Of a stretch of 64,000 bases of DNA, positions 1-64,000 are shown in pieces (within the stretch, counting starts at the first letter, position 1; each line of letters opens with the position of its first letter). The notes below the pieces were generated by a model. It was given only the letters and a program-made list of their open reading frames with translations, searched no databases and had not been told where the DNA came from. Both the position numbers and the translations under genes were made by a program. The stretch is from positions 608,001 through 672,000 of the forward strand of contig CAVYCN010000002.1 in assembly GCA_963767005.1 (NCBI GenBank). The letters are read 5' to 3'. This DNA is from an uncultured Actinomycetes bacterium (GTDB lineage Bacteria > Actinomycetota > Thermoleophilia > UBA2241).

Positions 1-50
1 ATGTGCTCTCTGTCGTACTTGACGAGCTCTTCGGTACGCGCACTGGTCAT
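1..50 (-). CDS. 5' end of a gene running off the window, possibly a class III aminotransferase
   Basis: ATG at 50 reads MTSARTEELVKYDREH, which resembles the N-terminus of class III PLP aminotransferases; only 16 codons are visible. Confidence 0.4.
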   Translation of the reverse strand, partial: MTSARTEELVKYDREH

Positions 51-122
51 CTCTGTCTTCGACCCGTCCTTTCGACCGTCAGGTGTCAGACCCGAAGGGG
101 CCACGTTCACGTGCTGCACACA

Positions 123-154
123 TAAAACGATTTATGCGATAGAAAACGATTTCT
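123..154. promoter_or_regulatory. Two LacI-type operator-like imperfect palindromes
   Basis: TAAAACGATTTA (123-134) and AGAAAACGATTTCT (141-154) have the CG-centred form typical of LacI operators; TTGACA on the minus strand at 167-162; a LacI gene lies in the same cluster. Confidence 0.55.
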
Positions 155-179
155 GCTCTCCTGTCAAGCCGGGCTGTCC

Positions 180-920
180 TCAGGAGGAGTAAGCCTGCTC
201 GAGCGGCAGGATCTGGATCTGCGTCGTGTTGACCACGCGCGGCTGAGCGAGCGCATAGGCGACCGCCCAGGCGATGTGCTCCGGCGACAGCGCCTCGATC
301 TTCTCAAGGTCGTGCTTGCCGATCGGCAGCGCGTGGATGAGGGGCGTGTCGACCAGACCGGGCTCGATCTGCGTGACCCGCACGCCGTACTCGAGCGCCT
401 CTTTGCGCAGCGAGCCGGCCATGCCGGCGATCGCCCATTTGCTGGCGATGTACATGGGCTCACCGACGTAGGTCACCCGCCCTGATATCGAGGCCATCAC
501 GACGATGTGGCCGTTGCGCCGCACCTTCATGAAAGGCAGCACGGCACGGATCAGAAAGGCGGTGCCGAGCACGTTGGTGTCGATCATGCGCTGCCACTCG
601 GCCGGGTCGCCGGTGAGCATGTCGCCCTCGATGTCGATGCCGGCGTTGGGCACCGCGAAGTCGACCTTGCCGTAGGTGTCGGCGCACAGCTTCGCGAGGC
701 GCTCCATGTCGTCGAAGGAATGGACGTCGGCGCTGAAGCCGACCGCCGTGCCGCCGCTCGCCGTGATCGTCGCGACCAGGCGATCGATGTCGTCCTTGGT
801 GCGGGCGCAGACCACGAGCTGCGCTCCCAGGCCGGCGAGCTCGCGCGCCACGGCCTCGCCGATGCCTTTGCCGGCGCCGGTGATCACCCCGGCGCGCCCC
901 GTCAGGTCGAAGTCGAGCAT
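180..920 (-). CDS. SDR-family NAD(P)-dependent oxidoreductase
   Basis: TGAGKGIG Rossmann motif, NAG motif, catalytic YIASK (YxxxK). Confidence 0.95.
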   Translation of the reverse strand: MLDFDLTGRAGVITGAGKGIGEAVARELAGLGAQLVVCARTKDDIDRLVATITASGGTAVGFSADVHSFDDMERLAKLCADTYGKVDFAVPNAGIDIEGDMLTGDPAEWQRMIDTNVLGTAFLIRAVLPFMKVRRNGHIVVMASISGRVTYVGEPMYIASKWAIAGMAGSLRKEALEYGVRVTQIEPGLVDTPLIHALPIGKHDLEKIEALSPEHIAWAVAYALAQPRVVNTTQIQILPLEQAYSS

Positions 921-961
921 CGCTCATCCCCTTTCGCGGTCTGCTTGCGCGGACGTGCCGG

Positions 962-2449
962 TCACGATGCGCCGGCCCAGATCACGGCCTTGAGCTCGGT
1001 GAACTCCTCGATGCCGACGTCGCCGATCTCGCGGCCGACGCCGCTCTGCTTGAAGCCGCCCCACGGCAGCCCGAGCGGCGCGCAGGCCCACGTGTTGTTC
1101 ACGAAGACGGTGCCGGCGCGCACGGCCCGCACGTAGCGCCGGGCGCGCTTCGGGTCGCTCGTCCAGACGCCGGCGGTGAGGCCGAACACGGTGTCGTTGG
1201 CGATGCGGATCGCCTCGTCCTCGGTGTCGAAGGGGATGACGACGAGCACGGGCCCGAAGATCTCCTCCTGTGCCACACGCATCGCGTTGTCGACATCGAC
1301 GAAGACCGTCGGCTCGAAGAAGAACCCCACGTCGCCGATGCGCTTGCCGCCGCAGGCGAGGGTGGCGCCCTCCTGCTTGCCGATCGCGACGTAGCGCTCG
1401 ACCGTGGTGAGCTGCTCGGCCGACGACAGCGGGCCCATCTCGGAGGCCGGGTCGAGCCCGGGTCCGACGCGCAGGGCCTTGGCGCGACGCACCAGGTCGG
1501 TCACGAAGGTGTCGGCGATCGAACGCTCAACGAGCAGCCGCGAGCCGGCGCAACAGGCCTGACCGCAGTTGCCGAAGGCGCTGAAGAGCACGCCCTCGAG
1601 CGCCGCGTCCAGGTCGGCGTCGGCGAAGACGCAGTTCGGCGCCTTGCCGCCGAGCTCGAGGCTGACCTTCTTGATGGTCTGCGCCGCCTTCTCCATGATC
1701 TGGCGGCCCACCTCGACGCTGCCGGTCAGCGTGACCATGTCGACGAGCGGCGTGCTCGCGAGGAAGTCGCCTACCGTCCGGCCCGGGCCGATCACGACCT
1801 GGAAGACGCCCTGCGGCAGGCCGACCTCGTGGAAGACCTGGGCCATGCCGATGGCGGTGAGCGGCGAGAGGCTCGCCGGCTTGATGATCACCGTGTTCCC
1901 GGCGGCGAGCGCCGACGCGAACTTGAAGCTGGCCAGTACGAGCGGGAAGTTCCACGGGCACACGCCGACGACCACGCCGATCGGTTCGCGAACGAGGGCC
2001 GTCGGCTCGGTGATCGGCTGCTCGGCCAGGTACCGCTCGGCGAGCTCGCCGGCGTAGTCGAGCAGGTCGGCGACCCGCTGCATGTCGCCGCGTCCGTCGC
2101 CGACGAGCTTGCCCATCTCGAGCGTCTCCCAGCGGGCGAGCTCGTCGACGCGCTCGCGCAGCCCGGCGCCCGCCGCGCGCAGCAGCTCAGCGCGCTCGTG
2201 TGCGCTCGTGCGGGGCCAGGGCCCTTCGTCGAACGCCCGCCGCGCGGCCTCCACGGCGGCCTCGGCTTCGGCCAGGCCGCCGTTTGCCACCCGCGCCACG
2301 ACCTGCTCGGTGGCCGGGTCGACGACGTCGATCAGGCCGCCGTCGGCGGCGTCGACGAAGGCGCCGTCGATGTACATCTGAAAGTCGCCCAGCATGGTGG
2401 TGGCGGCAGCGGAGGCCCTGCGGCCCGCAGTCTCATCGCTCATGATCAC
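962..2449 (-). CDS. Aldehyde dehydrogenase (betaine-aldehyde dehydrogenase-like)
   Basis: PWNFP, TGSVEVG, LELGGK, catalytic GQACCAG, EEIFGPV, GGFKQSG motifs. Confidence 0.95.
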   Translation of the reverse strand: MIMSDETAGRRASAAATTMLGDFQMYIDGAFVDAADGGLIDVVDPATEQVVARVANGGLAEAEAAVEAARRAFDEGPWPRTSAHERAELLRAAGAGLRERVDELARWETLEMGKLVGDGRGDMQRVADLLDYAGELAERYLAEQPITEPTALVREPIGVVVGVCPWNFPLVLASFKFASALAAGNTVIIKPASLSPLTAIGMAQVFHEVGLPQGVFQVVIGPGRTVGDFLASTPLVDMVTLTGSVEVGRQIMEKAAQTIKKVSLELGGKAPNCVFADADLDAALEGVLFSAFGNCGQACCAGSRLLVERSIADTFVTDLVRRAKALRVGPGLDPASEMGPLSSAEQLTTVERYVAIGKQEGATLACGGKRIGDVGFFFEPTVFVDVDNAMRVAQEEIFGPVLVVIPFDTEDEAIRIANDTVFGLTAGVWTSDPKRARRYVRAVRAGTVFVNNTWACAPLGLPWGGFKQSGVGREIGDVGIEEFTELKAVIWAGAS

Positions 2450-2491
2450 CCTCCATCGTGTCGGTCCCGGCCGGTGGCACGGTGACGCTTC

Positions 2492-3664
2492 TCATGCACG
2501 CTCTTCTCGATCAGGCGCGATCGCGCCGCCGCCCGCCGCCGCGACGCCGGCCGCCTCGCGGCTGGCGGCCGGCGGCGCCGTCGAGGCGCGCCGCACGAGC
2601 TCGAAGGGCACCTGCTCGCAGGCCGGTCGGCCCGACGTCTCGCCGGCTCGCAGGAGCCGCCAGGCCGCCAGGCCGAGCTCGCGGGCCGGCACGCGGATCG
2701 TCGTGAGCGGCGGCTCGCTGTGCGCCGACATGACGACGTCGTCGAAGCCGACGACGCTCACGTCGGCCGGGATACGGAGGCCGTGCTCACGCAGCGCCGA
2801 GATCGCGCCGAAGGCGACCTCGTCGGTGGCGGCGAACAGGGCGCTGAACGGCGTGCCGGCGGCGAGCAGGCCGGCGACGGCGTGCGAGCCGCCCTCGACG
2901 CTGAGCGGCGTGGGCACCACGAGGCGCTCGTCGAGCGGCTCGCCGACGCGCATGAGGGCCGCGCAGTAGCCGGTGTAGCGGTCCTGGACCGTCGTCGAGT
3001 TGAGCGGGCCGCCGAGGAACGCGATGCGCCTGTGACCGAGCTCGACCAGGTGCGCGACGGCCGCGTCGGCGCCGGCGACGTCGTCGACCGCGACGTGCGG
3101 GATGTCGAGCTCGTAGCGGCCGACCGCCACGACCGGCACATCCTGCTCACGCAGCCGCTGCACGGCGAGGGCGACCGGCAGGGTCGCGGCCGGCTCGCGG
3201 AGCTGACCGCCGATCAGCACGACGCCGGTGGGCTTCTGGCTGAGCAGCATCGTGAGGTAGCTCTCGAGCTTGCCGGCGTCGCGGTCGTCGTTGCCGACCA
3301 GGACGACCAGGCCGTCGGCCACGGCGGCGTCCTGCAGGCCGCGCACGACGACGCTGAAGAACGGGTCGGTGATGTCGTGAACGATGGCCCCGACGAGCTC
3401 GCTGCGCCCGGTGACCAGGGCGCGCGCCGCCGAGTTCGTGACGTAGTTCAGGGCGCGCGCGGCGTCTTCGACGCGGCGCCGCGCGCGGTCGCTCACCGGG
3501 TACGACGAGCCCGACAGCACGCGCGAGGCCGTGCCGGGCGACACCCCGGCCAGGCGGGCGACGTCGCGGATCGAGGCGCCCTGCCGGCCGCGTCCGGCCC
3601 CGCGCCGACCAGCGCGCGCGGACCGTCCGGTCCCGCCGGAGCGCTCCTCCGAGGCCGCGCTCAT
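2492..3664 (-). CDS. LacI-family transcriptional regulator
   Basis: SIRDVARLAGVSPGTASRVL HTH and SVVGFDD...PPLTTI; the start at 3664 overlaps the upstream stop (ATGA). Confidence 0.93.
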   Translation of the reverse strand: MSAASEERSGGTGRSARAGRRGAGRGRQGASIRDVARLAGVSPGTASRVLSGSSYPVSDRARRRVEDAARALNYVTNSAARALVTGRSELVGAIVHDITDPFFSVVVRGLQDAAVADGLVVLVGNDDRDAGKLESYLTMLLSQKPTGVVLIGGQLREPAATLPVALAVQRLREQDVPVVAVGRYELDIPHVAVDDVAGADAAVAHLVELGHRRIAFLGGPLNSTTVQDRYTGYCAALMRVGEPLDERLVVPTPLSVEGGSHAVAGLLAAGTPFSALFAATDEVAFGAISALREHGLRIPADVSVVGFDDVVMSAHSEPPLTTIRVPARELGLAAWRLLRAGETSGRPACEQVPFELVRRASTAPPAASREAAGVAAAGGGAIAPDREERA

Positions 3665-4761
3665 CGCTGCACTCTCGCCGACGCGCCACGTACGAGGCTC
3701 TCGACCTCGGCGAGTGTGGCCATCGACGTGTCGCCGGGGGTCGTCATGGCGAGCGCGCCGTGCGCGGCGCCGTACTCGAGCGCGAGCGGGGGGTCGAAGC
3801 CGCTGAGTAGTCCGTAGATGAGACCCGAGGCGAACGAGTCGCCACCGCCGACGCGATCGAGGATCTCGAGCGCCGGACGCGGCGTCGAGCGATGCAGCTC
3901 GCCGCCCGCCCAGCAAACGGCGCTCCAGTCGTTGCGGCCCGCCGACACGACGGCGCGCAGGGTGGTCGCCACCAGGCGCACGCCGGGGTAGGCGGCGACG
4001 ACCTGCGCCATCATCGCGCCGTAGCGCTCCGGGTCGAGGGTCGAGAAGTCGCGGTCGAGCCCCGCCACCTCGAAGCCGAGCGCCGCGCTGAAGTCCTCTT
4101 CGTTGCCGAGCATGACGTCGACGAGCGGCGCGACCTGCCGGTTGACCTCGCGGGCGCGGTCCTGGCCACCGACCGCGCGCCACAGCGAGGGCCGGTAGTT
4201 CAGGTCGTACGACACGATCGTGCCGTGCCGGCGGGCCGCCGCCATCGCCTCGGTGGCCAGGTCGGCGGTGTGTTCGCCGAGCGCCGCGAAGATGCCGCCG
4301 CAGTGGAACCAGCGGGCGCCCTCGGCGCCGAACACCTCGTCCCAGTCGATGTCGCCGGGACGCAGCTGAGACACAGCCGTGTGGCCGCGGTCGGAGCAGC
4401 CGACGGCGCCGCGCACACCGAAGCCGCGCTCGGTGAAGTTGAGGCCGTTGCGCACCGCGCGCCCCACGCCGTCGTAGGGCACCCAGCGCACGTGGCTCTG
4501 GTCGACGCCGCCGCGCAGGACGAGGTCCTCGACGAGGCGGCCCACCGGGTTGTCGGCCAGGGCGCTTACCAGGGCGCTGCGCAGGCCGAAGCAGCGCCGC
4601 AGGCCGCGCGCGACGTTGTACTCTCCGCCGCCCTCGCAGACCTCGAACGAGCGGCTGGTGGCGATGCGGCCCTCGCCGGGGTCGAAGCGCAGCATGACTT
4701 CGCCGAGCGCCACGAGGTCCCAGCGGCACTGGTCGGCGGGGCGGATCTCGAGCAGGCCCAT
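3661..4761 (-). CDS. kdgK: PfkB-family sugar kinase (2-keto-3-deoxygluconate kinase)
   Basis: GGGEYNVA, YDLNYRPSLW, DRVGGGDSF motifs; adjacent to eda. Confidence 0.85.
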   Translation of the reverse strand: MGLLEIRPADQCRWDLVALGEVMLRFDPGEGRIATSRSFEVCEGGGEYNVARGLRRCFGLRSALVSALADNPVGRLVEDLVLRGGVDQSHVRWVPYDGVGRAVRNGLNFTERGFGVRGAVGCSDRGHTAVSQLRPGDIDWDEVFGAEGARWFHCGGIFAALGEHTADLATEAMAAARRHGTIVSYDLNYRPSLWRAVGGQDRAREVNRQVAPLVDVMLGNEEDFSAALGFEVAGLDRDFSTLDPERYGAMMAQVVAAYPGVRLVATTLRAVVSAGRNDWSAVCWAGGELHRSTPRPALEILDRVGGGDSFASGLIYGLLSGFDPPLALEYGAAHGALAMTTPGDTSMATLAEVESLVRGASARVQR

Positions 4762-4780
4762 GACTCCCTCCTGACGCTCG

Positions 4781-5434
4781 CTAGACGACGCTCGGGCGCG
4801 CGGCGCCGGCGAGGCGCCTGGCCTCGGTGGCCAGGCGACCGATCGTGTCGAAGTCGCCGGCCGCGATCAGGTCCTTGGTGACCATCCAGCTCCCGCCGCA
4901 GGCGATGACTTGCCGGACGGCCAGATAGGACGCCAGGTTGTCGGGGCCGATGCCGCCGGTCGGCACGAAACGGGCGGCGCCGAACGGCGCGGCCAGGGCC
5001 TTCAGGTACGCGACACCGCCCGCCGCCTCGGCCGGGAACAGCTTGAGGACCGACAGGCCGCAGGCGAGCGCCAGCGTGACCTCGGTCGGCGTGCAGACCC
5101 CGGGCACGACCGGTATGCCGCGCTCCAGGGCGAAGTCGACGACCGCCGGATCGAAGCCGGGCGCCACGATGAAGCTCGCGCCGGCCCGCACGGCGGCCTC
5201 GGCCTGGGCCACCGACAGGACTGTGCCGGCGCCCACGCGCAGCTCGGGCACGCCGGTGGCGATGGCCGCGATCGCCGCGGCCGCGGCGTCGGTGCGGAAC
5301 GTGATCTCGGCGCACGGCAGACCGGCCTCGACCAGCGTGCGCGCGAGCGGCACGGCGTCGTCGGCCCGGGGGATCGCGACGACCGGCACCAGGCGCACCT
5401 CGGCGAGGAACGATGCGAAGCCCTCTGCGCTCAA
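4781..5434 (-). CDS. eda: KDPG/KHG aldolase
   Basis: EITFRT, VGAGTV, LKLFPA, PTGGI motifs; TTG start at 5434 downstream of AGGAGG. Confidence 0.92.
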   Translation of the reverse strand: MSAEGFASFLAEVRLVPVVAIPRADDAVPLARTLVEAGLPCAEITFRTDAAAAAIAAIATGVPELRVGAGTVLSVAQAEAAVRAGASFIVAPGFDPAVVDFALERGIPVVPGVCTPTEVTLALACGLSVLKLFPAEAAGGVAYLKALAAPFGAARFVPTGGIGPDNLASYLAVRQVIACGGSWMVTKDLIAAGDFDTIGRLATEARRLAGAARPSVV

Positions 5435-5493
5435 AGACCCGACCTCCTGCGACGGCGGTTGACGGCTAAGTCCAGCACATCCGCGAGCCGGAA

Positions 5494-5506
5494 GCAAACG
5501 GTTTCT
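5494..5506. promoter_or_regulatory. LacI operator-like site upstream of eda
   Basis: GCAAACGGTTTCT is a CG-centred imperfect palindrome resembling the sites at 123-154. Confidence 0.4.
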
Positions 5507-5666
5507 ATCAGCATCCATGAAGAGGTACGTTGTCAGCGACGCGCGCCGAGCCTGCGCGGCCGTGAGGTCCGACAACGCCGGCGACGTTTGACAGACGGGG
5601 TCCGCGCGCGATGATGGGGGCGCCGGCACGTACAGCGGGTGCCGGCCCGTCGAGGAGGGACGACAC

Positions 5667-5999
5667 ATGGGCGACGTACAGCCGGAGCATCTTCCCGAAG
5701 TCTACCTGCGGTTCAGGGGCCACAACGCCGAGGTGGCGACGGCGCTCGACCGTCTCGGCGCGGCCGTCGACGGCGCCGGACCGCTCGACGAGCGTACGCA
5801 GCGTCTCGTCAAGCTCGGCCTGGCGATCGGCGCCGCCGCCGAGGGCGCGGTGCGGTCGAACGCCCGCAAGGCCATGGCGGCCGGCGCGTCGCCCGCCGAG
5901 GTGCGGCACGTCACGCTGCTGGCGATCACCACGTGCGGCTTTCCGACGGCGATCGCCGGGGCAGCCTGGGTCGACGAGGTCCTGGGCGCCGAGGGTTGA
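5667..5999 (+). CDS. Carboxymuconolactone decarboxylase (AhpD-like) family protein
   Basis: LDERTQRLVKLGLA...AMAAGASPAEVR...TTCGFP pattern; GAGGAGG RBS. Confidence 0.85.
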   Translation: MGDVQPEHLPEVYLRFRGHNAEVATALDRLGAAVDGAGPLDERTQRLVKLGLAIGAAAEGAVRSNARKAMAAGASPAEVRHVTLLAITTCGFPTAIAGAAWVDEVLGAEG

Positions 6000-6220
6000 C
6001 CCGCGCGGTCGGTGCGCATCGCCTTCGCCGACGCTCGCCTCGATCGCGCCGTCGCCCCGGGAGCCCACCGGCACGTCCGCTCTGGGCCCCCACCGGCGCT
6101 TACTCGCTGGGCCCCTCTGACGCTTGCGCCGGCACGGCCGATTCGTAAGACTTGAGTCCGACACATGCGGACCTGAGAGCCCCAGGCGGGGCAGGTTCCC
6201 GACGGTAGCGAGGTCGCCCC

Positions 6221-8275
6221 ATCGACCCAAGTGAGTTCCACGCCGCCGAGGCCGGACGGGTGGTCACGACCCCCGACGGCTACGCCGCCTTCGTCCCCGC
6301 GCCCCTGCCTCCCCACCGGCTGATGTTCGGCCGCGAGCTCGTGCTCGCGCTGTCGCGCGCCGATGCGGCGCTCGGCGAGCTGTCCGGCATCGTGAGCGAG
6401 CTGCCCGAGCCGCACCTGCTCGACGCGCCTTTCAAGCGCCAGGAGGCGCTCTGCTCATCGCGTATCGAAGGTGCCCGTGTGAGCCTGTCCGACCTGTTCC
6501 TCGACCAGATCGGAGCGGCCCCGGCCGGCGTGCCGCGCGACCACCTGCGCGAGGTGCGGGCCTGCATCGCGACCCTGCGCTTCGGCGTCGAGCGCCTGGC
6601 GGACGAGCCGCTGTCGCTCGACCTCGTGCGCCGGCTCCACGAGGAGCTGCTGCGCGGCGAGATCGGCGGTAACCGCACGCCGGGCGAGTTCCGCACGGGC
6701 GAGAGCTGGCTCGGACCGCCCGGCTCCACCTTGGCGACGGCCGCCTACGTCGCCCCGCCGGTGCCCGAGATGCTCGAGGCCCTCGCCGCCTGGGACGAGT
6801 TCCTGCGCACGCGCGACGAGCTGCCCGACCTGGTGCAGTGTGCGCTGCTCCACGCCCAGTTCGAGAGCATCCACCCGTTCGTGGGCGGCAACGGCCGTCT
6901 CGGCCGCCTGCTCATCACGCTCTTCCTGATCGACCGGCGGCGGCTCACGCGTCCGCTGCTCTACCTGTCGGCCTACTTCGAGGCGCATCGCGACGAGTAC
7001 TACCGCCGTCTCCAGCGCGTGCGCACGCACGCCGAGTGGGTGCCGTGGCTGCAGTTCTTCTTGACCGGGGTGCGTCAGACCGCCGAGCGCGGCGTGCGTC
7101 AGGCCCGCGCCCTGATCGCCATCCACGGCGAGCTGCACGCCCGCCTCAAGGGACCGGCGCTCGCCCTGGCCAGCGAGGCCTTCCGCACGCCCTGCGTGAC
7201 CGTCCCCCAGGCTCAGCGGGTGCTCGCCGTCGCGAACGGCACGGCGCGGCACGCCGTGCACGAGCTCACGAGCCGCGGCATCCTCGAGGAGTACGCAGAG
7301 AAGCGCTGGCCGCGCGTCTACCTGGCGCGACCGGTCCTGGACGCCGTGCTGCACCCGCTCGAGGAGCTGCGCCAGGCGCACCAGAGCGACGGCGACGGCG
7401 CGGTGCTCAAGTCGGTGGCCGGCCTGCGGCCGGAGCCCACGCGCCCGGCCGATCGCCTCATGGCCGAGGCGATGGCGATCATCGACACGGCCCGCGAGCA
7501 GGGCGTTCAGCTCCGTCTCACCGGCGGGCTTGCGATCCGCCGCTACTGCACCGACCTCGACTTCATGGACCGCGAGTACTCCGACATCGACGTCGTCGGC
7601 CTGGCCGCGCAGTCCCGGGACATGCATCCCGTGTTCGCCGGCCTCGGCTACGCCGAGAATCGCTACGTGAGCCAGGCCACCGACAGCCAGCAGCTCCAGT
7701 ACGTCAAGGCCGAGACCTTGGTCGAGCCGGCGCCCGAGACGGATTCCGCCGAGGCGCCGCTCGTCGACCACGTCGACATCTTCCTCGACGTCATGCGCAT
7801 GGACCACGACGTCGATGTCCGCGAGCGGCTCGACATCGACGACTACGCGATCTCGCCGGTCGACGCGCTCATCGCCAAGCTGCAGATCGGCAAGATCAAT
7901 CAGAAGGACGTGCACGACGTGGTCGCCCTGCTCAAGGACGTGCCGCTGCTCGACGCCGAGGGCGGACCCTCGGTCGACGTGCCGTACATGGCCGACACCT
8001 GCTCGCGCGACTGGGGCCTGTACCACGACATCACGACCAACCTCGACGCCGTGCTCGCGCGGGCCGGCGACTACGGCCTGCCGGCCGACGACCTCCAGCG
8101 CGTGCGCGAGCGCGTCTCGGCGATCAAGGAGGCGGTCGAGGACGCCAGCAAGCCGATCGGCTGGCGCCTGCGAGCGCGCGTCGGCGAGCGCGTGGCTTGG
8201 CGCCGCGAGGTCGAGGACACCGAAGGCACGCAGCTCATCGCCCCCGAGTGGGACTGGCGCCGCGACCTCGGCTAG
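6221..8275 (+). CDS. Fic-domain protein fused to a C-terminal nucleotidyltransferase-like domain
   Basis: SSRIEG inhibitory motif, HPFVGGNGRLGR Fic motif, C-terminal LTGGLAI...YSDIDVV; first canonical start is GTG 6260, but an in-frame ATC at 6221 follows a GAGGT RBS. Confidence 0.85.
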   Translation: MDPSEFHAAEAGRVVTTPDGYAAFVPAPLPPHRLMFGRELVLALSRADAALGELSGIVSELPEPHLLDAPFKRQEALCSSRIEGARVSLSDLFLDQIGAAPAGVPRDHLREVRACIATLRFGVERLADEPLSLDLVRRLHEELLRGEIGGNRTPGEFRTGESWLGPPGSTLATAAYVAPPVPEMLEALAAWDEFLRTRDELPDLVQCALLHAQFESIHPFVGGNGRLGRLLITLFLIDRRRLTRPLLYLSAYFEAHRDEYYRRLQRVRTHAEWVPWLQFFLTGVRQTAERGVRQARALIAIHGELHARLKGPALALASEAFRTPCVTVPQAQRVLAVANGTARHAVHELTSRGILEEYAEKRWPRVYLARPVLDAVLHPLEELRQAHQSDGDGAVLKSVAGLRPEPTRPADRLMAEAMAIIDTAREQGVQLRLTGGLAIRRYCTDLDFMDREYSDIDVVGLAAQSRDMHPVFAGLGYAENRYVSQATDSQQLQYVKAETLVEPAPETDSAEAPLVDHVDIFLDVMRMDHDVDVRERLDIDDYAISPVDALIAKLQIGKINQKDVHDVVALLKDVPLLDAEGGPSVDVPYMADTCSRDWGLYHDITTNLDAVLARAGDYGLPADDLQRVRERVSAIKEAVEDASKPIGWRLRARVGERVAWRREVEDTEGTQLIAPEWDWRRDLG

Positions 8276-8325
8276 GATCGACCACAGGCGGGAAGCAGAC
8301 GTCCAGAGTCGACGGGGAGCGTGCG

Positions 8326-8670
8326 ATGGTCGGTCACAGACAGGATCTCGAAGGCACACGGCTGCGCGGAGACGGCCTCGATGGCGTCGTCAAGCGGCTG
8401 CTCGTGGGCCCGGCCGAAGGCTGGCAGGGCTGGGCGCTGCGCCTCTTCGAGCTCGAGCCGGCCGGCCACACGCCGCGCCACGCGCACCCCTGGCCGCACA
8501 TCAACTACGTCACAGCCGGCAGCGGCACCCTGCACATCGACGGCGTCGACCACGCCGTGAGCGCCGGCTCGTACGCCTACGTCCCGGCCGGCGCCACCCA
8601 CCAGTTCAGCAACTCGGGCGACGACACCTTCGCCTTCCTGTGCGTGGTCCCCGAGGAGGGCGAAGCCTGA
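8326..8670 (+). CDS. Cupin domain protein
   Basis: PAGHTPRHAHPWPH...YVPAGATHQFSN cupin motifs; GGGGAG RBS. Confidence 0.88.
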   Translation: MVGHRQDLEGTRLRGDGLDGVVKRLLVGPAEGWQGWALRLFELEPAGHTPRHAHPWPHINYVTAGSGTLHIDGVDHAVSAGSYAYVPAGATHQFSNSGDDTFAFLCVVPEEGEA

Positions 8671-8762
8671 CGGAGCGCCGCGCGGTGCGGCCGCGGGCCA
8701 GCCCATCGGCACGCCTCAGACGCGCCGCCGTGCGGCCGCCGCCGGAGACGGTGTCGCCGCTC

Positions 8763-10031
8763 TCAGAGGAACTCGTAGAGCGGGAACGTCTCGAGCAGGT
8801 CGAGTACCTCCTGGCGGATCTCGGCCAGCACCGCCGGCTTGCCCTTGGCCGCCACGGCGCGCAGGATCAGCCGCCCGGTCTGGCGCATCTCGACCTCGGT
8901 GAAGCCCCGTGTGCTCACGGCCGGCGAGCCCACGCGCAGGCCGCTCGCCACCGACATCGGGCCGTCGTCGAAGGGCACGACGTTGCGGTTGGCGGTGATG
9001 TTCACCGACTCCAGCAACTGCTGACACTCGAGGCCGTTCAGGCCGGTGCCGCGCAGGTCGACGAGGGCAAGGTGCACGTCGGTACCGCCCGACACGAGGC
9101 GCAGGCCGCCGTCGGCGAGCGTCTCGGCGAGCGCCGCGGCGTTGGCCACGATCTGGCGCTGCAGGCGGCGGAACTCCTCGCTGCGCGCGATGCGCAGGCA
9201 GACCGCCTTGGCGGCCACGACGTGGGCGAGCGGCCCGCCCTGCATGCCTGGGAACACGGCACGGTCGATCGCCTTGGCGTGCTCGGCGCGGCACATGATG
9301 AGGCCGGCGCGCGGGCCGGTGAGAGTCTTGTGTGTGGTCGAGGTGACGACGTCGCAGTACGGCACCGGGTCGGGGTGCAGGCCGGCCGCCACGAGGCCGG
9401 CGATATGGGCGATGTCGGCCAGCAGCAGGGCGCCGACCTCGTCGGCGATGGCGCGGAAGGCGGCGAAGTCGATGGTCCGCGGGTAGGAGCTGTAGCCGCA
9501 GATGATGAGCCGCGGTTTGTGCTCGAGCGCGAGCGCGCGGACCTCGTCGTAGTCGATCGTCTCGGTGTCGCGACGCACGTGGTAGGGGATGGCGTTGTAG
9601 GCGACCCCCGACATGTTGAGTGGCAGGCCGTGGGTGAGGTGGCCGCCGTGGGCCAGCTCCATCGCCAGGAACGTGTCGCCCGGCTTGAGCAGGGCGAACA
9701 GCGCAGCCAGGTTCGCCGACGAGCCCGAGTGCGGTTGCACATTCACGTGCTCGGCGCCGAAGAGCTCCTTGCAGCGGTCGATGGCGAGCTGCTCGACCGC
9801 GTCGATCACGTCGCAGCCGCCGTAGTAGCGCGCGCCGGGATACCCCTCGGCGTACTTGTTCGTCAGCACCGAGCCGGTGGCTTCGAGCACGGCGCGGCTG
9901 GCGAAGTTCTCGGAGGCGATCAGCTCGAGCGTCTCCTGCTGGCGGCGCAGCTCGCCGCGCAGCAGCTCGTTCAGGTCGGGGTCGAGCTCGTACAGCGGCT
10001 CGCGGCGCCATTCCTTGCCGACGGGGTTCAC
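8763..10031 (-). CDS. glyA: Serine hydroxymethyltransferase
   Basis: [22 protein letters not shown] (PLP lysine), FPGMQGGP; GTG start at 10031 after GAGGAG. Confidence 0.97.
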
Positions 10032-10119
10032 AAGGGCTCCTCGTGACGATGTCCGGGGGATCGGGCCGTCGCCGGACGGCCACGTCCATCCTACCAGAGC
10101 CGTGGCGGCTGGGCCGAGC

Positions 10120-10191
10120 GGTCCCGCACAATGGGACGTGACCGGGCCCACTCAGCGGGACGCGAGTGGTCCCGCACAGTGGGACGTGACC
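10120..10191. repeat. Three 24-bp tandem units with an internal GTCCC...GGGAC hairpin
   Basis: GGTCCCGCACA(A/G)TGGGACGTGACC at 10120 and 10168, with a degenerate copy between them. Confidence 0.7.
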
Positions 10192-10221
10192 GTGGGCGGT
10201 GCGCAGCGGCCCAGGCGACGG

Positions 10222-12729
10222 CTACACACGCATGCGCGCGCCCGACGGGTCGTAGAAGGGCGCCGTCGACAGCGTCGCCGGCGCCCTCTCCCCCGCCACC
10301 TCGACCTTCACGTGAGCAGCGGCGAGCAGCGCGTCGATCTCGCCGGGCGGGACCTCGAGCAGCGCGAGCCCGACGGCCGCGCCCACGCTGTGTCCGTACG
10401 CCCCCGACGTCACCCGGCCCACGGGCCCGCCGTCGGCTCGCACAGGCTCGCCGCCGAGCAGGAGCGGACCGGGGTCGTCCAGCCTGATGCCGGCCAGACG
10501 ACGCGAGCGCCCCGCCGGCGGCCCGGCGAGCAGGGCGGCGCGACCGGTGAAGCCCAGCGGTTTGCCGTGCGCGACGGTCGCGCCGAGCCCGGCCTCGTCG
10601 GGCCGGTCGGCCGGGCCCATGTCCGCGCCCCAGTGCCGGAACCCCTTTTCGGCCCGCAGACCGTCGAGCGCGAGCATGCCGGCGAGACGAAGGCCGTGCC
10701 GCACGCCGGCGGCCGCCACCCGGTCGAACAGCGAGACCAGCGACTCGCTCGGCACGTAGAGCTCCCAGCCGAGCTCGCCCGCGTAGCAGACACGCAGGGC
10801 CAGAGCCCGGGCCCCGACGACCTCGATGGCACGGGCCGTGGCCCACGGGAAGGCGCCGGAGTCGAGCGCCTGGTCGGTGAGCTCCCGCAGCAGCGCCCGT
10901 GAACGCGGTCCGGCGAGCGCCAGGACGCCCAGCCCCGACGTGACGTCGGTCGCTACGGCTGAGCCGGCGCAGGCGCGCCGCAGCAGGACGACGACGGCGC
11001 GCTGCGTGACCGTGGGCGCGACCACGAGAAAGCCGTCGGGCGCGAGCCGGGTCACGGTGACGTCGGCCTCGATGCCGCCGCCGGCGTTCAGCAGGCACGA
11101 GTAGACGACAGACCCCAGGGGCCGGTCCACATCGGCGCTGCAGGCACGCTGCACAGCGGCGAGCGCGCCCGGCCCCTCGACCCGGACCTTCGCAAACGTC
11201 GACAGGTCGAACAGCGCGACCCCCTCACGCGCGGCGCGGTGCTCCTCGGCGACGGCGCCGAACCAGTTCTGCCGGCCGTACGAGTAGCGGTAGGCCGGCC
11301 GCACACCGGGCGGCGCGAACCAGTCGGGCCGCTCCCAGCCGGCGGCCTCACCGAAGCAGGCGCCGGCGGCGGCGAGGCGCTCGAACAGGGGGCCGCGGCG
11401 CAGCCCGCGGGCAGTCGCCGGCTGCAGATGGGGCCAATGCATGGCGTAGAGCCGGCCGAGCGTCTCGCGCGTGCGCTCGGCCAGATAGGCCTCGCCCGCC
11501 TGCTCTGGTGCGAAGCGCCGCACGTCGAGCTCGGCGACGTCGATGGTCGGAGCGCCACCCACGATCCAGGCTGCCAGGGCGCGGCCCAGGCCGGGCCCGA
11601 GGATGATGCCCTGGGAGTTCAGCCCGGCCGCGACGAACAGGCCCGTGACCTCGGCGGTCTCACCGACGAGCGGGGCGCCGTCGGGAGTGAAGCTCTCGGG
11701 CGCGTTCAAGAAGTGCTCGACCGCGACCTCGCGCAGGCCCGGCACGCGCCGTCGCGCCTTCTCGAGCGACGGCGCGAAGTGCTCCCAGCCGCCGGGCAGC
11801 TCGCCGAAGGCGAAATCGCCGGACAGCTCCGCGGGCGGGCACGGCAGACCGTCGGGCTCGAACGCCCCGACGACGAAGCCGCCGCGGTAGGGTCGTACGT
11901 AGACGTGGCCGTCGAGGTCACGCAGGATCGGAAGGCCGCGCTCGGCGCCCGCCACCGGCGCCGTCAGCGCCCACATGTGTTGCGCCGGATACAGGGCGAG
12001 AGGCACGCCGGCCAGGGCGCCGAGCGCGCGCGACCACAGGCCGGCCGCGATCACCACGACCTCGCACTCGATCGCACCGCGACCTGTCTCGACGGCGGCG
12101 ATCGCCTCGCCGTGCAGCCGCAGGCCGACGACAGGGCAGTCCTCGACCAGACGCACGCCGAGGTCGACGGCCGCTTTGGCCGTCGCCAGCGTGACGTAGC
12201 CGGGGTTGACGGTGGCGTCGCCCTCGAACAGCACGCCACCGACCAGCCCGTCCGGGTCGATGGGCGGCCAGGCCGCGGCGACGCCGGCAGGGTCGAGCCG
12301 CCGTGCGGGCAGGCCGTGGTAGCGAGCGAGGGCGAGACCATACTCGAGCTCCGTCATGCGCTCCGGGTCCTGAGCGACCGACAGCGAGCCGTTCTCATGA
12401 AAGCCGACGTCGATGCCCGTGCGCGCGCTCAGCCCGGCGTAGAAGTCGCGGCTGGAGCAGGCGAGGGTGGTCTGCACGTGGCTGCCGCGGGCCCGAGTGA
12501 CGAGACCGGCGGCGTGCCAGCTCGTACCGGAGCCCACACGGGCTCGCTCGACGAGCACGATGTCCGTCCATCCGAGCGCGGCGAGGTGGAAGGCGACCGA
12601 GCAACCGACGATGCCGGCGCCGATCACCACCACCCGCGCCCGCTGCGGCGGATCGTCCTCGCCGGCCGTCGGCGCGAACGGACGTGCCGTGATCGATGCA
12701 TCGCGCAGGCGCTCCTCGCCCGGGCTCAA
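10222..12729 (-). CDS. FAD-dependent GcvT-family oxidoreductase (dimethylglycine/sarcosine dehydrogenase-like)
   Basis: VVIGAGIVG, GTSWHAAG, PESFTPDG, GWERPDWF and a C-terminal GcvT folate-binding region (GELGWELY, LRAEKGFRHWG). Confidence 0.92.
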   Translation of the reverse strand: MSPGEERLRDASITARPFAPTAGEDDPPQRARVVVIGAGIVGCSVAFHLAALGWTDIVLVERARVGSGTSWHAAGLVTRARGSHVQTTLACSSRDFYAGLSARTGIDVGFHENGSLSVAQDPERMTELEYGLALARYHGLPARRLDPAGVAAAWPPIDPDGLVGGVLFEGDATVNPGYVTLATAKAAVDLGVRLVEDCPVVGLRLHGEAIAAVETGRGAIECEVVVIAAGLWSRALGALAGVPLALYPAQHMWALTAPVAGAERGLPILRDLDGHVYVRPYRGGFVVGAFEPDGLPCPPAELSGDFAFGELPGGWEHFAPSLEKARRRVPGLREVAVEHFLNAPESFTPDGAPLVGETAEVTGLFVAAGLNSQGIILGPGLGRALAAWIVGGAPTIDVAELDVRRFAPEQAGEAYLAERTRETLGRLYAMHWPHLQPATARGLRRGPLFERLAAAGACFGEAAGWERPDWFAPPGVRPAYRYSYGRQNWFGAVAEEHRAAREGVALFDLSTFAKVRVEGPGALAAVQRACSADVDRPLGSVVYSCLLNAGGGIEADVTVTRLAPDGFLVVAPTVTQRAVVVLLRRACAGSAVATDVTSGLGVLALAGPRSRALLRELTDQALDSGAFPWATARAIEVVGARALALRVCYAGELGWELYVPSESLVSLFDRVAAAGVRHGLRLAGMLALDGLRAEKGFRHWGADMGPADRPDEAGLGATVAHGKPLGFTGRAALLAGPPAGRSRRLAGIRLDDPGPLLLGGEPVRADGGPVGRVTSGAYGHSVGAAVGLALLEVPPGEIDALLAAAHVKVEVAGERAPATLSTAPFYDPSGARMRV

Positions 12730-12813
12730 GGCGCCCCCTTCGGATCTCGACGTGGGAAGGCCTTCCTACCCGCGCTGCGGTCCCGCCGCACCGTCGGCAG
12801 ACGCCGTGCGTGC

Positions 12814-12910
12814 GCCGCTCAGGCGTGCGTGGCTTCGCTGCGCGCCTAGTGCCGTCAGTCGACTTCGTCGCTGCCGCTCAGGCGTGCGTGGCTTCGCTGC
12901 GCGCCTAGTG
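12814..12910. repeat. 59-bp-period REP-like repeat, about 1.6 copies
   Basis: GCCGCTCAGGCGTGCGTGGCTTCGCTGCGCGCCTAGTG at 12814 and 12873; same family as 51776-51941. Confidence 0.9.
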
Positions 12911-14329
12911 ACTCGAGCCGACGGTCTCCTCGAGGGCGGCCTCGCGTGTCGCGTCCTCGGCGCGTTCGAGCGCCGGCAGCTCGACCGAGACCGGGGACAG
13001 CGCGTCGTCCACGGCGGAGCCCGCCGGCACGATCGTGCCGTGCCGCAGCGCCCGGATGCGACGCAGCTCGAAGCCCGCCCAGACGGCCACCGCCAGCGTC
13101 GCAAGGCCGCCCAGGGCGAGGGCGAAGCGCGCCCCGAACTGCTCGGCGAGGTAGCCGATCAGGGGCGAGCCGATCGGTGTCGTGCCCAGGAAGACCATCG
13201 CCCACAGCGCCATGACGCGGCCGCGCATGGCCGGCGTCGCGTACAGCTGCAGGAGCGAGTTGGCGGCCGCGATGAACATGATGCTGGCCGCGCCCATCGG
13301 CACGAGGAGGGCGAGCGCGAAAGGCAGGGTCGGCGCCGCCGCGACGGCCAGGATCAGGGCGCCGAAGGCGAGCGTCACCGCGACGAGCAGGCGGTAGCCG
13401 GGACGCTCCCGCGAGGCGATCACGAGCCCACCGCCGAGCGCCCCCACCCCCATGGCGGCCATGAGGCTGCCCAGCGTGCCGCCGCCACGGTGGAAGACGT
13501 CGGCGGCGAAGAGCGGCAAGAGAACGCCGAAGTTGTACGCGAGCGTGCCCATGACCGCCATCATGACGAGCGGTACGCGCAGCTCCCACCTGCTCCAGGC
13601 ATAGCTCAGCCCGGCCCGGATCTGACCCTTGGCACGCTGCACCGGCGGGCGGCGGTGCAAGTCGGACGGACGCATCGCCAGGAGCGCGCCGATCACGGCG
13701 GCGAACGAGACGGCGTTCACGAGGAACACGCGAGAGCAGGCGGCCGTCACACCAGCCGCGCCACCGCCCGAGAACGCCAGGATCAGGCCGGCCACGGCCG
13801 GCCCCACGATGCGCGACGCGTTCACGATGACGCTGTTCAGGCCGACGGCGTTGGCGAGGTCGTCGGGCCCGACCATCTCGACGGCGAAGCTCTGGCGTGA
13901 GGGGTTGTCGAACGCGTTGATGACGCCGTAGATAAGGGCGAGCGTCCACACCATCCACAGGCGGGAGTGGCCGCTCGCCACGACGAGCCAAAGGGCGACG
14001 GCCTGGACGGTGAAGGCCGCCTGGGTCACGAGCAGCACCCGGCGCTTGTCGACGCGGTCGGCAAGGAGGCCGCCGAACGTGCCGAGCACGAGCACGGGCC
14101 CGAACTGCAGCGCCAGCGTAAAGCCGAGGTCGAAGGCGTTGTGCGTGAGGACGCGGTAGACGAGCCAGCCCTGGGCCACGCTCTGCATCCAGGTGCCACA
14201 CTGCGAGACCGTCTGGCCGATGAACCACAGCCGGTAGTTGCGGGTCCGCAGTGAGCGGAAGGTGCGGTCCACGACGCCGGCGCGGCGGTTCAGGGCCTCG
14301 CCGGCCACGGTCGCCGGCAGGTCGCTCAC
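12905..14329 (-). CDS. MFS transporter
   Basis: GGLLADRVDKRR motif A, about 12 hydrophobic segments, MRGRVMAL. Confidence 0.93.
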   Translation of the reverse strand: MSDLPATVAGEALNRRAGVVDRTFRSLRTRNYRLWFIGQTVSQCGTWMQSVAQGWLVYRVLTHNAFDLGFTLALQFGPVLVLGTFGGLLADRVDKRRVLLVTQAAFTVQAVALWLVVASGHSRLWMVWTLALIYGVINAFDNPSRQSFAVEMVGPDDLANAVGLNSVIVNASRIVGPAVAGLILAFSGGGAAGVTAACSRVFLVNAVSFAAVIGALLAMRPSDLHRRPPVQRAKGQIRAGLSYAWSRWELRVPLVMMAVMGTLAYNFGVLLPLFAADVFHRGGGTLGSLMAAMGVGALGGGLVIASRERPGYRLLVAVTLAFGALILAVAAAPTLPFALALLVPMGAASIMFIAAANSLLQLYATPAMRGRVMALWAMVFLGTTPIGSPLIGYLAEQFGARFALALGGLATLAVAVWAGFELRRIRALRHGTIVPAGSAVDDALSPVSVELPALERAEDATREAALEETVGSSH

Positions 14330-14850
14330 TTGCCCTCTTCGAGGAGTCGCTCGAGCACGGGCAGGGCCTCGCGCAGGACGCTGATCTCGGCGGCGTCGAG
14401 CCGCCGCAGGCGCCGCGCGAGGTAGGCGGTCTTGCGGGTCCGCGAGCGCTGCACGACGCGCAGCCCCGCGGGCGTCAGGCTGACGCGAGCGACGCGGCGG
14501 TCGTGCAGGTCGGCCTCGCGACGCAGCAGGCCGAGGCCCTCGAGGGTGGCGACCATGCGAGTCACGCTCGGCGGCGTGACGCGTTCGCTCGCGGCGAGCT
14601 GCCCGAGTGTGATCGACCCCTGGCGCTCGACCGTCACGAGCGCCGAGTGCAGCGACGGGCTCAGGTCGCCGGGCGTCTCGCTCCGCAGCCGCCGGACGAG
14701 CCGATTGAGCACGAGCCGCAGCCGCGCAGCCATCTCGGGCTCGCTCTGCTGCGGCTCCTCAGCGACACCCGACACCGACAGCGTCGCGGAGCGAGTCGGG
14801 CCAGCGGTCTCCCGCAGCGGGTCGGCGGGCTTGTCGTCGATCGTCTCCAC
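14326..14850 (-). CDS. MarR-family regulator
   Basis: VTPPSVTRMVATLE...DRRVARVSLTPAG; TAAACT -10 box 7 nt before the GTG suggests a leaderless mRNA. Confidence 0.9.
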   Translation of the reverse strand: METIDDKPADPLRETAGPTRSATLSVSGVAEEPQQSEPEMAARLRLVLNRLVRRLRSETPGDLSPSLHSALVTVERQGSITLGQLAASERVTPPSVTRMVATLEGLGLLRREADLHDRRVARVSLTPAGLRVVQRSRTRKTAYLARRLRRLDAAEISVLREALPVLERLLEEGK

Positions 14851-14991
14851 GGCAGATAGTTTACCACGTTAATTACCTTGGTGAACAAAAAACCCATGGC
14901 TGCGCCGCTGATCCGCCCGCTCAGGCCGATCGCCTGATCCGCCCGGTCGGGCCGCCGCCTGATCCGCGGGCTGCTGCTGCTGACCCGTCGC

Positions 14992-16944
14992 TCAGGCGGC
15001 TGTGGCCTCTCGGCCGGTGGCGAGCGTCGACCTGGCCCGGGCGACCCGCACGGCGGTCTGCAGCGCTTCGATGTCGTAGACGCCGTAGTGGCGCCGGCCA
15101 TTCACGAAGAACGTGGGCGTGCCCGACACCCCGGACAGGTCGGCGCTGTCGACGTCGCGGACGATGCGAGCGACGCCGGCATGGCGGCGCAGGTCGTCGG
15201 CGAAGCGCTCCTCGTCGAGGCCGATATCGCGCGCGTAGGCCAGCAGGTCGGGCACGCGCAACCGGCCCTGATGGACGAGCAGCACGTCGTGCATGCCCCA
15301 GAAGGCGCCCTGGGCGGCGGCCGCCTCCGACGCCTCGGCGGCGAGCTGGGCCGACGGGTGGACGTCGTTCAGGGGCAGATGGCGCCAGACGTACCGTACG
15401 TCGCCCGCGTCGGCCATGAGCTCGCGCACCACCGCTTCAGCCTGGCCGCAGTACGGGCACTCGAAATCGCCGTACTCGACGAACGTGACCGGCGCGAGCC
15501 GCGGCCCCCTGATGTGGTCGTGCTCGTCGTCGACCGGGACGGCCAGGTCGACGATGGGTTCGACCGCACCCATCAGAGCCCGCAGGCGCAGCGGTCGCGG
15601 CAGCAGGGCGGTCACGCGAAACACGGTCCAGGTCGACACGGCGGCCAGCAGCGCGCCGGCCAGCACGCCGAGCTTCGCCTCCTCGAGCACCTGGCCGCGG
15701 AAGGCGAGCGCGGCGACGAGCAGCGAGACGGTGAAGCCGACGCCGGCGACAGCGCCACCGCCGGCGACCGCCGCCCACCCCACCGGCGGCCGCAGCCGGC
15801 CGCGACTCACGCGGCTCACGAGCAGCGACACGCCCAAGATGCCGGCGGGCTTGCCGACGACGTAGCCGATCACGATCCCCAGCGTGACCGGCGACGACCA
15901 GGCCCGGCCGAGAAAGCCGCCGCCGAGAGGGATGCCGGCGTTGGCCAGGGCGAACAACGGCACGATCACGTAGCTCGTCCAGGGGTGGAAGCGCTGGGCG
16001 AGGCGCTCGTTGGGCGAGATGGCCGACTCCACGCTGGTGCGTGCCTCGCGCGCGAGCTCGGGCGTCGGCTGCTCGCGGAACAGCCGGAAGCGCTCGGTCG
16101 CGCGCTCCAGATCGGGGCGCGATGCGGGGTAGGCCGACACCAGCAGACCCATGGCGAGGCCCGTCACGACCGGGTCGACGCCCGACTGCTGGAGGCCGAT
16201 CCAGGCGCCGACGGCGAGGACGGCAAACAGCGGGCCGATCCAGCGTCCGGCCAGGCGCAGCGCCAGCACGACCCCGAGCAGCGCGACGGCCCCGACCAGG
16301 GGGACCAGCGTGAGGCGCTTCGTGTACACGGTGGCGATCACGACGAGGGCGACGAGGTCGTCGACCACGACGACGGTCAGCATGAAGGCGCGCAAGCGGT
16401 CGGGGAAGCGCGGGCCGACCAGGGCCAGCGTGCCGAGCGCGAAGGCGGTGTCGGTCGACATCGCCATGCCCCAGCCGTGCCCGGCGGGGCCGCCGGCGTT
16501 GAAGGCGAGGTAGATGAACACGCCGGCGGCCATGCCCGACAGGCCGGCGAGCAGCGGCACGGCCGCCCGCCGGCGTTCGCGCAGCTCGCCCATGTCGAAC
16601 TCGCGGCGGGCCTCGAGCCCGACGACGAAGAAGAAGAACGCCATGAGGCCGCCGTTCAGCCACTGACGCAGGTCCTGAGCGAGCACGGCCGGGCCCACGC
16701 GAAGCGCGAACGTCGTGCCCCAGAGCCTGTCGTACGAGGAGCGCGCCGCGTTCACCCACACGAGCGCGGCAAGCGTGGCGGCGAGCAGGATCGCCGCGCT
16801 GCCCGTCTCTGTGCCCAGGAACTCGCGCAGCGGGGTCTCGAGGTGCCGGGCCCAGGCCGTGCCCCGAGCGGCCGGGGCCTGGCGGTCGGCGGACCGCACC
16901 TCCGGCCGACCCGACGTCCGCCTGCGTTGGGGCGCGCCGGTCAC
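14992..16944 (-). CDS. nhaA: Na+/H+ antiporter NhaA fused to a DsbA/thioredoxin domain
   Basis: GWGMAMSTDTAFALG, VVDD, VPLFALANAG; C-terminal EYGDFECPYC and GTPTFFVNG. Confidence 0.92.
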   Translation of the reverse strand: MTGAPQRRRTSGRPEVRSADRQAPAARGTAWARHLETPLREFLGTETGSAAILLAATLAALVWVNAARSSYDRLWGTTFALRVGPAVLAQDLRQWLNGGLMAFFFFVVGLEARREFDMGELRERRRAAVPLLAGLSGMAAGVFIYLAFNAGGPAGHGWGMAMSTDTAFALGTLALVGPRFPDRLRAFMLTVVVVDDLVALVVIATVYTKRLTLVPLVGAVALLGVVLALRLAGRWIGPLFAVLAVGAWIGLQQSGVDPVVTGLAMGLLVSAYPASRPDLERATERFRLFREQPTPELAREARTSVESAISPNERLAQRFHPWTSYVIVPLFALANAGIPLGGGFLGRAWSSPVTLGIVIGYVVGKPAGILGVSLLVSRVSRGRLRPPVGWAAVAGGGAVAGVGFTVSLLVAALAFRGQVLEEAKLGVLAGALLAAVSTWTVFRVTALLPRPLRLRALMGAVEPIVDLAVPVDDEHDHIRGPRLAPVTFVEYGDFECPYCGQAEAVVRELMADAGDVRYVWRHLPLNDVHPSAQLAAEASEAAAAQGAFWGMHDVLLVHQGRLRVPDLLAYARDIGLDEERFADDLRRHAGVARIVRDVDSADLSGVSGTPTFFVNGRRHYGVYDIEALQTAVRVARARSTLATGREATAA

Positions 16945-17131
16945 GGCATGCGGGTCGCGGGTATCGTCGCTCGTCGTCGTCTCGTCATCGTCGCTCGAAG
17001 GCGGTGCCGTCAGGACTGCCTTGGGCGTTCCCCGCCGGGGACGACCTCACGCTCGTCTGCCGATCGGCTCTTCTCGGCGATCGCGCGCGGGCCCGCGCGA
17101 CGGCTCGTGCTATCGTTGACACCGGCCGCCC

Positions 17132-17642
17132 TGTGGAGGACGTCATCGAGCCCGACCTGCGTTACCGCGACGCCGACTATCGCCTGGCCGACCTCGTCGT
17201 CGCCCTGCTCGCCTTCGACCGCCGCGAGTGCGGCGAGAACTCCACCTTCTCATATGTGACGACGACCGGGTCGCAAGGCGGCCACACTCCCGCCGGCGAG
17301 CACCGGCCGCGGGAGCGGGTGTCGCGCCTGCTGCGAGCCGTCGCCGACGGCGCCTGGCTGTTCCTGCCCTTCTGCGTGTTCTCCGCCGACCACGCACGCT
17401 GCGCCGACGGCGCCCGCCCCGGGCGCCGGCCCGCCTCGGAGCGGGCCGGCGCGGGCTGGCTCGGCCGGGCCCGCGCCGGCGACTGCGTCGGCGTGCTGCT
17501 GAGTCGCGAGGGCGAGTCGCTCGTGGTGCGGCCGGCCTTCAACGAGTGGCGCGGCGGCGACTCGCTGATCGCGGTCGCCGACGACCTGGCCGCGCTGGGC
17601 GCGCCCCTCCGGCGGTTCATCGACTCGTTCGCGCGGCGCTGA
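17132..17642 (+). CDS. Hypothetical protein (start uncertain)
   Basis: GC3-biased open frame, VEDVIEPDLRY...FIDSFARR; no recognisable motif. Confidence 0.5.
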
Positions 17643-17812
17643 CGCTCGCTCAGGGGTCGGGAACCCGGTTCCCACGCTTGTGCGGAGCGGCCCGCCCTGG
17701 GCCGACCTCTCGGCGGGCGACAACGTCAACCTGAGCACCACACCACCGGACCCGAGACGCGACGGGAGGGCGAGCCTCCTGCGGCTCGCCCTCCCGTCGG
17801 CGCGGTCGGTCG

Positions 17813-17883
17813 GCGCGCCCGCCGTTGCCAGGCCCAGGGCGCTCCGTTCACAAGCGCGCCCGCCGTTGCCAGGCCCAGGGCGC
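17813..17883. repeat. 30-bp direct repeat, two copies
   Basis: GCGCGCCCGCCGTTGCCAGGCCCAGGGCGC at 17813 and 17854. Confidence 0.8.
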
Positions 17884-17973
17884 GCCCCCGCTTTCGTGGC
17901 GCGAGGCCGGCACGGCCTCGCGCCTGCGGTGCGCCCGCCGGTCGTCGGCCCGGGCGCGCCGCCGCCGGCCGTG

Positions 17974-18537
17974 CTAGCTTGCCATCGGCACCGTCTGCAC
18001 GACCGTGCTCTTCGTGCCGTCCCGACCGACGGCGTAGATCTCGATCTGCCCCCCCACCTCATGCGGGTCGACGACGTAGTCGATCACGATCGTGCCGCGC
18101 AACCTGGCCACGGTCAGGTCGCTCGCGGCGTACCTGTCGGCCGCGAAGCCGGGGGCGCTCGTGATCCAGATGGCGGGCGGGGTGCCGCCCGCGGGCAGCG
18201 TGTCTTTGTCGACGACGCGGTCCGAGCCGGTGCAGGGGTTGACGACATGCAGGTCGCCGCCGACCCGGCGTCCGTTGCTCAGGTCGCCTGCGAGCCACCC
18301 GCGAGCAACCGTGACGGCGCCGGTGAGCGAGGTCGGTCCGGCGTCCTGCACGTCGGCCCACGACGTCTGGACCGGCGTGGTCACGTTGCGCGCGTTGGCG
18401 ACGAGCAGCACGTCTTCGGCTTTGCTCCGCTCGCTCGCGTACACAGGACAGGCCACCACGCTGACGACGCCGAGCGCGACCACGACGATCAGCAGCTCGA
18501 GGAGGCTGAAGCCCCGCTGGTCGTGACGTCGTCTCAT
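17974..18537 (-). CDS. Type IV pilin-like protein
   Basis: RGFSLLELLIVVVALG prepilin cleavage motif; GGAGGAG RBS before the ATG at 18537. Confidence 0.88.
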   Translation of the reverse strand: MRRRHDQRGFSLLELLIVVVALGVVSVVACPVYASERSKAEDVLLVANARNVTTPVQTSWADVQDAGPTSLTGAVTVARGWLAGDLSNGRRVGGDLHVVNPCTGSDRVVDKDTLPAGGTPPAIWITSAPGFAADRYAASDLTVARLRGTIVIDYVVDPHEVGGQIEIYAVGRDGTKSTVVQTVPMAS

Positions 18538-18676
18538 GGTCTCCTCCCAAGGCCTCGTCGTCTCTGCGTTACACAGCATCGGGCGCCGCCTTCCTGACGT
18601 CCATGGGCATCGCTCCCTATTTCCGGCTCCCGGGCAAGGGTGACGGACTCCGCGGGGGTGTGTAGAGTGCTCAAGC

Positions 18677-19555
18677 GTGAGGGTCCTGCCCGAAGCGCTC
18701 CCAGACGCCCCCCACGTCGGACCGACGCCCGTGCGTGTCGGCGGCATGGCGTTCGGCAACGGCGTGCTCATGAGGAGCGTACGGTTCTGGGCCTGGGCCC
18801 GCGACGACGGCAGCGTCCTCGACGGCCCCGTGCTCAGCCTGCTCGACCGCTACCCCCTGCTGCGCTGGCCGCTCGTACGCTCGCTCGTCGCCTTCGCCGA
18901 GATGGTCGTCTTCGCCGTGCGGCTCCACCGGCGCAACGGTCGCCGCCCGAACGGCCGGCTGCTCGCCTGGCTCGGGCTGTGCCTGGTGGCCGGCGCGTGC
19001 CTCGACGAGGCGGCCGGCGGCCTGGGCGCCGCTGGTCTGCCCGGCGAACTCGCCGTGGACATCGCCAGCGTCGCGCTCGCCCTGGCGGCGCTCCGCCTGG
19101 GCATGGGCCGCGACGTGTGGCGCTACCACGGCGCCGAGCACAAGGCGGTCAACGCCTACGAGGCCGGCGCCGACCTCTCCGACCTGGATGCCGTGGGCCG
19201 CTTCAGCCGTGTCCACGACCGCTGCGGCACCAACCTCACCGTGATCATCGTGGCGCTCTCGCTCGCCTACCTGCCGTTCGGCGCCGGGTCGGTCGGCGAG
19301 GCGCTCGGCATCGCCTACGGCCTGCTGGCAGTGGCCGTCTCGCTCGAGCTCTTCCGCCTGGTCACGCGCCGGCCGCAGCTGCTCGCCTGCCGGGCCGTGC
19401 TCCTGCCCGGCCGCGCCCTGCAACGCTGCTGCACGACGCGCGACCCGCGGCGGGACCAGCTGGCGCTCGCCTGCCTGGCCCTCGGTCGGGTCGTCGCGCT
19501 CGAACGAGGGATGGCCGTCCCTCAGATCGCCGGCGTCGGCGCGGACGACGTCTGA
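18677..19555 (+). CDS. DUF1385-family membrane protein
   Basis: VGGMAFGNGVLM, YHGAEHK, SRVHDRCGTN motifs; the true start may be 18731. Confidence 0.85.
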   Translation: MRVLPEALPDAPHVGPTPVRVGGMAFGNGVLMRSVRFWAWARDDGSVLDGPVLSLLDRYPLLRWPLVRSLVAFAEMVVFAVRLHRRNGRRPNGRLLAWLGLCLVAGACLDEAAGGLGAAGLPGELAVDIASVALALAALRLGMGRDVWRYHGAEHKAVNAYEAGADLSDLDAVGRFSRVHDRCGTNLTVIIVALSLAYLPFGAGSVGEALGIAYGLLAVAVSLELFRLVTRRPQLLACRAVLLPGRALQRCCTTRDPRRDQLALACLALGRVVALERGMAVPQIAGVGADDV

Positions 19556-19814
19556 CCGACACGGTCCGCGCGGACCATGCGGCGCCGATGGAGCGCGACG
19601 GGGGAGCTATCGACCGCCCTGAACGGTGAGGCCGCACGACCCCCTGGGAAGCGAGATTGCCAGACCCTGCCCAGGCGTCGGCGCCGGCGGGCGCCGCGCA
19701 CGTCGGCGGAGGGAGCGAGGAAGGGCGCTCCCGCCGCCGTTCCTGCGCGAACGGCGGCGCTCCCGCACGACCGGGGAACACCTTCTGCCGGACACCCGGA
19801 CCGAGGAGTCCACG

Positions 19815-19955
19815 CTCGCCAGCCTGACCGCGCACACCACGCGCCGCTTCGCCGTGCCCGACCTGCGCCGCGCCGGCCTGCTCGTGGGCGGCATCCTGCT
19901 CATCGTCGGCTTCGGCCTCATCATCTACGCGCTGCACTTCGGCACCACCCTCTGA
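19815..19955 (+). CDS. Putative small single-pass membrane protein without a canonical start
   Basis: GAGGAG + 6 nt + CTC, then ASLTAHTTRRFAVPDLRRAGLLVGGILLIVGFGLIIYALHFGTTL with strong GC3 codon bias. Confidence 0.5.
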   Translation, partial: LASLTAHTTRRFAVPDLRRAGLLVGGILLIVGFGLIIYALHFGTTL

Positions 19956-20025
19956 GGACTCATGCCCCGCCACGCGAGACCCGGCGTGCCACGGCTACCC
20001 GGCGCGCCTGTAGTCCGAGACGAGT

Positions 20026-20736
20026 CTAGGCCAGGCCGGTCGCGGCCAGGAAGTTGGCGGCAAGGCGGTCGCAGAGCGCCGCCGAGGCCGGCAGGCGCAC
20101 GCGGCTCTCGGCGAGCAGGGTGTCGGCATCGGAGGCGGCGACCTCGCGCGCCGACCGCGCGTCCTCGCCGAACCACCCGGCGACGATCTCGAAGGTCACC
20201 TCGGGGTGGAACTGGACGCCCCACGCGGCGGCGCCGACCCGGAACACCTGCGGGTCGCCATCGCCACTCGCCGAGAGCACCGCCTGCTCGGGCAGGCGAC
20301 AGGCGTACCAGCGCCAGTGGAAGACACGCGTCGTGGGGTCGATACCGGCGAGCAGCGGATCGTCGTCCTGCACGGTGAAGGGGCGCCAGCCGAGACCCAG
20401 GCTCACGCGCCGCCTCACCCCGCCCCCGCAGGCAGCGGCGAGCTGCTGCGCGCCCAGACAGATACCGAGGGTGGGCAGGCCGGTCGCCACGGCCTCGCGC
20501 AGGAGCTCCCGCTCGGCGAGCAGGAAGGGGAACCGCTCCTCTTGGCCGACGTTCATGTCGCCGCCGAGCACGATCAGGGCGTCGTGGCCGTCGAGGTGCG
20601 CCGGCGTCGCGTCGCCGGCGCACAGGACGCGCTCGTCGAGGCGCAGGCCGGCGGCCCGCAGCGCCCGACCGAACAGACCGGCCGGCGCCGCCGGCTCGTG
20701 CTGCAGGACCAGGGCGAGCGGCGCGCGATCGCTCAC
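20026..20736 (-). CDS. Type 1 glutamine amidotransferase-like protein
   Basis: LGICLGAQ nucleophile motif and GVQFHPE. Confidence 0.9.
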   Translation of the reverse strand: MSDRAPLALVLQHEPAAPAGLFGRALRAAGLRLDERVLCAGDATPAHLDGHDALIVLGGDMNVGQEERFPFLLAERELLREAVATGLPTLGICLGAQQLAAACGGGVRRRVSLGLGWRPFTVQDDDPLLAGIDPTTRVFHWRWYACRLPEQAVLSASGDGDPQVFRVGAAAWGVQFHPEVTFEIVAGWFGEDARSAREVAASDADTLLAESRVRLPASAALCDRLAANFLAATGLA

Positions 20737-20739
20737 GGC

Positions 20740-21273
20740 CTACCTCACCCGGGTCACGAAGTCGGGCTTGCGCGGGGCCGGCTCGGGCAGCTCGCCGTCG
20801 GGATAGCCCAGGATGCAGGCCCCGACGCCGACGTAGTCGCCGACGATGCCCCACGCGCGCAAGAGGGCCTTGCCCTCGTCGGTCTCGAACATCTGCCGCT
20901 CGCGGTTGACCCAGCACGAGCCGAGACCGAGCGAGTGGGCTGCGTTGAACATGTTGCCGAGGGCCAGCGCGGCGTCTTCGACGGGCGTCGACACCGTGCG
21001 GTCGGCCAGCACGAGCACGATGGTCGGCGCCCCATAGTACGGGTCGTCGTCGCTCGGGCGCACGTCACGGTTCATGCGGCTGAGCCGCGCCCTCGTGGCG
21101 ACGTCCTGCACCACGACGAACCGCGCCGACTGGCGGTTGTTGCCGCTCGGCGCGTACATGCCGGCCCGCAGCACGGCCTCGAGCTCGTCGTCGCGGATCT
21201 GGTCCGGCCTGAAGCGCCGCACGCTCCGCCTGCCGAGCAGGGTCCCGATCGTCTCGTTCATCAGCCTGGTCAT
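20740..21273 (-). CDS. Nitroreductase-family protein
   Basis: RRSVRRF, APSGNNRQ, AAHSLGLGSCW motifs. Confidence 0.92.
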   Translation of the reverse strand: MTRLMNETIGTLLGRRSVRRFRPDQIRDDELEAVLRAGMYAPSGNNRQSARFVVVQDVATRARLSRMNRDVRPSDDDPYYGAPTIVLVLADRTVSTPVEDAALALGNMFNAAHSLGLGSCWVNRERQMFETDEGKALLRAWGIVGDYVGVGACILGYPDGELPEPAPRKPDFVTRVR

Positions 21274-21425
21274 GGTTTCACGATATACCCTGGCAAGATA
21301 CATCGCATCAGCCAATCTGATTGAATCTCCCGGCCGAACGGGTACACTCATGAGCACCGCCCCGGCCCGTCGCGACCGCTCCGTGCGCCGGGACGGGCAT
21401 CGCCGCAATCACGACTATCGATGAG

Positions 21426-21926
21426 GTGTCCATGACGTCTACCGCCGCACGGGCAAGCCTGGCGAGCGACATCGCCGACAACTTGCGCCGGGTCTACGCC
21501 ACCCTTCAGCACTTCAACGTGCCGACCTGGCTCGAGCTCGACCTCACGATGGCGCAGTTCAAGGCGCTCGTCGCGGTGCAGCGCCACCCGGACACCTCGC
21601 TGTCCGAGGTCGGCCGCCGGCTGTCGATCGGCGAGTCGGCCGCGAGCCTGCTGGTCGACCAGCTCGTGCGCCGCGGCTACGTCGAGCGGGGCACCGACCC
21701 CGACGACCGCCGGCGCGTGCGCCTGAACGCAAGCGAGCACGGCCGGCGCCAGCTCGACGAGCTCCGACAAGTCAGCGGCGCGACGGTCGCGGCCTGGCTC
21801 GTCGGCCTGGCCGACGACGACCTCGAGGCGCTCGCGCGCGGGTTGCGGGCCCTGGCCGTCACGGTCGGACCGGCGGTCACCGACGACAGATCCCCACACG
21901 ACGAACGACAGGGTGTGACGGCATGA
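21426..21926 (+). CDS. MarR-family regulator
   Basis: LTMAQFKAL...VDQLVRRGYVER...DRRRV. Confidence 0.9.
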   Translation: MSMTSTAARASLASDIADNLRRVYATLQHFNVPTWLELDLTMAQFKALVAVQRHPDTSLSEVGRRLSIGESAASLLVDQLVRRGYVERGTDPDDRRRVRLNASEHGRRQLDELRQVSGATVAAWLVGLADDDLEALARGLRALAVTVGPAVTDDRSPHDERQGVTA

Positions 21927-23737
21927 CGACAGATGATCGACAGGCGACGACCTACGGCCCCGTCGCCCCGCCCGGGAGCGACGCGCGACCGCCGCGCGGC
22001 GCGGCCGGCCCGCGGCGCCACGTGGCCTACAAATGGGTCGTCCTCTCGTGCACGACCTTCGGCGTGCTCATGGCCATGATCAACGCCTCGAGCCTGCTGA
22101 TCGCTCTGCCGGCGATCTTCCGCGGCATCGGTCTGAACCCGCTCGACGCCGGCAACTTCACCTATCTCCTCTGGATCCTGATGGGCTACGGCCTGGTCGC
22201 GGCGGCCCTCGTCGTGACCGCCGGACGGATCGGCGACATGTACGGCCGCGTACGCATGTTCAAGTTCGGCTTCGTGATCTTCACGGCGGCCGCGCTCGGC
22301 CTGACGCTCATCTGGAGCAGAGGCGCGGCCGGGGCCACCGAGATCATCGCCTTCCGCATGGTCCAGGCGGTGGGCGGCTCCATGATGATGGCCAACTCGG
22401 CCGCGATCATCACCGACGCGTTCCCCCACGACCAGCGCGGCATGGCACTCGGCATCAACGGTGTGTCCATGCTGGCCGGCTCCTTCATCGGCCTGATCGC
22501 GGGCGGTGTGCTCGCGGCTGTCGATTGGCGCCTGGTCTTCGCCATCAACGTGCCGATCGGCCTGATCGGCATCCTCTGGGCCTTCTGGCAGCTCCACGAG
22601 ATCGGCGAGCGCCACCGCGCCCGCATCGACTGGGCCGGCAATCTCACCTTCGCCGCCGGCCTCGCCATGGTGCTCACCGGCATCACCTACGGGATCAAGC
22701 CTTACGGCGCCTCGAACATGGGTTGGGCGAACCCCTTCGTGATCGGCATGATCGCCGGCGGCATCGCGGTGCTCGTCGCCTTCGTCTTCGTCGAGCTGCG
22801 CATCGACCAGCCCATGTTCCATCTCGACCTGTTTCGCATCCGCGCCTTCGCCGCCGGCAACCTTGCCGTGGTGCTCTCCTCGCTCGCCCAGAGCGGCATG
22901 CAGTTCATGCTGATCATGTGGCTGCAGGGCATCTGGCTGCCGTTGCACGGCTACAGCTTCGAGCAGACTCCGCTCTGGGCCGGCATCTACATGCTGCCGC
23001 TCACCGTCGGCTTTCTCTGCGCCGGGCCACTGTCGGGCGTCCTGTCCGACCGCTACGGCGCGCGACCCTTCGCCACCGCGGGCATGCTCGTCGCCGCGGC
23101 CAGCTTCCTGCTGCTCATGACCCTGCCGGCGAACTTCGCCTACTGGACCTTCGCCGTCGTGCTCTTCTTGAACGGCATCTCGTTCGGCATGTTCGCGGCG
23201 CCCAACACGGCGGCCATCATGAACAGCGTGCCGGCCCGCGACCGCGGCGTCGCCTCGGGCATGCGGGCCACGTGCCAGATGCTCGGTCAACCCCTGTCGA
23301 TCGGCATCTTCTTCAGCCTCATGGTGGTCGGTCTCACAGCCCACGTACCGGCCGCGATGTACGCCGGCCTCACCGCCCAGCACGTGCCGGCCCAGGTCGC
23401 GACGCCGCTCTCGCACATGCCGCCCACCGGCTACCTGTTCGCCGCCTTCCTGGGCTTCAACCCGCTCAAGCAGCTCCTCGGCGTGCACGTCCTGCACCTT
23501 GTGCCGGTGGCAAGCGCCCACGTGCTCGTGAGCAAGGCCTTCTTCCCCATGCTCATCGCCAAGCCGTTCAAGGACGGCATCGTCGACGTGCTGATCTTCG
23601 CCGCCGCCATGTGCGCGGTCGCGGCCCTGGCGTCGTGGCTGCGAGGCGGCAAGTTCGTGCATCACGAGGCACTCGCCGCCCACGGCCACGAGCATCACCG
23701 CGTCGCCGAGAGCGCCGGCGAGCCCACGCAGGGCTGA
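21923..23737 (+). CDS. MFS transporter (DHA2/EmrB-like)
   Basis: GRIGDMYGR motif A, FRMVQAVGG, 14-TM pattern; translationally coupled to the MarR gene. Confidence 0.92.
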   Translation: MTTDDRQATTYGPVAPPGSDARPPRGAAGPRRHVAYKWVVLSCTTFGVLMAMINASSLLIALPAIFRGIGLNPLDAGNFTYLLWILMGYGLVAAALVVTAGRIGDMYGRVRMFKFGFVIFTAAALGLTLIWSRGAAGATEIIAFRMVQAVGGSMMMANSAAIITDAFPHDQRGMALGINGVSMLAGSFIGLIAGGVLAAVDWRLVFAINVPIGLIGILWAFWQLHEIGERHRARIDWAGNLTFAAGLAMVLTGITYGIKPYGASNMGWANPFVIGMIAGGIAVLVAFVFVELRIDQPMFHLDLFRIRAFAAGNLAVVLSSLAQSGMQFMLIMWLQGIWLPLHGYSFEQTPLWAGIYMLPLTVGFLCAGPLSGVLSDRYGARPFATAGMLVAAASFLLLMTLPANFAYWTFAVVLFLNGISFGMFAAPNTAAIMNSVPARDRGVASGMRATCQMLGQPLSIGIFFSLMVVGLTAHVPAAMYAGLTAQHVPAQVATPLSHMPPTGYLFAAFLGFNPLKQLLGVHVLHLVPVASAHVLVSKAFFPMLIAKPFKDGIVDVLIFAAAMCAVAALASWLRGGKFVHHEALAAHGHEHHRVAESAGEPTQG

Positions 23738-23788
23738 CCCCGTCGTCGGCGCGGGCCGCCGCCCCGCCGGCACCGACACGCGACGCGC

Positions 23789-23844
23789 GGCGCCGGCGGG
23801 CGGTGGCGACCGGTGTCCACCGGTCGCCACCGCCCGCCGGCGCC
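23789..23844. terminator. 27-bp perfect inverted repeat (terminator-like hairpin)
   Basis: GGCGCCGGCGGGCGGTGGCGACCGGTG-TC-CACCGGTCGCCACCGCCCGCCGGCGCC downstream of the MFS gene. Confidence 0.7.
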
Positions 23845-23956
23845 TCCGGATGGTCGCCCACGGCCTCTAGACAGACGTCCCTGTCTGCGAATCTGGCAAC
23901 GGGGCAGGCTGGTTGCGAACAGAGTCCCGGATACCGAGGAGGAGGTGATCATCCAC

Positions 23957-24361
23957 ATGAAGCGTCTCGCCGCAGATCAGCGAGGGTTCACGCTGATCGA
24001 GCTCCTCATCGTCATCATCATCATCGGCATCCTCGCCGCGATCGCCATCCCGATGTTCCTGAACCAGCGCGGCAAGGCCAAGGACGCCGCCCTCAAGGAC
24101 AGCCTCCACAGCATCCAGATCGGCGTCCAGAGCTACGCGCTCGACAACAGCGATACCTACCCGCCGTCGGTCGCCACGAGTGCCACACTCGTCGACCCGA
24201 CCGGCAAGGCCTATGTCGACAACTGGCCGAAGAACCCGTTCACCAACCTGCCCATGAAGGACAGCTCGTCCCAGGGCGACTACACCTACTCCAAGCCGAC
24301 CAGCAACAGCTACCGGCTCGTCGGCCACGCCTCGAACGGCATCGACATCACGGTGCCCTGA
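23957..24361 (+). CDS. Type IV major pilin / PulG-like pseudopilin
   Basis: QRGFTLIELLIVIIIIGILAAIAIP; very strong GAGGAGGAGGTG RBS. Confidence 0.93.
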   Translation: MKRLAADQRGFTLIELLIVIIIIGILAAIAIPMFLNQRGKAKDAALKDSLHSIQIGVQSYALDNSDTYPPSVATSATLVDPTGKAYVDNWPKNPFTNLPMKDSSSQGDYTYSKPTSNSYRLVGHASNGIDITVP

Positions 24362-24381
24362 CCTGCAGCGACATCCCATGC

Positions 24382-24427
24382 AGACGACGAGGGGCCGGCC
24401 CCTGACGGGGCCGGCCCCTCGTCGTCT
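24382..24427. terminator. Bidirectional hairpin terminator
   Basis: 21-bp perfect stem AGACGACGAGGGGCCGGCCCC-TGAC-GGGGCCGGCCCCTCGTCGTCT between convergent genes. Confidence 0.8.
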
Positions 24428-24429
24428 CG

Positions 24430-25638
24430 TCAGGCCCGTCCCGGCAGGTTCCAGACCGTGCCCGGCGGCGCGGCGGCGGGGCGCGGCAGCAGCGCCGCGA
24501 GCGCCGCGACCGCCAGCGGCAGGGCGGCGATCACGTAGACCACGGCGACCGGTCCGGCGGCGTCGCCGAGCACGCCGAGCAGCGCCACGATCAGCCCGCC
24601 GACGCCGCTCGTGAAACCGATGGTGAGGCCCGTGGCGAGGCCCATGTGCCGCGGCAGGTACTCCTGGGCGAGGACGAGGGCGATGCCGACGTTGGTGTTC
24701 AGACAGAACCCCACGGGCACGGCGAGCACGAGGATCCCCGCGTACCCCAGGCTGGGGACCAGGGCCAGCAGAGGCAGCAGCACGAGCTGCGGCCAGATCA
24801 GCACCGCGCGCCTGCCGAACCGCTGAGCGGCGATGCCGCCGGCCAGCGTGCCGAGCGCCTCGGCGCCGAGCAGCACGCCGGTGACGACGGTGCTCCAGCC
24901 CGGCGAAACGCCGCGCGTGCGCTCGAGGAACAGCGGCACGTAGGTGAGCAGGCCGATACTGACGCTGCCGGCGACGCAGAACTGCGCGAGCAGTAGACCG
25001 AACGGCCGCCACTCCGAGACGAGCGCCTCGACCGGCCGGAACCCTCCGTCGTCGCCGGCACGAGCACGAAAGCGCGCCAGGCCGACGGTCACGGCGACAG
25101 CCGCGGCCGCCGGCACGAGCATCATGAGCGGCGTGCCGTGCAGGCCAAGGGGGAGCACGACCGCAAGCACGAGCGGCGTGCTGAGGGCGTAGCCCAGCGT
25201 GCCGCCGACCGAGAAGACGCTCATGTCGGCGGCGACGCGCTCCCCGGACGCGAACCGGGCCCAGCGAGCTCCCTCTGGGTGGTACGCCGCGACTCCGGCG
25301 CTGCAGACCACGACGGCGAGGAGCGTGAGTGGGAAGCTCGGCGTCAGCCCGACCGTGCCGACACCGACGGCGGCGAGCGCGAGGCCGACCGGCAACAGCC
25401 ATCGTGCCCTGCCGCTGCGGCTGTCGCCGTGCACGCCGACCGTGGGCTGCACCAGAGCGGTCGCGAGGCTGCCGACGAGGGCGAAGATGCCGGCCTGGCT
25501 CAAGCTGTAGTGGCGCGCGCCGGCGAGCGACGGCAGGAGCGCGAACAGGCCGCCGGAGCAGAGGTCGACGCTGCCGTGCCCGAGGGCGAGCGCGAGCAGG
25601 GTGGGCCGCGAGGCCGCGCGCGCGGCGACGACGCTCAC
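24430..25638 (-). CDS. MFS transporter (Fsr-like)
   Basis: LGHGSVD, AAYHPEG, FSVGGTLG, LAQEYLP motifs of fosmidomycin-resistance-type MFS proteins. Confidence 0.88.
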   Translation of the reverse strand: MSVVAARAASRPTLLALALGHGSVDLCSGGLFALLPSLAGARHYSLSQAGIFALVGSLATALVQPTVGVHGDSRSGRARWLLPVGLALAAVGVGTVGLTPSFPLTLLAVVVCSAGVAAYHPEGARWARFASGERVAADMSVFSVGGTLGYALSTPLVLAVVLPLGLHGTPLMMLVPAAAAVAVTVGLARFRARAGDDGGFRPVEALVSEWRPFGLLLAQFCVAGSVSIGLLTYVPLFLERTRGVSPGWSTVVTGVLLGAEALGTLAGGIAAQRFGRRAVLIWPQLVLLPLLALVPSLGYAGILVLAVPVGFCLNTNVGIALVLAQEYLPRHMGLATGLTIGFTSGVGGLIVALLGVLGDAAGPVAVVYVIAALPLAVAALAALLPRPAAAPPGTVWNLPGRA

Positions 25639-25840
25639 CGGCGCTCGCGGCGCCGACCGCCGTCCGGCCGGGCGCCCGTCACGCCGTGTCCCTGTGCTGC
25701 GCTCCGACCCATCCCGCCCGGCACTCTATCACCGCCGCGTGGCCGGCTCTCGCCCCGCCGGCGGACGTTCCGTATCCCCTGCACCACACCTGCTATGACA
25801 GAATGGAGCCACCGAAGAACGGACCGAGGAGGGGTCGACC

Positions 25841-27445
25841 GTGCGTCAGCGCTGCGCGTTGCTTTCCGTCTACGACAAGACCGGCATCGAGGACTTCGCC
25901 CGGACCCTGACCGAGTCGGGCTTTCGCATCTACGCCTCGGGCGGCACCGCGCGCACGCTGGCGGCCGCGGGCATCGACACGACCGACGTCGCGACCCTCG
26001 TCGGCGGCGCCGCGATCCTCGGCCACCGCGTCGTCACGCTGTCGCGCGAGGTCCACGCCGGCCTGCTCGCCCGGCCGGTGCCCGAGGACTTGGCCGAGCT
26101 CGACGCGCTCGGAGTGCCGTTCATCGACCTCGTCTGCGTCGACCTCTACCCGCTCACGGCCGAGATCGCACGGCCCGACGCCACGACTGCATCGGTGATC
26201 GAGAAGACCGACATCGGCGGGCCCACCATGCTGCGCTCGGCGGCCAAGGGGCGACGCATCGTGGTCAGCCTGCCCGAGCAGCGCGCCGCGGTGCTCGCCT
26301 GGCTCGCCGCCGGCGAGCCCGACGCCGACGCCTTCCGCAACGACCTGGCGGCGCGTGCCGAGGCGGTGGTCGCCGACTACTGCCTGGCGTCGGCCCGTTA
26401 TCACTCGGACGGCCGTTTCGACGGCGTCGTGGCCCAGGCCGCGCAGACCCTCAAGTACGGCGAGAACGCGCCCCAGGCGCCCGCCCACCTCCTGACCGTG
26501 CCCACCGGCGACCCGCTCGCGCTCGACCGGCTGACGCTGCTGGCCGGCACCGCGCCGAGCTACAACAACCTCGCCGAGGTCGCCCGCCAGATCCAGACCG
26601 TGACCCACGTCGCCGCCGGCTTCGAGCGCAACTTCGGCGCCGTACCCTGCATCGCGCTCGGCACCAAGCACGGCAACGCCTGCGGCGCGGCGGCGGGCGA
26701 CGACCCCATCGACGTCGTGCGCACGATGGTGATGGGCGACCCCCGCGCCATCTTCGGCGGCCTCGTCATGCTCAACTTCGCGGTGACCGAGGAGATCGCC
26801 GGCGAGCTGCTCACCTGGGGCGTGAGCGAGGGCCGCCGCGTGCTCGACGCCGTGACCGCACCGGCGTTCGAGCCCGCCGCCGTGCAGCTGCTGTCGCGCA
26901 AGGGCGACAAGTGCCGGTTCCTGGTAAGCGAGGCCCTGGGCTCGCTCGGCGTGGCGTCGCTCGACGCGACGCCGATGCTGCGCCAGGTGCGCGGCGGGTT
27001 CCTGCGTCAGCCCAACTACACGTTCGTGCCCGACCTGGCTGCCCCCGAGGTTGCCCGCATCGGCGAGCTCAGCGACGCGCAGCGCCGCGACCTCGTCCTG
27101 GCCTGGGCGATCTGCGCCACGTCGAACTCGAACACGGTCACCCTCGTGCGCGAGGCCGGCCTGATCGGCAACGGCGTCGGCCAGCAGGACCGCGTCGGCT
27201 GCTGTGAGCTCGCCCTCAAGCGCGCGGCCGACGCCGGCCACGACGCGGCCGGCGCGATCGCGGCGAGCGACAGCTTCTTCCCGCGCTCGGACGGCCCGCA
27301 GACCCTGATCGACGCCGGCGTCGCCGCCATCTGGGCGACCTCGGGCTCGGTGCGCGACGGCGAGACGCAGGACCTCTGCCGCGCGCGCGGAGTGGCGCTC
27401 TGGCAGGTGCCCGACGCGGTCGGCCGCGGCTTCTTCGGGCATTAG
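25841..27445 (+). CDS. purH: Bifunctional AICAR transformylase/IMP cyclohydrolase (divergent)
   Basis: ALLSVYDKTGI, SGGTA, DIGGPTMLRSAAK, LKYGENAPQ, SYNN, KHGNACG, GVGQQDRV, ASDSFFP. Confidence 0.9.
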   Translation: MRQRCALLSVYDKTGIEDFARTLTESGFRIYASGGTARTLAAAGIDTTDVATLVGGAAILGHRVVTLSREVHAGLLARPVPEDLAELDALGVPFIDLVCVDLYPLTAEIARPDATTASVIEKTDIGGPTMLRSAAKGRRIVVSLPEQRAAVLAWLAAGEPDADAFRNDLAARAEAVVADYCLASARYHSDGRFDGVVAQAAQTLKYGENAPQAPAHLLTVPTGDPLALDRLTLLAGTAPSYNNLAEVARQIQTVTHVAAGFERNFGAVPCIALGTKHGNACGAAAGDDPIDVVRTMVMGDPRAIFGGLVMLNFAVTEEIAGELLTWGVSEGRRVLDAVTAPAFEPAAVQLLSRKGDKCRFLVSEALGSLGVASLDATPMLRQVRGGFLRQPNYTFVPDLAAPEVARIGELSDAQRRDLVLAWAICATSNSNTVTLVREAGLIGNGVGQQDRVGCCELALKRAADAGHDAAGAIAASDSFFPRSDGPQTLIDAGVAAIWATSGSVRDGETQDLCRARGVALWQVPDAVGRGFFGH

Positions 27446-27622
27446 GCCACGCAGGCCTGAGCGTCGACGACGTCGTCGCCTGACGGCGTGATCGCGCCGC
27501 CCTGCGCGGGTCACGACCCGCGCAGGGCGGCCGACAGGCTCACCTGATGTGAAGAGCGGCCGACGTTCGGCCGACCCGCGCCGTCCGGGGGTGGTCCGGT
27601 TGGGTCTTCGTCGGCGCGTCCG

Positions 27623-27925
27623 TCACGAACTGTGGGCCCGATAGAAGCTCTCGAGCCGGTCGCCCTCGTCGCGGCTGAGCATGCCCTTCGCCTTGAACGA
27701 CGGGGCGCTGTCGATGAACGCGCTCCCGTGCGGCACCACGACCTTGCCGCCCGGCGTCTCGACGACGTCCATCGGCACGAGCAGGTCGCGTGCCAGGAAG
27801 CGTGAGATGACGAGGTAGGTACGGTCGGTCGCATCGTCGCCGATCAGGGCCCTGATCTTGCCGAGCTTGGCGCCGTCACGCGAGAACGCTTCCAGCCCCA
27901 CCAGCTCGTCGACAGCGGTCGTCAT
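27623..27925 (-). CDS. PRC-barrel domain protein
   Basis: LVGLEAFSRDGAKLGKI...LLVPM; AAAGGAGGAG RBS. Confidence 0.8.
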   Translation of the reverse strand: MTTAVDELVGLEAFSRDGAKLGKIRALIGDDATDRTYLVISRFLARDLLVPMDVVETPGGKVVVPHGSAFIDSAPSFKAKGMLSRDEGDRLESFYRAHSS

Positions 27926-28157
27926 GACCGGTCTCCTCCTTTCCGCGCGGCCCGGCGGCGTGCGCCGCGGACCGTCGTCGGCTCGTCTGACCGTACCGTG
28001 ACTGTACGAAGGGACGCCGCGCGACACATCGCCCGAAGGGCGCATCTTCGGGTCGGTCAGCCGACCGAGGCGACCGGCGGCGCTCGAGGGCGTAAGCTGG
28101 CCCCCGCGGCTCTTGTCGCGTGAGCGCACGGCGCGAAAGACGGCGAGGAGGACGGAC

Positions 28158-29381
28158 GTGACAGACGAGCACCACACGGGACGTGACGCGGTGAGCGCGT
28201 TCGGCTCTTTCGAGCCGCCGCGGCGGACGCTGATGGGCCCCGGGCCCTCCAACGTCCACCCGCGCGTGCTGGCCGCCACGGCGCGCCCCACCATCGGGCA
28301 CCTCGACCCCGCCTTCGTCGCCATGATGGAAGAGGTCAAGGAGCTCCTGCGCTACGCGTTCCAGACCGGCAACGGCACGACGTTCCCCATCTCGGGCCCA
28401 GGCTCGGTGGGCATGGAGTCCTGCTTCGTCAATCTCGTGGAGCCGGACGACACGGTGGTCGTGTGCCGCAATGGGGCCTTCGGCGGCCGCATGGTCGAGA
28501 ACGTCGAGCGCTGCGGCGGCCGGGCCGTCGTCGTCGACGACGACTGGGGCCGCCCCGTGTCGCTCGACAAGGTCGCGGCCGCGCTCGACGCGCACCCCGC
28601 GGCACGGGTCGTCGCGTTCGTGCAGGCCGAGACCTCGACCGGGGCGCACACCGACCCCGGCCCCCTCGTGGCCCTCGCCCACGAGCACCGCTGCCTGACG
28701 ATCGTCGACACCGTGACGGCGCTGGGCGGCTGCCCTGTGAAGGTCGACGAGTGGGAGATCGACGCGGTCTATGCGGGGACGCAGAAGTGCCTGTCGTGCC
28801 CGCCCGGCCTTGCTCCGGTCAGCTTCGGCGAACGCGCCCTCGAGCGCGTCCGGGCGCGCACGACGCGCTGCCAGAGCTGGTTCATGGACCTCGACCTGCA
28901 GCTCGGCTACTGGGCCGCCGGCACGCGCACGTACCACCACACGGCGCCGGTGAACGCCCTCTACGGGCTGCACGAGGCGCTGCGCCTGCTCGCCGAGGAG
29001 GGCCTCGAGGCGGCCTGGGCGCGCCACCGTCGCAACCACGAGGCGCTCGTCGCCGGGTTCGAGGCCATGGGCCTGCGCCAGCACGTCGCGGCGGGCGACC
29101 GCCTGCCGCAGCTCAACCTCGTCGTGGTGCCCGAGGGCGTCGACGAGGCGGCCGTGCGGCGCCGCCTGCTCGACGACTTCGACCTCGAGGTGGGCGCCGG
29201 CCTGGGCACGCTGGCCGGCAAGGTCTGGCGCGTCGGTCTCATGGGCGAGACCTGTCGCCCGGAGACGGTGCTCCTGTGCCTCGATGCCTTCGAGCGCGTG
29301 CTCGTGTCGCTGGGCGCGTCGCTGCCGCAGGGCGCCGGCGTCGCCGCGGCCCGCGCGCTCCTGCCGACGCGGACCGGCTAG
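28158..29381 (+). CDS. Alanine-glyoxylate/serine-pyruvate aminotransferase (class V)
   Basis: LMGPGPSNV, AETSTG, GTQKCLSCPPG, YHHTAP. Confidence 0.93.
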   Translation: MTDEHHTGRDAVSAFGSFEPPRRTLMGPGPSNVHPRVLAATARPTIGHLDPAFVAMMEEVKELLRYAFQTGNGTTFPISGPGSVGMESCFVNLVEPDDTVVVCRNGAFGGRMVENVERCGGRAVVVDDDWGRPVSLDKVAAALDAHPAARVVAFVQAETSTGAHTDPGPLVALAHEHRCLTIVDTVTALGGCPVKVDEWEIDAVYAGTQKCLSCPPGLAPVSFGERALERVRARTTRCQSWFMDLDLQLGYWAAGTRTYHHTAPVNALYGLHEALRLLAEEGLEAAWARHRRNHEALVAGFEAMGLRQHVAAGDRLPQLNLVVVPEGVDEAAVRRRLLDDFDLEVGAGLGTLAGKVWRVGLMGETCRPETVLLCLDAFERVLVSLGASLPQGAGVAAARALLPTRTG

Positions 29382-29384
29382 CGC

Positions 29385-29423
29385 GCGGGGCGGGGCGCCC
29401 CGTCCCGGGGCGCCCCGCCCCGC
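29385..29423. terminator. Hairpin between convergent genes
   Basis: 18-bp stem GCGGGGCGGGGCGCCCCG-TCC-CGGGGCGCCCCGCCCCGC. Confidence 0.75.
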
Positions 29424-29427
29424 ACCG

Positions 29428-30144
29428 TCACTCGCTCGTCGGCAGGTGCACGTACATGGATTGCACGCCGACCCGTCCCGGCCCGCGGAAGCGGTTGAAC
29501 ATGAGCTGGCCGGCACCGCCGAAGATGCCGGTCTTCAAGCCGTAGACCGTCGGCTTCATCTGCACGCTGTGGTCGTGGTAGATCCAGCCGCCGGGCTCGA
29601 TGTCGATCTCCTCGCCCGCGCCGAGCACCTTCTCGAAGACGTTGCCGTAGCCGTGCAGCCAGACGACGCCCTCGCCCTGCGTCGCCGCGAAGGTGTCGAC
29701 GAAAAAGCCGCTGCCCCCGAAGAGCATGTTGCCGATGCCCTTGAGGCGCTGGAAGCTGAAGTCGACGTTGCCGGTGGCGCAGAGCATCTGATGCTCGCGC
29801 ACGACGACGCTCTGCCCCTGCTGCAGGTGCAGGGGGACGATGTGCCCGGCGCCGTCGCGTGAGAAGGCGATCTCGCCGGGTCCGCGGGCCTCGGTCATGA
29901 AGATCTGCATGCCGGACACCATGCGCTTGAAGGTGCCCTTCATCGCGCGGATGCCGATCTCGAGCTGGGGGCTCTTCCACAGCACGATGTGGTGCTCGAA
30001 ATACACCGGAGTCTGGCCGTTCAACGCGAGGTGGAGCACCGGTACGAGCTCGCCCTCGATGCGGTAGCCGATGCCGGCCGCCTGGCCGTCCTGCACCTGC
30101 GTGGGCAAGAGCATGGGTGGTGCGCCGCCGACGATCGTGCTCAC
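29428..30144 (-). CDS. AIM24-family protein
   Basis: Repeated GPG/GEG beta motifs (ARGPGEIAF, LFGGSGFF, FRGPGRVGVQS); GTG start after AAGGAGG. Confidence 0.85.
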   Translation of the reverse strand: MSTIVGGAPPMLLPTQVQDGQAAGIGYRIEGELVPVLHLALNGQTPVYFEHHIVLWKSPQLEIGIRAMKGTFKRMVSGMQIFMTEARGPGEIAFSRDGAGHIVPLHLQQGQSVVVREHQMLCATGNVDFSFQRLKGIGNMLFGGSGFFVDTFAATQGEGVVWLHGYGNVFEKVLGAGEEIDIEPGGWIYHDHSVQMKPTVYGLKTGIFGGAGQLMFNRFRGPGRVGVQSMYVHLPTSE

Positions 30145-30217
30145 AACGCCTCCTTGGATCGGGTCGTGCAACTGCTACGCCACGCGACTCCGACTACCTT
30201 CTTCGGGGGGCGATGGT

Positions 30218-31417
30218 TCAGGCGAGCGCCTGCGCGAGGTCGGCGATCAGGTCGTCGGCATCCTCGATGCCGACGGAGTAGCGGATCAGCCCCTCGGGGA
30301 TGCCCATGGCCGCGCGCTCCTCGGCCGTGCACTCGACGTGGCTCGTGGTCGCGGGCGGCCCGGCGATCGTCTCGACAGCGCCGAGGTTGGCGGCGCGGTG
30401 CGCCAGGCGCAGGCTCGGCAGGACACGCTTCACGGCGTCGAAGCCGTCTTCGAGCATGAAGCTGAGGACCCCGCCGAAGCCGCGCATCTGGCGCAGGGCG
30501 ATCTCGTGGCCCGGGTGCGACTCGAGGCCGGGGTAGTAGACGGCGGCCACGCCCGGCTGCTCCGCAAGCCAGCGCGCGATGCGCAGGGCGCTCTCGTTCT
30601 GCTGGCGGATGCGCAGGTAGAGCGTCTTCATGCTGCGGATCAGCAGGTAGGCGGCCATCGGGTCGAGCGCGGCGCCGGTGATCTCGCGGTAGTGGAACAC
30701 GCGGGCCACGAGCTCGGCGTCGCCGCACACGACGCCGCCGAGCACGTCGGCGTGGCCGCCCAGGAACTTGGTGGCGCTGTGCAGCACGAGGTCGGCGCCC
30801 AGGGCGAGCGGGTTCTGGTTGACCGGCGTGGCGAAGGTGTTGTCGGCGACCACCAGGGCGCCGGCGCGGTGAGCGGCCGCCGCCAAGCGCGCGATGTCGA
30901 TGACCTTGAGCGTCGGGTTCGTCGGCGTCTCGAGGTAGACCAGCCGGCAGCCGCGCGCGATCTCGGCCTCGAGCCGCTCGTGGTCGGTCGTGTCGCAGAG
31001 CTCGACCTCGACGCCCTGGCGCGGCAGGAAGCTCGTGAAGAGCTGGTTCGTGCCGCCGTAGGTGTCCTTGACCGACACCACGCGTTCGCCCGGTGCGACG
31101 AGCGCGAATAGGGTGTTGCTCACCGCTGCCATGCCGCTCGCGAAGCTCGTGGCTGCCGCCGCGCCCTCGAGCACGCGCACCTTTTCCTCGAAGGCGTGCA
31201 CGGTCGGGTTGGTGTTGCGCGAGTAGATGTGGCCGGGCACGCGCCCCAGGGCGACGTCGAGCCACGCGTCGACGTCGGGGTAGCCGTACGCCACGCTGTA
31301 GACGACCGGCACCTGGGTGGCACCGAGCAGGGACGGTCCGTCCTCGCCGGCGCGCACCGCCAGAGTGGCCGACGACAGGGCTTGCTGCGGTCGCTCACTG
31401 CGCGCGTCGTCTGTCAT
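30218..31417 (-). CDS. Cystathionine gamma-synthase/lyase family PLP enzyme
   Basis: [47 protein letters not shown]. Confidence 0.93.
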
Positions 31418-31469
31418 GTCGCCTCTCCTCGGAAGGTGGTTACCAGCGCCGTGCGGTCGCGGCGCCGGA

Positions 31470-31847
31470 TCAGTCGACGTCGGGCAGGAGCTCGGCCCGG
31501 CCCGTCTCGGGCGGCGCGCCGACCACGAGGACGACGAGCTCGGCGTCGGCCTCGTTGCGGATCTGCTGGCCGGTGTCGGTGCCGACCACGGCCACGCCGC
31601 CGCGCGGCAGCACGGCGCGCTCGGGCGGGTCGCCGAGCAGGAGCGTCGCGGTGCCCTCGAGGACGACGAACATCTCCTCCTGGGCATGCTCGACGTGACG
31701 CGTGCCACGCGTGCCGGGCGGCAGGTGCCAGATGTTCGCCCGCATGCCGGCCAGGTCGTCGGACAGGGGCGTGAGGCGGCGACGCTGGTCGCCGCGCTTG
31801 GGCGACTGCAGCTCGCACGCGCCCGGCAGAAAGACCCTGAAGCTCAT
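31470..31847 (-). CDS. Cupin domain protein
   Basis: RHVEHAQEEMFVVLEG cupin motif 1. Confidence 0.85.
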   Translation of the reverse strand: MSFRVFLPGACELQSPKRGDQRRRLTPLSDDLAGMRANIWHLPPGTRGTRHVEHAQEEMFVVLEGTATLLLGDPPERAVLPRGGVAVVGTDTGQQIRNEADAELVVLVVGAPPETGRAELLPDVD

Positions 31848-31853
31848 GTCGGC

Positions 31854-31882
31854 AGGCTAGCCGACGGCCGCCGGGCGGTCAA
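31854..31882 (-). promoter_or_regulatory. Sigma70-type leaderless promoter of the cupin gene
   Basis: TTGACC (31882-31877), 17 nt, TAGCCT (31859-31854), 6 nt, ATG. Confidence 0.75.
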
Positions 31883-31891
31883 CAGGAGCCC
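31878..31891 (+). repeat. Left target-site duplication (14 bp)
   Basis: GTCAACAGGAGCCC, identical to 46348-46361 and abutting the TIR. Confidence 0.95.
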
Positions 31892-32272
31892 GGGATAGGG
31901 GATAGGGACGCGAGAAATGTCCGGTTGCGTGACATCGGCCAAAGATCGACACTGCCGCGAGGGTGCCGGCGACGGCTCTCCTGCCCGCTCGCCGCGCTGC
32001 GCGCGGCTCGCTAACCCCACCGGAGCGACGGCTCCCGGCGAGGGCCGAGGCCGGATTTCGGACTCCATGCCCGGTGCGCCGTCGCGCCATGGGCCGGCTC
32101 ACTACTCCCCAATCCCAACCCAGCACCGTGCACGCTGGCAGCGCTCAGAATCCGTTGCCCTTGTGGGTCCTGGCACGGGCGTTGGATCGTCGCGGGCGGG
32201 CTCAGGGACCGTCAGACGTGGTCAGGGTTACGAGCGACGGGTGACAAGTCACGGGCTCGCCGCCGCTTCGCG
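31892..32272 (+). repeat. Left terminal inverted repeat (381 bp)
   Basis: Starts GGGATAGGGGATAGGGACGCGAGAAATGTCC; reverse complement of 45967-46347 with one mismatch seen (31947/46292). Confidence 0.96.
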
Positions 32273-32377
32273 CGGCTCGGCGAAAGGGCGACGAGCGAGG
32301 CGTGCGGCTGGGGCGAGGGTGGTCGAGGCGCGAGTCGACGGTCCGGCGCGTCGCGTCGTCGCGGGTGGCGCGGTGGG

Positions 32378-33454
32378 TCAGGGCTCGCCCCCGCTTGCTG
32401 TGGTGAGCACAAGGCGTCCGCCGGCGACGCAGCCGTCCTTGGCATCAAGGAAGGCGACCGCTCGAAAGTCGCTGCCGGCCGGACCGCGGACCTGTTCGTG
32501 CCAGGTCGCACCACCGTCGTCGGTCGCCACGACGATGCCGGCCATCGTGTGTCCGGTGGCGACGTCTCCGGCCACCCAGCCGTGCAGCGAGTCCGCAAAG
32601 GAGACAGCCCACAGGAAGCCGGGCATCCCCGCGGTGTCCTGCAGCTTCCAGGTGGCGCCACCGTCTGTGGTATGCAGGACGGCGATCTTCTGGGAGAACG
32701 GCGGTAGGTTCTGCATGACGGTACCGACGACCCAGCCGCTGCGCTCGGTCGTGAACGTCGCCGCGTTGAGAATGAGCCAGCAGCCCTTGGCCACCCGAGG
32801 CAGTGTCTGTCGATGCCAGGTGACGCCGCCGTCCGTGGTCGCCTCGATAGAGCCTTGGCCGACTCCCCAGCCGTCCTCAGAGGTGACGAAGTCGATAGCC
32901 GTCGTGTCATGTGCGCCGAGACTCCTCCAACGTTTGCCGCCGTCGGTCGTGACGGCGAGGTCACCCGCTGCGAGAAGCCAGCCGTGCCGGGCATCGACGA
33001 AGCTCACGTCGGACAGGCCGTTAAAGGGGGGCTGCTGGACCTGCCAGTGACTGCCGCCGTCGGTCGTGGCCAGAATGACGTGCCAACCACCCACCACCCA
33101 GCCGTGCTTGGCGTCGACGAAGTCGATCGCATCCATGGGATCGGACGTGGGCACGTCTCGTTTGTCCCAGCTACGGCCGCCGTCGGTCGTCGAAAAGACG
33201 CAGCCACCGTCACCCGAACCGACAGCCCAGCCGTCCTTGGCACTGGTGAAGGCAAGGCCGCGGATGTCGGCGTGCAGGCCGATCGCATGCCAAGCGCCAT
33301 CACCGGCCAGGGCGACCGGCGAACTGTGCATCTTGGCCTGCCCGCAGCTGCACAGCAGGGCGGCCAGGACAAGGGTCATGACAGCCACGAGGATGCCGCT
33401 GGAAGCGAGAGTGGCACGACTACTCAAGTGAGACGGTGACCTTCTGCGCGCCAC
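32378..33454 (-). CDS. BNR/YCF48-like beta-propeller lipoprotein (cargo copy 1)
   Basis: Repeated TTDGGxxW Asp-boxes and F.D..HGW motifs; hydrophobic signal ending LLCSC; GTG start after GGAGG. Confidence 0.87.
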   Translation of the reverse strand: MARRRSPSHLSSRATLASSGILVAVMTLVLAALLCSCGQAKMHSSPVALAGDGAWHAIGLHADIRGLAFTSAKDGWAVGSGDGGCVFSTTDGGRSWDKRDVPTSDPMDAIDFVDAKHGWVVGGWHVILATTDGGSHWQVQQPPFNGLSDVSFVDARHGWLLAAGDLAVTTDGGKRWRSLGAHDTTAIDFVTSEDGWGVGQGSIEATTDGGVTWHRQTLPRVAKGCWLILNAATFTTERSGWVVGTVMQNLPPFSQKIAVLHTTDGGATWKLQDTAGMPGFLWAVSFADSLHGWVAGDVATGHTMAGIVVATDDGGATWHEQVRGPAGSDFRAVAFLDAKDGCVAGGRLVLTTASGGEP

Positions 33455-33719
33455 GGGCTCCAGTCCTCCGACGAATGGCTTCGTGGGGTATTTCGTCAGG
33501 CGTGGCCGCAGCCTTGAGACTAGCTGACGGGTAGACCAACACCCACAGATGCTTAGTGAGCCGCGATGACCCGAATTGCCATGGCCTGTCGCTTCAGTTC
33601 GCCGCGCTTCGCGGCTTGCCGAACGGCCGTCGGGCGATGCGGGCGGGGGGAGGGGCGAAGGCAGCCGGGTCGCGAGCGACGAGTCCGGAGCGTCGCATCG
33701 TCGCGGGTGACGCAGTGGG

Positions 33720-34823
33720 TCAGGACTTGCCCCCGCTTGCCGTGGTGAGCACGAGCTGGCCGCCGGCGACGCAGCCATGTCGAGCATCAGAAAAGGCAAC
33801 CGCCTTGAAGTCGTTGCCGGCCGGACCGCGGACCTGTTCGTGCCAGGTCATGCCGCCGTCGTCGGTCGCCAACACGACGCCAGCGGTCTTGCCATTGTCA
33901 GCGACGATCCCGACCGCCCAGCCGTGCACTGGATCGGCAAAGGAGACAGCCGAGAGGGAGCCACGGAGCCTTGGTGTGTCCTCCAGTCTCCAGTTGGCAC
34001 CACCGTCAGTGGTATGCAGCACCGCGAGCCTCTCGGGAATCGGAAACACGTTGGGCTCAACCATCGCGCCAACGACCCAGCCGGACCGACGCGTCGTGAA
34101 CGCGACCGTGGAAAGGTCGAGGACCCACCCTCTTGGTACCCGGGGCAGCGTCTGGCGGTGCCAGCTGGCACCGGCGTCTGTAGTGGCCTGGATGTTGCCG
34201 TCAGCGACGCCCCAGCCGTCCTCGGAGCCGACGAAGTCAATCGCCCAGACGCCGTCAGTCGTGAACAGGTGTCGTCGGTTCCAGGTGGCGCCGCCATCGG
34301 TCGTTGCCAGCAGGATGCCGCTGCCGGTGAGGATCCACCCGTGTCGAGCGTCGCCGAGGCTCACGTCGCTCAGGCCGTTGACCGGACTGTGCTGTACCTC
34401 CCAGTGCGCCCCGCCGTCGCTTGTCGCCAGGATAAGGTCGCCACCGACGATCCAGCCGTGCCTTGCGTCGGCGAAGTCGATCGACTCCAGATCGTCGCCC
34501 AGCCCTATCCCGGGGTGCGGCACGCTCCGTCTGAGCCAACTACGGCCGCCGTCAGTGGTCGCAAACACCCATCCGCCATCGCCGACGCCCACGGCCCAGC
34601 CATCATCGGTACCGTTGAAGGCTAGGTCGCGGATGTTCGCGCGCAGGTCGGTCGCCTGCCAGGCGGCATCACCGGCCAGGGCGACCGGCGAACTGTGCAT
34701 CGTGGCCTGCCCGCAGCTGCACAGCAGGGCGGCCAGAACAAGGGTCAAGCCAGCCACAAGGACGCCGCTGGAAGCGAGAGTGGCACGACTACTCAAGTGA
34801 GGCGTTGACCTTCTGCGCGCCAC
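33720..34823 (-). CDS. BNR/YCF48-like beta-propeller lipoprotein (cargo copy 2, tandem paralogue)
   Basis: Same architecture; N- and C-termini nearly identical to copy 1, interior diverged. Confidence 0.87.
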   Translation of the reverse strand: MARRRSTPHLSSRATLASSGVLVAGLTLVLAALLCSCGQATMHSSPVALAGDAAWQATDLRANIRDLAFNGTDDGWAVGVGDGGWVFATTDGGRSWLRRSVPHPGIGLGDDLESIDFADARHGWIVGGDLILATSDGGAHWEVQHSPVNGLSDVSLGDARHGWILTGSGILLATTDGGATWNRRHLFTTDGVWAIDFVGSEDGWGVADGNIQATTDAGASWHRQTLPRVPRGWVLDLSTVAFTTRRSGWVVGAMVEPNVFPIPERLAVLHTTDGGANWRLEDTPRLRGSLSAVSFADPVHGWAVGIVADNGKTAGVVLATDDGGMTWHEQVRGPAGNDFKAVAFSDARHGCVAGGQLVLTTASGGKS

Positions 34824-35139
34824 GGGCTCCAGTCCTCCGACGAATGGCTTCGTGTGGTATGTCGTCAGGCGTGGCCGCAGCCTTGAGGCTAGCCGACGGG
34901 TAGACAAACACCCCCCCGGAACCTAGTGAGCCGCGATGACCCTAATTGCCATGGCCCTTTCGCTTCAGTTCGCCGCGCTTCGCGCGGCTCACCGAACGGC
35001 TGTCAGGCGACGGGTGCGGGCGGAGGGGCAACGACAGCCGGGGCGGGACCGACTGTGAGAGTGCAGCGGGGCCGCGGGGCCGGCGGGCCGCCGCGCCCAT
35101 TCTCGACCCCCCAACAGGTGCTACGATTGCCGCAGGTGG

Positions 35140-36096
35140 ATGGGCGCTCAAGACGCCGCCGAGAGGATGCGACACGTGGTCACGAAACGGGTCTCAGCCG
35201 TCGCCGTGCAGTCTCTGAAGGAAGCTCTGGCCAGCATCTTCTGGTACAAGCGGGACCTGCGGGGCTTCATCTCCAACTGCGTCAGCGATCCGCGACTCTT
35301 GGCGGTGGCGGATTGGGGCGGATACAAACACCAGATTGTCTCGGACATCATCGACTATCTATGCGCTCACCAGCCGCAGTCTTCCGATGACCTCGCCGTC
35401 CTGTTCGACGAGGTGGCTGAGTTCGATTCCTTTCGACACCTTGAACAGCTCGACGACGGGGCTGCGAAGGTGGCGAAGGCAAGACAGGCCGTCGCAGACC
35501 TTCGCAAGATCGTTCGGGCTCACGGCCAATTGACGGCAGAGGCAAGAGCCATCGAGGCGCGACGCAAGACGGCTGCCAGCAAGCGCGAGAAGAACGAGTC
35601 TTTCAAAAGCGCTCTCGACAAGCTGCGGGGGGATTACCTCAAGATGCTCGCCGCCGATTCCCCGCAACAGCGCGGGTTCGACTTGGAACAGCTGCTGTAT
35701 GCGGTCTTCGCGTTGTTCGATCTGGACCCGAAGGCGTCTTTCCGCATCACCGGAGCACAAATGGACGGGGCCTTCAGCTTTGACGGAACCGAGTTTCTGC
35801 TGGAGGCAAAATGGGAGTCGGGGCCGGTCGACGGTAGTGCGCTGGATAGGCTGGCCTCCAAGGTGAAGCGTCAACTCGACAACACCCTGGGGCTGTTTCT
35901 CTCCATCAATGGTTTCTCGGCGGACGGAGTTGCTGACCATTGTCGAAGCCGCCCGGTGCTCATCCTGATGACGGGGGCTGACCTCATGGCTGTGCTCGAC
36001 GGCAGGATAGACCTGGTGAGCCTCCTGCTTCGAAAACGTCAGCACGCTTCGCGGACGGGTCGAATACTCATCACCGTGCAGGAGATTCTGGACTAA
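35140..36096 (+). CDS. Mrr-like PD-(D/E)xK restriction endonuclease
   Basis: QRGFDLEQLL...QMDGAF...LLEAKW...GLFLSINGFS; true start may be 35167 or 35176. Confidence 0.8.
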   Translation: MGAQDAAERMRHVVTKRVSAVAVQSLKEALASIFWYKRDLRGFISNCVSDPRLLAVADWGGYKHQIVSDIIDYLCAHQPQSSDDLAVLFDEVAEFDSFRHLEQLDDGAAKVAKARQAVADLRKIVRAHGQLTAEARAIEARRKTAASKREKNESFKSALDKLRGDYLKMLAADSPQQRGFDLEQLLYAVFALFDLDPKASFRITGAQMDGAFSFDGTEFLLEAKWESGPVDGSALDRLASKVKRQLDNTLGLFLSINGFSADGVADHCRSRPVLILMTGADLMAVLDGRIDLVSLLLRKRQHASRTGRILITVQEILD

Positions 36097-39000
36097 TCCC
36101 GGCTCGCCTGGCTCTTTGCCGACATAATGCACTACAGAACGTCGCTCGCACCTTCACGGCTCCGCCGCAGACGGGACAAATCCGAGTCCGCTTGCCCAGC
36201 TCCCCAACATAGGCGCGCAGCGCCGCCATGTCGCCGCGCGGAACCTCCAACCCGGCGGCCGCGAGCCGCGCTCGCGCCTCTTGCGTCGCAAGCGCCGTGA
36301 GCGCGGCGCGGTTCTCCGGTTGCGGTAGCGATTCACCCTTGAGGTTGCGCCGCAGTGTGCGCACGTCCACGTCCGCTGCTGCGGCAATTGCGCTCTGGCG
36401 CAGGGTCCTGAGCACGGGAACCACCAACCGCACAAACGGATCGTTGCTCGGGTCGACATACTCGTTCATGACCTCGTCTTCGTCTTCGATAAGACCGTGC
36501 TGTACCTCTTTGAGGCGGTTGGTCTCCTTACCCACGTAGATGACGCGTAGCGCTTCGACTGGCCTGCGCCGCAACACTCCGACGGTTGTCTGCGAGCACG
36601 GCTGTCCACCTGGCGCGAGACTCTTGAATTCGCGATGACAGCGGTATTCGGCGACCACATCGGCATAGGTCTTCACCCGGGCGACCCCGGGCGCGAGCGC
36701 GTCGCCTGTAGTCACGCGGTACGCCTTGCCGCTGTAGCGGTCCGTGTAGCGCAGCTTCAGCCATTGGCTCGGGTCGGCGTTGTACGGAGCGATGAGATGG
36801 AAGGGCTTGAGCGGGTCAATGCCGGGCGGGTGACCGAGCGGGGCAACTTGTGCCGAGAGCAGGAAGTTCTGGGGCTTGACCTGCGCGGCGTAGGGTCGAC
36901 CCTTGTTTAGAGCCGCAAACAACGTCAGCGTGCGGGGGTCGTTAATGCCGACGCGACCGAGCGCGGGACGCGTAAACCAAGAGGGCGCTTGCGGCAATTC
37001 CCCGAGCACGTCGGCCGCGATGATGTAGTGCCATATCTCTTCGATCCAATCGTGCTCGCGTGAGTCGGGATCGCTCGGGTTGAGCAGGTGCCCCAAGCCG
37101 TGTCGTGAGTACTTGCGGATGACGGGGCGACCGTCGGCGTCCAAGTTGTACATGACATACCGCTTGGCGCTAATCGCGTAGCAGTACAGCTCGCGCTGCT
37201 CGCCGGTGACCTTGTCGAAGTTCTCGTCTTCGGCCTTCAGGACAGACCCGGACACGGCGTCGGGTTCATACGGATTGAGCGCCGCGAAGCGTTGGCGAAC
37301 CTCTTCGACCTCCGCCCAGCTCAGGGCCTTGACGGCTTCACGTCCATCGCACAGGCGGTGCCGCCCGCCCGGACAGGCCAGCAGACCGCCGTCTTCGTTG
37401 CCGACTATCGCCAGCGAGTCGGTATCGCAGAACACATACGATCCGCCGCGCTCGCGCACGCTGCATTCAAGCAACGCCAGCATGAGGCGAGCGGCTGAGG
37501 TAATCAGGGCGGCCAGTGGCGGGAAGCAGAACGGGCCGGGCTTTTCGGGAGCCGCCACCTTGGTTGTAAACGGCTGCCCGTCGCTGTTCCAGGCGGTCAC
37601 CTTGGCCTTGCGGTTGCCCGGCTGTTCCTTGCGGTTCATCTCCGCGAAGATGCCGTAGCTGCCGGCGTTGGCCGTCACCTTGAGCGCCTTCTGCAGGCGC
37701 TCGCGTTCGGTCGAATCGAGGGCCTGGTTGCGTTGCGTGCGCTTGCGTTCCTCGATAACCACCTTAAAGAAATCCTGCGCGCGCGGGTCGACCGGCACAG
37801 CGCCACGCAGCTTGGTCGGCCGCATGCCCTCTTGCTGTCCTTGCGCTTCGAGACAGAAGGCTTCCACCACCTGCGGTGTCTTGCCGGTCAGGAACTTGGC
37901 GGCGACCACGTCGGGCAGGGCAAACCAGACGGCGTTGTCACTTCTCAGGGGATTGGAGCCTATCTGCCAGCTTGGGCCGTGGGGGTCGTACTTCACGCGC
38001 ACGGGGAAGGTGTCGTCCTGCGGTCTGACCTTGACGAACGCCGCAAGCCGTGGCCACGTCTCGCGGCAAAAGCAATCCTCAAGGGTCACCGTGTCGAGGA
38101 ACTCGGCGACCTCTCGCGTCGCCTCGACGGCACGAATCTCGCCAGCGGTAAGCATGGCCCAGTTGCCGAGCAGGGCGTTGACCGTCGGATACATCGAAAC
38201 GAAGTCCGTGTAGACGACCGGCAACGCCACCCGGCGAATGCGACATTCGGCCCGCCCGCCATAGAAGGCGTTCATCGCCGAGCCGAGCCTGTGGCGCGGG
38301 AAGTCGGGCTGGCGGGCAAGCACCGCGTCGAGGCGCATCGCCTTCTGATAGGACTTGGCAAGCGAGGCCGGCGAGAACGCCTTGGTCACCTGCAGCGGGA
38401 TCGGGTGGCGCTCGAACTCCTCTAGCAGCTTCACGAGTAGCTCAGCCGTCGCCTTCACGTCGCGGCGGTTGTAGTCGACGTACTCGGGCGTGATCTTGCC
38501 GTGTTCTTCGGCTTGCTGCTTGGGGTGCTCGACGCCGAAATCCTCGCAGGCTTTGGCGAGCGTGTAGCTGCGGTCGGAGAGCGCGAAGGCCAGCGTGCGC
38601 AGGTCGAGGAAATGTCCCGAGAACGCGCTGCGGCGCTCCTTGCCGTCGTCGTCTTGCCAAGTCTCGTAATCTTCCGGGTCACCGACGCGGCGGTCGGTGA
38701 AGCGGAAGAGATGTTCCTTGGAGTTGAGACTCTTGATAATCAGCAATGGGCGATTGACGTCGGGCCGCAGCACGCCGCTCTCTTTGTCGGGGAAGTCCCA
38801 CAGAGTGAAGGAGAAGCCACCGCCGTATGAACGCCGAGCGTCTTTGACCTCGACGGCCAACCGCGACAGATCGAATGGCAGGTTGAATCCGACGACCAAC
38901 GCCTGTGCCTTGTAGGCCGCCCGCCAGAACGGCCCCGTCACGTTCCGCTTCAGCCGTGGCTCGTAGCGCTTCACTACGAACTCGCGGCGTGAGTAGAGGT

Positions 39001-39337
39001 GTAGCGGCTTGCGGTAGCGCCGCACGTCGAGGTCGGCCTCATGGGCGGCGACATACTCCCGAAGGACGGCGAGCCCTTCGGGGTAGCGCTCGGGCAGCTC
39101 GTCGGCGTAGAAGATGCCCTCTTCAAGACAACTGCCGGGCGCGTGCTTGCCGTAGGCAAGGGCGATGAACCGGTACGAGCCGAAGTTGAGCGCCTGCGTG
39201 GCATCGGTCGTGGTCTCGGTATCGATGACCAGGGCGAACTTGGGCGGCGTGATGAGCGTCGGTTTGTTACGGTCGGGCGCATGGGCGGAGTCCGTGGACT
39301 CCGCCCATGCGCGTAGCGCTATCGTCTCGTGACTCAA
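36071..39337 (-). CDS. polB: Family B DNA polymerase (casposon type) with C-terminal HTH and Zn finger
   Basis: ExoI IDTET, ExoII GFNLPFD, ExoIII YNRRD, YGGRAE, motif A DFVSMYP, motif B KVTANAGSYG, motif C CDTDS, KRY; TTG start overlaps the upstream TGA. Confidence 0.95.
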   Translation of the reverse strand: MSHETIALRAWAESTDSAHAPDRNKPTLITPPKFALVIDTETTTDATQALNFGSYRFIALAYGKHAPGSCLEEGIFYADELPERYPEGLAVLREYVAAHEADLDVRRYRKPLHLYSRREFVVKRYEPRLKRNVTGPFWRAAYKAQALVVGFNLPFDLSRLAVEVKDARRSYGGGFSFTLWDFPDKESGVLRPDVNRPLLIIKSLNSKEHLFRFTDRRVGDPEDYETWQDDDGKERRSAFSGHFLDLRTLAFALSDRSYTLAKACEDFGVEHPKQQAEEHGKITPEYVDYNRRDVKATAELLVKLLEEFERHPIPLQVTKAFSPASLAKSYQKAMRLDAVLARQPDFPRHRLGSAMNAFYGGRAECRIRRVALPVVYTDFVSMYPTVNALLGNWAMLTAGEIRAVEATREVAEFLDTVTLEDCFCRETWPRLAAFVKVRPQDDTFPVRVKYDPHGPSWQIGSNPLRSDNAVWFALPDVVAAKFLTGKTPQVVEAFCLEAQGQQEGMRPTKLRGAVPVDPRAQDFFKVVIEERKRTQRNQALDSTERERLQKALKVTANAGSYGIFAEMNRKEQPGNRKAKVTAWNSDGQPFTTKVAAPEKPGPFCFPPLAALITSAARLMLALLECSVRERGGSYVFCDTDSLAIVGNEDGGLLACPGGRHRLCDGREAVKALSWAEVEEVRQRFAALNPYEPDAVSGSVLKAEDENFDKVTGEQRELYCYAISAKRYVMYNLDADGRPVIRKYSRHGLGHLLNPSDPDSREHDWIEEIWHYIIAADVLGELPQAPSWFTRPALGRVGINDPRTLTLFAALNKGRPYAAQVKPQNFLLSAQVAPLGHPPGIDPLKPFHLIAPYNADPSQWLKLRYTDRYSGKAYRVTTGDALAPGVARVKTYADVVAEYRCHREFKSLAPGGQPCSQTTVGVLRRRPVEALRVIYVGKETNRLKEVQHGLIEDEDEVMNEYVDPSNDPFVRLVVPVLRTLRQSAIAAAADVDVRTLRRNLKGESLPQPENRAALTALATQEARARLAAAGLEVPRGDMAALRAYVGELGKRTRICPVCGGAVKVRATFCSALCRQRARRAGISPESPAR

Positions 39338-39756
39338 AGGGCGGCCTCCGGAAGCTCGCGCCACTCGGGGTACTCGCTGTCGAGCGAGGCGATGAACAGG
39401 CCAAGCAAGCCAGCGAGCCACACGAAGGTATCGGCAAGCTTGCGCAAAAGCGCAGCGGCGGCCACGAGAATCACGCTGGCGACGACCAACAGGATGCGCT
39501 TCGGCGGGTGGGTGAGGTCGACGCCCGCGTCGAGCATGTCGACGTGCAGCTTGCGATGACAGTTGCGGCAAAGCCAGACGGTCAGGTGGGGCAGGTTGCC
39601 AACGCCCGCGATGTGGTGATCTTCGAGCATCGTCTTGTCGACCTCGACAAAGCAGGCGGGGTCGTGCTCGCCACAGAACGGGCAGGCCGTGCCGGGCGGC
39701 ACCTTGCGCTCGCGTTTGGCCGCTCTCGCGGCCTCGCCGATGGGATCGTCACTCAT
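39334..39756 (-). CDS. HNH/Zn-finger protein with a hydrophobic C-terminal half
   Basis: CPFC...EDHHIAG...LCRNCH; translationally coupled to polB. Confidence 0.78.
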   Translation of the reverse strand: MSDDPIGEAARAAKRERKVPPGTACPFCGEHDPACFVEVDKTMLEDHHIAGVGNLPHLTVWLCRNCHRKLHVDMLDAGVDLTHPPKRILLVVASVILVAAAALLRKLADTFVWLAGLLGLFIASLDSEYPEWRELPEAAL

Positions 39757-39768
39757 GACTTCATCGCC

Positions 39769-40380
39769 TCATTTCTCGTAGGGTTCGTACTCAAGCTCGC
39801 CGCTGCGTTCCAGGTCCTCCAGGACCTCCGGGCGCGTCTCAAGCTCGCGGCCGCCGACCTTGACCCCGGCGAACTTGCGCAGCGGCTCGGCGTCGCCGGT
39901 CAGCAGGAACTTCTTGATGGCATTGGCGTGCTCGCCAACCAAGGTAGCCTGGCGCGAGCTGCGCAGGGACACCTCGACCACGCCCTCGGTCGTGACCGCG
40001 TTCATCACGCGGTAGAGGCGGTCGGAGCGGCTGGCCACCGTGCGGCCGCCCTCGCGACGCAACTGCTCGCCTGCGTACTTGGCGACGGTGTTCGGCGTCG
40101 TTCCGGCCTGCTGTGCGGCACGGGTCAACGTCTCGCCGTGGCGAACCTTCGAGAGGGCGTCCAGGGCGCGGGCGCGAGCCTGCTTCTGCGAGGCGCGTAG
40201 CGAGCCATAGCCCTTCGCCGTTACCTTCTCGGCTGCCCTCTGCTGCCCGTGCCAGCTCGCAAAGCCCTGACGTTGGGCGAGGGCGTTGCGGTACTCGCGC
40301 TCCGTGTAGAAGGTCCGGTCCTTGAAGGCTCCGGAGCGCGGCGTGTAGGGCCGCGCCTTGGTGATGGGGGGTCGTGCCAT
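39769..40380 (-). CDS. Basic HTH-domain protein
   Basis: GETLTRAAQQAGTTPNTVAKY HTH; AAGGAAGG RBS; first gene of the polB operon. Confidence 0.75.
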   Translation of the reverse strand: MARPPITKARPYTPRSGAFKDRTFYTEREYRNALAQRQGFASWHGQQRAAEKVTAKGYGSLRASQKQARARALDALSKVRHGETLTRAAQQAGTTPNTVAKYAGEQLRREGGRTVASRSDRLYRVMNAVTTEGVVEVSLRSSRQATLVGEHANAIKKFLLTGDAEPLRKFAGVKVGGRELETRPEVLEDLERSGELEYEPYEK

Positions 40381-40486
40381 GGCACCTTCCTTTGATCGTC
40401 GCGGCCACCTGCCGCGTTGATCCGGAAGGGTAGAGAGCGTGGCTCGCGCTGTGGCGAAGTTTCGCGCGGAGTTGTAGAATCACAGA

Positions 40487-41644
40487 ATGCCACGGCGTCT
40501 GTCGACAGCCTCATATCGCGAGCTGCGCAAGGAAGTCGACGAGCTGCTTTGGCCGCAGGAGAAACCACCCTCGATGACTCAGCTCGAACGCTGGCGGGGT
40601 GGTGGCTACATTCCGCGCACCGAACGTCACGGGCAGGGTCAGCGGCGCGGCATGTGGTCGCGTTACCCGCCGCAGACAGCCGAGCAGGTGGTCGCCCTAC
40701 TGCGCGAGTTGCCGCGCAGTCACTCACTCGACAGGGCCGCGTTGCGCCTGTTCTATCAGGGCTACTGGATTCGCAACGATGTGCTGCAGCGCGCCATTCT
40801 TGCCGAGATGACGCGCGTGCGCGTTCAAATGGAGATGTACGCCGGGACGCGACGCAGCACACGGCAGCCAAGTCCCGACCCCGAGCTAACCGCCACACGG
40901 CTTGCCCATCGGCTGGCGAGCGGCAGACTGAGTGAGGAAACGCGGCGACAGACGGACCTCATGCTCGCCCACCTGGGCAAGGCGCTGCGTTGGGTTCGCG
41001 AAGACGCACCGCAGGACAACCTTGAGACCGTCTATGCGAGCCTCTTCCATCTCTTCCTCAGTGGCGACCTGCTGCCCGGATCGGAGGATGTGCCCTATCA
41101 GGCGTGGGTCGCCTACGGCGGCGAGGCGGCGCTCGCCGGCACGCTCTCTGCCAAGACGGCCGTGGCCGTGGCGCAGCAAGTGGAGAGCGACGAGGTCGTT
41201 CGCGAGGTGCTCTGGCGTCTCAGCCTGCCCGGCCTTACCAAGACGGTGCAGGAGATGGAGACCGCCGACTTCGAACGCGCGCGCGACGACTGCGCCATGG
41301 TCGTCGACCTCGTGCTGTTTATCCTGCGAGTTCTGCTCGCCGCGCTTCCGCCCGACCTTGTTGCGCAACTGCCGTGGCGCGTGAGCAAGGGAGTCGACTG
41401 GAAGCTCGTGGCGAGTGTGGCCGCGCTGCCGCTGGTGTTCGATGTGCGCCGCAAGGAGGCAGACACCTTCGACGCCTTTCTCGCCATCGCACGCGAGCAC
41501 CTGCCGCAGTGGCGAGAGCGCTTCGAGGCGGCCTTGCGAGCGGAGGTCTTCGACGACGAAGAGAAGCGTGATGCGATCCGCGCTGAGACGATTGCGGGCG
41601 CTCAGGGGGCGCTCGCGGCAGGCAAGCCAATCGTAGACGTTTGA
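40487..41644 (+). CDS. Protein with N-terminal MerR-like HTH and alpha-helical C-terminal region
   Basis: SMTQLERWRGGGYIPR winged-HTH-like motif; TAGAAT -10 box 6 nt before the ATG (leaderless); directly upstream of cas1. Confidence 0.7.
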   Translation: MPRRLSTASYRELRKEVDELLWPQEKPPSMTQLERWRGGGYIPRTERHGQGQRRGMWSRYPPQTAEQVVALLRELPRSHSLDRAALRLFYQGYWIRNDVLQRAILAEMTRVRVQMEMYAGTRRSTRQPSPDPELTATRLAHRLASGRLSEETRRQTDLMLAHLGKALRWVREDAPQDNLETVYASLFHLFLSGDLLPGSEDVPYQAWVAYGGEAALAGTLSAKTAVAVAQQVESDEVVREVLWRLSLPGLTKTVQEMETADFERARDDCAMVVDLVLFILRVLLAALPPDLVAQLPWRVSKGVDWKLVASVAALPLVFDVRRKEADTFDAFLAIAREHLPQWRERFEAALRAEVFDDEEKRDAIRAETIAGAQGALAAGKPIVDV

Positions 41645-41707
41645 CAAAGTGCCCCCGCGACCGTGCGACCGGTCCGGGGGCGTGGCACTCGGAAAGGTAG
41701 TTCCGAA

Positions 41708-43270
41708 ATGCAGAACTATGTTAGCGCAACCTTCCGAAGCCTCGACTGCGCGGGCGGCGTCTGCGTGGTCGACGGCTACGGCGTCCAAGTCAGAGTCCGC
41801 AGACGGTCTCTCGTCGTTTCCGATGGCATCGGACGGTTTCGCAGAGAGCGCAGCTTCGCCAAGGCGCTCGTCGGAATCAAGCGGCTCGTGATACTCAGCC
41901 ACGAGGGCGCAATTACCCTCGAAGCGCTGCGCTGGCTAACCGACGCGGGAATCGCTTTTCTGCAGATCGACCGCGACGGCGAGGTGATTGCCGCTTCCGC
42001 GAGTTACGGGCTCAGCGATCCGCGTCTGCGTCGTGCGCTGGCACTCGCGACGACAAATACCGCTGGCCTCGAAATCGCGCGATTTCTACTGCACGCGAAG
42101 ATCGCAGGTCAGGAACGCAATCTGACGCGGCCGATATTCGCGAATAACGTCCGCGCTGAAGTATCCGATTGCCTGAATGTCGCCAAAAATGCGCGGTCAA
42201 TTCCCGAGATACTGACGGCCGAGGCGCGGGGCGCTTTGGCGTATTGGGGAGCCTGGAAGGATGTTTCCCTGCGGTTCGCTCGTAAGGAGGAGAAATCAAT
42301 TCCCGAGTACTGGCGGACATTCGGGCAGCGGCGCTCACCGATTACCGACTCACCGCGCCTGGCGGCGAATCCCGCGAACGCTACCCTCAATTACCTCTAT
42401 GCCCTGCTTGAGGCGGAGTGCCGCTTCGCCTGCCTAGCGTGTGGGCTCGATCCGGGGCTCGGCGTGTTCCACGCAGACCAGAAATCGCGCGACTCGTTGG
42501 CACTCGATCTCATGGAGGCGGTGCGACCGAAGGTCGACGCCTACCTGCTGGACTTGATCGAAGCGCGCACCTTCAGCTCCAAGGATTTCGTCGAGACGAG
42601 AAGGGGCGTCTGCCGCGTGCTTGCGCCGCTCACACACACGCTGGCAGAGACCGCGCCACGATGGGCGGAGGCGGTTGCACCGGTCGTCGAAAACGTCGCC
42701 GCGCTAGTCGTCTCAGGCGGCGAGCTTCAGTTGCGCCTTCCGACACCGCTCACACAGGCGAACCGCAGTGCCGGGCGCAACAGAGTGCGTCGCAACCCGA
42801 CGAAGGCCAAGCCGGCGAGGGCCAAGCTCGCGACGACCTGCGCGAACTGTGGCGGTGCGCTGCCGAGCCCTGACCGCATGTTCTGCAACGACTGTCTGCC
42901 AGAGCACGAGAAAGAGAAGCTAGTCCTTTTCTGCGAGGCCGGATCGGTTGCGTTGGCGCGTCTCCGGGCGGAGGGTCGCGATCCGACCACAACCGACGAT
43001 GCAAAGAAGAAACTCAGAGACGCGCACTGTCGCCACGTCTCCGACGCTGCGCGCTGGGACGCCGAACACGAGCCTTGCGACAGGGCGGAGTTCATTGAGA
43101 AGATACTGCCCGGGCTTCAAGGTGTACCGCTTTCAAGGATGATGGACGCGACCGGCCTGTCACTGCGCTACTGTTCGAAGATTCGACGGGGGCGCGTGCC
43201 GCACCCGATGCACTGGGACGCATTGCGACTGTGCGAACGCGGCGCATCTGGTGCTGGCGTCGACGGATGA
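41708..43270 (+). CDS. cas1: Casposase (solo Cas1) with C-terminal Zn finger and HTH
   Basis: ITLEALRWL, AEARGALAYW (catalytic E), NATLNYLYALL, GLDPGLGVFHAD (H), SLALDLMEAVRP (D/E); tail CANC...CNDC and LSRMMDATGLSLRYCSKIRRG. Confidence 0.95.
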   Translation: MQNYVSATFRSLDCAGGVCVVDGYGVQVRVRRRSLVVSDGIGRFRRERSFAKALVGIKRLVILSHEGAITLEALRWLTDAGIAFLQIDRDGEVIAASASYGLSDPRLRRALALATTNTAGLEIARFLLHAKIAGQERNLTRPIFANNVRAEVSDCLNVAKNARSIPEILTAEARGALAYWGAWKDVSLRFARKEEKSIPEYWRTFGQRRSPITDSPRLAANPANATLNYLYALLEAECRFACLACGLDPGLGVFHADQKSRDSLALDLMEAVRPKVDAYLLDLIEARTFSSKDFVETRRGVCRVLAPLTHTLAETAPRWAEAVAPVVENVAALVVSGGELQLRLPTPLTQANRSAGRNRVRRNPTKAKPARAKLATTCANCGGALPSPDRMFCNDCLPEHEKEKLVLFCEAGSVALARLRAEGRDPTTTDDAKKKLRDAHCRHVSDAARWDAEHEPCDRAEFIEKILPGLQGVPLSRMMDATGLSLRYCSKIRRGRVPHPMHWDALRLCERGASGAGVDG

Positions 43271-43295
43271 GGCTGGTGCGGAATAGACTCGCTCG

Positions 43296-44024
43296 GTGTT
43301 CACAAAGGAACACATTCTAGCTGAGATTCAGCGCACCGCCGGAGCGAACGGCGGCCGACCGCTCGGTCGCGCGCGGTTTGAGGCCGAGACCGGAGTTCGC
43401 GAAGGTGACTGGCTCGGTCGCTACTGGACGAAGTGGGGGGACGCGCTCTCAGAGGCAGGCTTTGCGCCAAACACCTTGAACGCGGCCATCCCAACTGTTG
43501 ACCTGATCGAAAGGCTCGCGCGGCTGGCTCGCGAAGTCGGGCACTTCCCGACAGACGCGGAGTTGAAGATGAAGCATGGACTCGACCCATCCTTCCCGAG
43601 TTCCAACACGTTCTGGCGGCTTGGGTCGAAGCGCCAACGCGCACAGGCGGTTCTAGAGTTCTGCGAACGCTCGGGCAACCTCGACGACGTTGCCGCCCTG
43701 TGCCAACAGCTCACCGACGGCGAGCCGATGGCCCACTCCGACCCCGCCCTGCGCGATGAAGCCGGGCCGAAGGGCTTTGTCTACCTGATGAAGTCCGGAA
43801 GGTACTACAAGATAGGTCGCAGCGTCTGCGCCGAGAAGCGCGCGCGCGAGGTACAGCTTGTGCTTCCCGAGGAATTGAGGCTCGTTCACAAGATAGCGAC
43901 AGATGATCCAGTCGGCATCGAGGCCTACTGGCATTCGCGGTTTGCCGCCAAGCGGAAGATGGGCGAGTGGTTCGACCTGAGAGCCGACGATGTGGCGGCT
44001 TTCAAACGCAGGAAGTTTATGTAG
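43296..44024 (+). CDS. GIY-YIG (T5orf172/MUG113-like) nuclease with N-terminal repeats
   Basis: GFVYLMKSGRYYKIGRS...IEAYWH...GEWFDL; N-terminal WTKWGDALSEAG repeat-like segment. Confidence 0.82.
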   Translation: MFTKEHILAEIQRTAGANGGRPLGRARFEAETGVREGDWLGRYWTKWGDALSEAGFAPNTLNAAIPTVDLIERLARLAREVGHFPTDAELKMKHGLDPSFPSSNTFWRLGSKRQRAQAVLEFCERSGNLDDVAALCQQLTDGEPMAHSDPALRDEAGPKGFVYLMKSGRYYKIGRSVCAEKRAREVQLVLPEELRLVHKIATDDPVGIEAYWHSRFAAKRKMGEWFDLRADDVAAFKRRKFM

Positions 44025-44115
44025 CCCATTCGTCCTAGCCGATCCGGAGGAACTAGGTACGTCGTCGCACCAAGTAGAAGCGAACCGGCCAGCCAGTTGC
44101 CGAGTTACCCTCAGC

Positions 44116-45141
44116 ATGCTCACCTTGGTTGTGTTATCAGTGCTCGTGGCCGGATGCGCGCCTGCAGCCACGACCACCGGAGCTGCGCGCAGCTTGGGCT
44201 GGATCGCACAACAGTCTGGCACCGGAAATGGCCTCATGGGCGTCTGCTTCACCAGTGCCAACGATGGCTGGGCCACTGGAGAGGCCGGCATGCTGCTTGC
44301 CACCTCAGACGGCGGTGCCCATTGGCAAACGGTCGACTGTGGCACTTGGGAGGACCTCTTCGATGTCACCTTCACGGACAGATCGCACGGCTGGCTACTC
44401 GGCAACGACGAGGTGATACGCACCTCGGATGGTGGCAAGCACTGGTCGGTCGTGAGGCTCGCCCCGCCAAACGCGGGTCTGGCCTTGGCGGCGCTTGCGT
44501 TCACCGACCGTCTCCATGGTGCTGCGACAGGGGTAATCGCACGCGGCAACCACCAGGTGGGCGTCATCTTCTACACGTCCGACGGTGGCGCACATTGGCG
44601 CACGGCGTGGAAGCAGAGCCCGACATTTCGCTTCACCAAGTATGAACGGTTCCTGCAACATGCGGCCGGTGTCACGAGCGAAACAGTCGGACTGGGTGAG
44701 ATTGCCGTTGTCGATCGTCAGCACCTCGTGGTCACAGACGGCGGAGGCATCTGGTTGGCCAGCCGGGACGGAGGCGCAAGCTGGTATCTCCTTGCGAACA
44801 GCGAGTTCGCTGACGGCCTGCGCTCGCCGGTGTTCCCAACCCCATCTCAAGGATGGGCGGTCACAGCACGAGGCGGGATAGTGGAGAGCAACGACGGGGG
44901 CCGCACGTGGCAGCTTCGCCAGACCGTTGGCCAGTACTCGCTGTACCAGATCGCCTTTGCCAGCAAGACGGTCGGATGGGTCGTTGGTGATGGCGGGCTG
45001 TTCCGAACGACAGACGGCGGCGCGCATTGGACTGCCGTGCCTGGGCTTCTGCCGGCTTCGTCGCCGCAAGCGGAGGCGTTTGTGGGGCCGGACCACGGCT
45101 GGATCGTCGGCGATGGCGGAAGCATCTACGCCTTCCGCTAG
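44116..45141 (+). CDS. BNR/YCF48-like beta-propeller lipoprotein (cargo copy 3)
   Basis: LVAGC lipobox; repeated TSDGGAHW Asp-boxes; start uncertain. Confidence 0.85.
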   Translation: MLTLVVLSVLVAGCAPAATTTGAARSLGWIAQQSGTGNGLMGVCFTSANDGWATGEAGMLLATSDGGAHWQTVDCGTWEDLFDVTFTDRSHGWLLGNDEVIRTSDGGKHWSVVRLAPPNAGLALAALAFTDRLHGAATGVIARGNHQVGVIFYTSDGGAHWRTAWKQSPTFRFTKYERFLQHAAGVTSETVGLGEIAVVDRQHLVVTDGGGIWLASRDGGASWYLLANSEFADGLRSPVFPTPSQGWAVTARGGIVESNDGGRTWQLRQTVGQYSLYQIAFASKTVGWVVGDGGLFRTTDGGAHWTAVPGLLPASSPQAEAFVGPDHGWIVGDGGSIYAFR

Positions 45142-45331
45142 TTCGGCTCCGCCCACAGCCGCCCCGGGCCGACCATGCTGGGGAGCCGGGCGGCGGCCCT
45201 GCACGCCCGTCGTCCTGACGACAACCGCCGGTGGGTAGGCGAGCCGGACGGACTCGGACAGGCGGAGTCTCGCGCATTCCTCGTGGTGCTCCTCACACTC
45301 GATAGGTAGGATCACCTCCAGGAGGCGGCCC

Positions 45332-45937
45332 ATGTTCGAGGCGCAATACGTCTTCAGCCCATCTGTCGCCCGTCGCGCCTTCGTGAGCGCACTGTGGCAC
45401 GAGCACAGTTCCTTCGTCTGCGCGGTCGTCACTGCTCTCGGAGTTGCAGTTGTCGGCATGCGCTGGTCAGCAGTCCGCCTGCCATGCGTCTTTGTCGCAG
45501 GATTTGCGTGTTTTCCGTGCTTTGTGGCGGCGGTGGTGTTTCTTCGGGTAGGTCCCAACGCGAAGGAGCAAACGGGAACCGTCGAGCTTCGATTCACCGA
45601 GGAAATCTTGGAGTGCTCGGCTCCATGGGGGCACTCTTCAGTCCCGTGGTCCGCGCAGTCCGCCTCGTATCTGACTCGCGGCTTCGTCGTCTTCGTGAGA
45701 TCCAACAAGAAGCAACTCTTCGTACCGCGCAAGGCCTTAGGTGTGGAGGCGCTGGCCTTTGTCCGAGAGAGACTGGACATCGCGAGGCTTCTTTCTGACG
45801 TCTCCCCCCCCGAGTTCGTAGCTCACCCGGCCACATCCCCACTTTCCGGCAAGCCCCATTCCCGACTCTACCCCCAGACGCCACCGGGCCGACCACACCG
45901 GGGATCCGGGCGGCGACCTCCACACTTATCACCCTGA
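45332..45937 (+). CDS. YcxB-like membrane protein
   Basis: Two TM segments followed by FTEE...SVPWS...LFVPRKAL; AGGAGG RBS. Confidence 0.6.
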   Translation: MFEAQYVFSPSVARRAFVSALWHEHSSFVCAVVTALGVAVVGMRWSAVRLPCVFVAGFACFPCFVAAVVFLRVGPNAKEQTGTVELRFTEEILECSAPWGHSSVPWSAQSASYLTRGFVVFVRSNKKQLFVPRKALGVEALAFVRERLDIARLLSDVSPPEFVAHPATSPLSGKPHSRLYPQTPPGRPHRGSGRRPPHLSP

Positions 45938-45966
45938 CGGCGACTCCCGGCAGGTAGGCGAGCCGC

Positions 45967-46347
45967 CGCGAAGCGGCGGCGAGCCCGTGACTTGTCACCC
46001 GTCGCTCGTAACCCTGACCACGTCTGACGGTCCCTGAGCCCGCCCGCGACGATCCAACGCCCGTGCCAGGACCCACAAGGGCAACGGATTCTGAGCGCTG
46101 CCAGCGTGCACGGTGCTGGGTTGGGATTGGGGAGTAGTGAGCCGGCCCATGGCGCGACGGCGCACCGGGCATGGAGTCCGAAATCCGGCCTCGGCCCTCG
46201 CCGGGAGCCGTCGCTCCGGTGGGGTTAGCGAGCCGCGCGCAGCGCGGCGAGCGGGCAGGAGAGCCGTCGCCGGCACCCTCGCGGCAGTGTCAATCTTTGG
46301 CCGATGTCACGCAACCGGACATTTCTCGCGTCCCTATCCCCTATCCC
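45967..46347 (-). repeat. Right terminal inverted repeat (381 bp)
   Basis: Ends CATTTCTCGCGTCCCTATCCCCTATCCC; mirrors 31892-32272. Confidence 0.96.
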
Positions 46348-46361
46348 GTCAACAGGAGCCC
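46348..46361 (+). repeat. Right target-site duplication (14 bp)
   Basis: GTCAACAGGAGCCC. Confidence 0.95.
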
Positions 46362-46565
46362 TCCCGTGCCTGTCCGCACCAGAATCCGTTGGCGGTCCTG
46401 ACGACGAAGGCCGTTTTGCCGTGAAGTCCACGCTCCCCCCTGTCGATAGAAGTACCAGGAGGGTCAGATGCCGCCCCCGGGTACGGGCGGTCACCGAGTC
46501 GCTCTCCACCATCGCCAGGATTTTCCACGGATGGTGGGCGCCATGCTTCGGGAAGGGAGGTCCAT

Positions 46566-46661
46566 ATGAGGGTGCCAAACGCCTGGTTCAACCGCGTCGC
46601 CTTTGCCGCGTTCGTGGTGTCGTGCGCGCTCGCGAGTGGCGCGTTCAAGAAGTGGGCCTGA
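46566..46661 (+). CDS. 31-aa hydrophobic peptide (not in the ORF track)
   Basis: AAGGGAGGT RBS, then MRVPNAWFNRVAFAAFVVSCALASGAFKKWA. Confidence 0.7.
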   Translation: MRVPNAWFNRVAFAAFVVSCALASGAFKKWA

Positions 46662-46731
46662 GCGAACGGGCTCGCTCAGGCTGAAAGGACGTTCACGGCT
46701 CACCAGGCTTCACATGGAGAGGGAGTACGTT

Positions 46732-46842
46732 ATGAAGCAACTGCTTTCGAGCAGGTTCATGATCACCGTCGGCATGATCACCGCGCTGGCGGTCACCAGC
46801 GGTTTCTTCCACGTGGTGCCGATGTGGCTCAAGTGGGACTGA
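46732..46842 (+). CDS. 36-aa hydrophobic peptide
   Basis: GGAGAGGGAG RBS, then MKQLLSSRFMITVGMITALAVTSGFFHVVPMWLKWD; followed by a terminator. Confidence 0.72.
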   Translation: MKQLLSSRFMITVGMITALAVTSGFFHVVPMWLKWD

Positions 46843-46878
46843 GGCACCGCTAGAGACAGTCCGTCGACTCCGTCGGCG

Positions 46879-46922
46879 ACGAAGGCCGCGACCGGGGACC
46901 CGATCGCGGCCTTCGTGTCTTT
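46879..46922 (+). terminator. Intrinsic terminator after the peptide pair
   Basis: ACGAAGGCCGCGA...TCGCGGCCTTCGT stem followed by GTCTTT. Confidence 0.75.
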
Positions 46923-46970
46923 GGCACGCGATGGTTGCGGCGACACGAGTGCGGTCGTAGGGTCGTGGCC

Positions 46971-48146
46971 ATGTTCCGCGTCTGTCTTGTCAAGCAGCAC
47001 ACCACCTACGACCTGTTCACGCGCACCGGTCCCGACCTGCGCGCCATCGTCGCCTCGTCGAACTGGCGCTCGGGTCCGATCGGCCTGTGGGAGGCCTTCC
47101 CCACCACGGCGCGCATCGTCTGGGAGGACGACGCCACCGAGTGCCGGATCGGCAAGAGTACCTGGAGCCGCTACGTCGAGGGCTGGGACGTGTGGCCGGC
47201 CGACGGCGAGGCGGAGCGTGCGGCGGAGGTCGACTGGGACGCCTACGACGTCGTCGTCGCGATCGACGTGGCGGTGCCCACGCGCATCGTCGCCCGGCAC
47301 CCCCGCGTCCTGTGGTGTTACTACTTCATCGAGGGCGGGCCCGCCAGCATCGACGGCCCCCGCCGCGGCAGCCCCTTCTACGGCTACAACGTGTTCTGCA
47401 GCCAGCGACTGGCCAAGGAGCGCCTTACCGTGGCCTCGCCGGCCATCCGCCGCCTGACGGCGACTCGCCGGACCGTGCTCGACCTGCCGTACTACCTGCA
47501 GTCGTCGCGCTCGATCCGCCAGCTCTATCCGGAGCTCGCAGCGGCGCGCCGCGAGGGCATGTGCCTGTCGCACCACAGCCGCGGGGTGTGCGGCAACTCC
47601 ACCCGCGCCGCCCTCGAGGCCTTCGGTCCGGTGCGCCGCGAGTGGAGCACGCTCAGCGACATCCATCGCGCAGAGATTGCCTCGCGCTACTACGTGGTCC
47701 TGCCCGACAGCGTGCGACGAGCCGGCCTGGGCGTCGTCGAGGCAGTGTCGGCAGGCTGTCTCGCGCTCGCGCCCTCACAGCGCCTCTCCGGGTTTCCCGA
47801 GCTCGTCCTGCCCGAGCTCGACTTCACCACGTTCGACGAGTTGCTGAGCCTGCTCGCCGACCTCGAGGCCGACCCCGCCTTTGCGGGTCGCTGCCTCGCC
47901 GCACAGCAGGACCTGGTCGATCGCTGGTGCTTTGCCAACCCGGTCGCCAACCTCGAGACCGCGCTGCGCGCCTTCAGGGAGTCGCGAGCCACACCGGCGC
48001 GCCAGCGGCACGCCGAGGAGCGCTCGCGGCTGTCGGCGGAGGGACGGCGCCTCGCCGTCGATGAGCTGCGGCGCGTGCGCCGCGCGGCCCGGCGCAGCGG
48101 CGTCGATACGATCCGCTCCGGCGCTGCCCGGCCGGCAACCCCCTAG
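46971..48146 (+). CDS. Hypothetical protein, possibly a GT-B glycosyltransferase-like fold
   Basis: Long GC3-biased ORF; AGLGVVEAVSAGC resembles the GT-B nucleotide-sugar binding motif. Confidence 0.55.
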   Translation: MFRVCLVKQHTTYDLFTRTGPDLRAIVASSNWRSGPIGLWEAFPTTARIVWEDDATECRIGKSTWSRYVEGWDVWPADGEAERAAEVDWDAYDVVVAIDVAVPTRIVARHPRVLWCYYFIEGGPASIDGPRRGSPFYGYNVFCSQRLAKERLTVASPAIRRLTATRRTVLDLPYYLQSSRSIRQLYPELAAARREGMCLSHHSRGVCGNSTRAALEAFGPVRREWSTLSDIHRAEIASRYYVVLPDSVRRAGLGVVEAVSAGCLALAPSQRLSGFPELVLPELDFTTFDELLSLLADLEADPAFAGRCLAAQQDLVDRWCFANPVANLETALRAFRESRATPARQRHAEERSRLSAEGRRLAVDELRRVRRAARRSGVDTIRSGAARPATP

Positions 48147-49684
48147 CGGACCACCAGCCTGTTGCCGGCCGCCGCAGTCTGGCGGTTGCCGGCGGCATCG
48201 GTCGCCGCCACGGTGAAACGGTACCGACCCCGCGGCAACCAGCAGGTGAAGACCCATTGCTGACGGCTATCGACCGCGACGCCGCGCAGCACGGTCTTCT
48301 TCGCCAGCACGCCGCGCGCGTCGACGATCCGGATCGTCACGGTGGCCGTCGGGCTGCCTGGTCGCGGATCGCGGACGAAGAAGCTCAGCGCTGTGCGGGC
48401 GCCGCGCAAGGCGGAGCCGGCCCACAACGCCAGCGGAGTCGGCCGCCGGGTGTCGATACCGACCCAGCCGCGGCGTGTCGCCTCGACGTTGCCGGCGTTG
48501 TCGCTCGCCCGGTAGAGGAAGGCATGGACGCCGTCGCCGGCATGATCCGCCGGCGCCGGCACGGTGAACGTCGAGCCCTGGATCCAGGTCGCACCGCGGT
48601 CCAGCGAGTAACGGATCGCCGCGATCCCCGACCCCCCGGCGTCCGCGGCGTGGACGACGACCCGGGCGGCGCGGTCGTGCCAGCTCGTGGCGCCGATCGT
48701 CGAGGCCGTCGGCGGGCGCGAGTCGGTCCAGCCGCCGCGCCGGGTGGCGAGCATCTGGCCGGCCAGGCTGCTGGCGAAGCCGTGCAACGGATCGACGAAG
48801 GCGACCGACGTGACGTCCTGCCGGGCCGGGTCCGGCTGCGCGCGCCAAGTCAGGCCGCCGTTGGTCGTGGCCAGGACGAGACCACTCGCGCCGACCGCCC
48901 AGCCGTGGCGCCCGTCGACGAAGTCGGCCGTGTAGAGGTCGCCCGCCTTCGCCGGGCGGCGCACGACCCAGCGAGCGCCACCGTCGGTGGTGGCGAGCAC
49001 GATCCCGCCCTCACCGACCGCCCAGGCTCGCGCCGCGCCGTGACTGGCCACCCCGTTCAGGTAGGCAGTGGTCGGCGAGCGTTGCGCTGTCCAGTCGACG
49101 CCGCCGTCGGTGGTAGCGAGGATCGTGCCGGCGTCGCCGACGGCCCAGCCGTGCAGCGCGTCGGCGAAGCTCACCGCGTAGAGGTCTGCCGTCGTCGAGG
49201 TCGGCTGCACGGTCCAGTCGACGCCGCCGTCGGTGGTGGCGAGGACCGTGCCCTGCTCGCCGACCGCCCAGCAGTCGCCGGCCTTGCTGGTCGCACCGAT
49301 CAGGGCGACGGTCGCCGGCGCGGTCTGCGCGGTCCAGTTGACGCCGCCGTCGGTGGTGGCCACGATCGTGCCGTCCGCTCCGACGGCCCAGCCGTCGGCG
49401 GCGTCGGCGAAGGTCACGGCGTACAGGTCGCTCGAGACCGGCGCCTGCTGCGCGGTCCAGCTCGCCCCCCCGTCGGTGGTCGTCACGATCGCCGGCCCCG
49501 GCCCGACCGCCCAGGCGTGCAGAGGGTCGGTCGCCGCCACCGACAGCAGCGGTCCGGGGGCGACCGCACGGCCGGCCCAGCCGGCCGGTGCAGCGCCGGC
49601 GGGCGCCGCGACCACGATGGCCCCGACGACCCACGCCACGGCGACGACGGCTACGGTGCGGAGCGACGATAGCGAGCGCCTCAT
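48143..49684 (-). CDS. Secreted YCF48/BNR-repeat protein with C-terminal Ig-like domains
   Basis: Signal peptide, about six ATTDGGxxW repeats, YRASDNAGNVE and ATDAAGN Ig-like motifs. Confidence 0.88.
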   Translation of the reverse strand: MRRSLSSLRTVAVVAVAWVVGAIVVAAPAGAAPAGWAGRAVAPGPLLSVAATDPLHAWAVGPGPAIVTTTDGGASWTAQQAPVSSDLYAVTFADAADGWAVGADGTIVATTDGGVNWTAQTAPATVALIGATSKAGDCWAVGEQGTVLATTDGGVDWTVQPTSTTADLYAVSFADALHGWAVGDAGTILATTDGGVDWTAQRSPTTAYLNGVASHGAARAWAVGEGGIVLATTDGGARWVVRRPAKAGDLYTADFVDGRHGWAVGASGLVLATTNGGLTWRAQPDPARQDVTSVAFVDPLHGFASSLAGQMLATRRGGWTDSRPPTASTIGATSWHDRAARVVVHAADAGGSGIAAIRYSLDRGATWIQGSTFTVPAPADHAGDGVHAFLYRASDNAGNVEATRRGWVGIDTRRPTPLALWAGSALRGARTALSFFVRDPRPGSPTATVTIRIVDARGVLAKKTVLRGVAVDSRQQWVFTCWLPRGRYRFTVAATDAAGNRQTAAAGNRLVVR

Positions 49685-49871
49685 GAGCCTCCAGCGGAAG
49701 AGCCGTCACCGATCGGCCGGGCCTGCCTCGACCGGCGCGTCTGCGGGCGTCGCCGGCAGACGCTGTCTGAGCAGGTTACACGACCGTCGACGCAATCGTT
49801 ATATCACGCCCCCGTGGCTCCGATATTGCTCATAGGCTGGTACCGCTTCCGAGAGAGGGACGGAGAGGGCC

Positions 49872-50885
49872 ATGCGACACGCACGAGCGCTGCTTCTGAT
49901 CGTTCTCACGACCGCCCTGCTGGGCGTGCCGGTCTGCCGGGCGCTCGCCGAACCCGCGCCGAGCTACGGCGCGGCCGCCCAGACCTTCACCTGCGTCGGC
50001 AAGGTCACCTCAGCCAGCCACGGCAGCGTCACGATCACCGTGCGGCACGCGTCGCTCGCCCTTCAGGGCGCGCTCGGCCAGCGACTCAGCCTGACCGTGA
50101 CGAGCAAGAGCGCGTTCGCGGTCATCTCGCGCGGCACGACCAGGACCGTCACGGCGGCGAGCGTGACGGCCGGCGACCTGCTGGCCGTCCAGGGCACCGT
50201 CGACGCGACCAGCGAGCCCGGCGCGACACTGTTCGACATCTCCACGGCCACCGCCTGGAAACCGCAGGTCCTGAACAGCTTCTACTGCGTGGGCACGGTC
50301 ACGTCGGTGTGCCCCGAGCCCAGCGCCCAGTCACTGACCGTGACCATCGGCCGTGGCTCGACCGGGCTGGGCAGCCGGACGGGCGCGAGCGTGACGATCG
50401 ACGTGCCGACTAGTGCCGGCGTCTACGTGCTCCAGCACCGCCTGGCGACGACCACGACGTTCAACGACCTGACGAGCGGCGACGCCGTGCTGGTCAGCGG
50501 CACCGCCGATCGTACCGACGCGAACGTGCCGCTCTTCGCCGCCAGCCGGGTGCTGGCGACCCACGTCACCGCTGTCGACCAGATCACGTGGTTCGCCCTG
50601 CGTGGCGTCGTCCAGGGGCCCGGCCCGTCGGCCGGCACGCTGTCCGTCACGCTGACGTGCGGCACGCGCGCCGTGCGCACCGACGTCGGCGCCGACCTGA
50701 CCCTCGCAACGACCGCTTCCAGCGTCGTCCGCACGCTCACCGGCGGCGTCGTCTCGACGCTGCCCGTCACCGACGTCGCGGCGGGCGAGTCGATCGCGGT
50801 CACGGGCACCATCGATCGCAGCGTCCCGGCCGTGCCGGTCTTCGAGATCGGCAGCGCCTTCGTCTGGCAGACGGCGACGCCCTGA
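49872..50885 (+). CDS. Secreted Thr/Val-rich protein with three beta-rich repeats (DUF5666-like)
   Basis: Signal peptide; three repeats of the F.C.G.V...GD...V.GT.D pattern. Confidence 0.7.
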   Translation: MRHARALLLIVLTTALLGVPVCRALAEPAPSYGAAAQTFTCVGKVTSASHGSVTITVRHASLALQGALGQRLSLTVTSKSAFAVISRGTTRTVTAASVTAGDLLAVQGTVDATSEPGATLFDISTATAWKPQVLNSFYCVGTVTSVCPEPSAQSLTVTIGRGSTGLGSRTGASVTIDVPTSAGVYVLQHRLATTTTFNDLTSGDAVLVSGTADRTDANVPLFAASRVLATHVTAVDQITWFALRGVVQGPGPSAGTLSVTLTCGTRAVRTDVGADLTLATTASSVVRTLTGGVVSTLPVTDVAAGESIAVTGTIDRSVPAVPVFEIGSAFVWQTATP

Positions 50886-50963
50886 GCGGCTCGCGGCCGC
50901 TCGGGCCGTGGCCCCAACGTAGTCAGGTCACTCGCGACAGACCGCCGACAGCCCGGTGCGCCC

Positions 50964-51725
50964 TCAGGCGGCCCGCCTGTCGGTCATGGCCTCTACCTCG
51001 GCGCGCTCCGTCGTCTCCGCCTGCGCCCGGCGCTCGGCCAGCAGCGTGCGGTAGACGAGCCCACCGACGACGCCGCCGACGATCGGAAAGACGATGAAGA
51101 CCCAGACCTGGCCGACCGCCCAGCCACGCGCCCAGATCGCCGGCGCGAGGCTGCGCGCGGGGTTCACGGACGTGCCGTCGACCGGCAGGCTGACCAGGTG
51201 GACCAGGGTCAAGGTGAGGCCGATCGCAAGAGGAGCGAGCGCGGCGGGCGCGCGTTTGTCGGTCGCGCCGTGGATGACGAGCACGAAGAAGGCCGTGAGC
51301 ACGATCTCGGCGACGATCACCGCGCCGAGGGCGTAGCCGCCCGGCGAGTGGCTGCCGTAGCCGTTCGAGCCGAAGCCGCGCGCCAGGGTGAAACTGTGGA
51401 TGCCGGTGGCGATCGGGTAGAGGACCGAGGCGCCGGCGAGACCGCCGAGCACCTGCGCCGCGATGTACACAGGCAGGTCGCGCGCGCGGAAGCGCCCGCC
51501 CGCCCACAGGCCGATCGAGACGGCGGGGTTCAGATGGGCTCCAGAGATGGGGCCGACCGCGTAGGCCATGGTCAGCACGGTGAGCCCGAAGGCGAAGGCG
51601 ACGCCCAGGTAGCCGAAGCCGAGCCCGGGAAAGGCCGCGCCGATGACCACGCTGCCGACACCGGCGAAGACGAGCCAGAACGTACCGAAGAACTCGGCGC
51701 CGAAGCGCCGGGGCAGTGAAGGCAT
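50964..51725 (-). CDS. aqpZ: Aquaporin Z
   Basis: AEFFGTFWLVF, ISGAHLNPAV, TSVNPARS; GFGSNGYGSHSPGGY loop. Confidence 0.93.
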   Translation of the reverse strand: MPSLPRRFGAEFFGTFWLVFAGVGSVVIGAAFPGLGFGYLGVAFAFGLTVLTMAYAVGPISGAHLNPAVSIGLWAGGRFRARDLPVYIAAQVLGGLAGASVLYPIATGIHSFTLARGFGSNGYGSHSPGGYALGAVIVAEIVLTAFFVLVIHGATDKRAPAALAPLAIGLTLTLVHLVSLPVDGTSVNPARSLAPAIWARGWAVGQVWVFIVFPIVGGVVGGLVYRTLLAERRAQAETTERAEVEAMTDRRAA

Positions 51726-51775
51726 GGTTCCTCCATGAAGTCGACTGGACCTCCTGGGCAGCTTCCCGGGCCTTC

Positions 51776-51941
51776 GCGCGCCTAGTCCCGTCAGGGGACT
51801 GCGTCGCTGCCGCTCAGGCGTGCGTGGCTGCGCTGCGCGCCTAGTCCCGTCAGGGGACTGCGTCGCTGCCGCTCAGGCGTGCGTGGCTGCGCTGCGCGCC
51901 TAGTCCCGTCAGGGGACTGCGTCGCTGCCGCTCAGGCGTGC
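51776..51941. repeat. Perfect 59-bp tandem repeat, about 2.8 copies
   Basis: Unit GCGCGCCTAGTCCCGTCAGGGGACTGCGTCGCTGCCGCTCAGGCGTGCGTGGCTGCGCT at 51776 and 51835, partial at 51894. Confidence 0.95.
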
Positions 51942-53812
51942 TATCCGAGGAGTCCTCGCGCCGCCGCGACCACGTCGGCGGCCGCGATGCCGGCCAGCTT
52001 CAGCAGCTCGGCCGGCTCCCCCGAGCCCGGCAGGTCGCGCACGGCCAGATGCCGCCAGGTGAACGGTTCGGCGGTCGCCGTCAGCGCCGCCACGACCGCC
52101 TCGCCGAGGCCGCCCTCGGCGTAGTGGTCCTCGACCACGACGAGCCGCCCGCCCGCCGCCCGGACACTCGCCGTCAGCGTCTCGCGGTCGATCGGCTTGA
52201 TCGAGTAGAGATCGAGCACGCGGGCGCGCCGGCCCTCGCCGGCCAGCTCCTCGGCCGCCTGGAGGCACTCGTAGAGGGTGACACCCGCGCCGACCAGCAG
52301 GATATCGTCGTCCGGAGACTGGCGCACGATCCTGGAGCCGCCGACGTGGAACTCCTCGTCGGGCGCATAGAGCACGGGATAGGCGCCGCGCGTCGTGCGC
52401 AGGTAGACGACGCCCTCGGTGTCGGCCATCGCGGCCGTGAGCGCGACGGCAGAGGTGGCGTCGCTCGGATAGAGCACCGTCGAGCCGTGTACAGCGCGCA
52501 TCATGGCGATGTCCTCGAGGCCCATCTGCGACGGTCCGTCAGCACCGATCTCGACTCCGGCGTGCGAGCCGCAGAGCCTGATGTCGGCCTGCGATATGGC
52601 CGCCATGCGGATGAAGTCGTAGGCGCGGGTCAGGAAGGCCGCGAAGGTGGCGGCGAAGGGCACGTACCCGAGCGCGCTCAGGCCGACCGCCGCGCCGATC
52701 ATCTCCTGCTCGGCGATGAACGCCTCGAAGAAGCGCTCCGGGTAGGCCTCCTCGAACTCGCCGGTGAAGGTGGAGTTGCCGACCTCGCCGTCGAGCACGA
52801 CCACCTCGGGGCGCGCCCCCAGCGCCACGAGAGCGTCGCCGAAGGCCTTGCGCGTCGCGACCTTCTGTCCGAGGTCGTACCGCGGCAGCTCGACGGTGGC
52901 TCCTTCCCGCACACGCACCGCCACCCTGGGCCCGCGCGGGCGCGGCGGCGTGACCACCCGCAGGTCGCGCTCGCCGCCCAGCGCGCGCACGGCGTCCAGC
53001 GCCATCGTGGCCGGGAGCGGCTTGCCGTGCCAGCCCTCCTTGTCCTCGAGCTCGGGCACGCCCTTGCCTTTGATCGTGCGCGCCACGACGACGGTCGGTC
53101 TGTCGCCGCGCTCGGCCTGCGAGTAGGCGTCGTCGATCTCGTCGACGTCGTGGCCGTCGATCAGGCTCGCGCGACAGCCGAACGCCTCGACCCGGCGGCG
53201 ATAGGCTTCGAGATCCCATTGCAGCTCCGTGGGCCGGCTCTGCCCGAGACGGTTGACGTCGAGGATGACGACCAGGTTGCCGAGGCCGTAGTAGGAGGCC
53301 TTGTCGAGGGCCTCCCACATGGAGCCCTCGGCCATCTCGCTGTCGCCGCAGAGCACCCAGACCCGATAGTCGACCTCGGCGAGTCGCTTGCCGGCGAGCG
53401 CCATGCCCACGCCCGCGGGCAGGCCCTGCCCGAGCGAGCCGGTGGCGACGTCGACCCAGGGGAGCGCGGGTGTGGGATGACCCTGCAGGCGCGAGCCGGC
53501 GCGACGGTAGCCGCTCATGAGCTCCTCGTCGGTGACGACACCGGCCGCCTTGAACAGCGAGTAGAGCAGGGGCGACGCATGCCCCTTCGAGAAGATCAGG
53601 CGGTCGTTGTCCGGCCGGCGGGGATCGTCCCAGTCGTAGTGCAGATGCCAGGCGAAGAGCGTCGCCATGAGGTCGGCGGCCGAGAGGGCCGAGGTCGGAT
53701 GCCCGGAGCCGGCCGCCGTGCTCGAGCGGATGCTGTCGACGCGGAGCTGCCGCGCCAGCTCGTGCACGAAGGCCTCACTCGGCCTGATCTCCTCTTGCGG
53801 CAGCGCGCTCAT
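51941..53812 (-). CDS. tkt: Transketolase
   Basis: SGHPTS, SKGHASP, TGSLGQG, GDSE...N TPP motif, IAEQEM, GADGPSQ. Confidence 0.95.
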   Translation of the reverse strand: MSALPQEEIRPSEAFVHELARQLRVDSIRSSTAAGSGHPTSALSAADLMATLFAWHLHYDWDDPRRPDNDRLIFSKGHASPLLYSLFKAAGVVTDEELMSGYRRAGSRLQGHPTPALPWVDVATGSLGQGLPAGVGMALAGKRLAEVDYRVWVLCGDSEMAEGSMWEALDKASYYGLGNLVVILDVNRLGQSRPTELQWDLEAYRRRVEAFGCRASLIDGHDVDEIDDAYSQAERGDRPTVVVARTIKGKGVPELEDKEGWHGKPLPATMALDAVRALGGERDLRVVTPPRPRGPRVAVRVREGATVELPRYDLGQKVATRKAFGDALVALGARPEVVVLDGEVGNSTFTGEFEEAYPERFFEAFIAEQEMIGAAVGLSALGYVPFAATFAAFLTRAYDFIRMAAISQADIRLCGSHAGVEIGADGPSQMGLEDIAMMRAVHGSTVLYPSDATSAVALTAAMADTEGVVYLRTTRGAYPVLYAPDEEFHVGGSRIVRQSPDDDILLVGAGVTLYECLQAAEELAGEGRRARVLDLYSIKPIDRETLTASVRAAGGRLVVVEDHYAEGGLGEAVVAALTATAEPFTWRHLAVRDLPGSGEPAELLKLAGIAAADVVAAARGLLG

Positions 53813-54070
53813 CGCGACCCTCCTCGCCTCGTTCCCGTACGCATGGTAGACGTGGTATTCCACGGTGATGGGCCGCCAAGCCGTGCCGCCGTCACCATGT
53901 GGGCCGGCCGGTGACCCCGCGCGGGCCCGGGACTGCTCAGGCGTCACCAACGGGCGTCGAGTGCCGCCGTCGCGGGCAGGTGGACTCGAGGACGCCCCAC
54001 CGGACGGCGCCGACCACCACCGACCGGGGCGCGCGCACGGGGAAGGTCAACGAGCGGAAGGGAGACTGTC

Positions 54071-55477
54071 ACGAGCGCGACCGAGTCGGATGCGTTCGTC
54101 TTCTACGGCGCCTTCGGCGACCTCGCCCACAAGAAGATCTTCCCCGCCCTGTACGCCATGGTGAGGCGCGACGGCCTCGACGCACCCATCGTCGCCGTCG
54201 CCCGCGGCGACAGGGACCTCGGCCTGCTCAGGCAGCGGGCGCGCGAAAGCATCGAGCAGCACGGCGGCGGGGTCGACGAGAAGGCCTGCGCCAGGCTGCT
54301 CTCGCTGCTGCGCTTCGTGCACGGCGACTACGATGACGGCGGCACCTACGCGCAGCTTCGCGAGACGTTGGGCGACGCGGCCCACCCCATCCACTACCTC
54401 GCGATCCCACCGGACATGTTCGAGACCGTCGTCGGCAAGCTCGCCGCGTCCGGCTGCGCCGCCGGCGCCCGCGTGATCCTCGAGAAGCCGTTCGGCACCG
54501 ACCTGGCCTCGGCTCGCGAGCTGGACCGGACGCTGCACTCGGTCTTCGCCGAGAAGCGTGTCTTTCGCATCGATCATTTCCTCGGCAAGAGCGCCGTGCA
54601 GAACATCCTCTGCTTTCGCTTTGCCAACACGTTCCTCGAGCCCGTCTGGAACCGCAACTACGTCGACAACGTGCAGATCACGATGGCCGAGGAGTTCGGC
54701 GTGCTCAGCCGCGGCCGGTTCTACGAGGCGACGGGGGCGATCCGCGACGTCGTCCAGAACCACCTCCTCCAGGTGCTCGCTTACGTGGCCATGGAGCCGC
54801 CCCTGCTCGGCTACCGCGAGTCGATCCGCGACGAGACGGTCCGCCTGCTGCGCGCCGTCGAGCCACTCGATGCCGCCGACCTCGTGCGCGGCCAGTACCG
54901 CGACTACCGCGAGGAGCCCGGCGTGGCCCCCGACTCGCGCGTCGAGACCTACGCGGCCGTCCGCCTGCGCATCGACTCGTGGCGCTGGAGGGGCGTGCCC
55001 TTCCTCATCAGGGCGGGCAAGCGACTGCCGCTGACCGCCACCGAGGTGCAGGTCACGTTCAAGGCGCCGCCGCTGGCGCCGCTACGTCCGGCTCGTGGCA
55101 ACCGGGTGCGCCTGCGCATGAGCCCGCAGGTGGTGATGGGGATCGAGGCGCGCATCAAGGGCGAGGGCGAGGGCGGCCTGCTGGGAGGGTCGCTGCGCGA
55201 AGAGGAGCTCCTGGCCGAGTACCCGACCGGCGCCACGGAGCTCGGCGACTACGAGCTGCTGCTCTCCGAGGCGATGCGCGGCGACGCCACCCTGTTCGCG
55301 CGAGAGGACGCCGTCGACGTCGCCTGGTCGATCGTGGAGCCGATCCTGGGCGACGCCACGACGGTCCATCTGTACGAGGCCGGCACCTGGGGGCCCGCCG
55401 CAGCCGACGTCCTGGCTCGAGACGTCGGCCGCTGGCACGAACCCGCCCGGGAGCAGGGGGCGAGCCGGTCTCAGTGA
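54071..55477 (+). CDS. zwf: Glucose-6-phosphate 1-dehydrogenase
   Basis: [36 protein letters not shown]; the Rossmann motif lies upstream of the first ATG (54158), and an in-frame ACG at 54071 follows the RBS. Confidence 0.93.
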
Positions 55478-55560
55478 AGGAGCCGGACGAGCGCGGCGAC
55501 GTCGTCGGGCTGATCCGCGTCGCGCACCAGCCCGACGAGACACGAGGCCCCTCCCCCTGC

Positions 55561-56946
55561 CTACCATCCGACCGTCTGCTCGAGCTTCTCGAGCAGCGGC
55601 TGCCACCGTACGCTCCGTCCCGTGCCGAACTCGACGCGGTCGGCGTGGGAGAGGACGAGGTTCACGCCGGTGGCCGCCAGCCAGCGCAGCGGCTCCGGTT
55701 CCCACCGCCGGCTGCGATGGCCCACCCAGGGTAGCCGCACGAGCTCGCTGTCGAGCCCGAGGATCAGGTCGCGCAGCGTGCGGCCGGCCAGGTTGGCGGT
55801 CGCCACGCCGTCGCCGACGTAGCCGCCGGCGAAACCAAGGCCGGTGCGCGCATCGTACTCGGCGGTCGTGTGCCAGTCGCGGGTGGCCCCCAGCACGCCG
55901 CCCCAGCGATGGGTGACCTCGACCTCGCCGGCCGCCGGCAGCAGGAGCCGCAGCGCGCGATGCACGCGCTCGTAGATCGCCGCGGGGCGTTCCAGGCGCT
56001 CGCTGATGCGCGAGCCGTAGTAGTAGGGCGCAGTGGTGCCGCCGATCGCGACGCGCCCGTCGGCGGTGCGCTGCGCGTAGACGATCATGTAGCGTCCGTC
56101 GGACAGCACCTCGCGGCCCGCCCAGCCGATCTCGTCCCAGGCGGCGGCCGGCAGCGGCGCCGTGGCGATCATGAAGTCGTAGATCGGCACGACGTCGCGC
56201 TCGTGGCCGGGCAGCTCGACGCTGTAGGCCTCGGTCGCCAGGATGACGCTGCGCGCGGCCACCGAGCCGGCCGGCGTCTGCGCGGCGCCGGGCTCGATCC
56301 CGACGGCCGGCGTGCGTTCGTAGATCGTCGCGCCGAGCTCCTCGACGCGGCGCGCCAGGCCGCGCGCCAGGCGCGCCGGCTGCACGCTCGCGTAGTGGGG
56401 GCTGAAGACCGCGCCGCGACAGCCCTCGACCCGCAGGCGGCTCAGCACGTCGGCCCGCTCGAGCCAGGTCCAGTCGGTCTCGCCGTAGCCGAACGAGCGC
56501 TGCTCGGCCACCACGGCCTGCAGGCGCGGCGTCTGCGCCGGCGACGTGCTGACCCACAGCATGCCGCCCCTGTGGTAGCCGGCCTCGATGCCGTCCTGCT
56601 CGACGACCCGGCCGATCTCGGCGACCGTGTCGATCATCGCCCGCTGCATGGCGACGGCAGCCTCGCGGCCGCTCTCTTCGGCGAGCGTGGCGAGCGGCGT
56701 CGCGAACATCGACGACACCCAGCCGCCGTTGCGGCCCGAGGCGCCGAAGCCGGCGATCTCCTTTTCGAGCACGACGACACGCAGGCCGGGTTCGGCCTGC
56801 TTCAGGTAGTAGGCCGTCCACAGGCCGGTGAAGCCGGCGCCGACGATCGCGACGTCGGCCTCGATCGAACGGTCGAGCGAGGGCCGCGGGACGAGGTCCT
56901 CCGGGGTGTCGTCGAGCCAGAAGCTCCGAGAGCGGTAGTCCGTCAT
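55561..56946 (-). CDS. FAD-dependent amine/amino-acid oxidoreductase (DAO/PuuB-like)
   Basis: IVGAGFTGLW, GASGRNGG, GYVGDGV; translationally coupled to mttB-1. Confidence 0.9.
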   Translation of the reverse strand: MTDYRSRSFWLDDTPEDLVPRPSLDRSIEADVAIVGAGFTGLWTAYYLKQAEPGLRVVVLEKEIAGFGASGRNGGWVSSMFATPLATLAEESGREAAVAMQRAMIDTVAEIGRVVEQDGIEAGYHRGGMLWVSTSPAQTPRLQAVVAEQRSFGYGETDWTWLERADVLSRLRVEGCRGAVFSPHYASVQPARLARGLARRVEELGATIYERTPAVGIEPGAAQTPAGSVAARSVILATEAYSVELPGHERDVVPIYDFMIATAPLPAAAWDEIGWAGREVLSDGRYMIVYAQRTADGRVAIGGTTAPYYYGSRISERLERPAAIYERVHRALRLLLPAAGEVEVTHRWGGVLGATRDWHTTAEYDARTGLGFAGGYVGDGVATANLAGRTLRDLILGLDSELVRLPWVGHRSRRWEPEPLRWLAATGVNLVLSHADRVEFGTGRSVRWQPLLEKLEQTVGW

Positions 56947-58415
56947 GCCTTCTCCTTGTGCACATTCCCTCCGACCGGCGCACTCGCGTCGGCGGCGGCG
57001 GCCCTGGCCCGCAGGCTGGCGAGCTCGCGCTCGACGTCGTCGTCCAGCGGCAGCGGGCGGTGGCTGGCGAGCAGCTCGGTCGCCCGGCCGGCGGCCTCGT
57101 CGGCCACGTCGGGCCGTCCGGCGGCGAGCCAACGCTCCGGGCTGTCGTGAAAGCCGAGGCCCGGCAGGTAGAAGTCGCCGCCGCGCACGGCGGCGCGTGT
57201 CGATGGTTCGCGCAGAAAGTGCGCGCCGGGGCCGCCGCGCTCGAGCACATCGGCGAGCCAGCGGTCGTCGCTCGTCGGGATGCCCTCGCGAGCGTGCGCG
57301 CACATGCGGAAGATCTCGGCGTCGACGAGCAGCTCGGCAAGGCTCAGCACCGTCGCCCCGCCCAGGCAGCCGGGGCCCACCATCAGGTCGGGCCAGGAGA
57401 GCGTGCCGTACAGGGCGCTGAAGGCCTTCTCGCAGGCCGCCTGAGGGCCGGGCGCGAAGGCGTCGGTGCCGGCTGCCGAGCCCATCACCGGCAGGCCATA
57501 GAAGCGCGCCATCTCCACGCCGGCGACGCCGATCGCCGCGTGCGCGGTCGTGCCCGCGTAGCGGCCGCTCCGCGGGTCCATCGTCAGGGCGATCGGCGCG
57601 TACACGAACGGCGTGCCGGGCTCGGCCGCCTGCACGAGACACAGGGCGCCGATCGTCTCGCAGTTGGCGAGCAGCGTGGTGGCGAGCAAGCTGGCCGGCG
57701 CGGTCGTGCCCATCATCGGCATGGGCAGCACCGCCACCGGGATGTCCCAGCCGCGCAGGGCGAGCCAGCTGTCGGTACAGGGCGCGTCGATCACGAGCGG
57801 CGAGACCGGGGTGAGCAGGAATGAGAAGGGGTGGCTGTGACGCACCTCGCCGCGGCCGAAGACGACGTCGAGCGCCTCGAGCACCCAGGGCGAGAGCGCT
57901 GGGTCGAGCCAGGAGTCCTGCACGTGCTTCGAGAAGCTACGGTGCAGCTCGATGGTGTAGTCGACGAGGCCGGCCCGAGGGCCGCCGCCGGAACGCACGC
58001 CCTCGACCATCGCCCAGTAGACGCCGACCTCGTCGAGCGCGTCGAGCAGACGGGTGGCCGCGAGCCAGTCGCCGTGCGTCGCCGGCCGCGGCTCGGCCGC
58101 GGCGCCGTCGAGGACCTTCACGGCCTCGCCGTCGGCGACCAGCGTCATCTGCCCGGCGCCCAGGGGAAAGCTCCACCCCGGCCGCCGACCCCCCAGGTCG
58201 AAGCGCCGGGGGGCGAGACGCAGGGCCTCCTCGACGAGCGCCGGCGGGAACCGCACGACGCCGGTAGCGGGATCGACGCGTGCTCCGGCGCCGGCCAGGA
58301 TGCGGCGACCCTCCGCGGAGTCGACCCGCATGCCGGTCTCGGCCAGCACCCGCAGGGTGCGCTCGTGGACCTGGGCCCGCTCGGTGGGCGACAGGACGTC
58401 GAGGCACGCCTTCAC
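56943..58415 (-). CDS. MttB-superfamily (trimethylamine methyltransferase-like) protein, non-pyrrolysine
   Basis: VHERTLRVLAETGM, VRFPPALVEEAL, PVSPL, MGTTAPAS, GPGAHFL; no in-frame TAG. Confidence 0.9.
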   Translation of the reverse strand: MKACLDVLSPTERAQVHERTLRVLAETGMRVDSAEGRRILAGAGARVDPATGVVRFPPALVEEALRLAPRRFDLGGRRPGWSFPLGAGQMTLVADGEAVKVLDGAAAEPRPATHGDWLAATRLLDALDEVGVYWAMVEGVRSGGGPRAGLVDYTIELHRSFSKHVQDSWLDPALSPWVLEALDVVFGRGEVRHSHPFSFLLTPVSPLVIDAPCTDSWLALRGWDIPVAVLPMPMMGTTAPASLLATTLLANCETIGALCLVQAAEPGTPFVYAPIALTMDPRSGRYAGTTAHAAIGVAGVEMARFYGLPVMGSAAGTDAFAPGPQAACEKAFSALYGTLSWPDLMVGPGCLGGATVLSLAELLVDAEIFRMCAHAREGIPTSDDRWLADVLERGGPGAHFLREPSTRAAVRGGDFYLPGLGFHDSPERWLAAGRPDVADEAAGRATELLASHRPLPLDDDVERELASLRARAAAADASAPVGGNVHKEKA

Positions 58416-58498
58416 GAACGACCCGATCCTGAGCTCGACACGGCCCCCTCACCTTCGCCGTGCCCCGAGGCTGTGGGGAGCAACGGCTCGACCGGACC

Positions 58499-58588
58499 AT
58501 TCTAGGAACGCGTCGGCGGGCAGACGAGCCCCGATCACTCGACGAGAATGTGCACCTTCGCTGGACGGAGTGTGGACAAAGTTGACAG
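58499..58588 (-). promoter_or_regulatory. mttB-1 promoter with conserved upstream boxes
   Basis: TAGAAT on the minus strand (58504-58499); two boxes shared with 61336-61426. Confidence 0.65.
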
Positions 58589-58618
58589 ATGCGCACGGCA
58601 CCGGTCATATAGAGGGCG

Positions 58619-59734
58619 ATGTACCTGAGCACACAGGCAGCGGCGCGGCGCCTCGGCGTGGCACCCCACACGCTGCGACGCTGGGCGGCGTCGGGCATCA
58701 TCCCTTGCGTGCGCACCGCCGGAGGCCACCGCCGCTTTCGTCAGGAAGACGTCGACGAGCTCCAGCGCCAGTCCCGCCACACGGGGGTCCGCGAGGCCAC
58801 GGTCGCCCGCGAACGGGAGCTCGACACGCTGCTCGACGTCCTGGTCACGCTCACCGGCCAGCTCGAGCTGACCGAGCTGCTGGCCGACATCGCCTGCCAG
58901 GCCACCCGCCTGCTCGACTGCCAGGCCTGTGTGATCTCGGCCTTCGATGAGGCGAGCGGCATGGTGCGGCCGCTCGCCGAGTTCGACCGCGCCGGCCAGC
59001 GCCTGCCCGACTTTCCGCCCTACACGATCGACGACGAACCCACGATCCGCGGCGTGCTGCGGCGTCGCGAGCCGGCCGTGCTGACCGCGAGCGACCGCTC
59101 GGCCGACCCGGCCGAGACGAGCGAGCTGCGCAGGTGGAACATCAGGACGGTGCTCCTCATGCCGCTCGCCAACCGGGACGGCGCGATCGGCCTGCTCGAG
59201 GCGATCGACCGCGAGCGCGAGCGCCGCTTCTCGCGTCAGGAGATGCGCATCGCGCGGGCGATCGCGGCGAGCGCGTCGGTCGCGCTGCACAGCGCCCAGC
59301 TGTTCGCCCGGCAGCAGCTCACCGACGCCGACGCGCTGCGGTTCGAGACGGCCGTCGAGCGCACCACCGCCCGGCTGGGCGACCTGTGCGGCGCGGCGTC
59401 GGGCGACGACGCCCTGCGCGCCGCGGCCGCCGTCGTCTGCGAGGCGTTCGACGCGCCGTCGGCGGTCGCCCGCTGGGACGACCGCGCCCAGCTCGCCGGC
59501 GGCGAGCTGGGCGCGGGCCCCGCCGGAGCGGGACGACCGCGACGGACCGCCGCCGGCACGGATCCCGGCCCGAGCAGCGTGCTGGCCTGCCGGATGCCGT
59601 GCGGCGACGGCTTCGTCGACCTCAGCGCGACGCTGCACGACCCGCCCGGCCCCGGTCTGACCGGGCTCGCCCGGATGATCGCCGCGCTCGCCGCCTGGCG
59701 GATCGGCGACCTGCCGGTCGACCGCGCTCCGTAG
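58619..59734 (+). CDS. MerR/excisionase-type HTH + GAF domain regulator
   Basis: YLSTQAAARRLGVAPHTLRRWA...RTAGGHRRF; GAF motif VLLMPL...IGLL...FSRQE. Confidence 0.85.
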   Translation: MYLSTQAAARRLGVAPHTLRRWAASGIIPCVRTAGGHRRFRQEDVDELQRQSRHTGVREATVARERELDTLLDVLVTLTGQLELTELLADIACQATRLLDCQACVISAFDEASGMVRPLAEFDRAGQRLPDFPPYTIDDEPTIRGVLRRREPAVLTASDRSADPAETSELRRWNIRTVLLMPLANRDGAIGLLEAIDRERERRFSRQEMRIARAIAASASVALHSAQLFARQQLTDADALRFETAVERTTARLGDLCGAASGDDALRAAAAVVCEAFDAPSAVARWDDRAQLAGGELGAGPAGAGRPRRTAAGTDPGPSSVLACRMPCGDGFVDLSATLHDPPGPGLTGLARMIAALAAWRIGDLPVDRAP

Positions 59735-59791
59735 CGCCCGCCGAGAGGCGCGGGCCGCCCGACGAGGGCGGGTCGCACGACGGCCGGGCTG

Positions 59792-61225
59792 CTACGCGCC
59801 GTCTGCCTCGAGCGCCCGGGCGCGCAGCGCCGCCAGGGCGCGCTCCACGTCGTCGGGCAGCGGCAGCGGCTCGTGCGCGGCGAGCAGCGCGGCGACGCGC
59901 TCGTGACACTCGTCTTCGAGCGACGGGCGCCCGGCGGCCAGCCAGGCATCCAGCCCCGCGTGCCAGCCGAGCCGCGGCGCGAACCACGTGCCGTCACGCA
60001 CGGCAGTGCGGGTCGTCCGCTCGCCGAGGAAGCTGCCGCCCGGCCCCACTCGGGCAAGCACGTCGTCGAGCCAGAGGTCGCCGGCGACCGGGATGCCGCG
60101 ACTGGCGTACTCGCTCATGCGGAAGATCTCGACGTCGATCAGCACCTGGCGAGGGTCGAACACGAGAGCGCCGGCCAGGCTGCCCGGCCCCAGCAGCAGG
60201 TCGGGACGGGCGAGGCTGCCGACAAGCGATCCCGGCGTCTTCTCGTAGGCGGCCTGGGCACCACCCACGGCGTCGCAGCCGCTGCCGGAGCCCATCACCG
60301 GCAGGCCGTAGAAGCGCGCCATCTCGGTGCAGGCGGCGCTCAGCATCGGGTGGAAGGTGTTGCTCGTGTAGCGCCCGCTGCGCGGGTCCATGGCCACCGG
60401 CAAAGGGGCGGCGATGAAGGGTGCCCCCGGCTCGGCGGCCTGCACCAGGCAGAGCACGCCCAGGGTCTCGCAGGTGGCCAGCAGCGTGGTGGCGAGCAGG
60501 CTGGCCGGCGCGGTCGTGCCCATCATCGGCATGGGCAGCACCGCCACCGGGATGTCCCAGCCGCGCAGGCCGAGCCAGCTGTCGGTACACGCTTGCTCGA
60601 TGATCAGCGGCGAGACCGGCGTGAGCAGGAACGAGTAGGGATGGTCGCGGCGCACCCGGTCGCGCCCGAAGACGACGTCGAGGACCTCGAGCAGCCAGGG
60701 CGAGAGCGCCGGGGCGAGCCAGGAGTCCTGGACGTGCTTCGAGAAGGTCGCCTGCAGCCGGGCGTTGTAGGCGACCCAGTCGGCCAGCGGGTGCGGGCTG
60801 GGCGGGCTGGCCTCCACGGTCGCCCAGTAGACGCCGATCTCGTCGATCGTGTCGATCAGCCGCGTCGCCTGCAGCCAGTCGTCGGAGGTGCTCGGACGCA
60901 GCTCGCCGCTCGCGCCGTCGACCACGTGCGTCGCCTCGCCGGACATCACCAGGGTGGCCTCGCCGCGGTTCATGACGGTCCGCCAGCCGGGACGCCGGGC
61001 GCCCAGTGAGAAGTCCTTGGGCGCCAGGCGCAGCGACTCCTCGATCAGCGCCGCCGGGAACCGGACCATGTGCGTGTCCTGGTCGACCAGCGCGCCGGCC
61101 TGCGCCAGCAGCTCGCGCGCGAGCGCCGAATCGACGCGCATGCCGACCGCCGCGAGCACGTGGAGCGCGCGCTCGTGGAGCGCGCCCCGCTCGGTGTGGC
61201 TCAGGACCTGCAGGTGAGCCTTCAT
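59792..61225 (-). CDS. Second MttB-superfamily methyltransferase, non-pyrrolysine
   Basis: Paralogue of 56943-58415 (shared FSKHVQDSWL and LRGWDIPVAVLPMPMMGTTAPASLLATTL). Confidence 0.9.
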   Translation of the reverse strand: MKAHLQVLSHTERGALHERALHVLAAVGMRVDSALARELLAQAGALVDQDTHMVRFPAALIEESLRLAPKDFSLGARRPGWRTVMNRGEATLVMSGEATHVVDGASGELRPSTSDDWLQATRLIDTIDEIGVYWATVEASPPSPHPLADWVAYNARLQATFSKHVQDSWLAPALSPWLLEVLDVVFGRDRVRRDHPYSFLLTPVSPLIIEQACTDSWLGLRGWDIPVAVLPMPMMGTTAPASLLATTLLATCETLGVLCLVQAAEPGAPFIAAPLPVAMDPRSGRYTSNTFHPMLSAACTEMARFYGLPVMGSGSGCDAVGGAQAAYEKTPGSLVGSLARPDLLLGPGSLAGALVFDPRQVLIDVEIFRMSEYASRGIPVAGDLWLDDVLARVGPGGSFLGERTTRTAVRDGTWFAPRLGWHAGLDAWLAAGRPSLEDECHERVAALLAAHEPLPLPDDVERALAALRARALEADGA

Positions 61226-61335
61226 GCCGGGCTCGCCTTCGCGCCGCGGCGCAGGCCAGTGTGGACGTCGATCACGCCTCGTCACCTCCTGGTCGTCGAG
61301 GCAGGCCCGGCCGGGCGACGGCCCGGCTGCTGCTC

Positions 61336-61426
61336 ATTGTAGAAACGCCCCGTCACGCGCGGCGAGCCCCGATCACTCCACGAGGGTGCTCAGTCCTTGC
61401 TGGCAGAAAGTGGACGAAGTTGACAG
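61336..61426 (-). promoter_or_regulatory. mttB-2 promoter with the same conserved boxes
   Basis: TACAAT on the minus strand (61341-61336); CGAGCCCCGATCACTCCACGAG and GTGGACGAAGTTGACAG. Confidence 0.65.
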
Positions 61427-61824
61427 CAGCGGCCTGCGCGGAGCGTCGCCAGCTCGATCCGCCCCGTCTCTTCGACCGTCACCGCGGACCCGCCGCCACG
61501 CCCGGTCCTCAGGCCCCGACCTTACAGGAAGGACGCCGCCGGACATTGGATCTACGTTGACGGTTCGAGCAACGTGCTTGAGACTGACAGGAGCCTTCTC
61601 GCCCTGCTCGATGATGAGGCCGTGACCTCAGAGGGTGCCCTATCCGACGACTGAGCTTCATACCGTGCGTAGATCCCGGCTCGCCGGCCAGGCTGCGTAG
61701 GCTGCGCCACCTTTGACCGGCGTCCGGCAGGTCCTCAAGAGGTCGGATACGCTGGTGCGGCTCGTGCGAGTCGCCCGCCCCATCCAGGGCCGGCTCACCG
61801 CTTCCAGGCGCATCAGCAGACTAC

Positions 61825-62400
61825 ATGGCGAGCAGCGGAGTACGCCGTCTGCAGCTGGGCGCGGAGGGCGCACCGCTGCCCGGCTGGCTCTGCGTCGACC
61901 ATCGCGTGGATCGCGGCCCGCTGGCCTACCTCGATGCGAGAAAGCCCTTTCCGTTCGGCGACGCCGTGTTCGACTGCATCTACAGCGAGCACTTCCTCGA
62001 GCACTTCACCTGGGCCGACGGCGCCCGGCTGCTCGCGGAGTGCCGGCGCACCCTCAGGCCGGGAGGGACGCTCCGGGTCACGACCCCCGACCTCGCGGCG
62101 CTCATCGGCCTCTACGGCGACGCCGACGATCCCGACAAGCAGCGCTACGTCGTCTGGCAGACCGACAAGCTCGACGACGCCGCGTTGCGCAGACCCCAGT
62201 TCGCCATCAACCTCGCCTTCTACGGCTACGGCCACCGCTTTCTCTACGACGGCGATGCCCTCGAGCTGGCACTGGACAGAGCCGGGTTCGCGGAGATCGA
62301 GCGGCTGCGCTGCGGCGAGTCTCGCGAACCGCACTTGCGGGACATCGACTCGCATACCACCTTCGTCACGATGGTCTACGAGGCGCGGCGGCCGGGGTAG
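61825..62400 (+). CDS. Class I SAM-dependent methyltransferase
   Basis: LQLGA, PFPFGDAVFDCIYSEHFLEH, LRPGGTLRVTTPDL; the N-terminus may continue from 61713 across a frameshift. Confidence 0.85.
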   Translation: MASSGVRRLQLGAEGAPLPGWLCVDHRVDRGPLAYLDARKPFPFGDAVFDCIYSEHFLEHFTWADGARLLAECRRTLRPGGTLRVTTPDLAALIGLYGDADDPDKQRYVVWQTDKLDDAALRRPQFAINLAFYGYGHRFLYDGDALELALDRAGFAEIERLRCGESREPHLRDIDSHTTFVTMVYEARRPG

Positions 62401-62587
62401 GCGTCGGCGGGTGCAGCCAGAAAAGTGACCATGCGCAGGCGTTTATCAGTCTGATTGGGTCGTTAGCGGCGTATGAATGAGGAGCTCTTCACGGAGCGGA
62501 GCATCGCTTCGCGCTCGGCTTGACGCAGTGTCCCGCAAATGGCACTGCGCCGGATGCTCACCGCACGGCGACGTGGTCACTCAGGCC

Positions 62588-63634
<1,047 letters not shown>

Positions 63635-64000
63635 GCGCTACTCCTTTCGGTCCCTGGGTGGCTCATGCTACATGGCGCCGCAGGTGTCGCCAAGCCGCGA
63701 GGGAGGGTCTGGCTGGAGGATCAGCCAGCCACAGCAACAGTCCGCAGCACGTCCACCATCTGCGAGATGCGCAGCTGGCCGACGGCGCTCAAGAGCATCA
63801 CGGCGCGGTCAAGGAGAACCACCGAACAGTAGCGCGACTCCTACCAGAGACGGCCCGGAGACTATCATGGGAGCGACTCGATGAACGGAGTCTGATCGCC
63901 ACTACGACACCGCCAGTCACGTGGAGAGCGGCGGCTCGTTCCTGGCCGAGCCCAGCCCGACGTCCAGCACGGAGGCCCATGCCGATCGAGAACCTGGCCT

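What the first reader, a model, noticed from the sequence alone, without database searches (positions are those of the whole stretch)
31878..46361. Complete, recently integrated bacterial casposon (Cas1 + PolB, 381-bp TIRs, 14-bp TSD)
Seen: a 14,456-bp segment bounded by 381-bp inverted repeats (one mismatch) and a perfect 14-bp direct repeat. It carries two divergent modules: HTH-HNH-polB on the minus strand, and HTH/helical protein-cas1-GIY-YIG on the plus strand. Cas1 keeps the E/H/acidic catalytic residues. There is no cas2, CRISPR array or other recombinase. Known: casposons are defined by this Cas1 + PolB + TIR + TSD combination, HNH and HTH genes are typical companions, and the Aciduliprofundum boonei casposase makes 14-15 bp TSDs. 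Inference: the intact ends and ORFs indicate recent activity. The element class is known, but an intact copy in this host type with this cargo may be an undescribed subgroup and a candidate integration tool.
Basis: partly seen in the sequence, partly recalled or inferred. Interest (0 to 1): 0.95.

Follow-up and report, generated by a model that had tools for sequence, protein, structure and literature searches.

The report
Promoter-targeting Cas1 transposon (casposon)
This is an intact 14.5-kb transposon carrying a Cas1 integrase and its own DNA polymerase that sits, like most of its relatives in several bacterial phyla, exactly at the -35 box of a likely host promoter, so its integrase likely picks promoters as landing sites, a target choice I did not find described in print for casposons.

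Summary
Confirmed: 14,456 bp, 381-bp TIRs (1 mismatch), perfect 14-bp TSD, intact Cas1 and PolB; Cas2 not found in the genome; a same-genus genome has the empty site. It is a family-3 (AceAut-C1-like) casposon. The same genome holds a second full casposon, a 930-bp mini-element and a solitary end, all at TTGAC-17/18-(-10) sites. Across 35 resolved sites (Actinomycetota, Chloroflexota, Acidobacteriota) 26 end in TTG(A/T)C and all 26 have an A...T hexamer 17-18 nt on (18% of intergenic TTGAC controls); 9 do not follow the -35 rule. A flank-blind search agreed at 14 of 18 new sites. Most likely (untested) the casposase reads both boxes itself, like the border-plus-leader reading of archaeal casposases; RNA-polymerase-assisted targeting is the main rival. 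This scan found promoter targeting before on other DNA (two Acidobacteriota windows); my searches found no paper describing it. Added here: the actinobacterial branch, four sites in one genome, natural minis, the empty site, the -10 control and a candidate recognition loop.

The parts
31470..31847 (-). Host cupin gene whose likely leaderless promoter is the target
   Evidence: Pfam Cupin_2; orthologues in the genus
31854..31859 (-). Predicted -10 box TAGCCT, 6 nt before the ATG
   Evidence: sequence; TAGCCT or CAGACT at the same place in 7 of 8 relatives' loci
31877..31882 (-). Predicted -35 box TTGACC; its first five bases are the end of the TSD
31878..31891 (.). Left 14-bp target-site duplication (promoter-proximal copy)
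31892..32272 (+). Left TIR, 381 bp, starts GGGATAGGGGATAGGG; interior holds GC-rich hairpins also found dispersed in the genome
32378..33379 (-). Cargo: BNR/YCF48 beta-propeller 1, likely lipoprotein (start inferred)
   Evidence: Pfam PSII_BNR; lipobox-like start
33720..34907 (-). Cargo: BNR/YCF48 beta-propeller 2, tandem duplicate of 1 (69% aa; start uncertain)
35140..36096 (+). Cargo: Mrr-like restriction endonuclease-fold protein, possible defence gene
   Evidence: weak Mrr_cat hit E 0.014; many homologues carry PF04471; no convincing PADLOC hit
36071..39337 (-). Family B DNA polymerase, about 1088 aa, exonuclease and polymerase motifs intact (DTE, NLPFD, YNRRD, DFVSMYP, FCDTDS), C-terminal HTH-like and zinc-ribbon part
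39334..39756 (-). HNH nuclease with C4 zinc motif
   Evidence: motif read from the sequence; clustered in 14 of 35 elements; no Pfam HNH hit
39769..40380 (-). Conserved HTH protein, third core gene (33 of 34 cas1-bearing elements)
40487..41644 (+). 385-aa protein, uncharacterised actinobacterial family, weak MerR-like lead; also in the C8 element (47% aa)
41708..43270 (+). Casposase: Cas1 domain + C4 zinc ribbon + long helices + XRE-like HTH (520 aa)
43296..44024 (+). Cargo: homing-endonuclease-associated repeats + MUG113/T5orf172 (GIY-YIG-like) domain
43990..45141 (+). Cargo: BNR/YCF48 beta-propeller 3, lipobox-like LVAGC near the N-terminus
45332..45937 (+). Cargo: small hydrophobic protein, no family hit
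45967..46347 (-). Right TIR
46348..46361 (.). Right 14-bp TSD (promoter-distal copy; its TTGAC now faces into the element)

Best explanation
An intact family-3 casposon sits with its 14-bp duplication ending inside the -35 box of a predicted host sigma70-type promoter, and its Cas1 casposase likely chose that site by reading the -35 and -10 boxes itself. Shown: element anatomy, empty site in a relative, the TTG(A/C/T)C + 17/18 nt + (T)A...T pattern at most resolved sites, either orientation (13/13). From published casposase work: a Cas1 tetramer joins the 3' ends (..TATCCC) to a 14-bp staggered target and needs a short motif at the TSD border plus a 'leader' motif outside it. Inferred: here the border motif is GTCAA (the -35 box read on the other strand), probably contacted by the Cas1 loop 224-233, and the leader motif is the -10 box 18-25 bp outside the TSD, probably reached by the zinc-ribbon/helix/XRE-HTH tail. 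The cut is fixed to -35 whatever the spacer. The element lands upstream of the core promoter, so the host gene keeps -35/-10 (losing upstream control sites), and the target is regenerated, so later elements would push older ones upstream. Any housekeeping promoter in any bacterium is a potential site, which would explain several sites per genome, non-autonomous minis and spread over phyla. PolB (CDTDS type) presumably copies the excised element; untested.
For: Four of four sites in the own genome follow the rule. 26 of 35 resolved sites end in TTGAC (24) or TTGTC (2); 26 of 26 have NANNNT and 22 of 26 TANNNT at spacer 17 or 18 against 103 and 57 of 577 intergenic TTGAC in G000 (binomial p 1e-18 for 24/24 and 6e-17 for 20/24) and 406 and 117 of 4142 TTGAC in the fetched loci. 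TTGAC at the edge of a random intergenic 14-mer: 0.13%. Flank-blind end search: 14 of 18 new sites promoter-like. Empty site in G011 continuous, promoter conserved. Published DR of AceAut-C1 is C+GTCAA... [quoted passage not shown] 'RL' in that loop: 23 of 25 TTG(A/T)C targeters, 2 of 9 exceptions. Tail HTH is XRE-like. The Cas1 without this tail (L180) sits at a palindrome next to tmRNA.
Against: 9 of 35 sites lack the -35 match although 8 of their Cas1s keep the tail; 4 of 18 blind sites show no promoter. The -10 middle bases vary widely (16 different hexamers in 26 sites) and three sites have a poor -35 but a strong -10 at the right distance (L066, G142, G007): that is how sigma factors read promoters and is harder for a plain dsDNA-binding HTH. 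No transcription data: the promoters are predictions, and a generic E. coli-type scan finds none in 31500-46800 (TAGCCT is 3 of 6). The loop correlation is across kin and the exceptions are long branches. The intergenic control rests on my rough gene calls in one genome.
Confidence: 0.6

Rival explanations
1. Same element, but the host RNA polymerase-sigmaA holoenzyme marks the site: the casposase tail or the HTH protein binds sigma/RNAP at the promoter, which sets the cut at the -35 position.
For: A and T of the -10 box invariant while the middle varies; 17/18-nt slack; weak -35 compensated by strong -10 at L066, G142, G007; TTGCC variants in the blind set; works across phyla.
Against: The M. 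mazei casposase clamps round the 14-bp target, which here contains the -35 box that sigma region 4 occupies (steric clash, my inference); spacer 16 is common in G000 promoter-like sites (24 against 57 at 17/18) but absent from 22 targets (Fisher p 0.002; p 0.045 against the loci background); archaeal casposases target without host factors in vitro.
Confidence: 0.28
2. The casposase reads TTGNC directly and needs easily melted or distorted DNA about two turns away; the -10 box is recognised as structure (supercoiling-driven opening), not sequence.
For: Variable -10 middle; A/T enrichment at -10 positions 4-5.
Against: Strict TA...T register at 17/18 and none at 16 or 19 is sharper than a melting preference would give in GC-rich DNA.
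Confidence: 0.07
3. Integration needs only TTGNC; the -10 association comes from survival of insertions in intergenic DNA.
For: Insertions in genes would be purged; 2602 of 3179 TTGAC in G000 are in called genes.
Against: Only 10-18% of intergenic TTGAC carry the -10 pattern against 85-100% of targets; insertion at non-promoter intergenic TTGAC should be no more harmful.
Confidence: 0.04
4. The long TIRs or the element are an assembly artefact, or the Cas1 is an orphan CRISPR gene.
For: No read or contig available here spans a junction.
Against: Empty site in G011; the same end motif and TSD logic in 30+ independent assemblies; Cas1 outside 29 canonical Cas1s; Cas2 not found.
Confidence: 0.01

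Closest known systems
AceAut-C1, family-3 casposon of Ca. 'Acetothermum autotrophicum' (Krupovic et al. 2014, PMC4046053)
   Same: Bacterial; Cas1 with C-terminal zinc-binding domain + HTH; long TIR (602 bp) starting GGGATAG; published direct repeat is C+GTCAA.., the same motif in the same place.
   Different: The paper records the target only as 'intergenic'; its gene cargo differs (helicases); I could not compare its protein sequences with tools.
Other family-3 casposons (StrAlb-C1, HenMar-C1/C2, CitBat-C1, HypCY54-C1, NitAL212-C1)
   Same: Cas1 + PolB + HNH + HTH core, GGG(G)TA ends, intergenic sites.
   Different: Listed TSDs carry no GTCAA/TTGAC at the edge; several look palindromic; StrAlb and HenMar Cas1 have no added domains.
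Family-2 archaeal casposons (A. boonei, M. mazei; PMC6614799, PMC6977970, PMC10359463)
   Same: 14-bp TSD, ..TCCC 3' ends, border motif plus outside 'leader' motif, C-terminal HTH on Cas1 and PolB, tandem re-use of a site; PolB_CDTDS group (PMC7544198).
   Different: They target the 3' end of tRNA genes, one or few sites per genome; their Cas1 lacks the zinc ribbon and long helical linker.
CRISPR Cas1-Cas2 adaptation at the leader-repeat junction
   Same: Cas1 chemistry; polar addition next to a leader with regeneration of the duplicated unit.
   Different: No Cas2, no array; and the promoter here points away from the inserted DNA, whereas a CRISPR leader promoter transcribes into the array (recalled).

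Membership tests
Casposons (superfamily) | Solo Cas1 with the four catalytic residues, not linked to CRISPR | tested here: met
   E187/H270/D282/E285 invariant; Cas2 not found in genome; separate from 29 canonical Cas1s
Casposons (superfamily) | Family B DNA polymerase gene | tested here: met
   Pfam DNA_pol_B_2 over cut-off, E 3e-7; all motifs present
Casposons (superfamily) | TIRs and TSD (median 15 bp) | tested here: met
   381-bp TIR, 14-bp TSD
Casposons (superfamily) | No other recombinase or transposase in the element | tested here: met
   Pfam/NCBIfam scan of the 11 genes I called in the element
Casposons (superfamily) | Cas1-catalysed integration and excision | not testable with these tools
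   needs biochemistry; empty site in G011 shows past insertion
Family 3 casposons | Bacterial host, HNH and conserved HTH genes beside PolB | tested here: met
   definition from PMC4046053
Family 3 casposons | Cas1 falls in the family-3 clade; PolB in the family-2/3 clade | tested here: inconclusive
   no published family-1/2/3/4 casposase sequence was available to the tools, so my trees hold none; domain order matches AceAut-C1 and motif C matches PolB_CDTDS
Family 2 casposons | Euryarchaeal host, tRNA 3'-end or CGCA-type target | tested here: not met
   bacterial relatives; no tRNA near the site
Family 1 casposons | Compact Cas1 without added domains, thaumarchaeal host | tested here: not met
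   170-aa C-terminal tail
CRISPR-Cas adaptation module | cas2 and a repeat-spacer array | tested here: not met

The most novel reading that the evidence does not exclude
A widespread bacterial transposon lineage has turned the universal sigma70 promoter into its attachment site, using the same -35/-10/spacing code as RNA polymerase, in the boldest form by riding on the holoenzyme itself; it thereby parks up to 20 kb of cargo directly upstream of housekeeping genes in any phylum, strips their upstream regulation, and offers a Cas1 integrase whose target loop and tail can be re-aimed (one sister pair has moved to a tRNA-Glu 5' flank).
Probability: 0.3. Interest if true: 0.92.

Novelty: new variant of a known kind. 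Interest (0 to 1): 0.78.

Why it matters
Bacterial casposons are recorded only as 'intergenic' (PMC4779613) and none has been studied biochemically in the papers I read. A promoter-reading casposase gives a sharp, testable rule for the open question of what the casposase C-terminal domain and 'leader' do (stated as open in PMC6977970), shows how a large element can be harmless, multi-copy and host-independent, and predicts systematic rewiring of upstream regulation in soil bacteria. The window's element has intact genes, a known empty target and natural mini-elements, so it is a ready substrate for integration assays and a candidate tool for placing kilobase cargo at promoter-upstream sites.

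Tried and rejected
Reads: two low-depth runs hold short identical pieces inside and outside the element, none across a junction; no RNA holder listed. Rfam: nothing in the window. tRNA target: none near. Sigma-4 mimicry: the HTH protein gave only generic winged-helix matches (no E<=0.001; Sigma70_r4 weakly in 2 of 30 members) and the Cas1 tail matched XRE-type domains at Z 4-6 only, so no sign of a sigma-4 copy, not excluded. Co-folding of the Cas1 tail with host sigmaA: tool not available, no result. CRISPR-like arrays of TSD copies: no third TSD copy upstream in 32 loci within the 0.1-9.7 kb held; real tandems with a shared TSD seen only at G081 and G006. 'Promoter = ancestral CRISPR leader': rejected as stated because the promoter points away from the insert. 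Integron-like cassettes in the cargo: the repeats flanking the two left genes are explained by a tandem duplication plus genome-wide hairpin repeats. Plasmid or phage carriage: only distant CRISPR Cas1 on plasmids (3 records), 1 partial viral-contig hit. PolB has no PDB sequence match. Supplement 2 of PMC4046053 (Cas1 alignment) gave no hits for element names. Rows dropped: L091 and L128 (no GGG ends, judged spurious); L047/L141 (one site, 15-bp repeat, agrees with the rule, missed by the 14-bp script and not counted); L179 (duplicate site).
Full report
1. Observation. The 14-mer at 31878-31891 recurs exactly at 46348-46361 and cannot be extended; between them lie 14,456 bp with 381-bp inverted ends that differ at one position. 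GC is 65% against 72% outside. The window is G000:C2:608001-672000. Cas1 and PolB score over Pfam cut-offs. The genome has two Cas1 matches, both in such elements; Cas2 was not found, and a crude repeat scan gave only head-to-tail repeats. In a FastTree of 66 rows the Cas1 lies in a 37-row solo clade (support 100) apart from 29 canonical Cas1s, 23 of which have array-like repeats in their locus; the tool warns that long branches meet there, and no published casposase is in the tree. The model's best matches are the M. mazei casposase 6OPM (Foldseek E 1e-18; Z 27.4), with A. fulgidus Cas1 close behind (Z 26.0; sequence E 7e-37 against 3e-36). Core genes are stop-free and under purifying selection against the second copy (dN/dS 0.20 Cas1, 0.26 PolB, 0.33-0.52 others). 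A same-genus genome, G011, aligns continuously across the junction at 83% with a single target copy. Available runs are shallow and span no junction.

2. Contents. Core: Cas1 (34 of 35 resolved elements; the mini lacks it), PolB and the 203-aa HTH protein (33 of 34 each), HNH less regularly detected. Cas1 has a 170-aa tail: C4 zinc ribbon, two long helices, an XRE-like HTH (Z only 4-6). PolB motif C is FCDTDS, the 'PolB_CDTDS' group that includes the A. boonei casposon enzyme (PMC7544198, passages). The nearest Cas1 relatives among titled genomes are Thermoleophilia/Actinomycetes.

3. The target rule. On the minus strand the left junction reads TTGACC-17 nt-TAGCCT-6 nt-ATG of a cupin gene; the TSD ends after TTGAC. 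G011 keeps this stretch, and TAGCCT or CAGACT stands 6 nt before the ATG in 7 of 8 relatives' loci with TTGC.C or TTGAC 17 nt earlier in most: the pattern of a conserved leaderless promoter. A generic E. coli-type scan does not call it. Searching the genome for the end motif gave three more sites: a 12.3-kb casposon on C8, a 930-bp mini on C7, a solitary end on C2; all have TTGAC at the same TSD position and TAGACT, CAGAAT or TAGCAT 17-18 nt on. I fetched 161 loci with an alignment of 43 Cas1s (the best 80 of 361 and of 514 confirmed matches, plus 1 viral) and 8 regions. Of these 169, 33 held both ends with a 14-bp TSD (32 distinct); with three G000 sites, n = 35. Twenty-four end in TTGAC, 2 in TTGTC, 9 in neither. 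All 26 have NANNNT and 22 TANNNT at spacer 17 (13) or 18 (9), none at 16 or 19; orientation is 13:13. Controls: 103 and 57 of 577 intergenic TTGAC in G000 by my own rough gene calls; 406 and 117 of 4142 TTGAC in the loci. Downstream genes are unrelated housekeeping-type genes (by eye: thrS-, valS-, nuoB-, sodN-like; Rrf2 by Pfam). A flank-blind search with the 16-nt end motif in 401 class genomes gave 30 matches in 20 genomes; of 24 flanks outside G000, 11 have exact TTGAC and 18 at least 4 of 5. Removing sites already counted leaves 18: 11 clean TTG(A/C)C, 1 after a 2-nt shift, 2 with poor -35 but TAGACT/TATAAT at 17/18 (G007, G142), and 4 without a promoter sign (G150, G247, G299, G341). Four of the clean ones share one orthologous promoter and are not independent. 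Among the 9 exceptions of the first set, L066 has TTTCCA-18-TATACT before tRNA-Trp, L079 has GTCAA just outside its TSD, L013/L024 sit 11 nt before tRNA-Glu, L180 belongs to a tail-less lineage at a palindrome, and L022, L057, L073, L119 are unexplained.

4. Mechanism. [quoted passage not shown] Read in that orientation our target is [-10 box, 18-25 bp outside]-GTCAA-N9. R191/R192 align into the loop 224-233 (offset 17 is my reading); the loop has 'RL' in 23 of 25 TTG(A/T)C targeters and 2 of 9 exceptions (Fisher 2e-4, overstated because kin). I therefore favour direct two-part reading by core loop and tail (0.6). Against it, the -10 is read the way sigma reads it (fixed A and T, free middle, compensation for a weak -35), which keeps holoenzyme-assisted targeting at about 0.28; for direct reading, the target clamp would clash with sigma region 4 and 16-nt spacers are avoided. 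Survival bias alone does not fit the intergenic control. Consequences (inferred): the gene keeps its core promoter, upstream sites are cut off, the target is regenerated, and newer elements sit nearest the promoter; 13 of 23 loci show an end-like sequence directly upstream and two true tandems share a TSD. Excision, replication by PolB and the roles of HNH/HTH are untested.

5. Comparison. It works like family-2 casposons and meets every testable casposon criterion; family 3 by host, gene set and Cas1 domain order, with the clade test inconclusive for lack of reference sequences. PMC4046053 (parts 1-3 of 6 of the text; supplement 1 parts 1 and 4) lists AceAut-C1 with Cas1-ZBD-HTH and a direct repeat beginning CGTCAA but calls all bacterial targets 'intergenic'; PMC4779613 (passages, supplement rows) says the same and has no 'promoter' in the main text; nor have PMC6614799, PMC9939771, PMC10359463 (term counts). 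Searches (listings and abstract starts only) showed no paper on promoter-targeting casposons; subscription papers and bioRxiv supplements are outside what I could see, and Krupovic 2017 (Curr Opin Microbiol) was not read. This scan's earlier notes e1-2479161 and e1-3384572 report the same -35 targeting from Acidobacteriota windows (looked up after I had the pattern, and not counted as support); e1-2467620 and e1-2479438 file related elements under family 3.

6. Verdict. A real, intact, probably recent casposon of a known superfamily; a new variant by its target, which in print is unrecognised as far as my searches reach but already seen by this scan. New here are the actinobacterial and Chloroflexota branch, four sites in one genome, natural mini-elements, the empty site with a conserved promoter, the -10 control and a candidate recognition loop. 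Interest 0.78.

Noticed in passing
G000:C8:79022-91330 (L001:3023-15331): Second full casposon, 12,309 bp, TIR about 52 bp, TSD with 1 mismatch, at TTGACC-17-TAGACT upstream of an Rrf2 regulator gene; cargo includes a type IIG restriction-methylase-like gene.
   Followed up: yes
G000:C7:6304-7233 (L003): 930-bp non-autonomous mini-element, TSD 13 of 14, at TTGACT-17-CAGAAT; its two ends resemble different casposon ends.
   Followed up: partly
G000:C2:204270-206342 (L002:14270-16343): Solitary casposon end at TTGACC-18-TAGCAT, interrupted by an IS3-like element (read from sequence); the orthologous promoter carries a 10.7-kb decayed casposon in G011 (L179, L219).
   Followed up: partly
L013 and L024: Two Gaiellaceae sister elements insert 11 nt upstream of tRNA-Glu(TTC), the TSD ending four bases into a -10-like hexamer: a target shift within the clade.
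   Followed up: partly
L223 (G226:C9:56569-57002): 434-bp mini-element with perfect TSD at TTGCC-18-TAGCAT; interior looks like a remnant of an HTH-coding end (by eye).
   Followed up: partly
L207, L208, L209, L210, L211: Five genomes of one family carry casposon ends with different TSDs at what looks like one orthologous promoter; G081 and G006 hold tandem arrays sharing a TSD.
   Followed up: partly
L172, L174/L180, L176: A second solo-Cas1 lineage (about 465 aa, no zinc/HTH tail) with PolB; L180 sits at a palindrome just after tmRNA.
   Followed up: partly
13 of 23 TTG-type loci: A casposon-end-like GGG.. sequence directly abuts the upstream TSD copy without a further TSD in view: likely remains of older insertions at the same promoter.
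   Followed up: partly
window 12814-12909, 51750-51963; C2, C4, C7, C8, C14, C18: Family of about 59-nt head-to-tail intergenic repeats, not CRISPR (no unique spacers).
   Followed up: no
whole genome; window 48143-49684: Large expansion of BNR/YCF48 beta-propeller genes (many loci on 9 contigs) and at least 7 strong RpoD-like matches.
   Followed up: no
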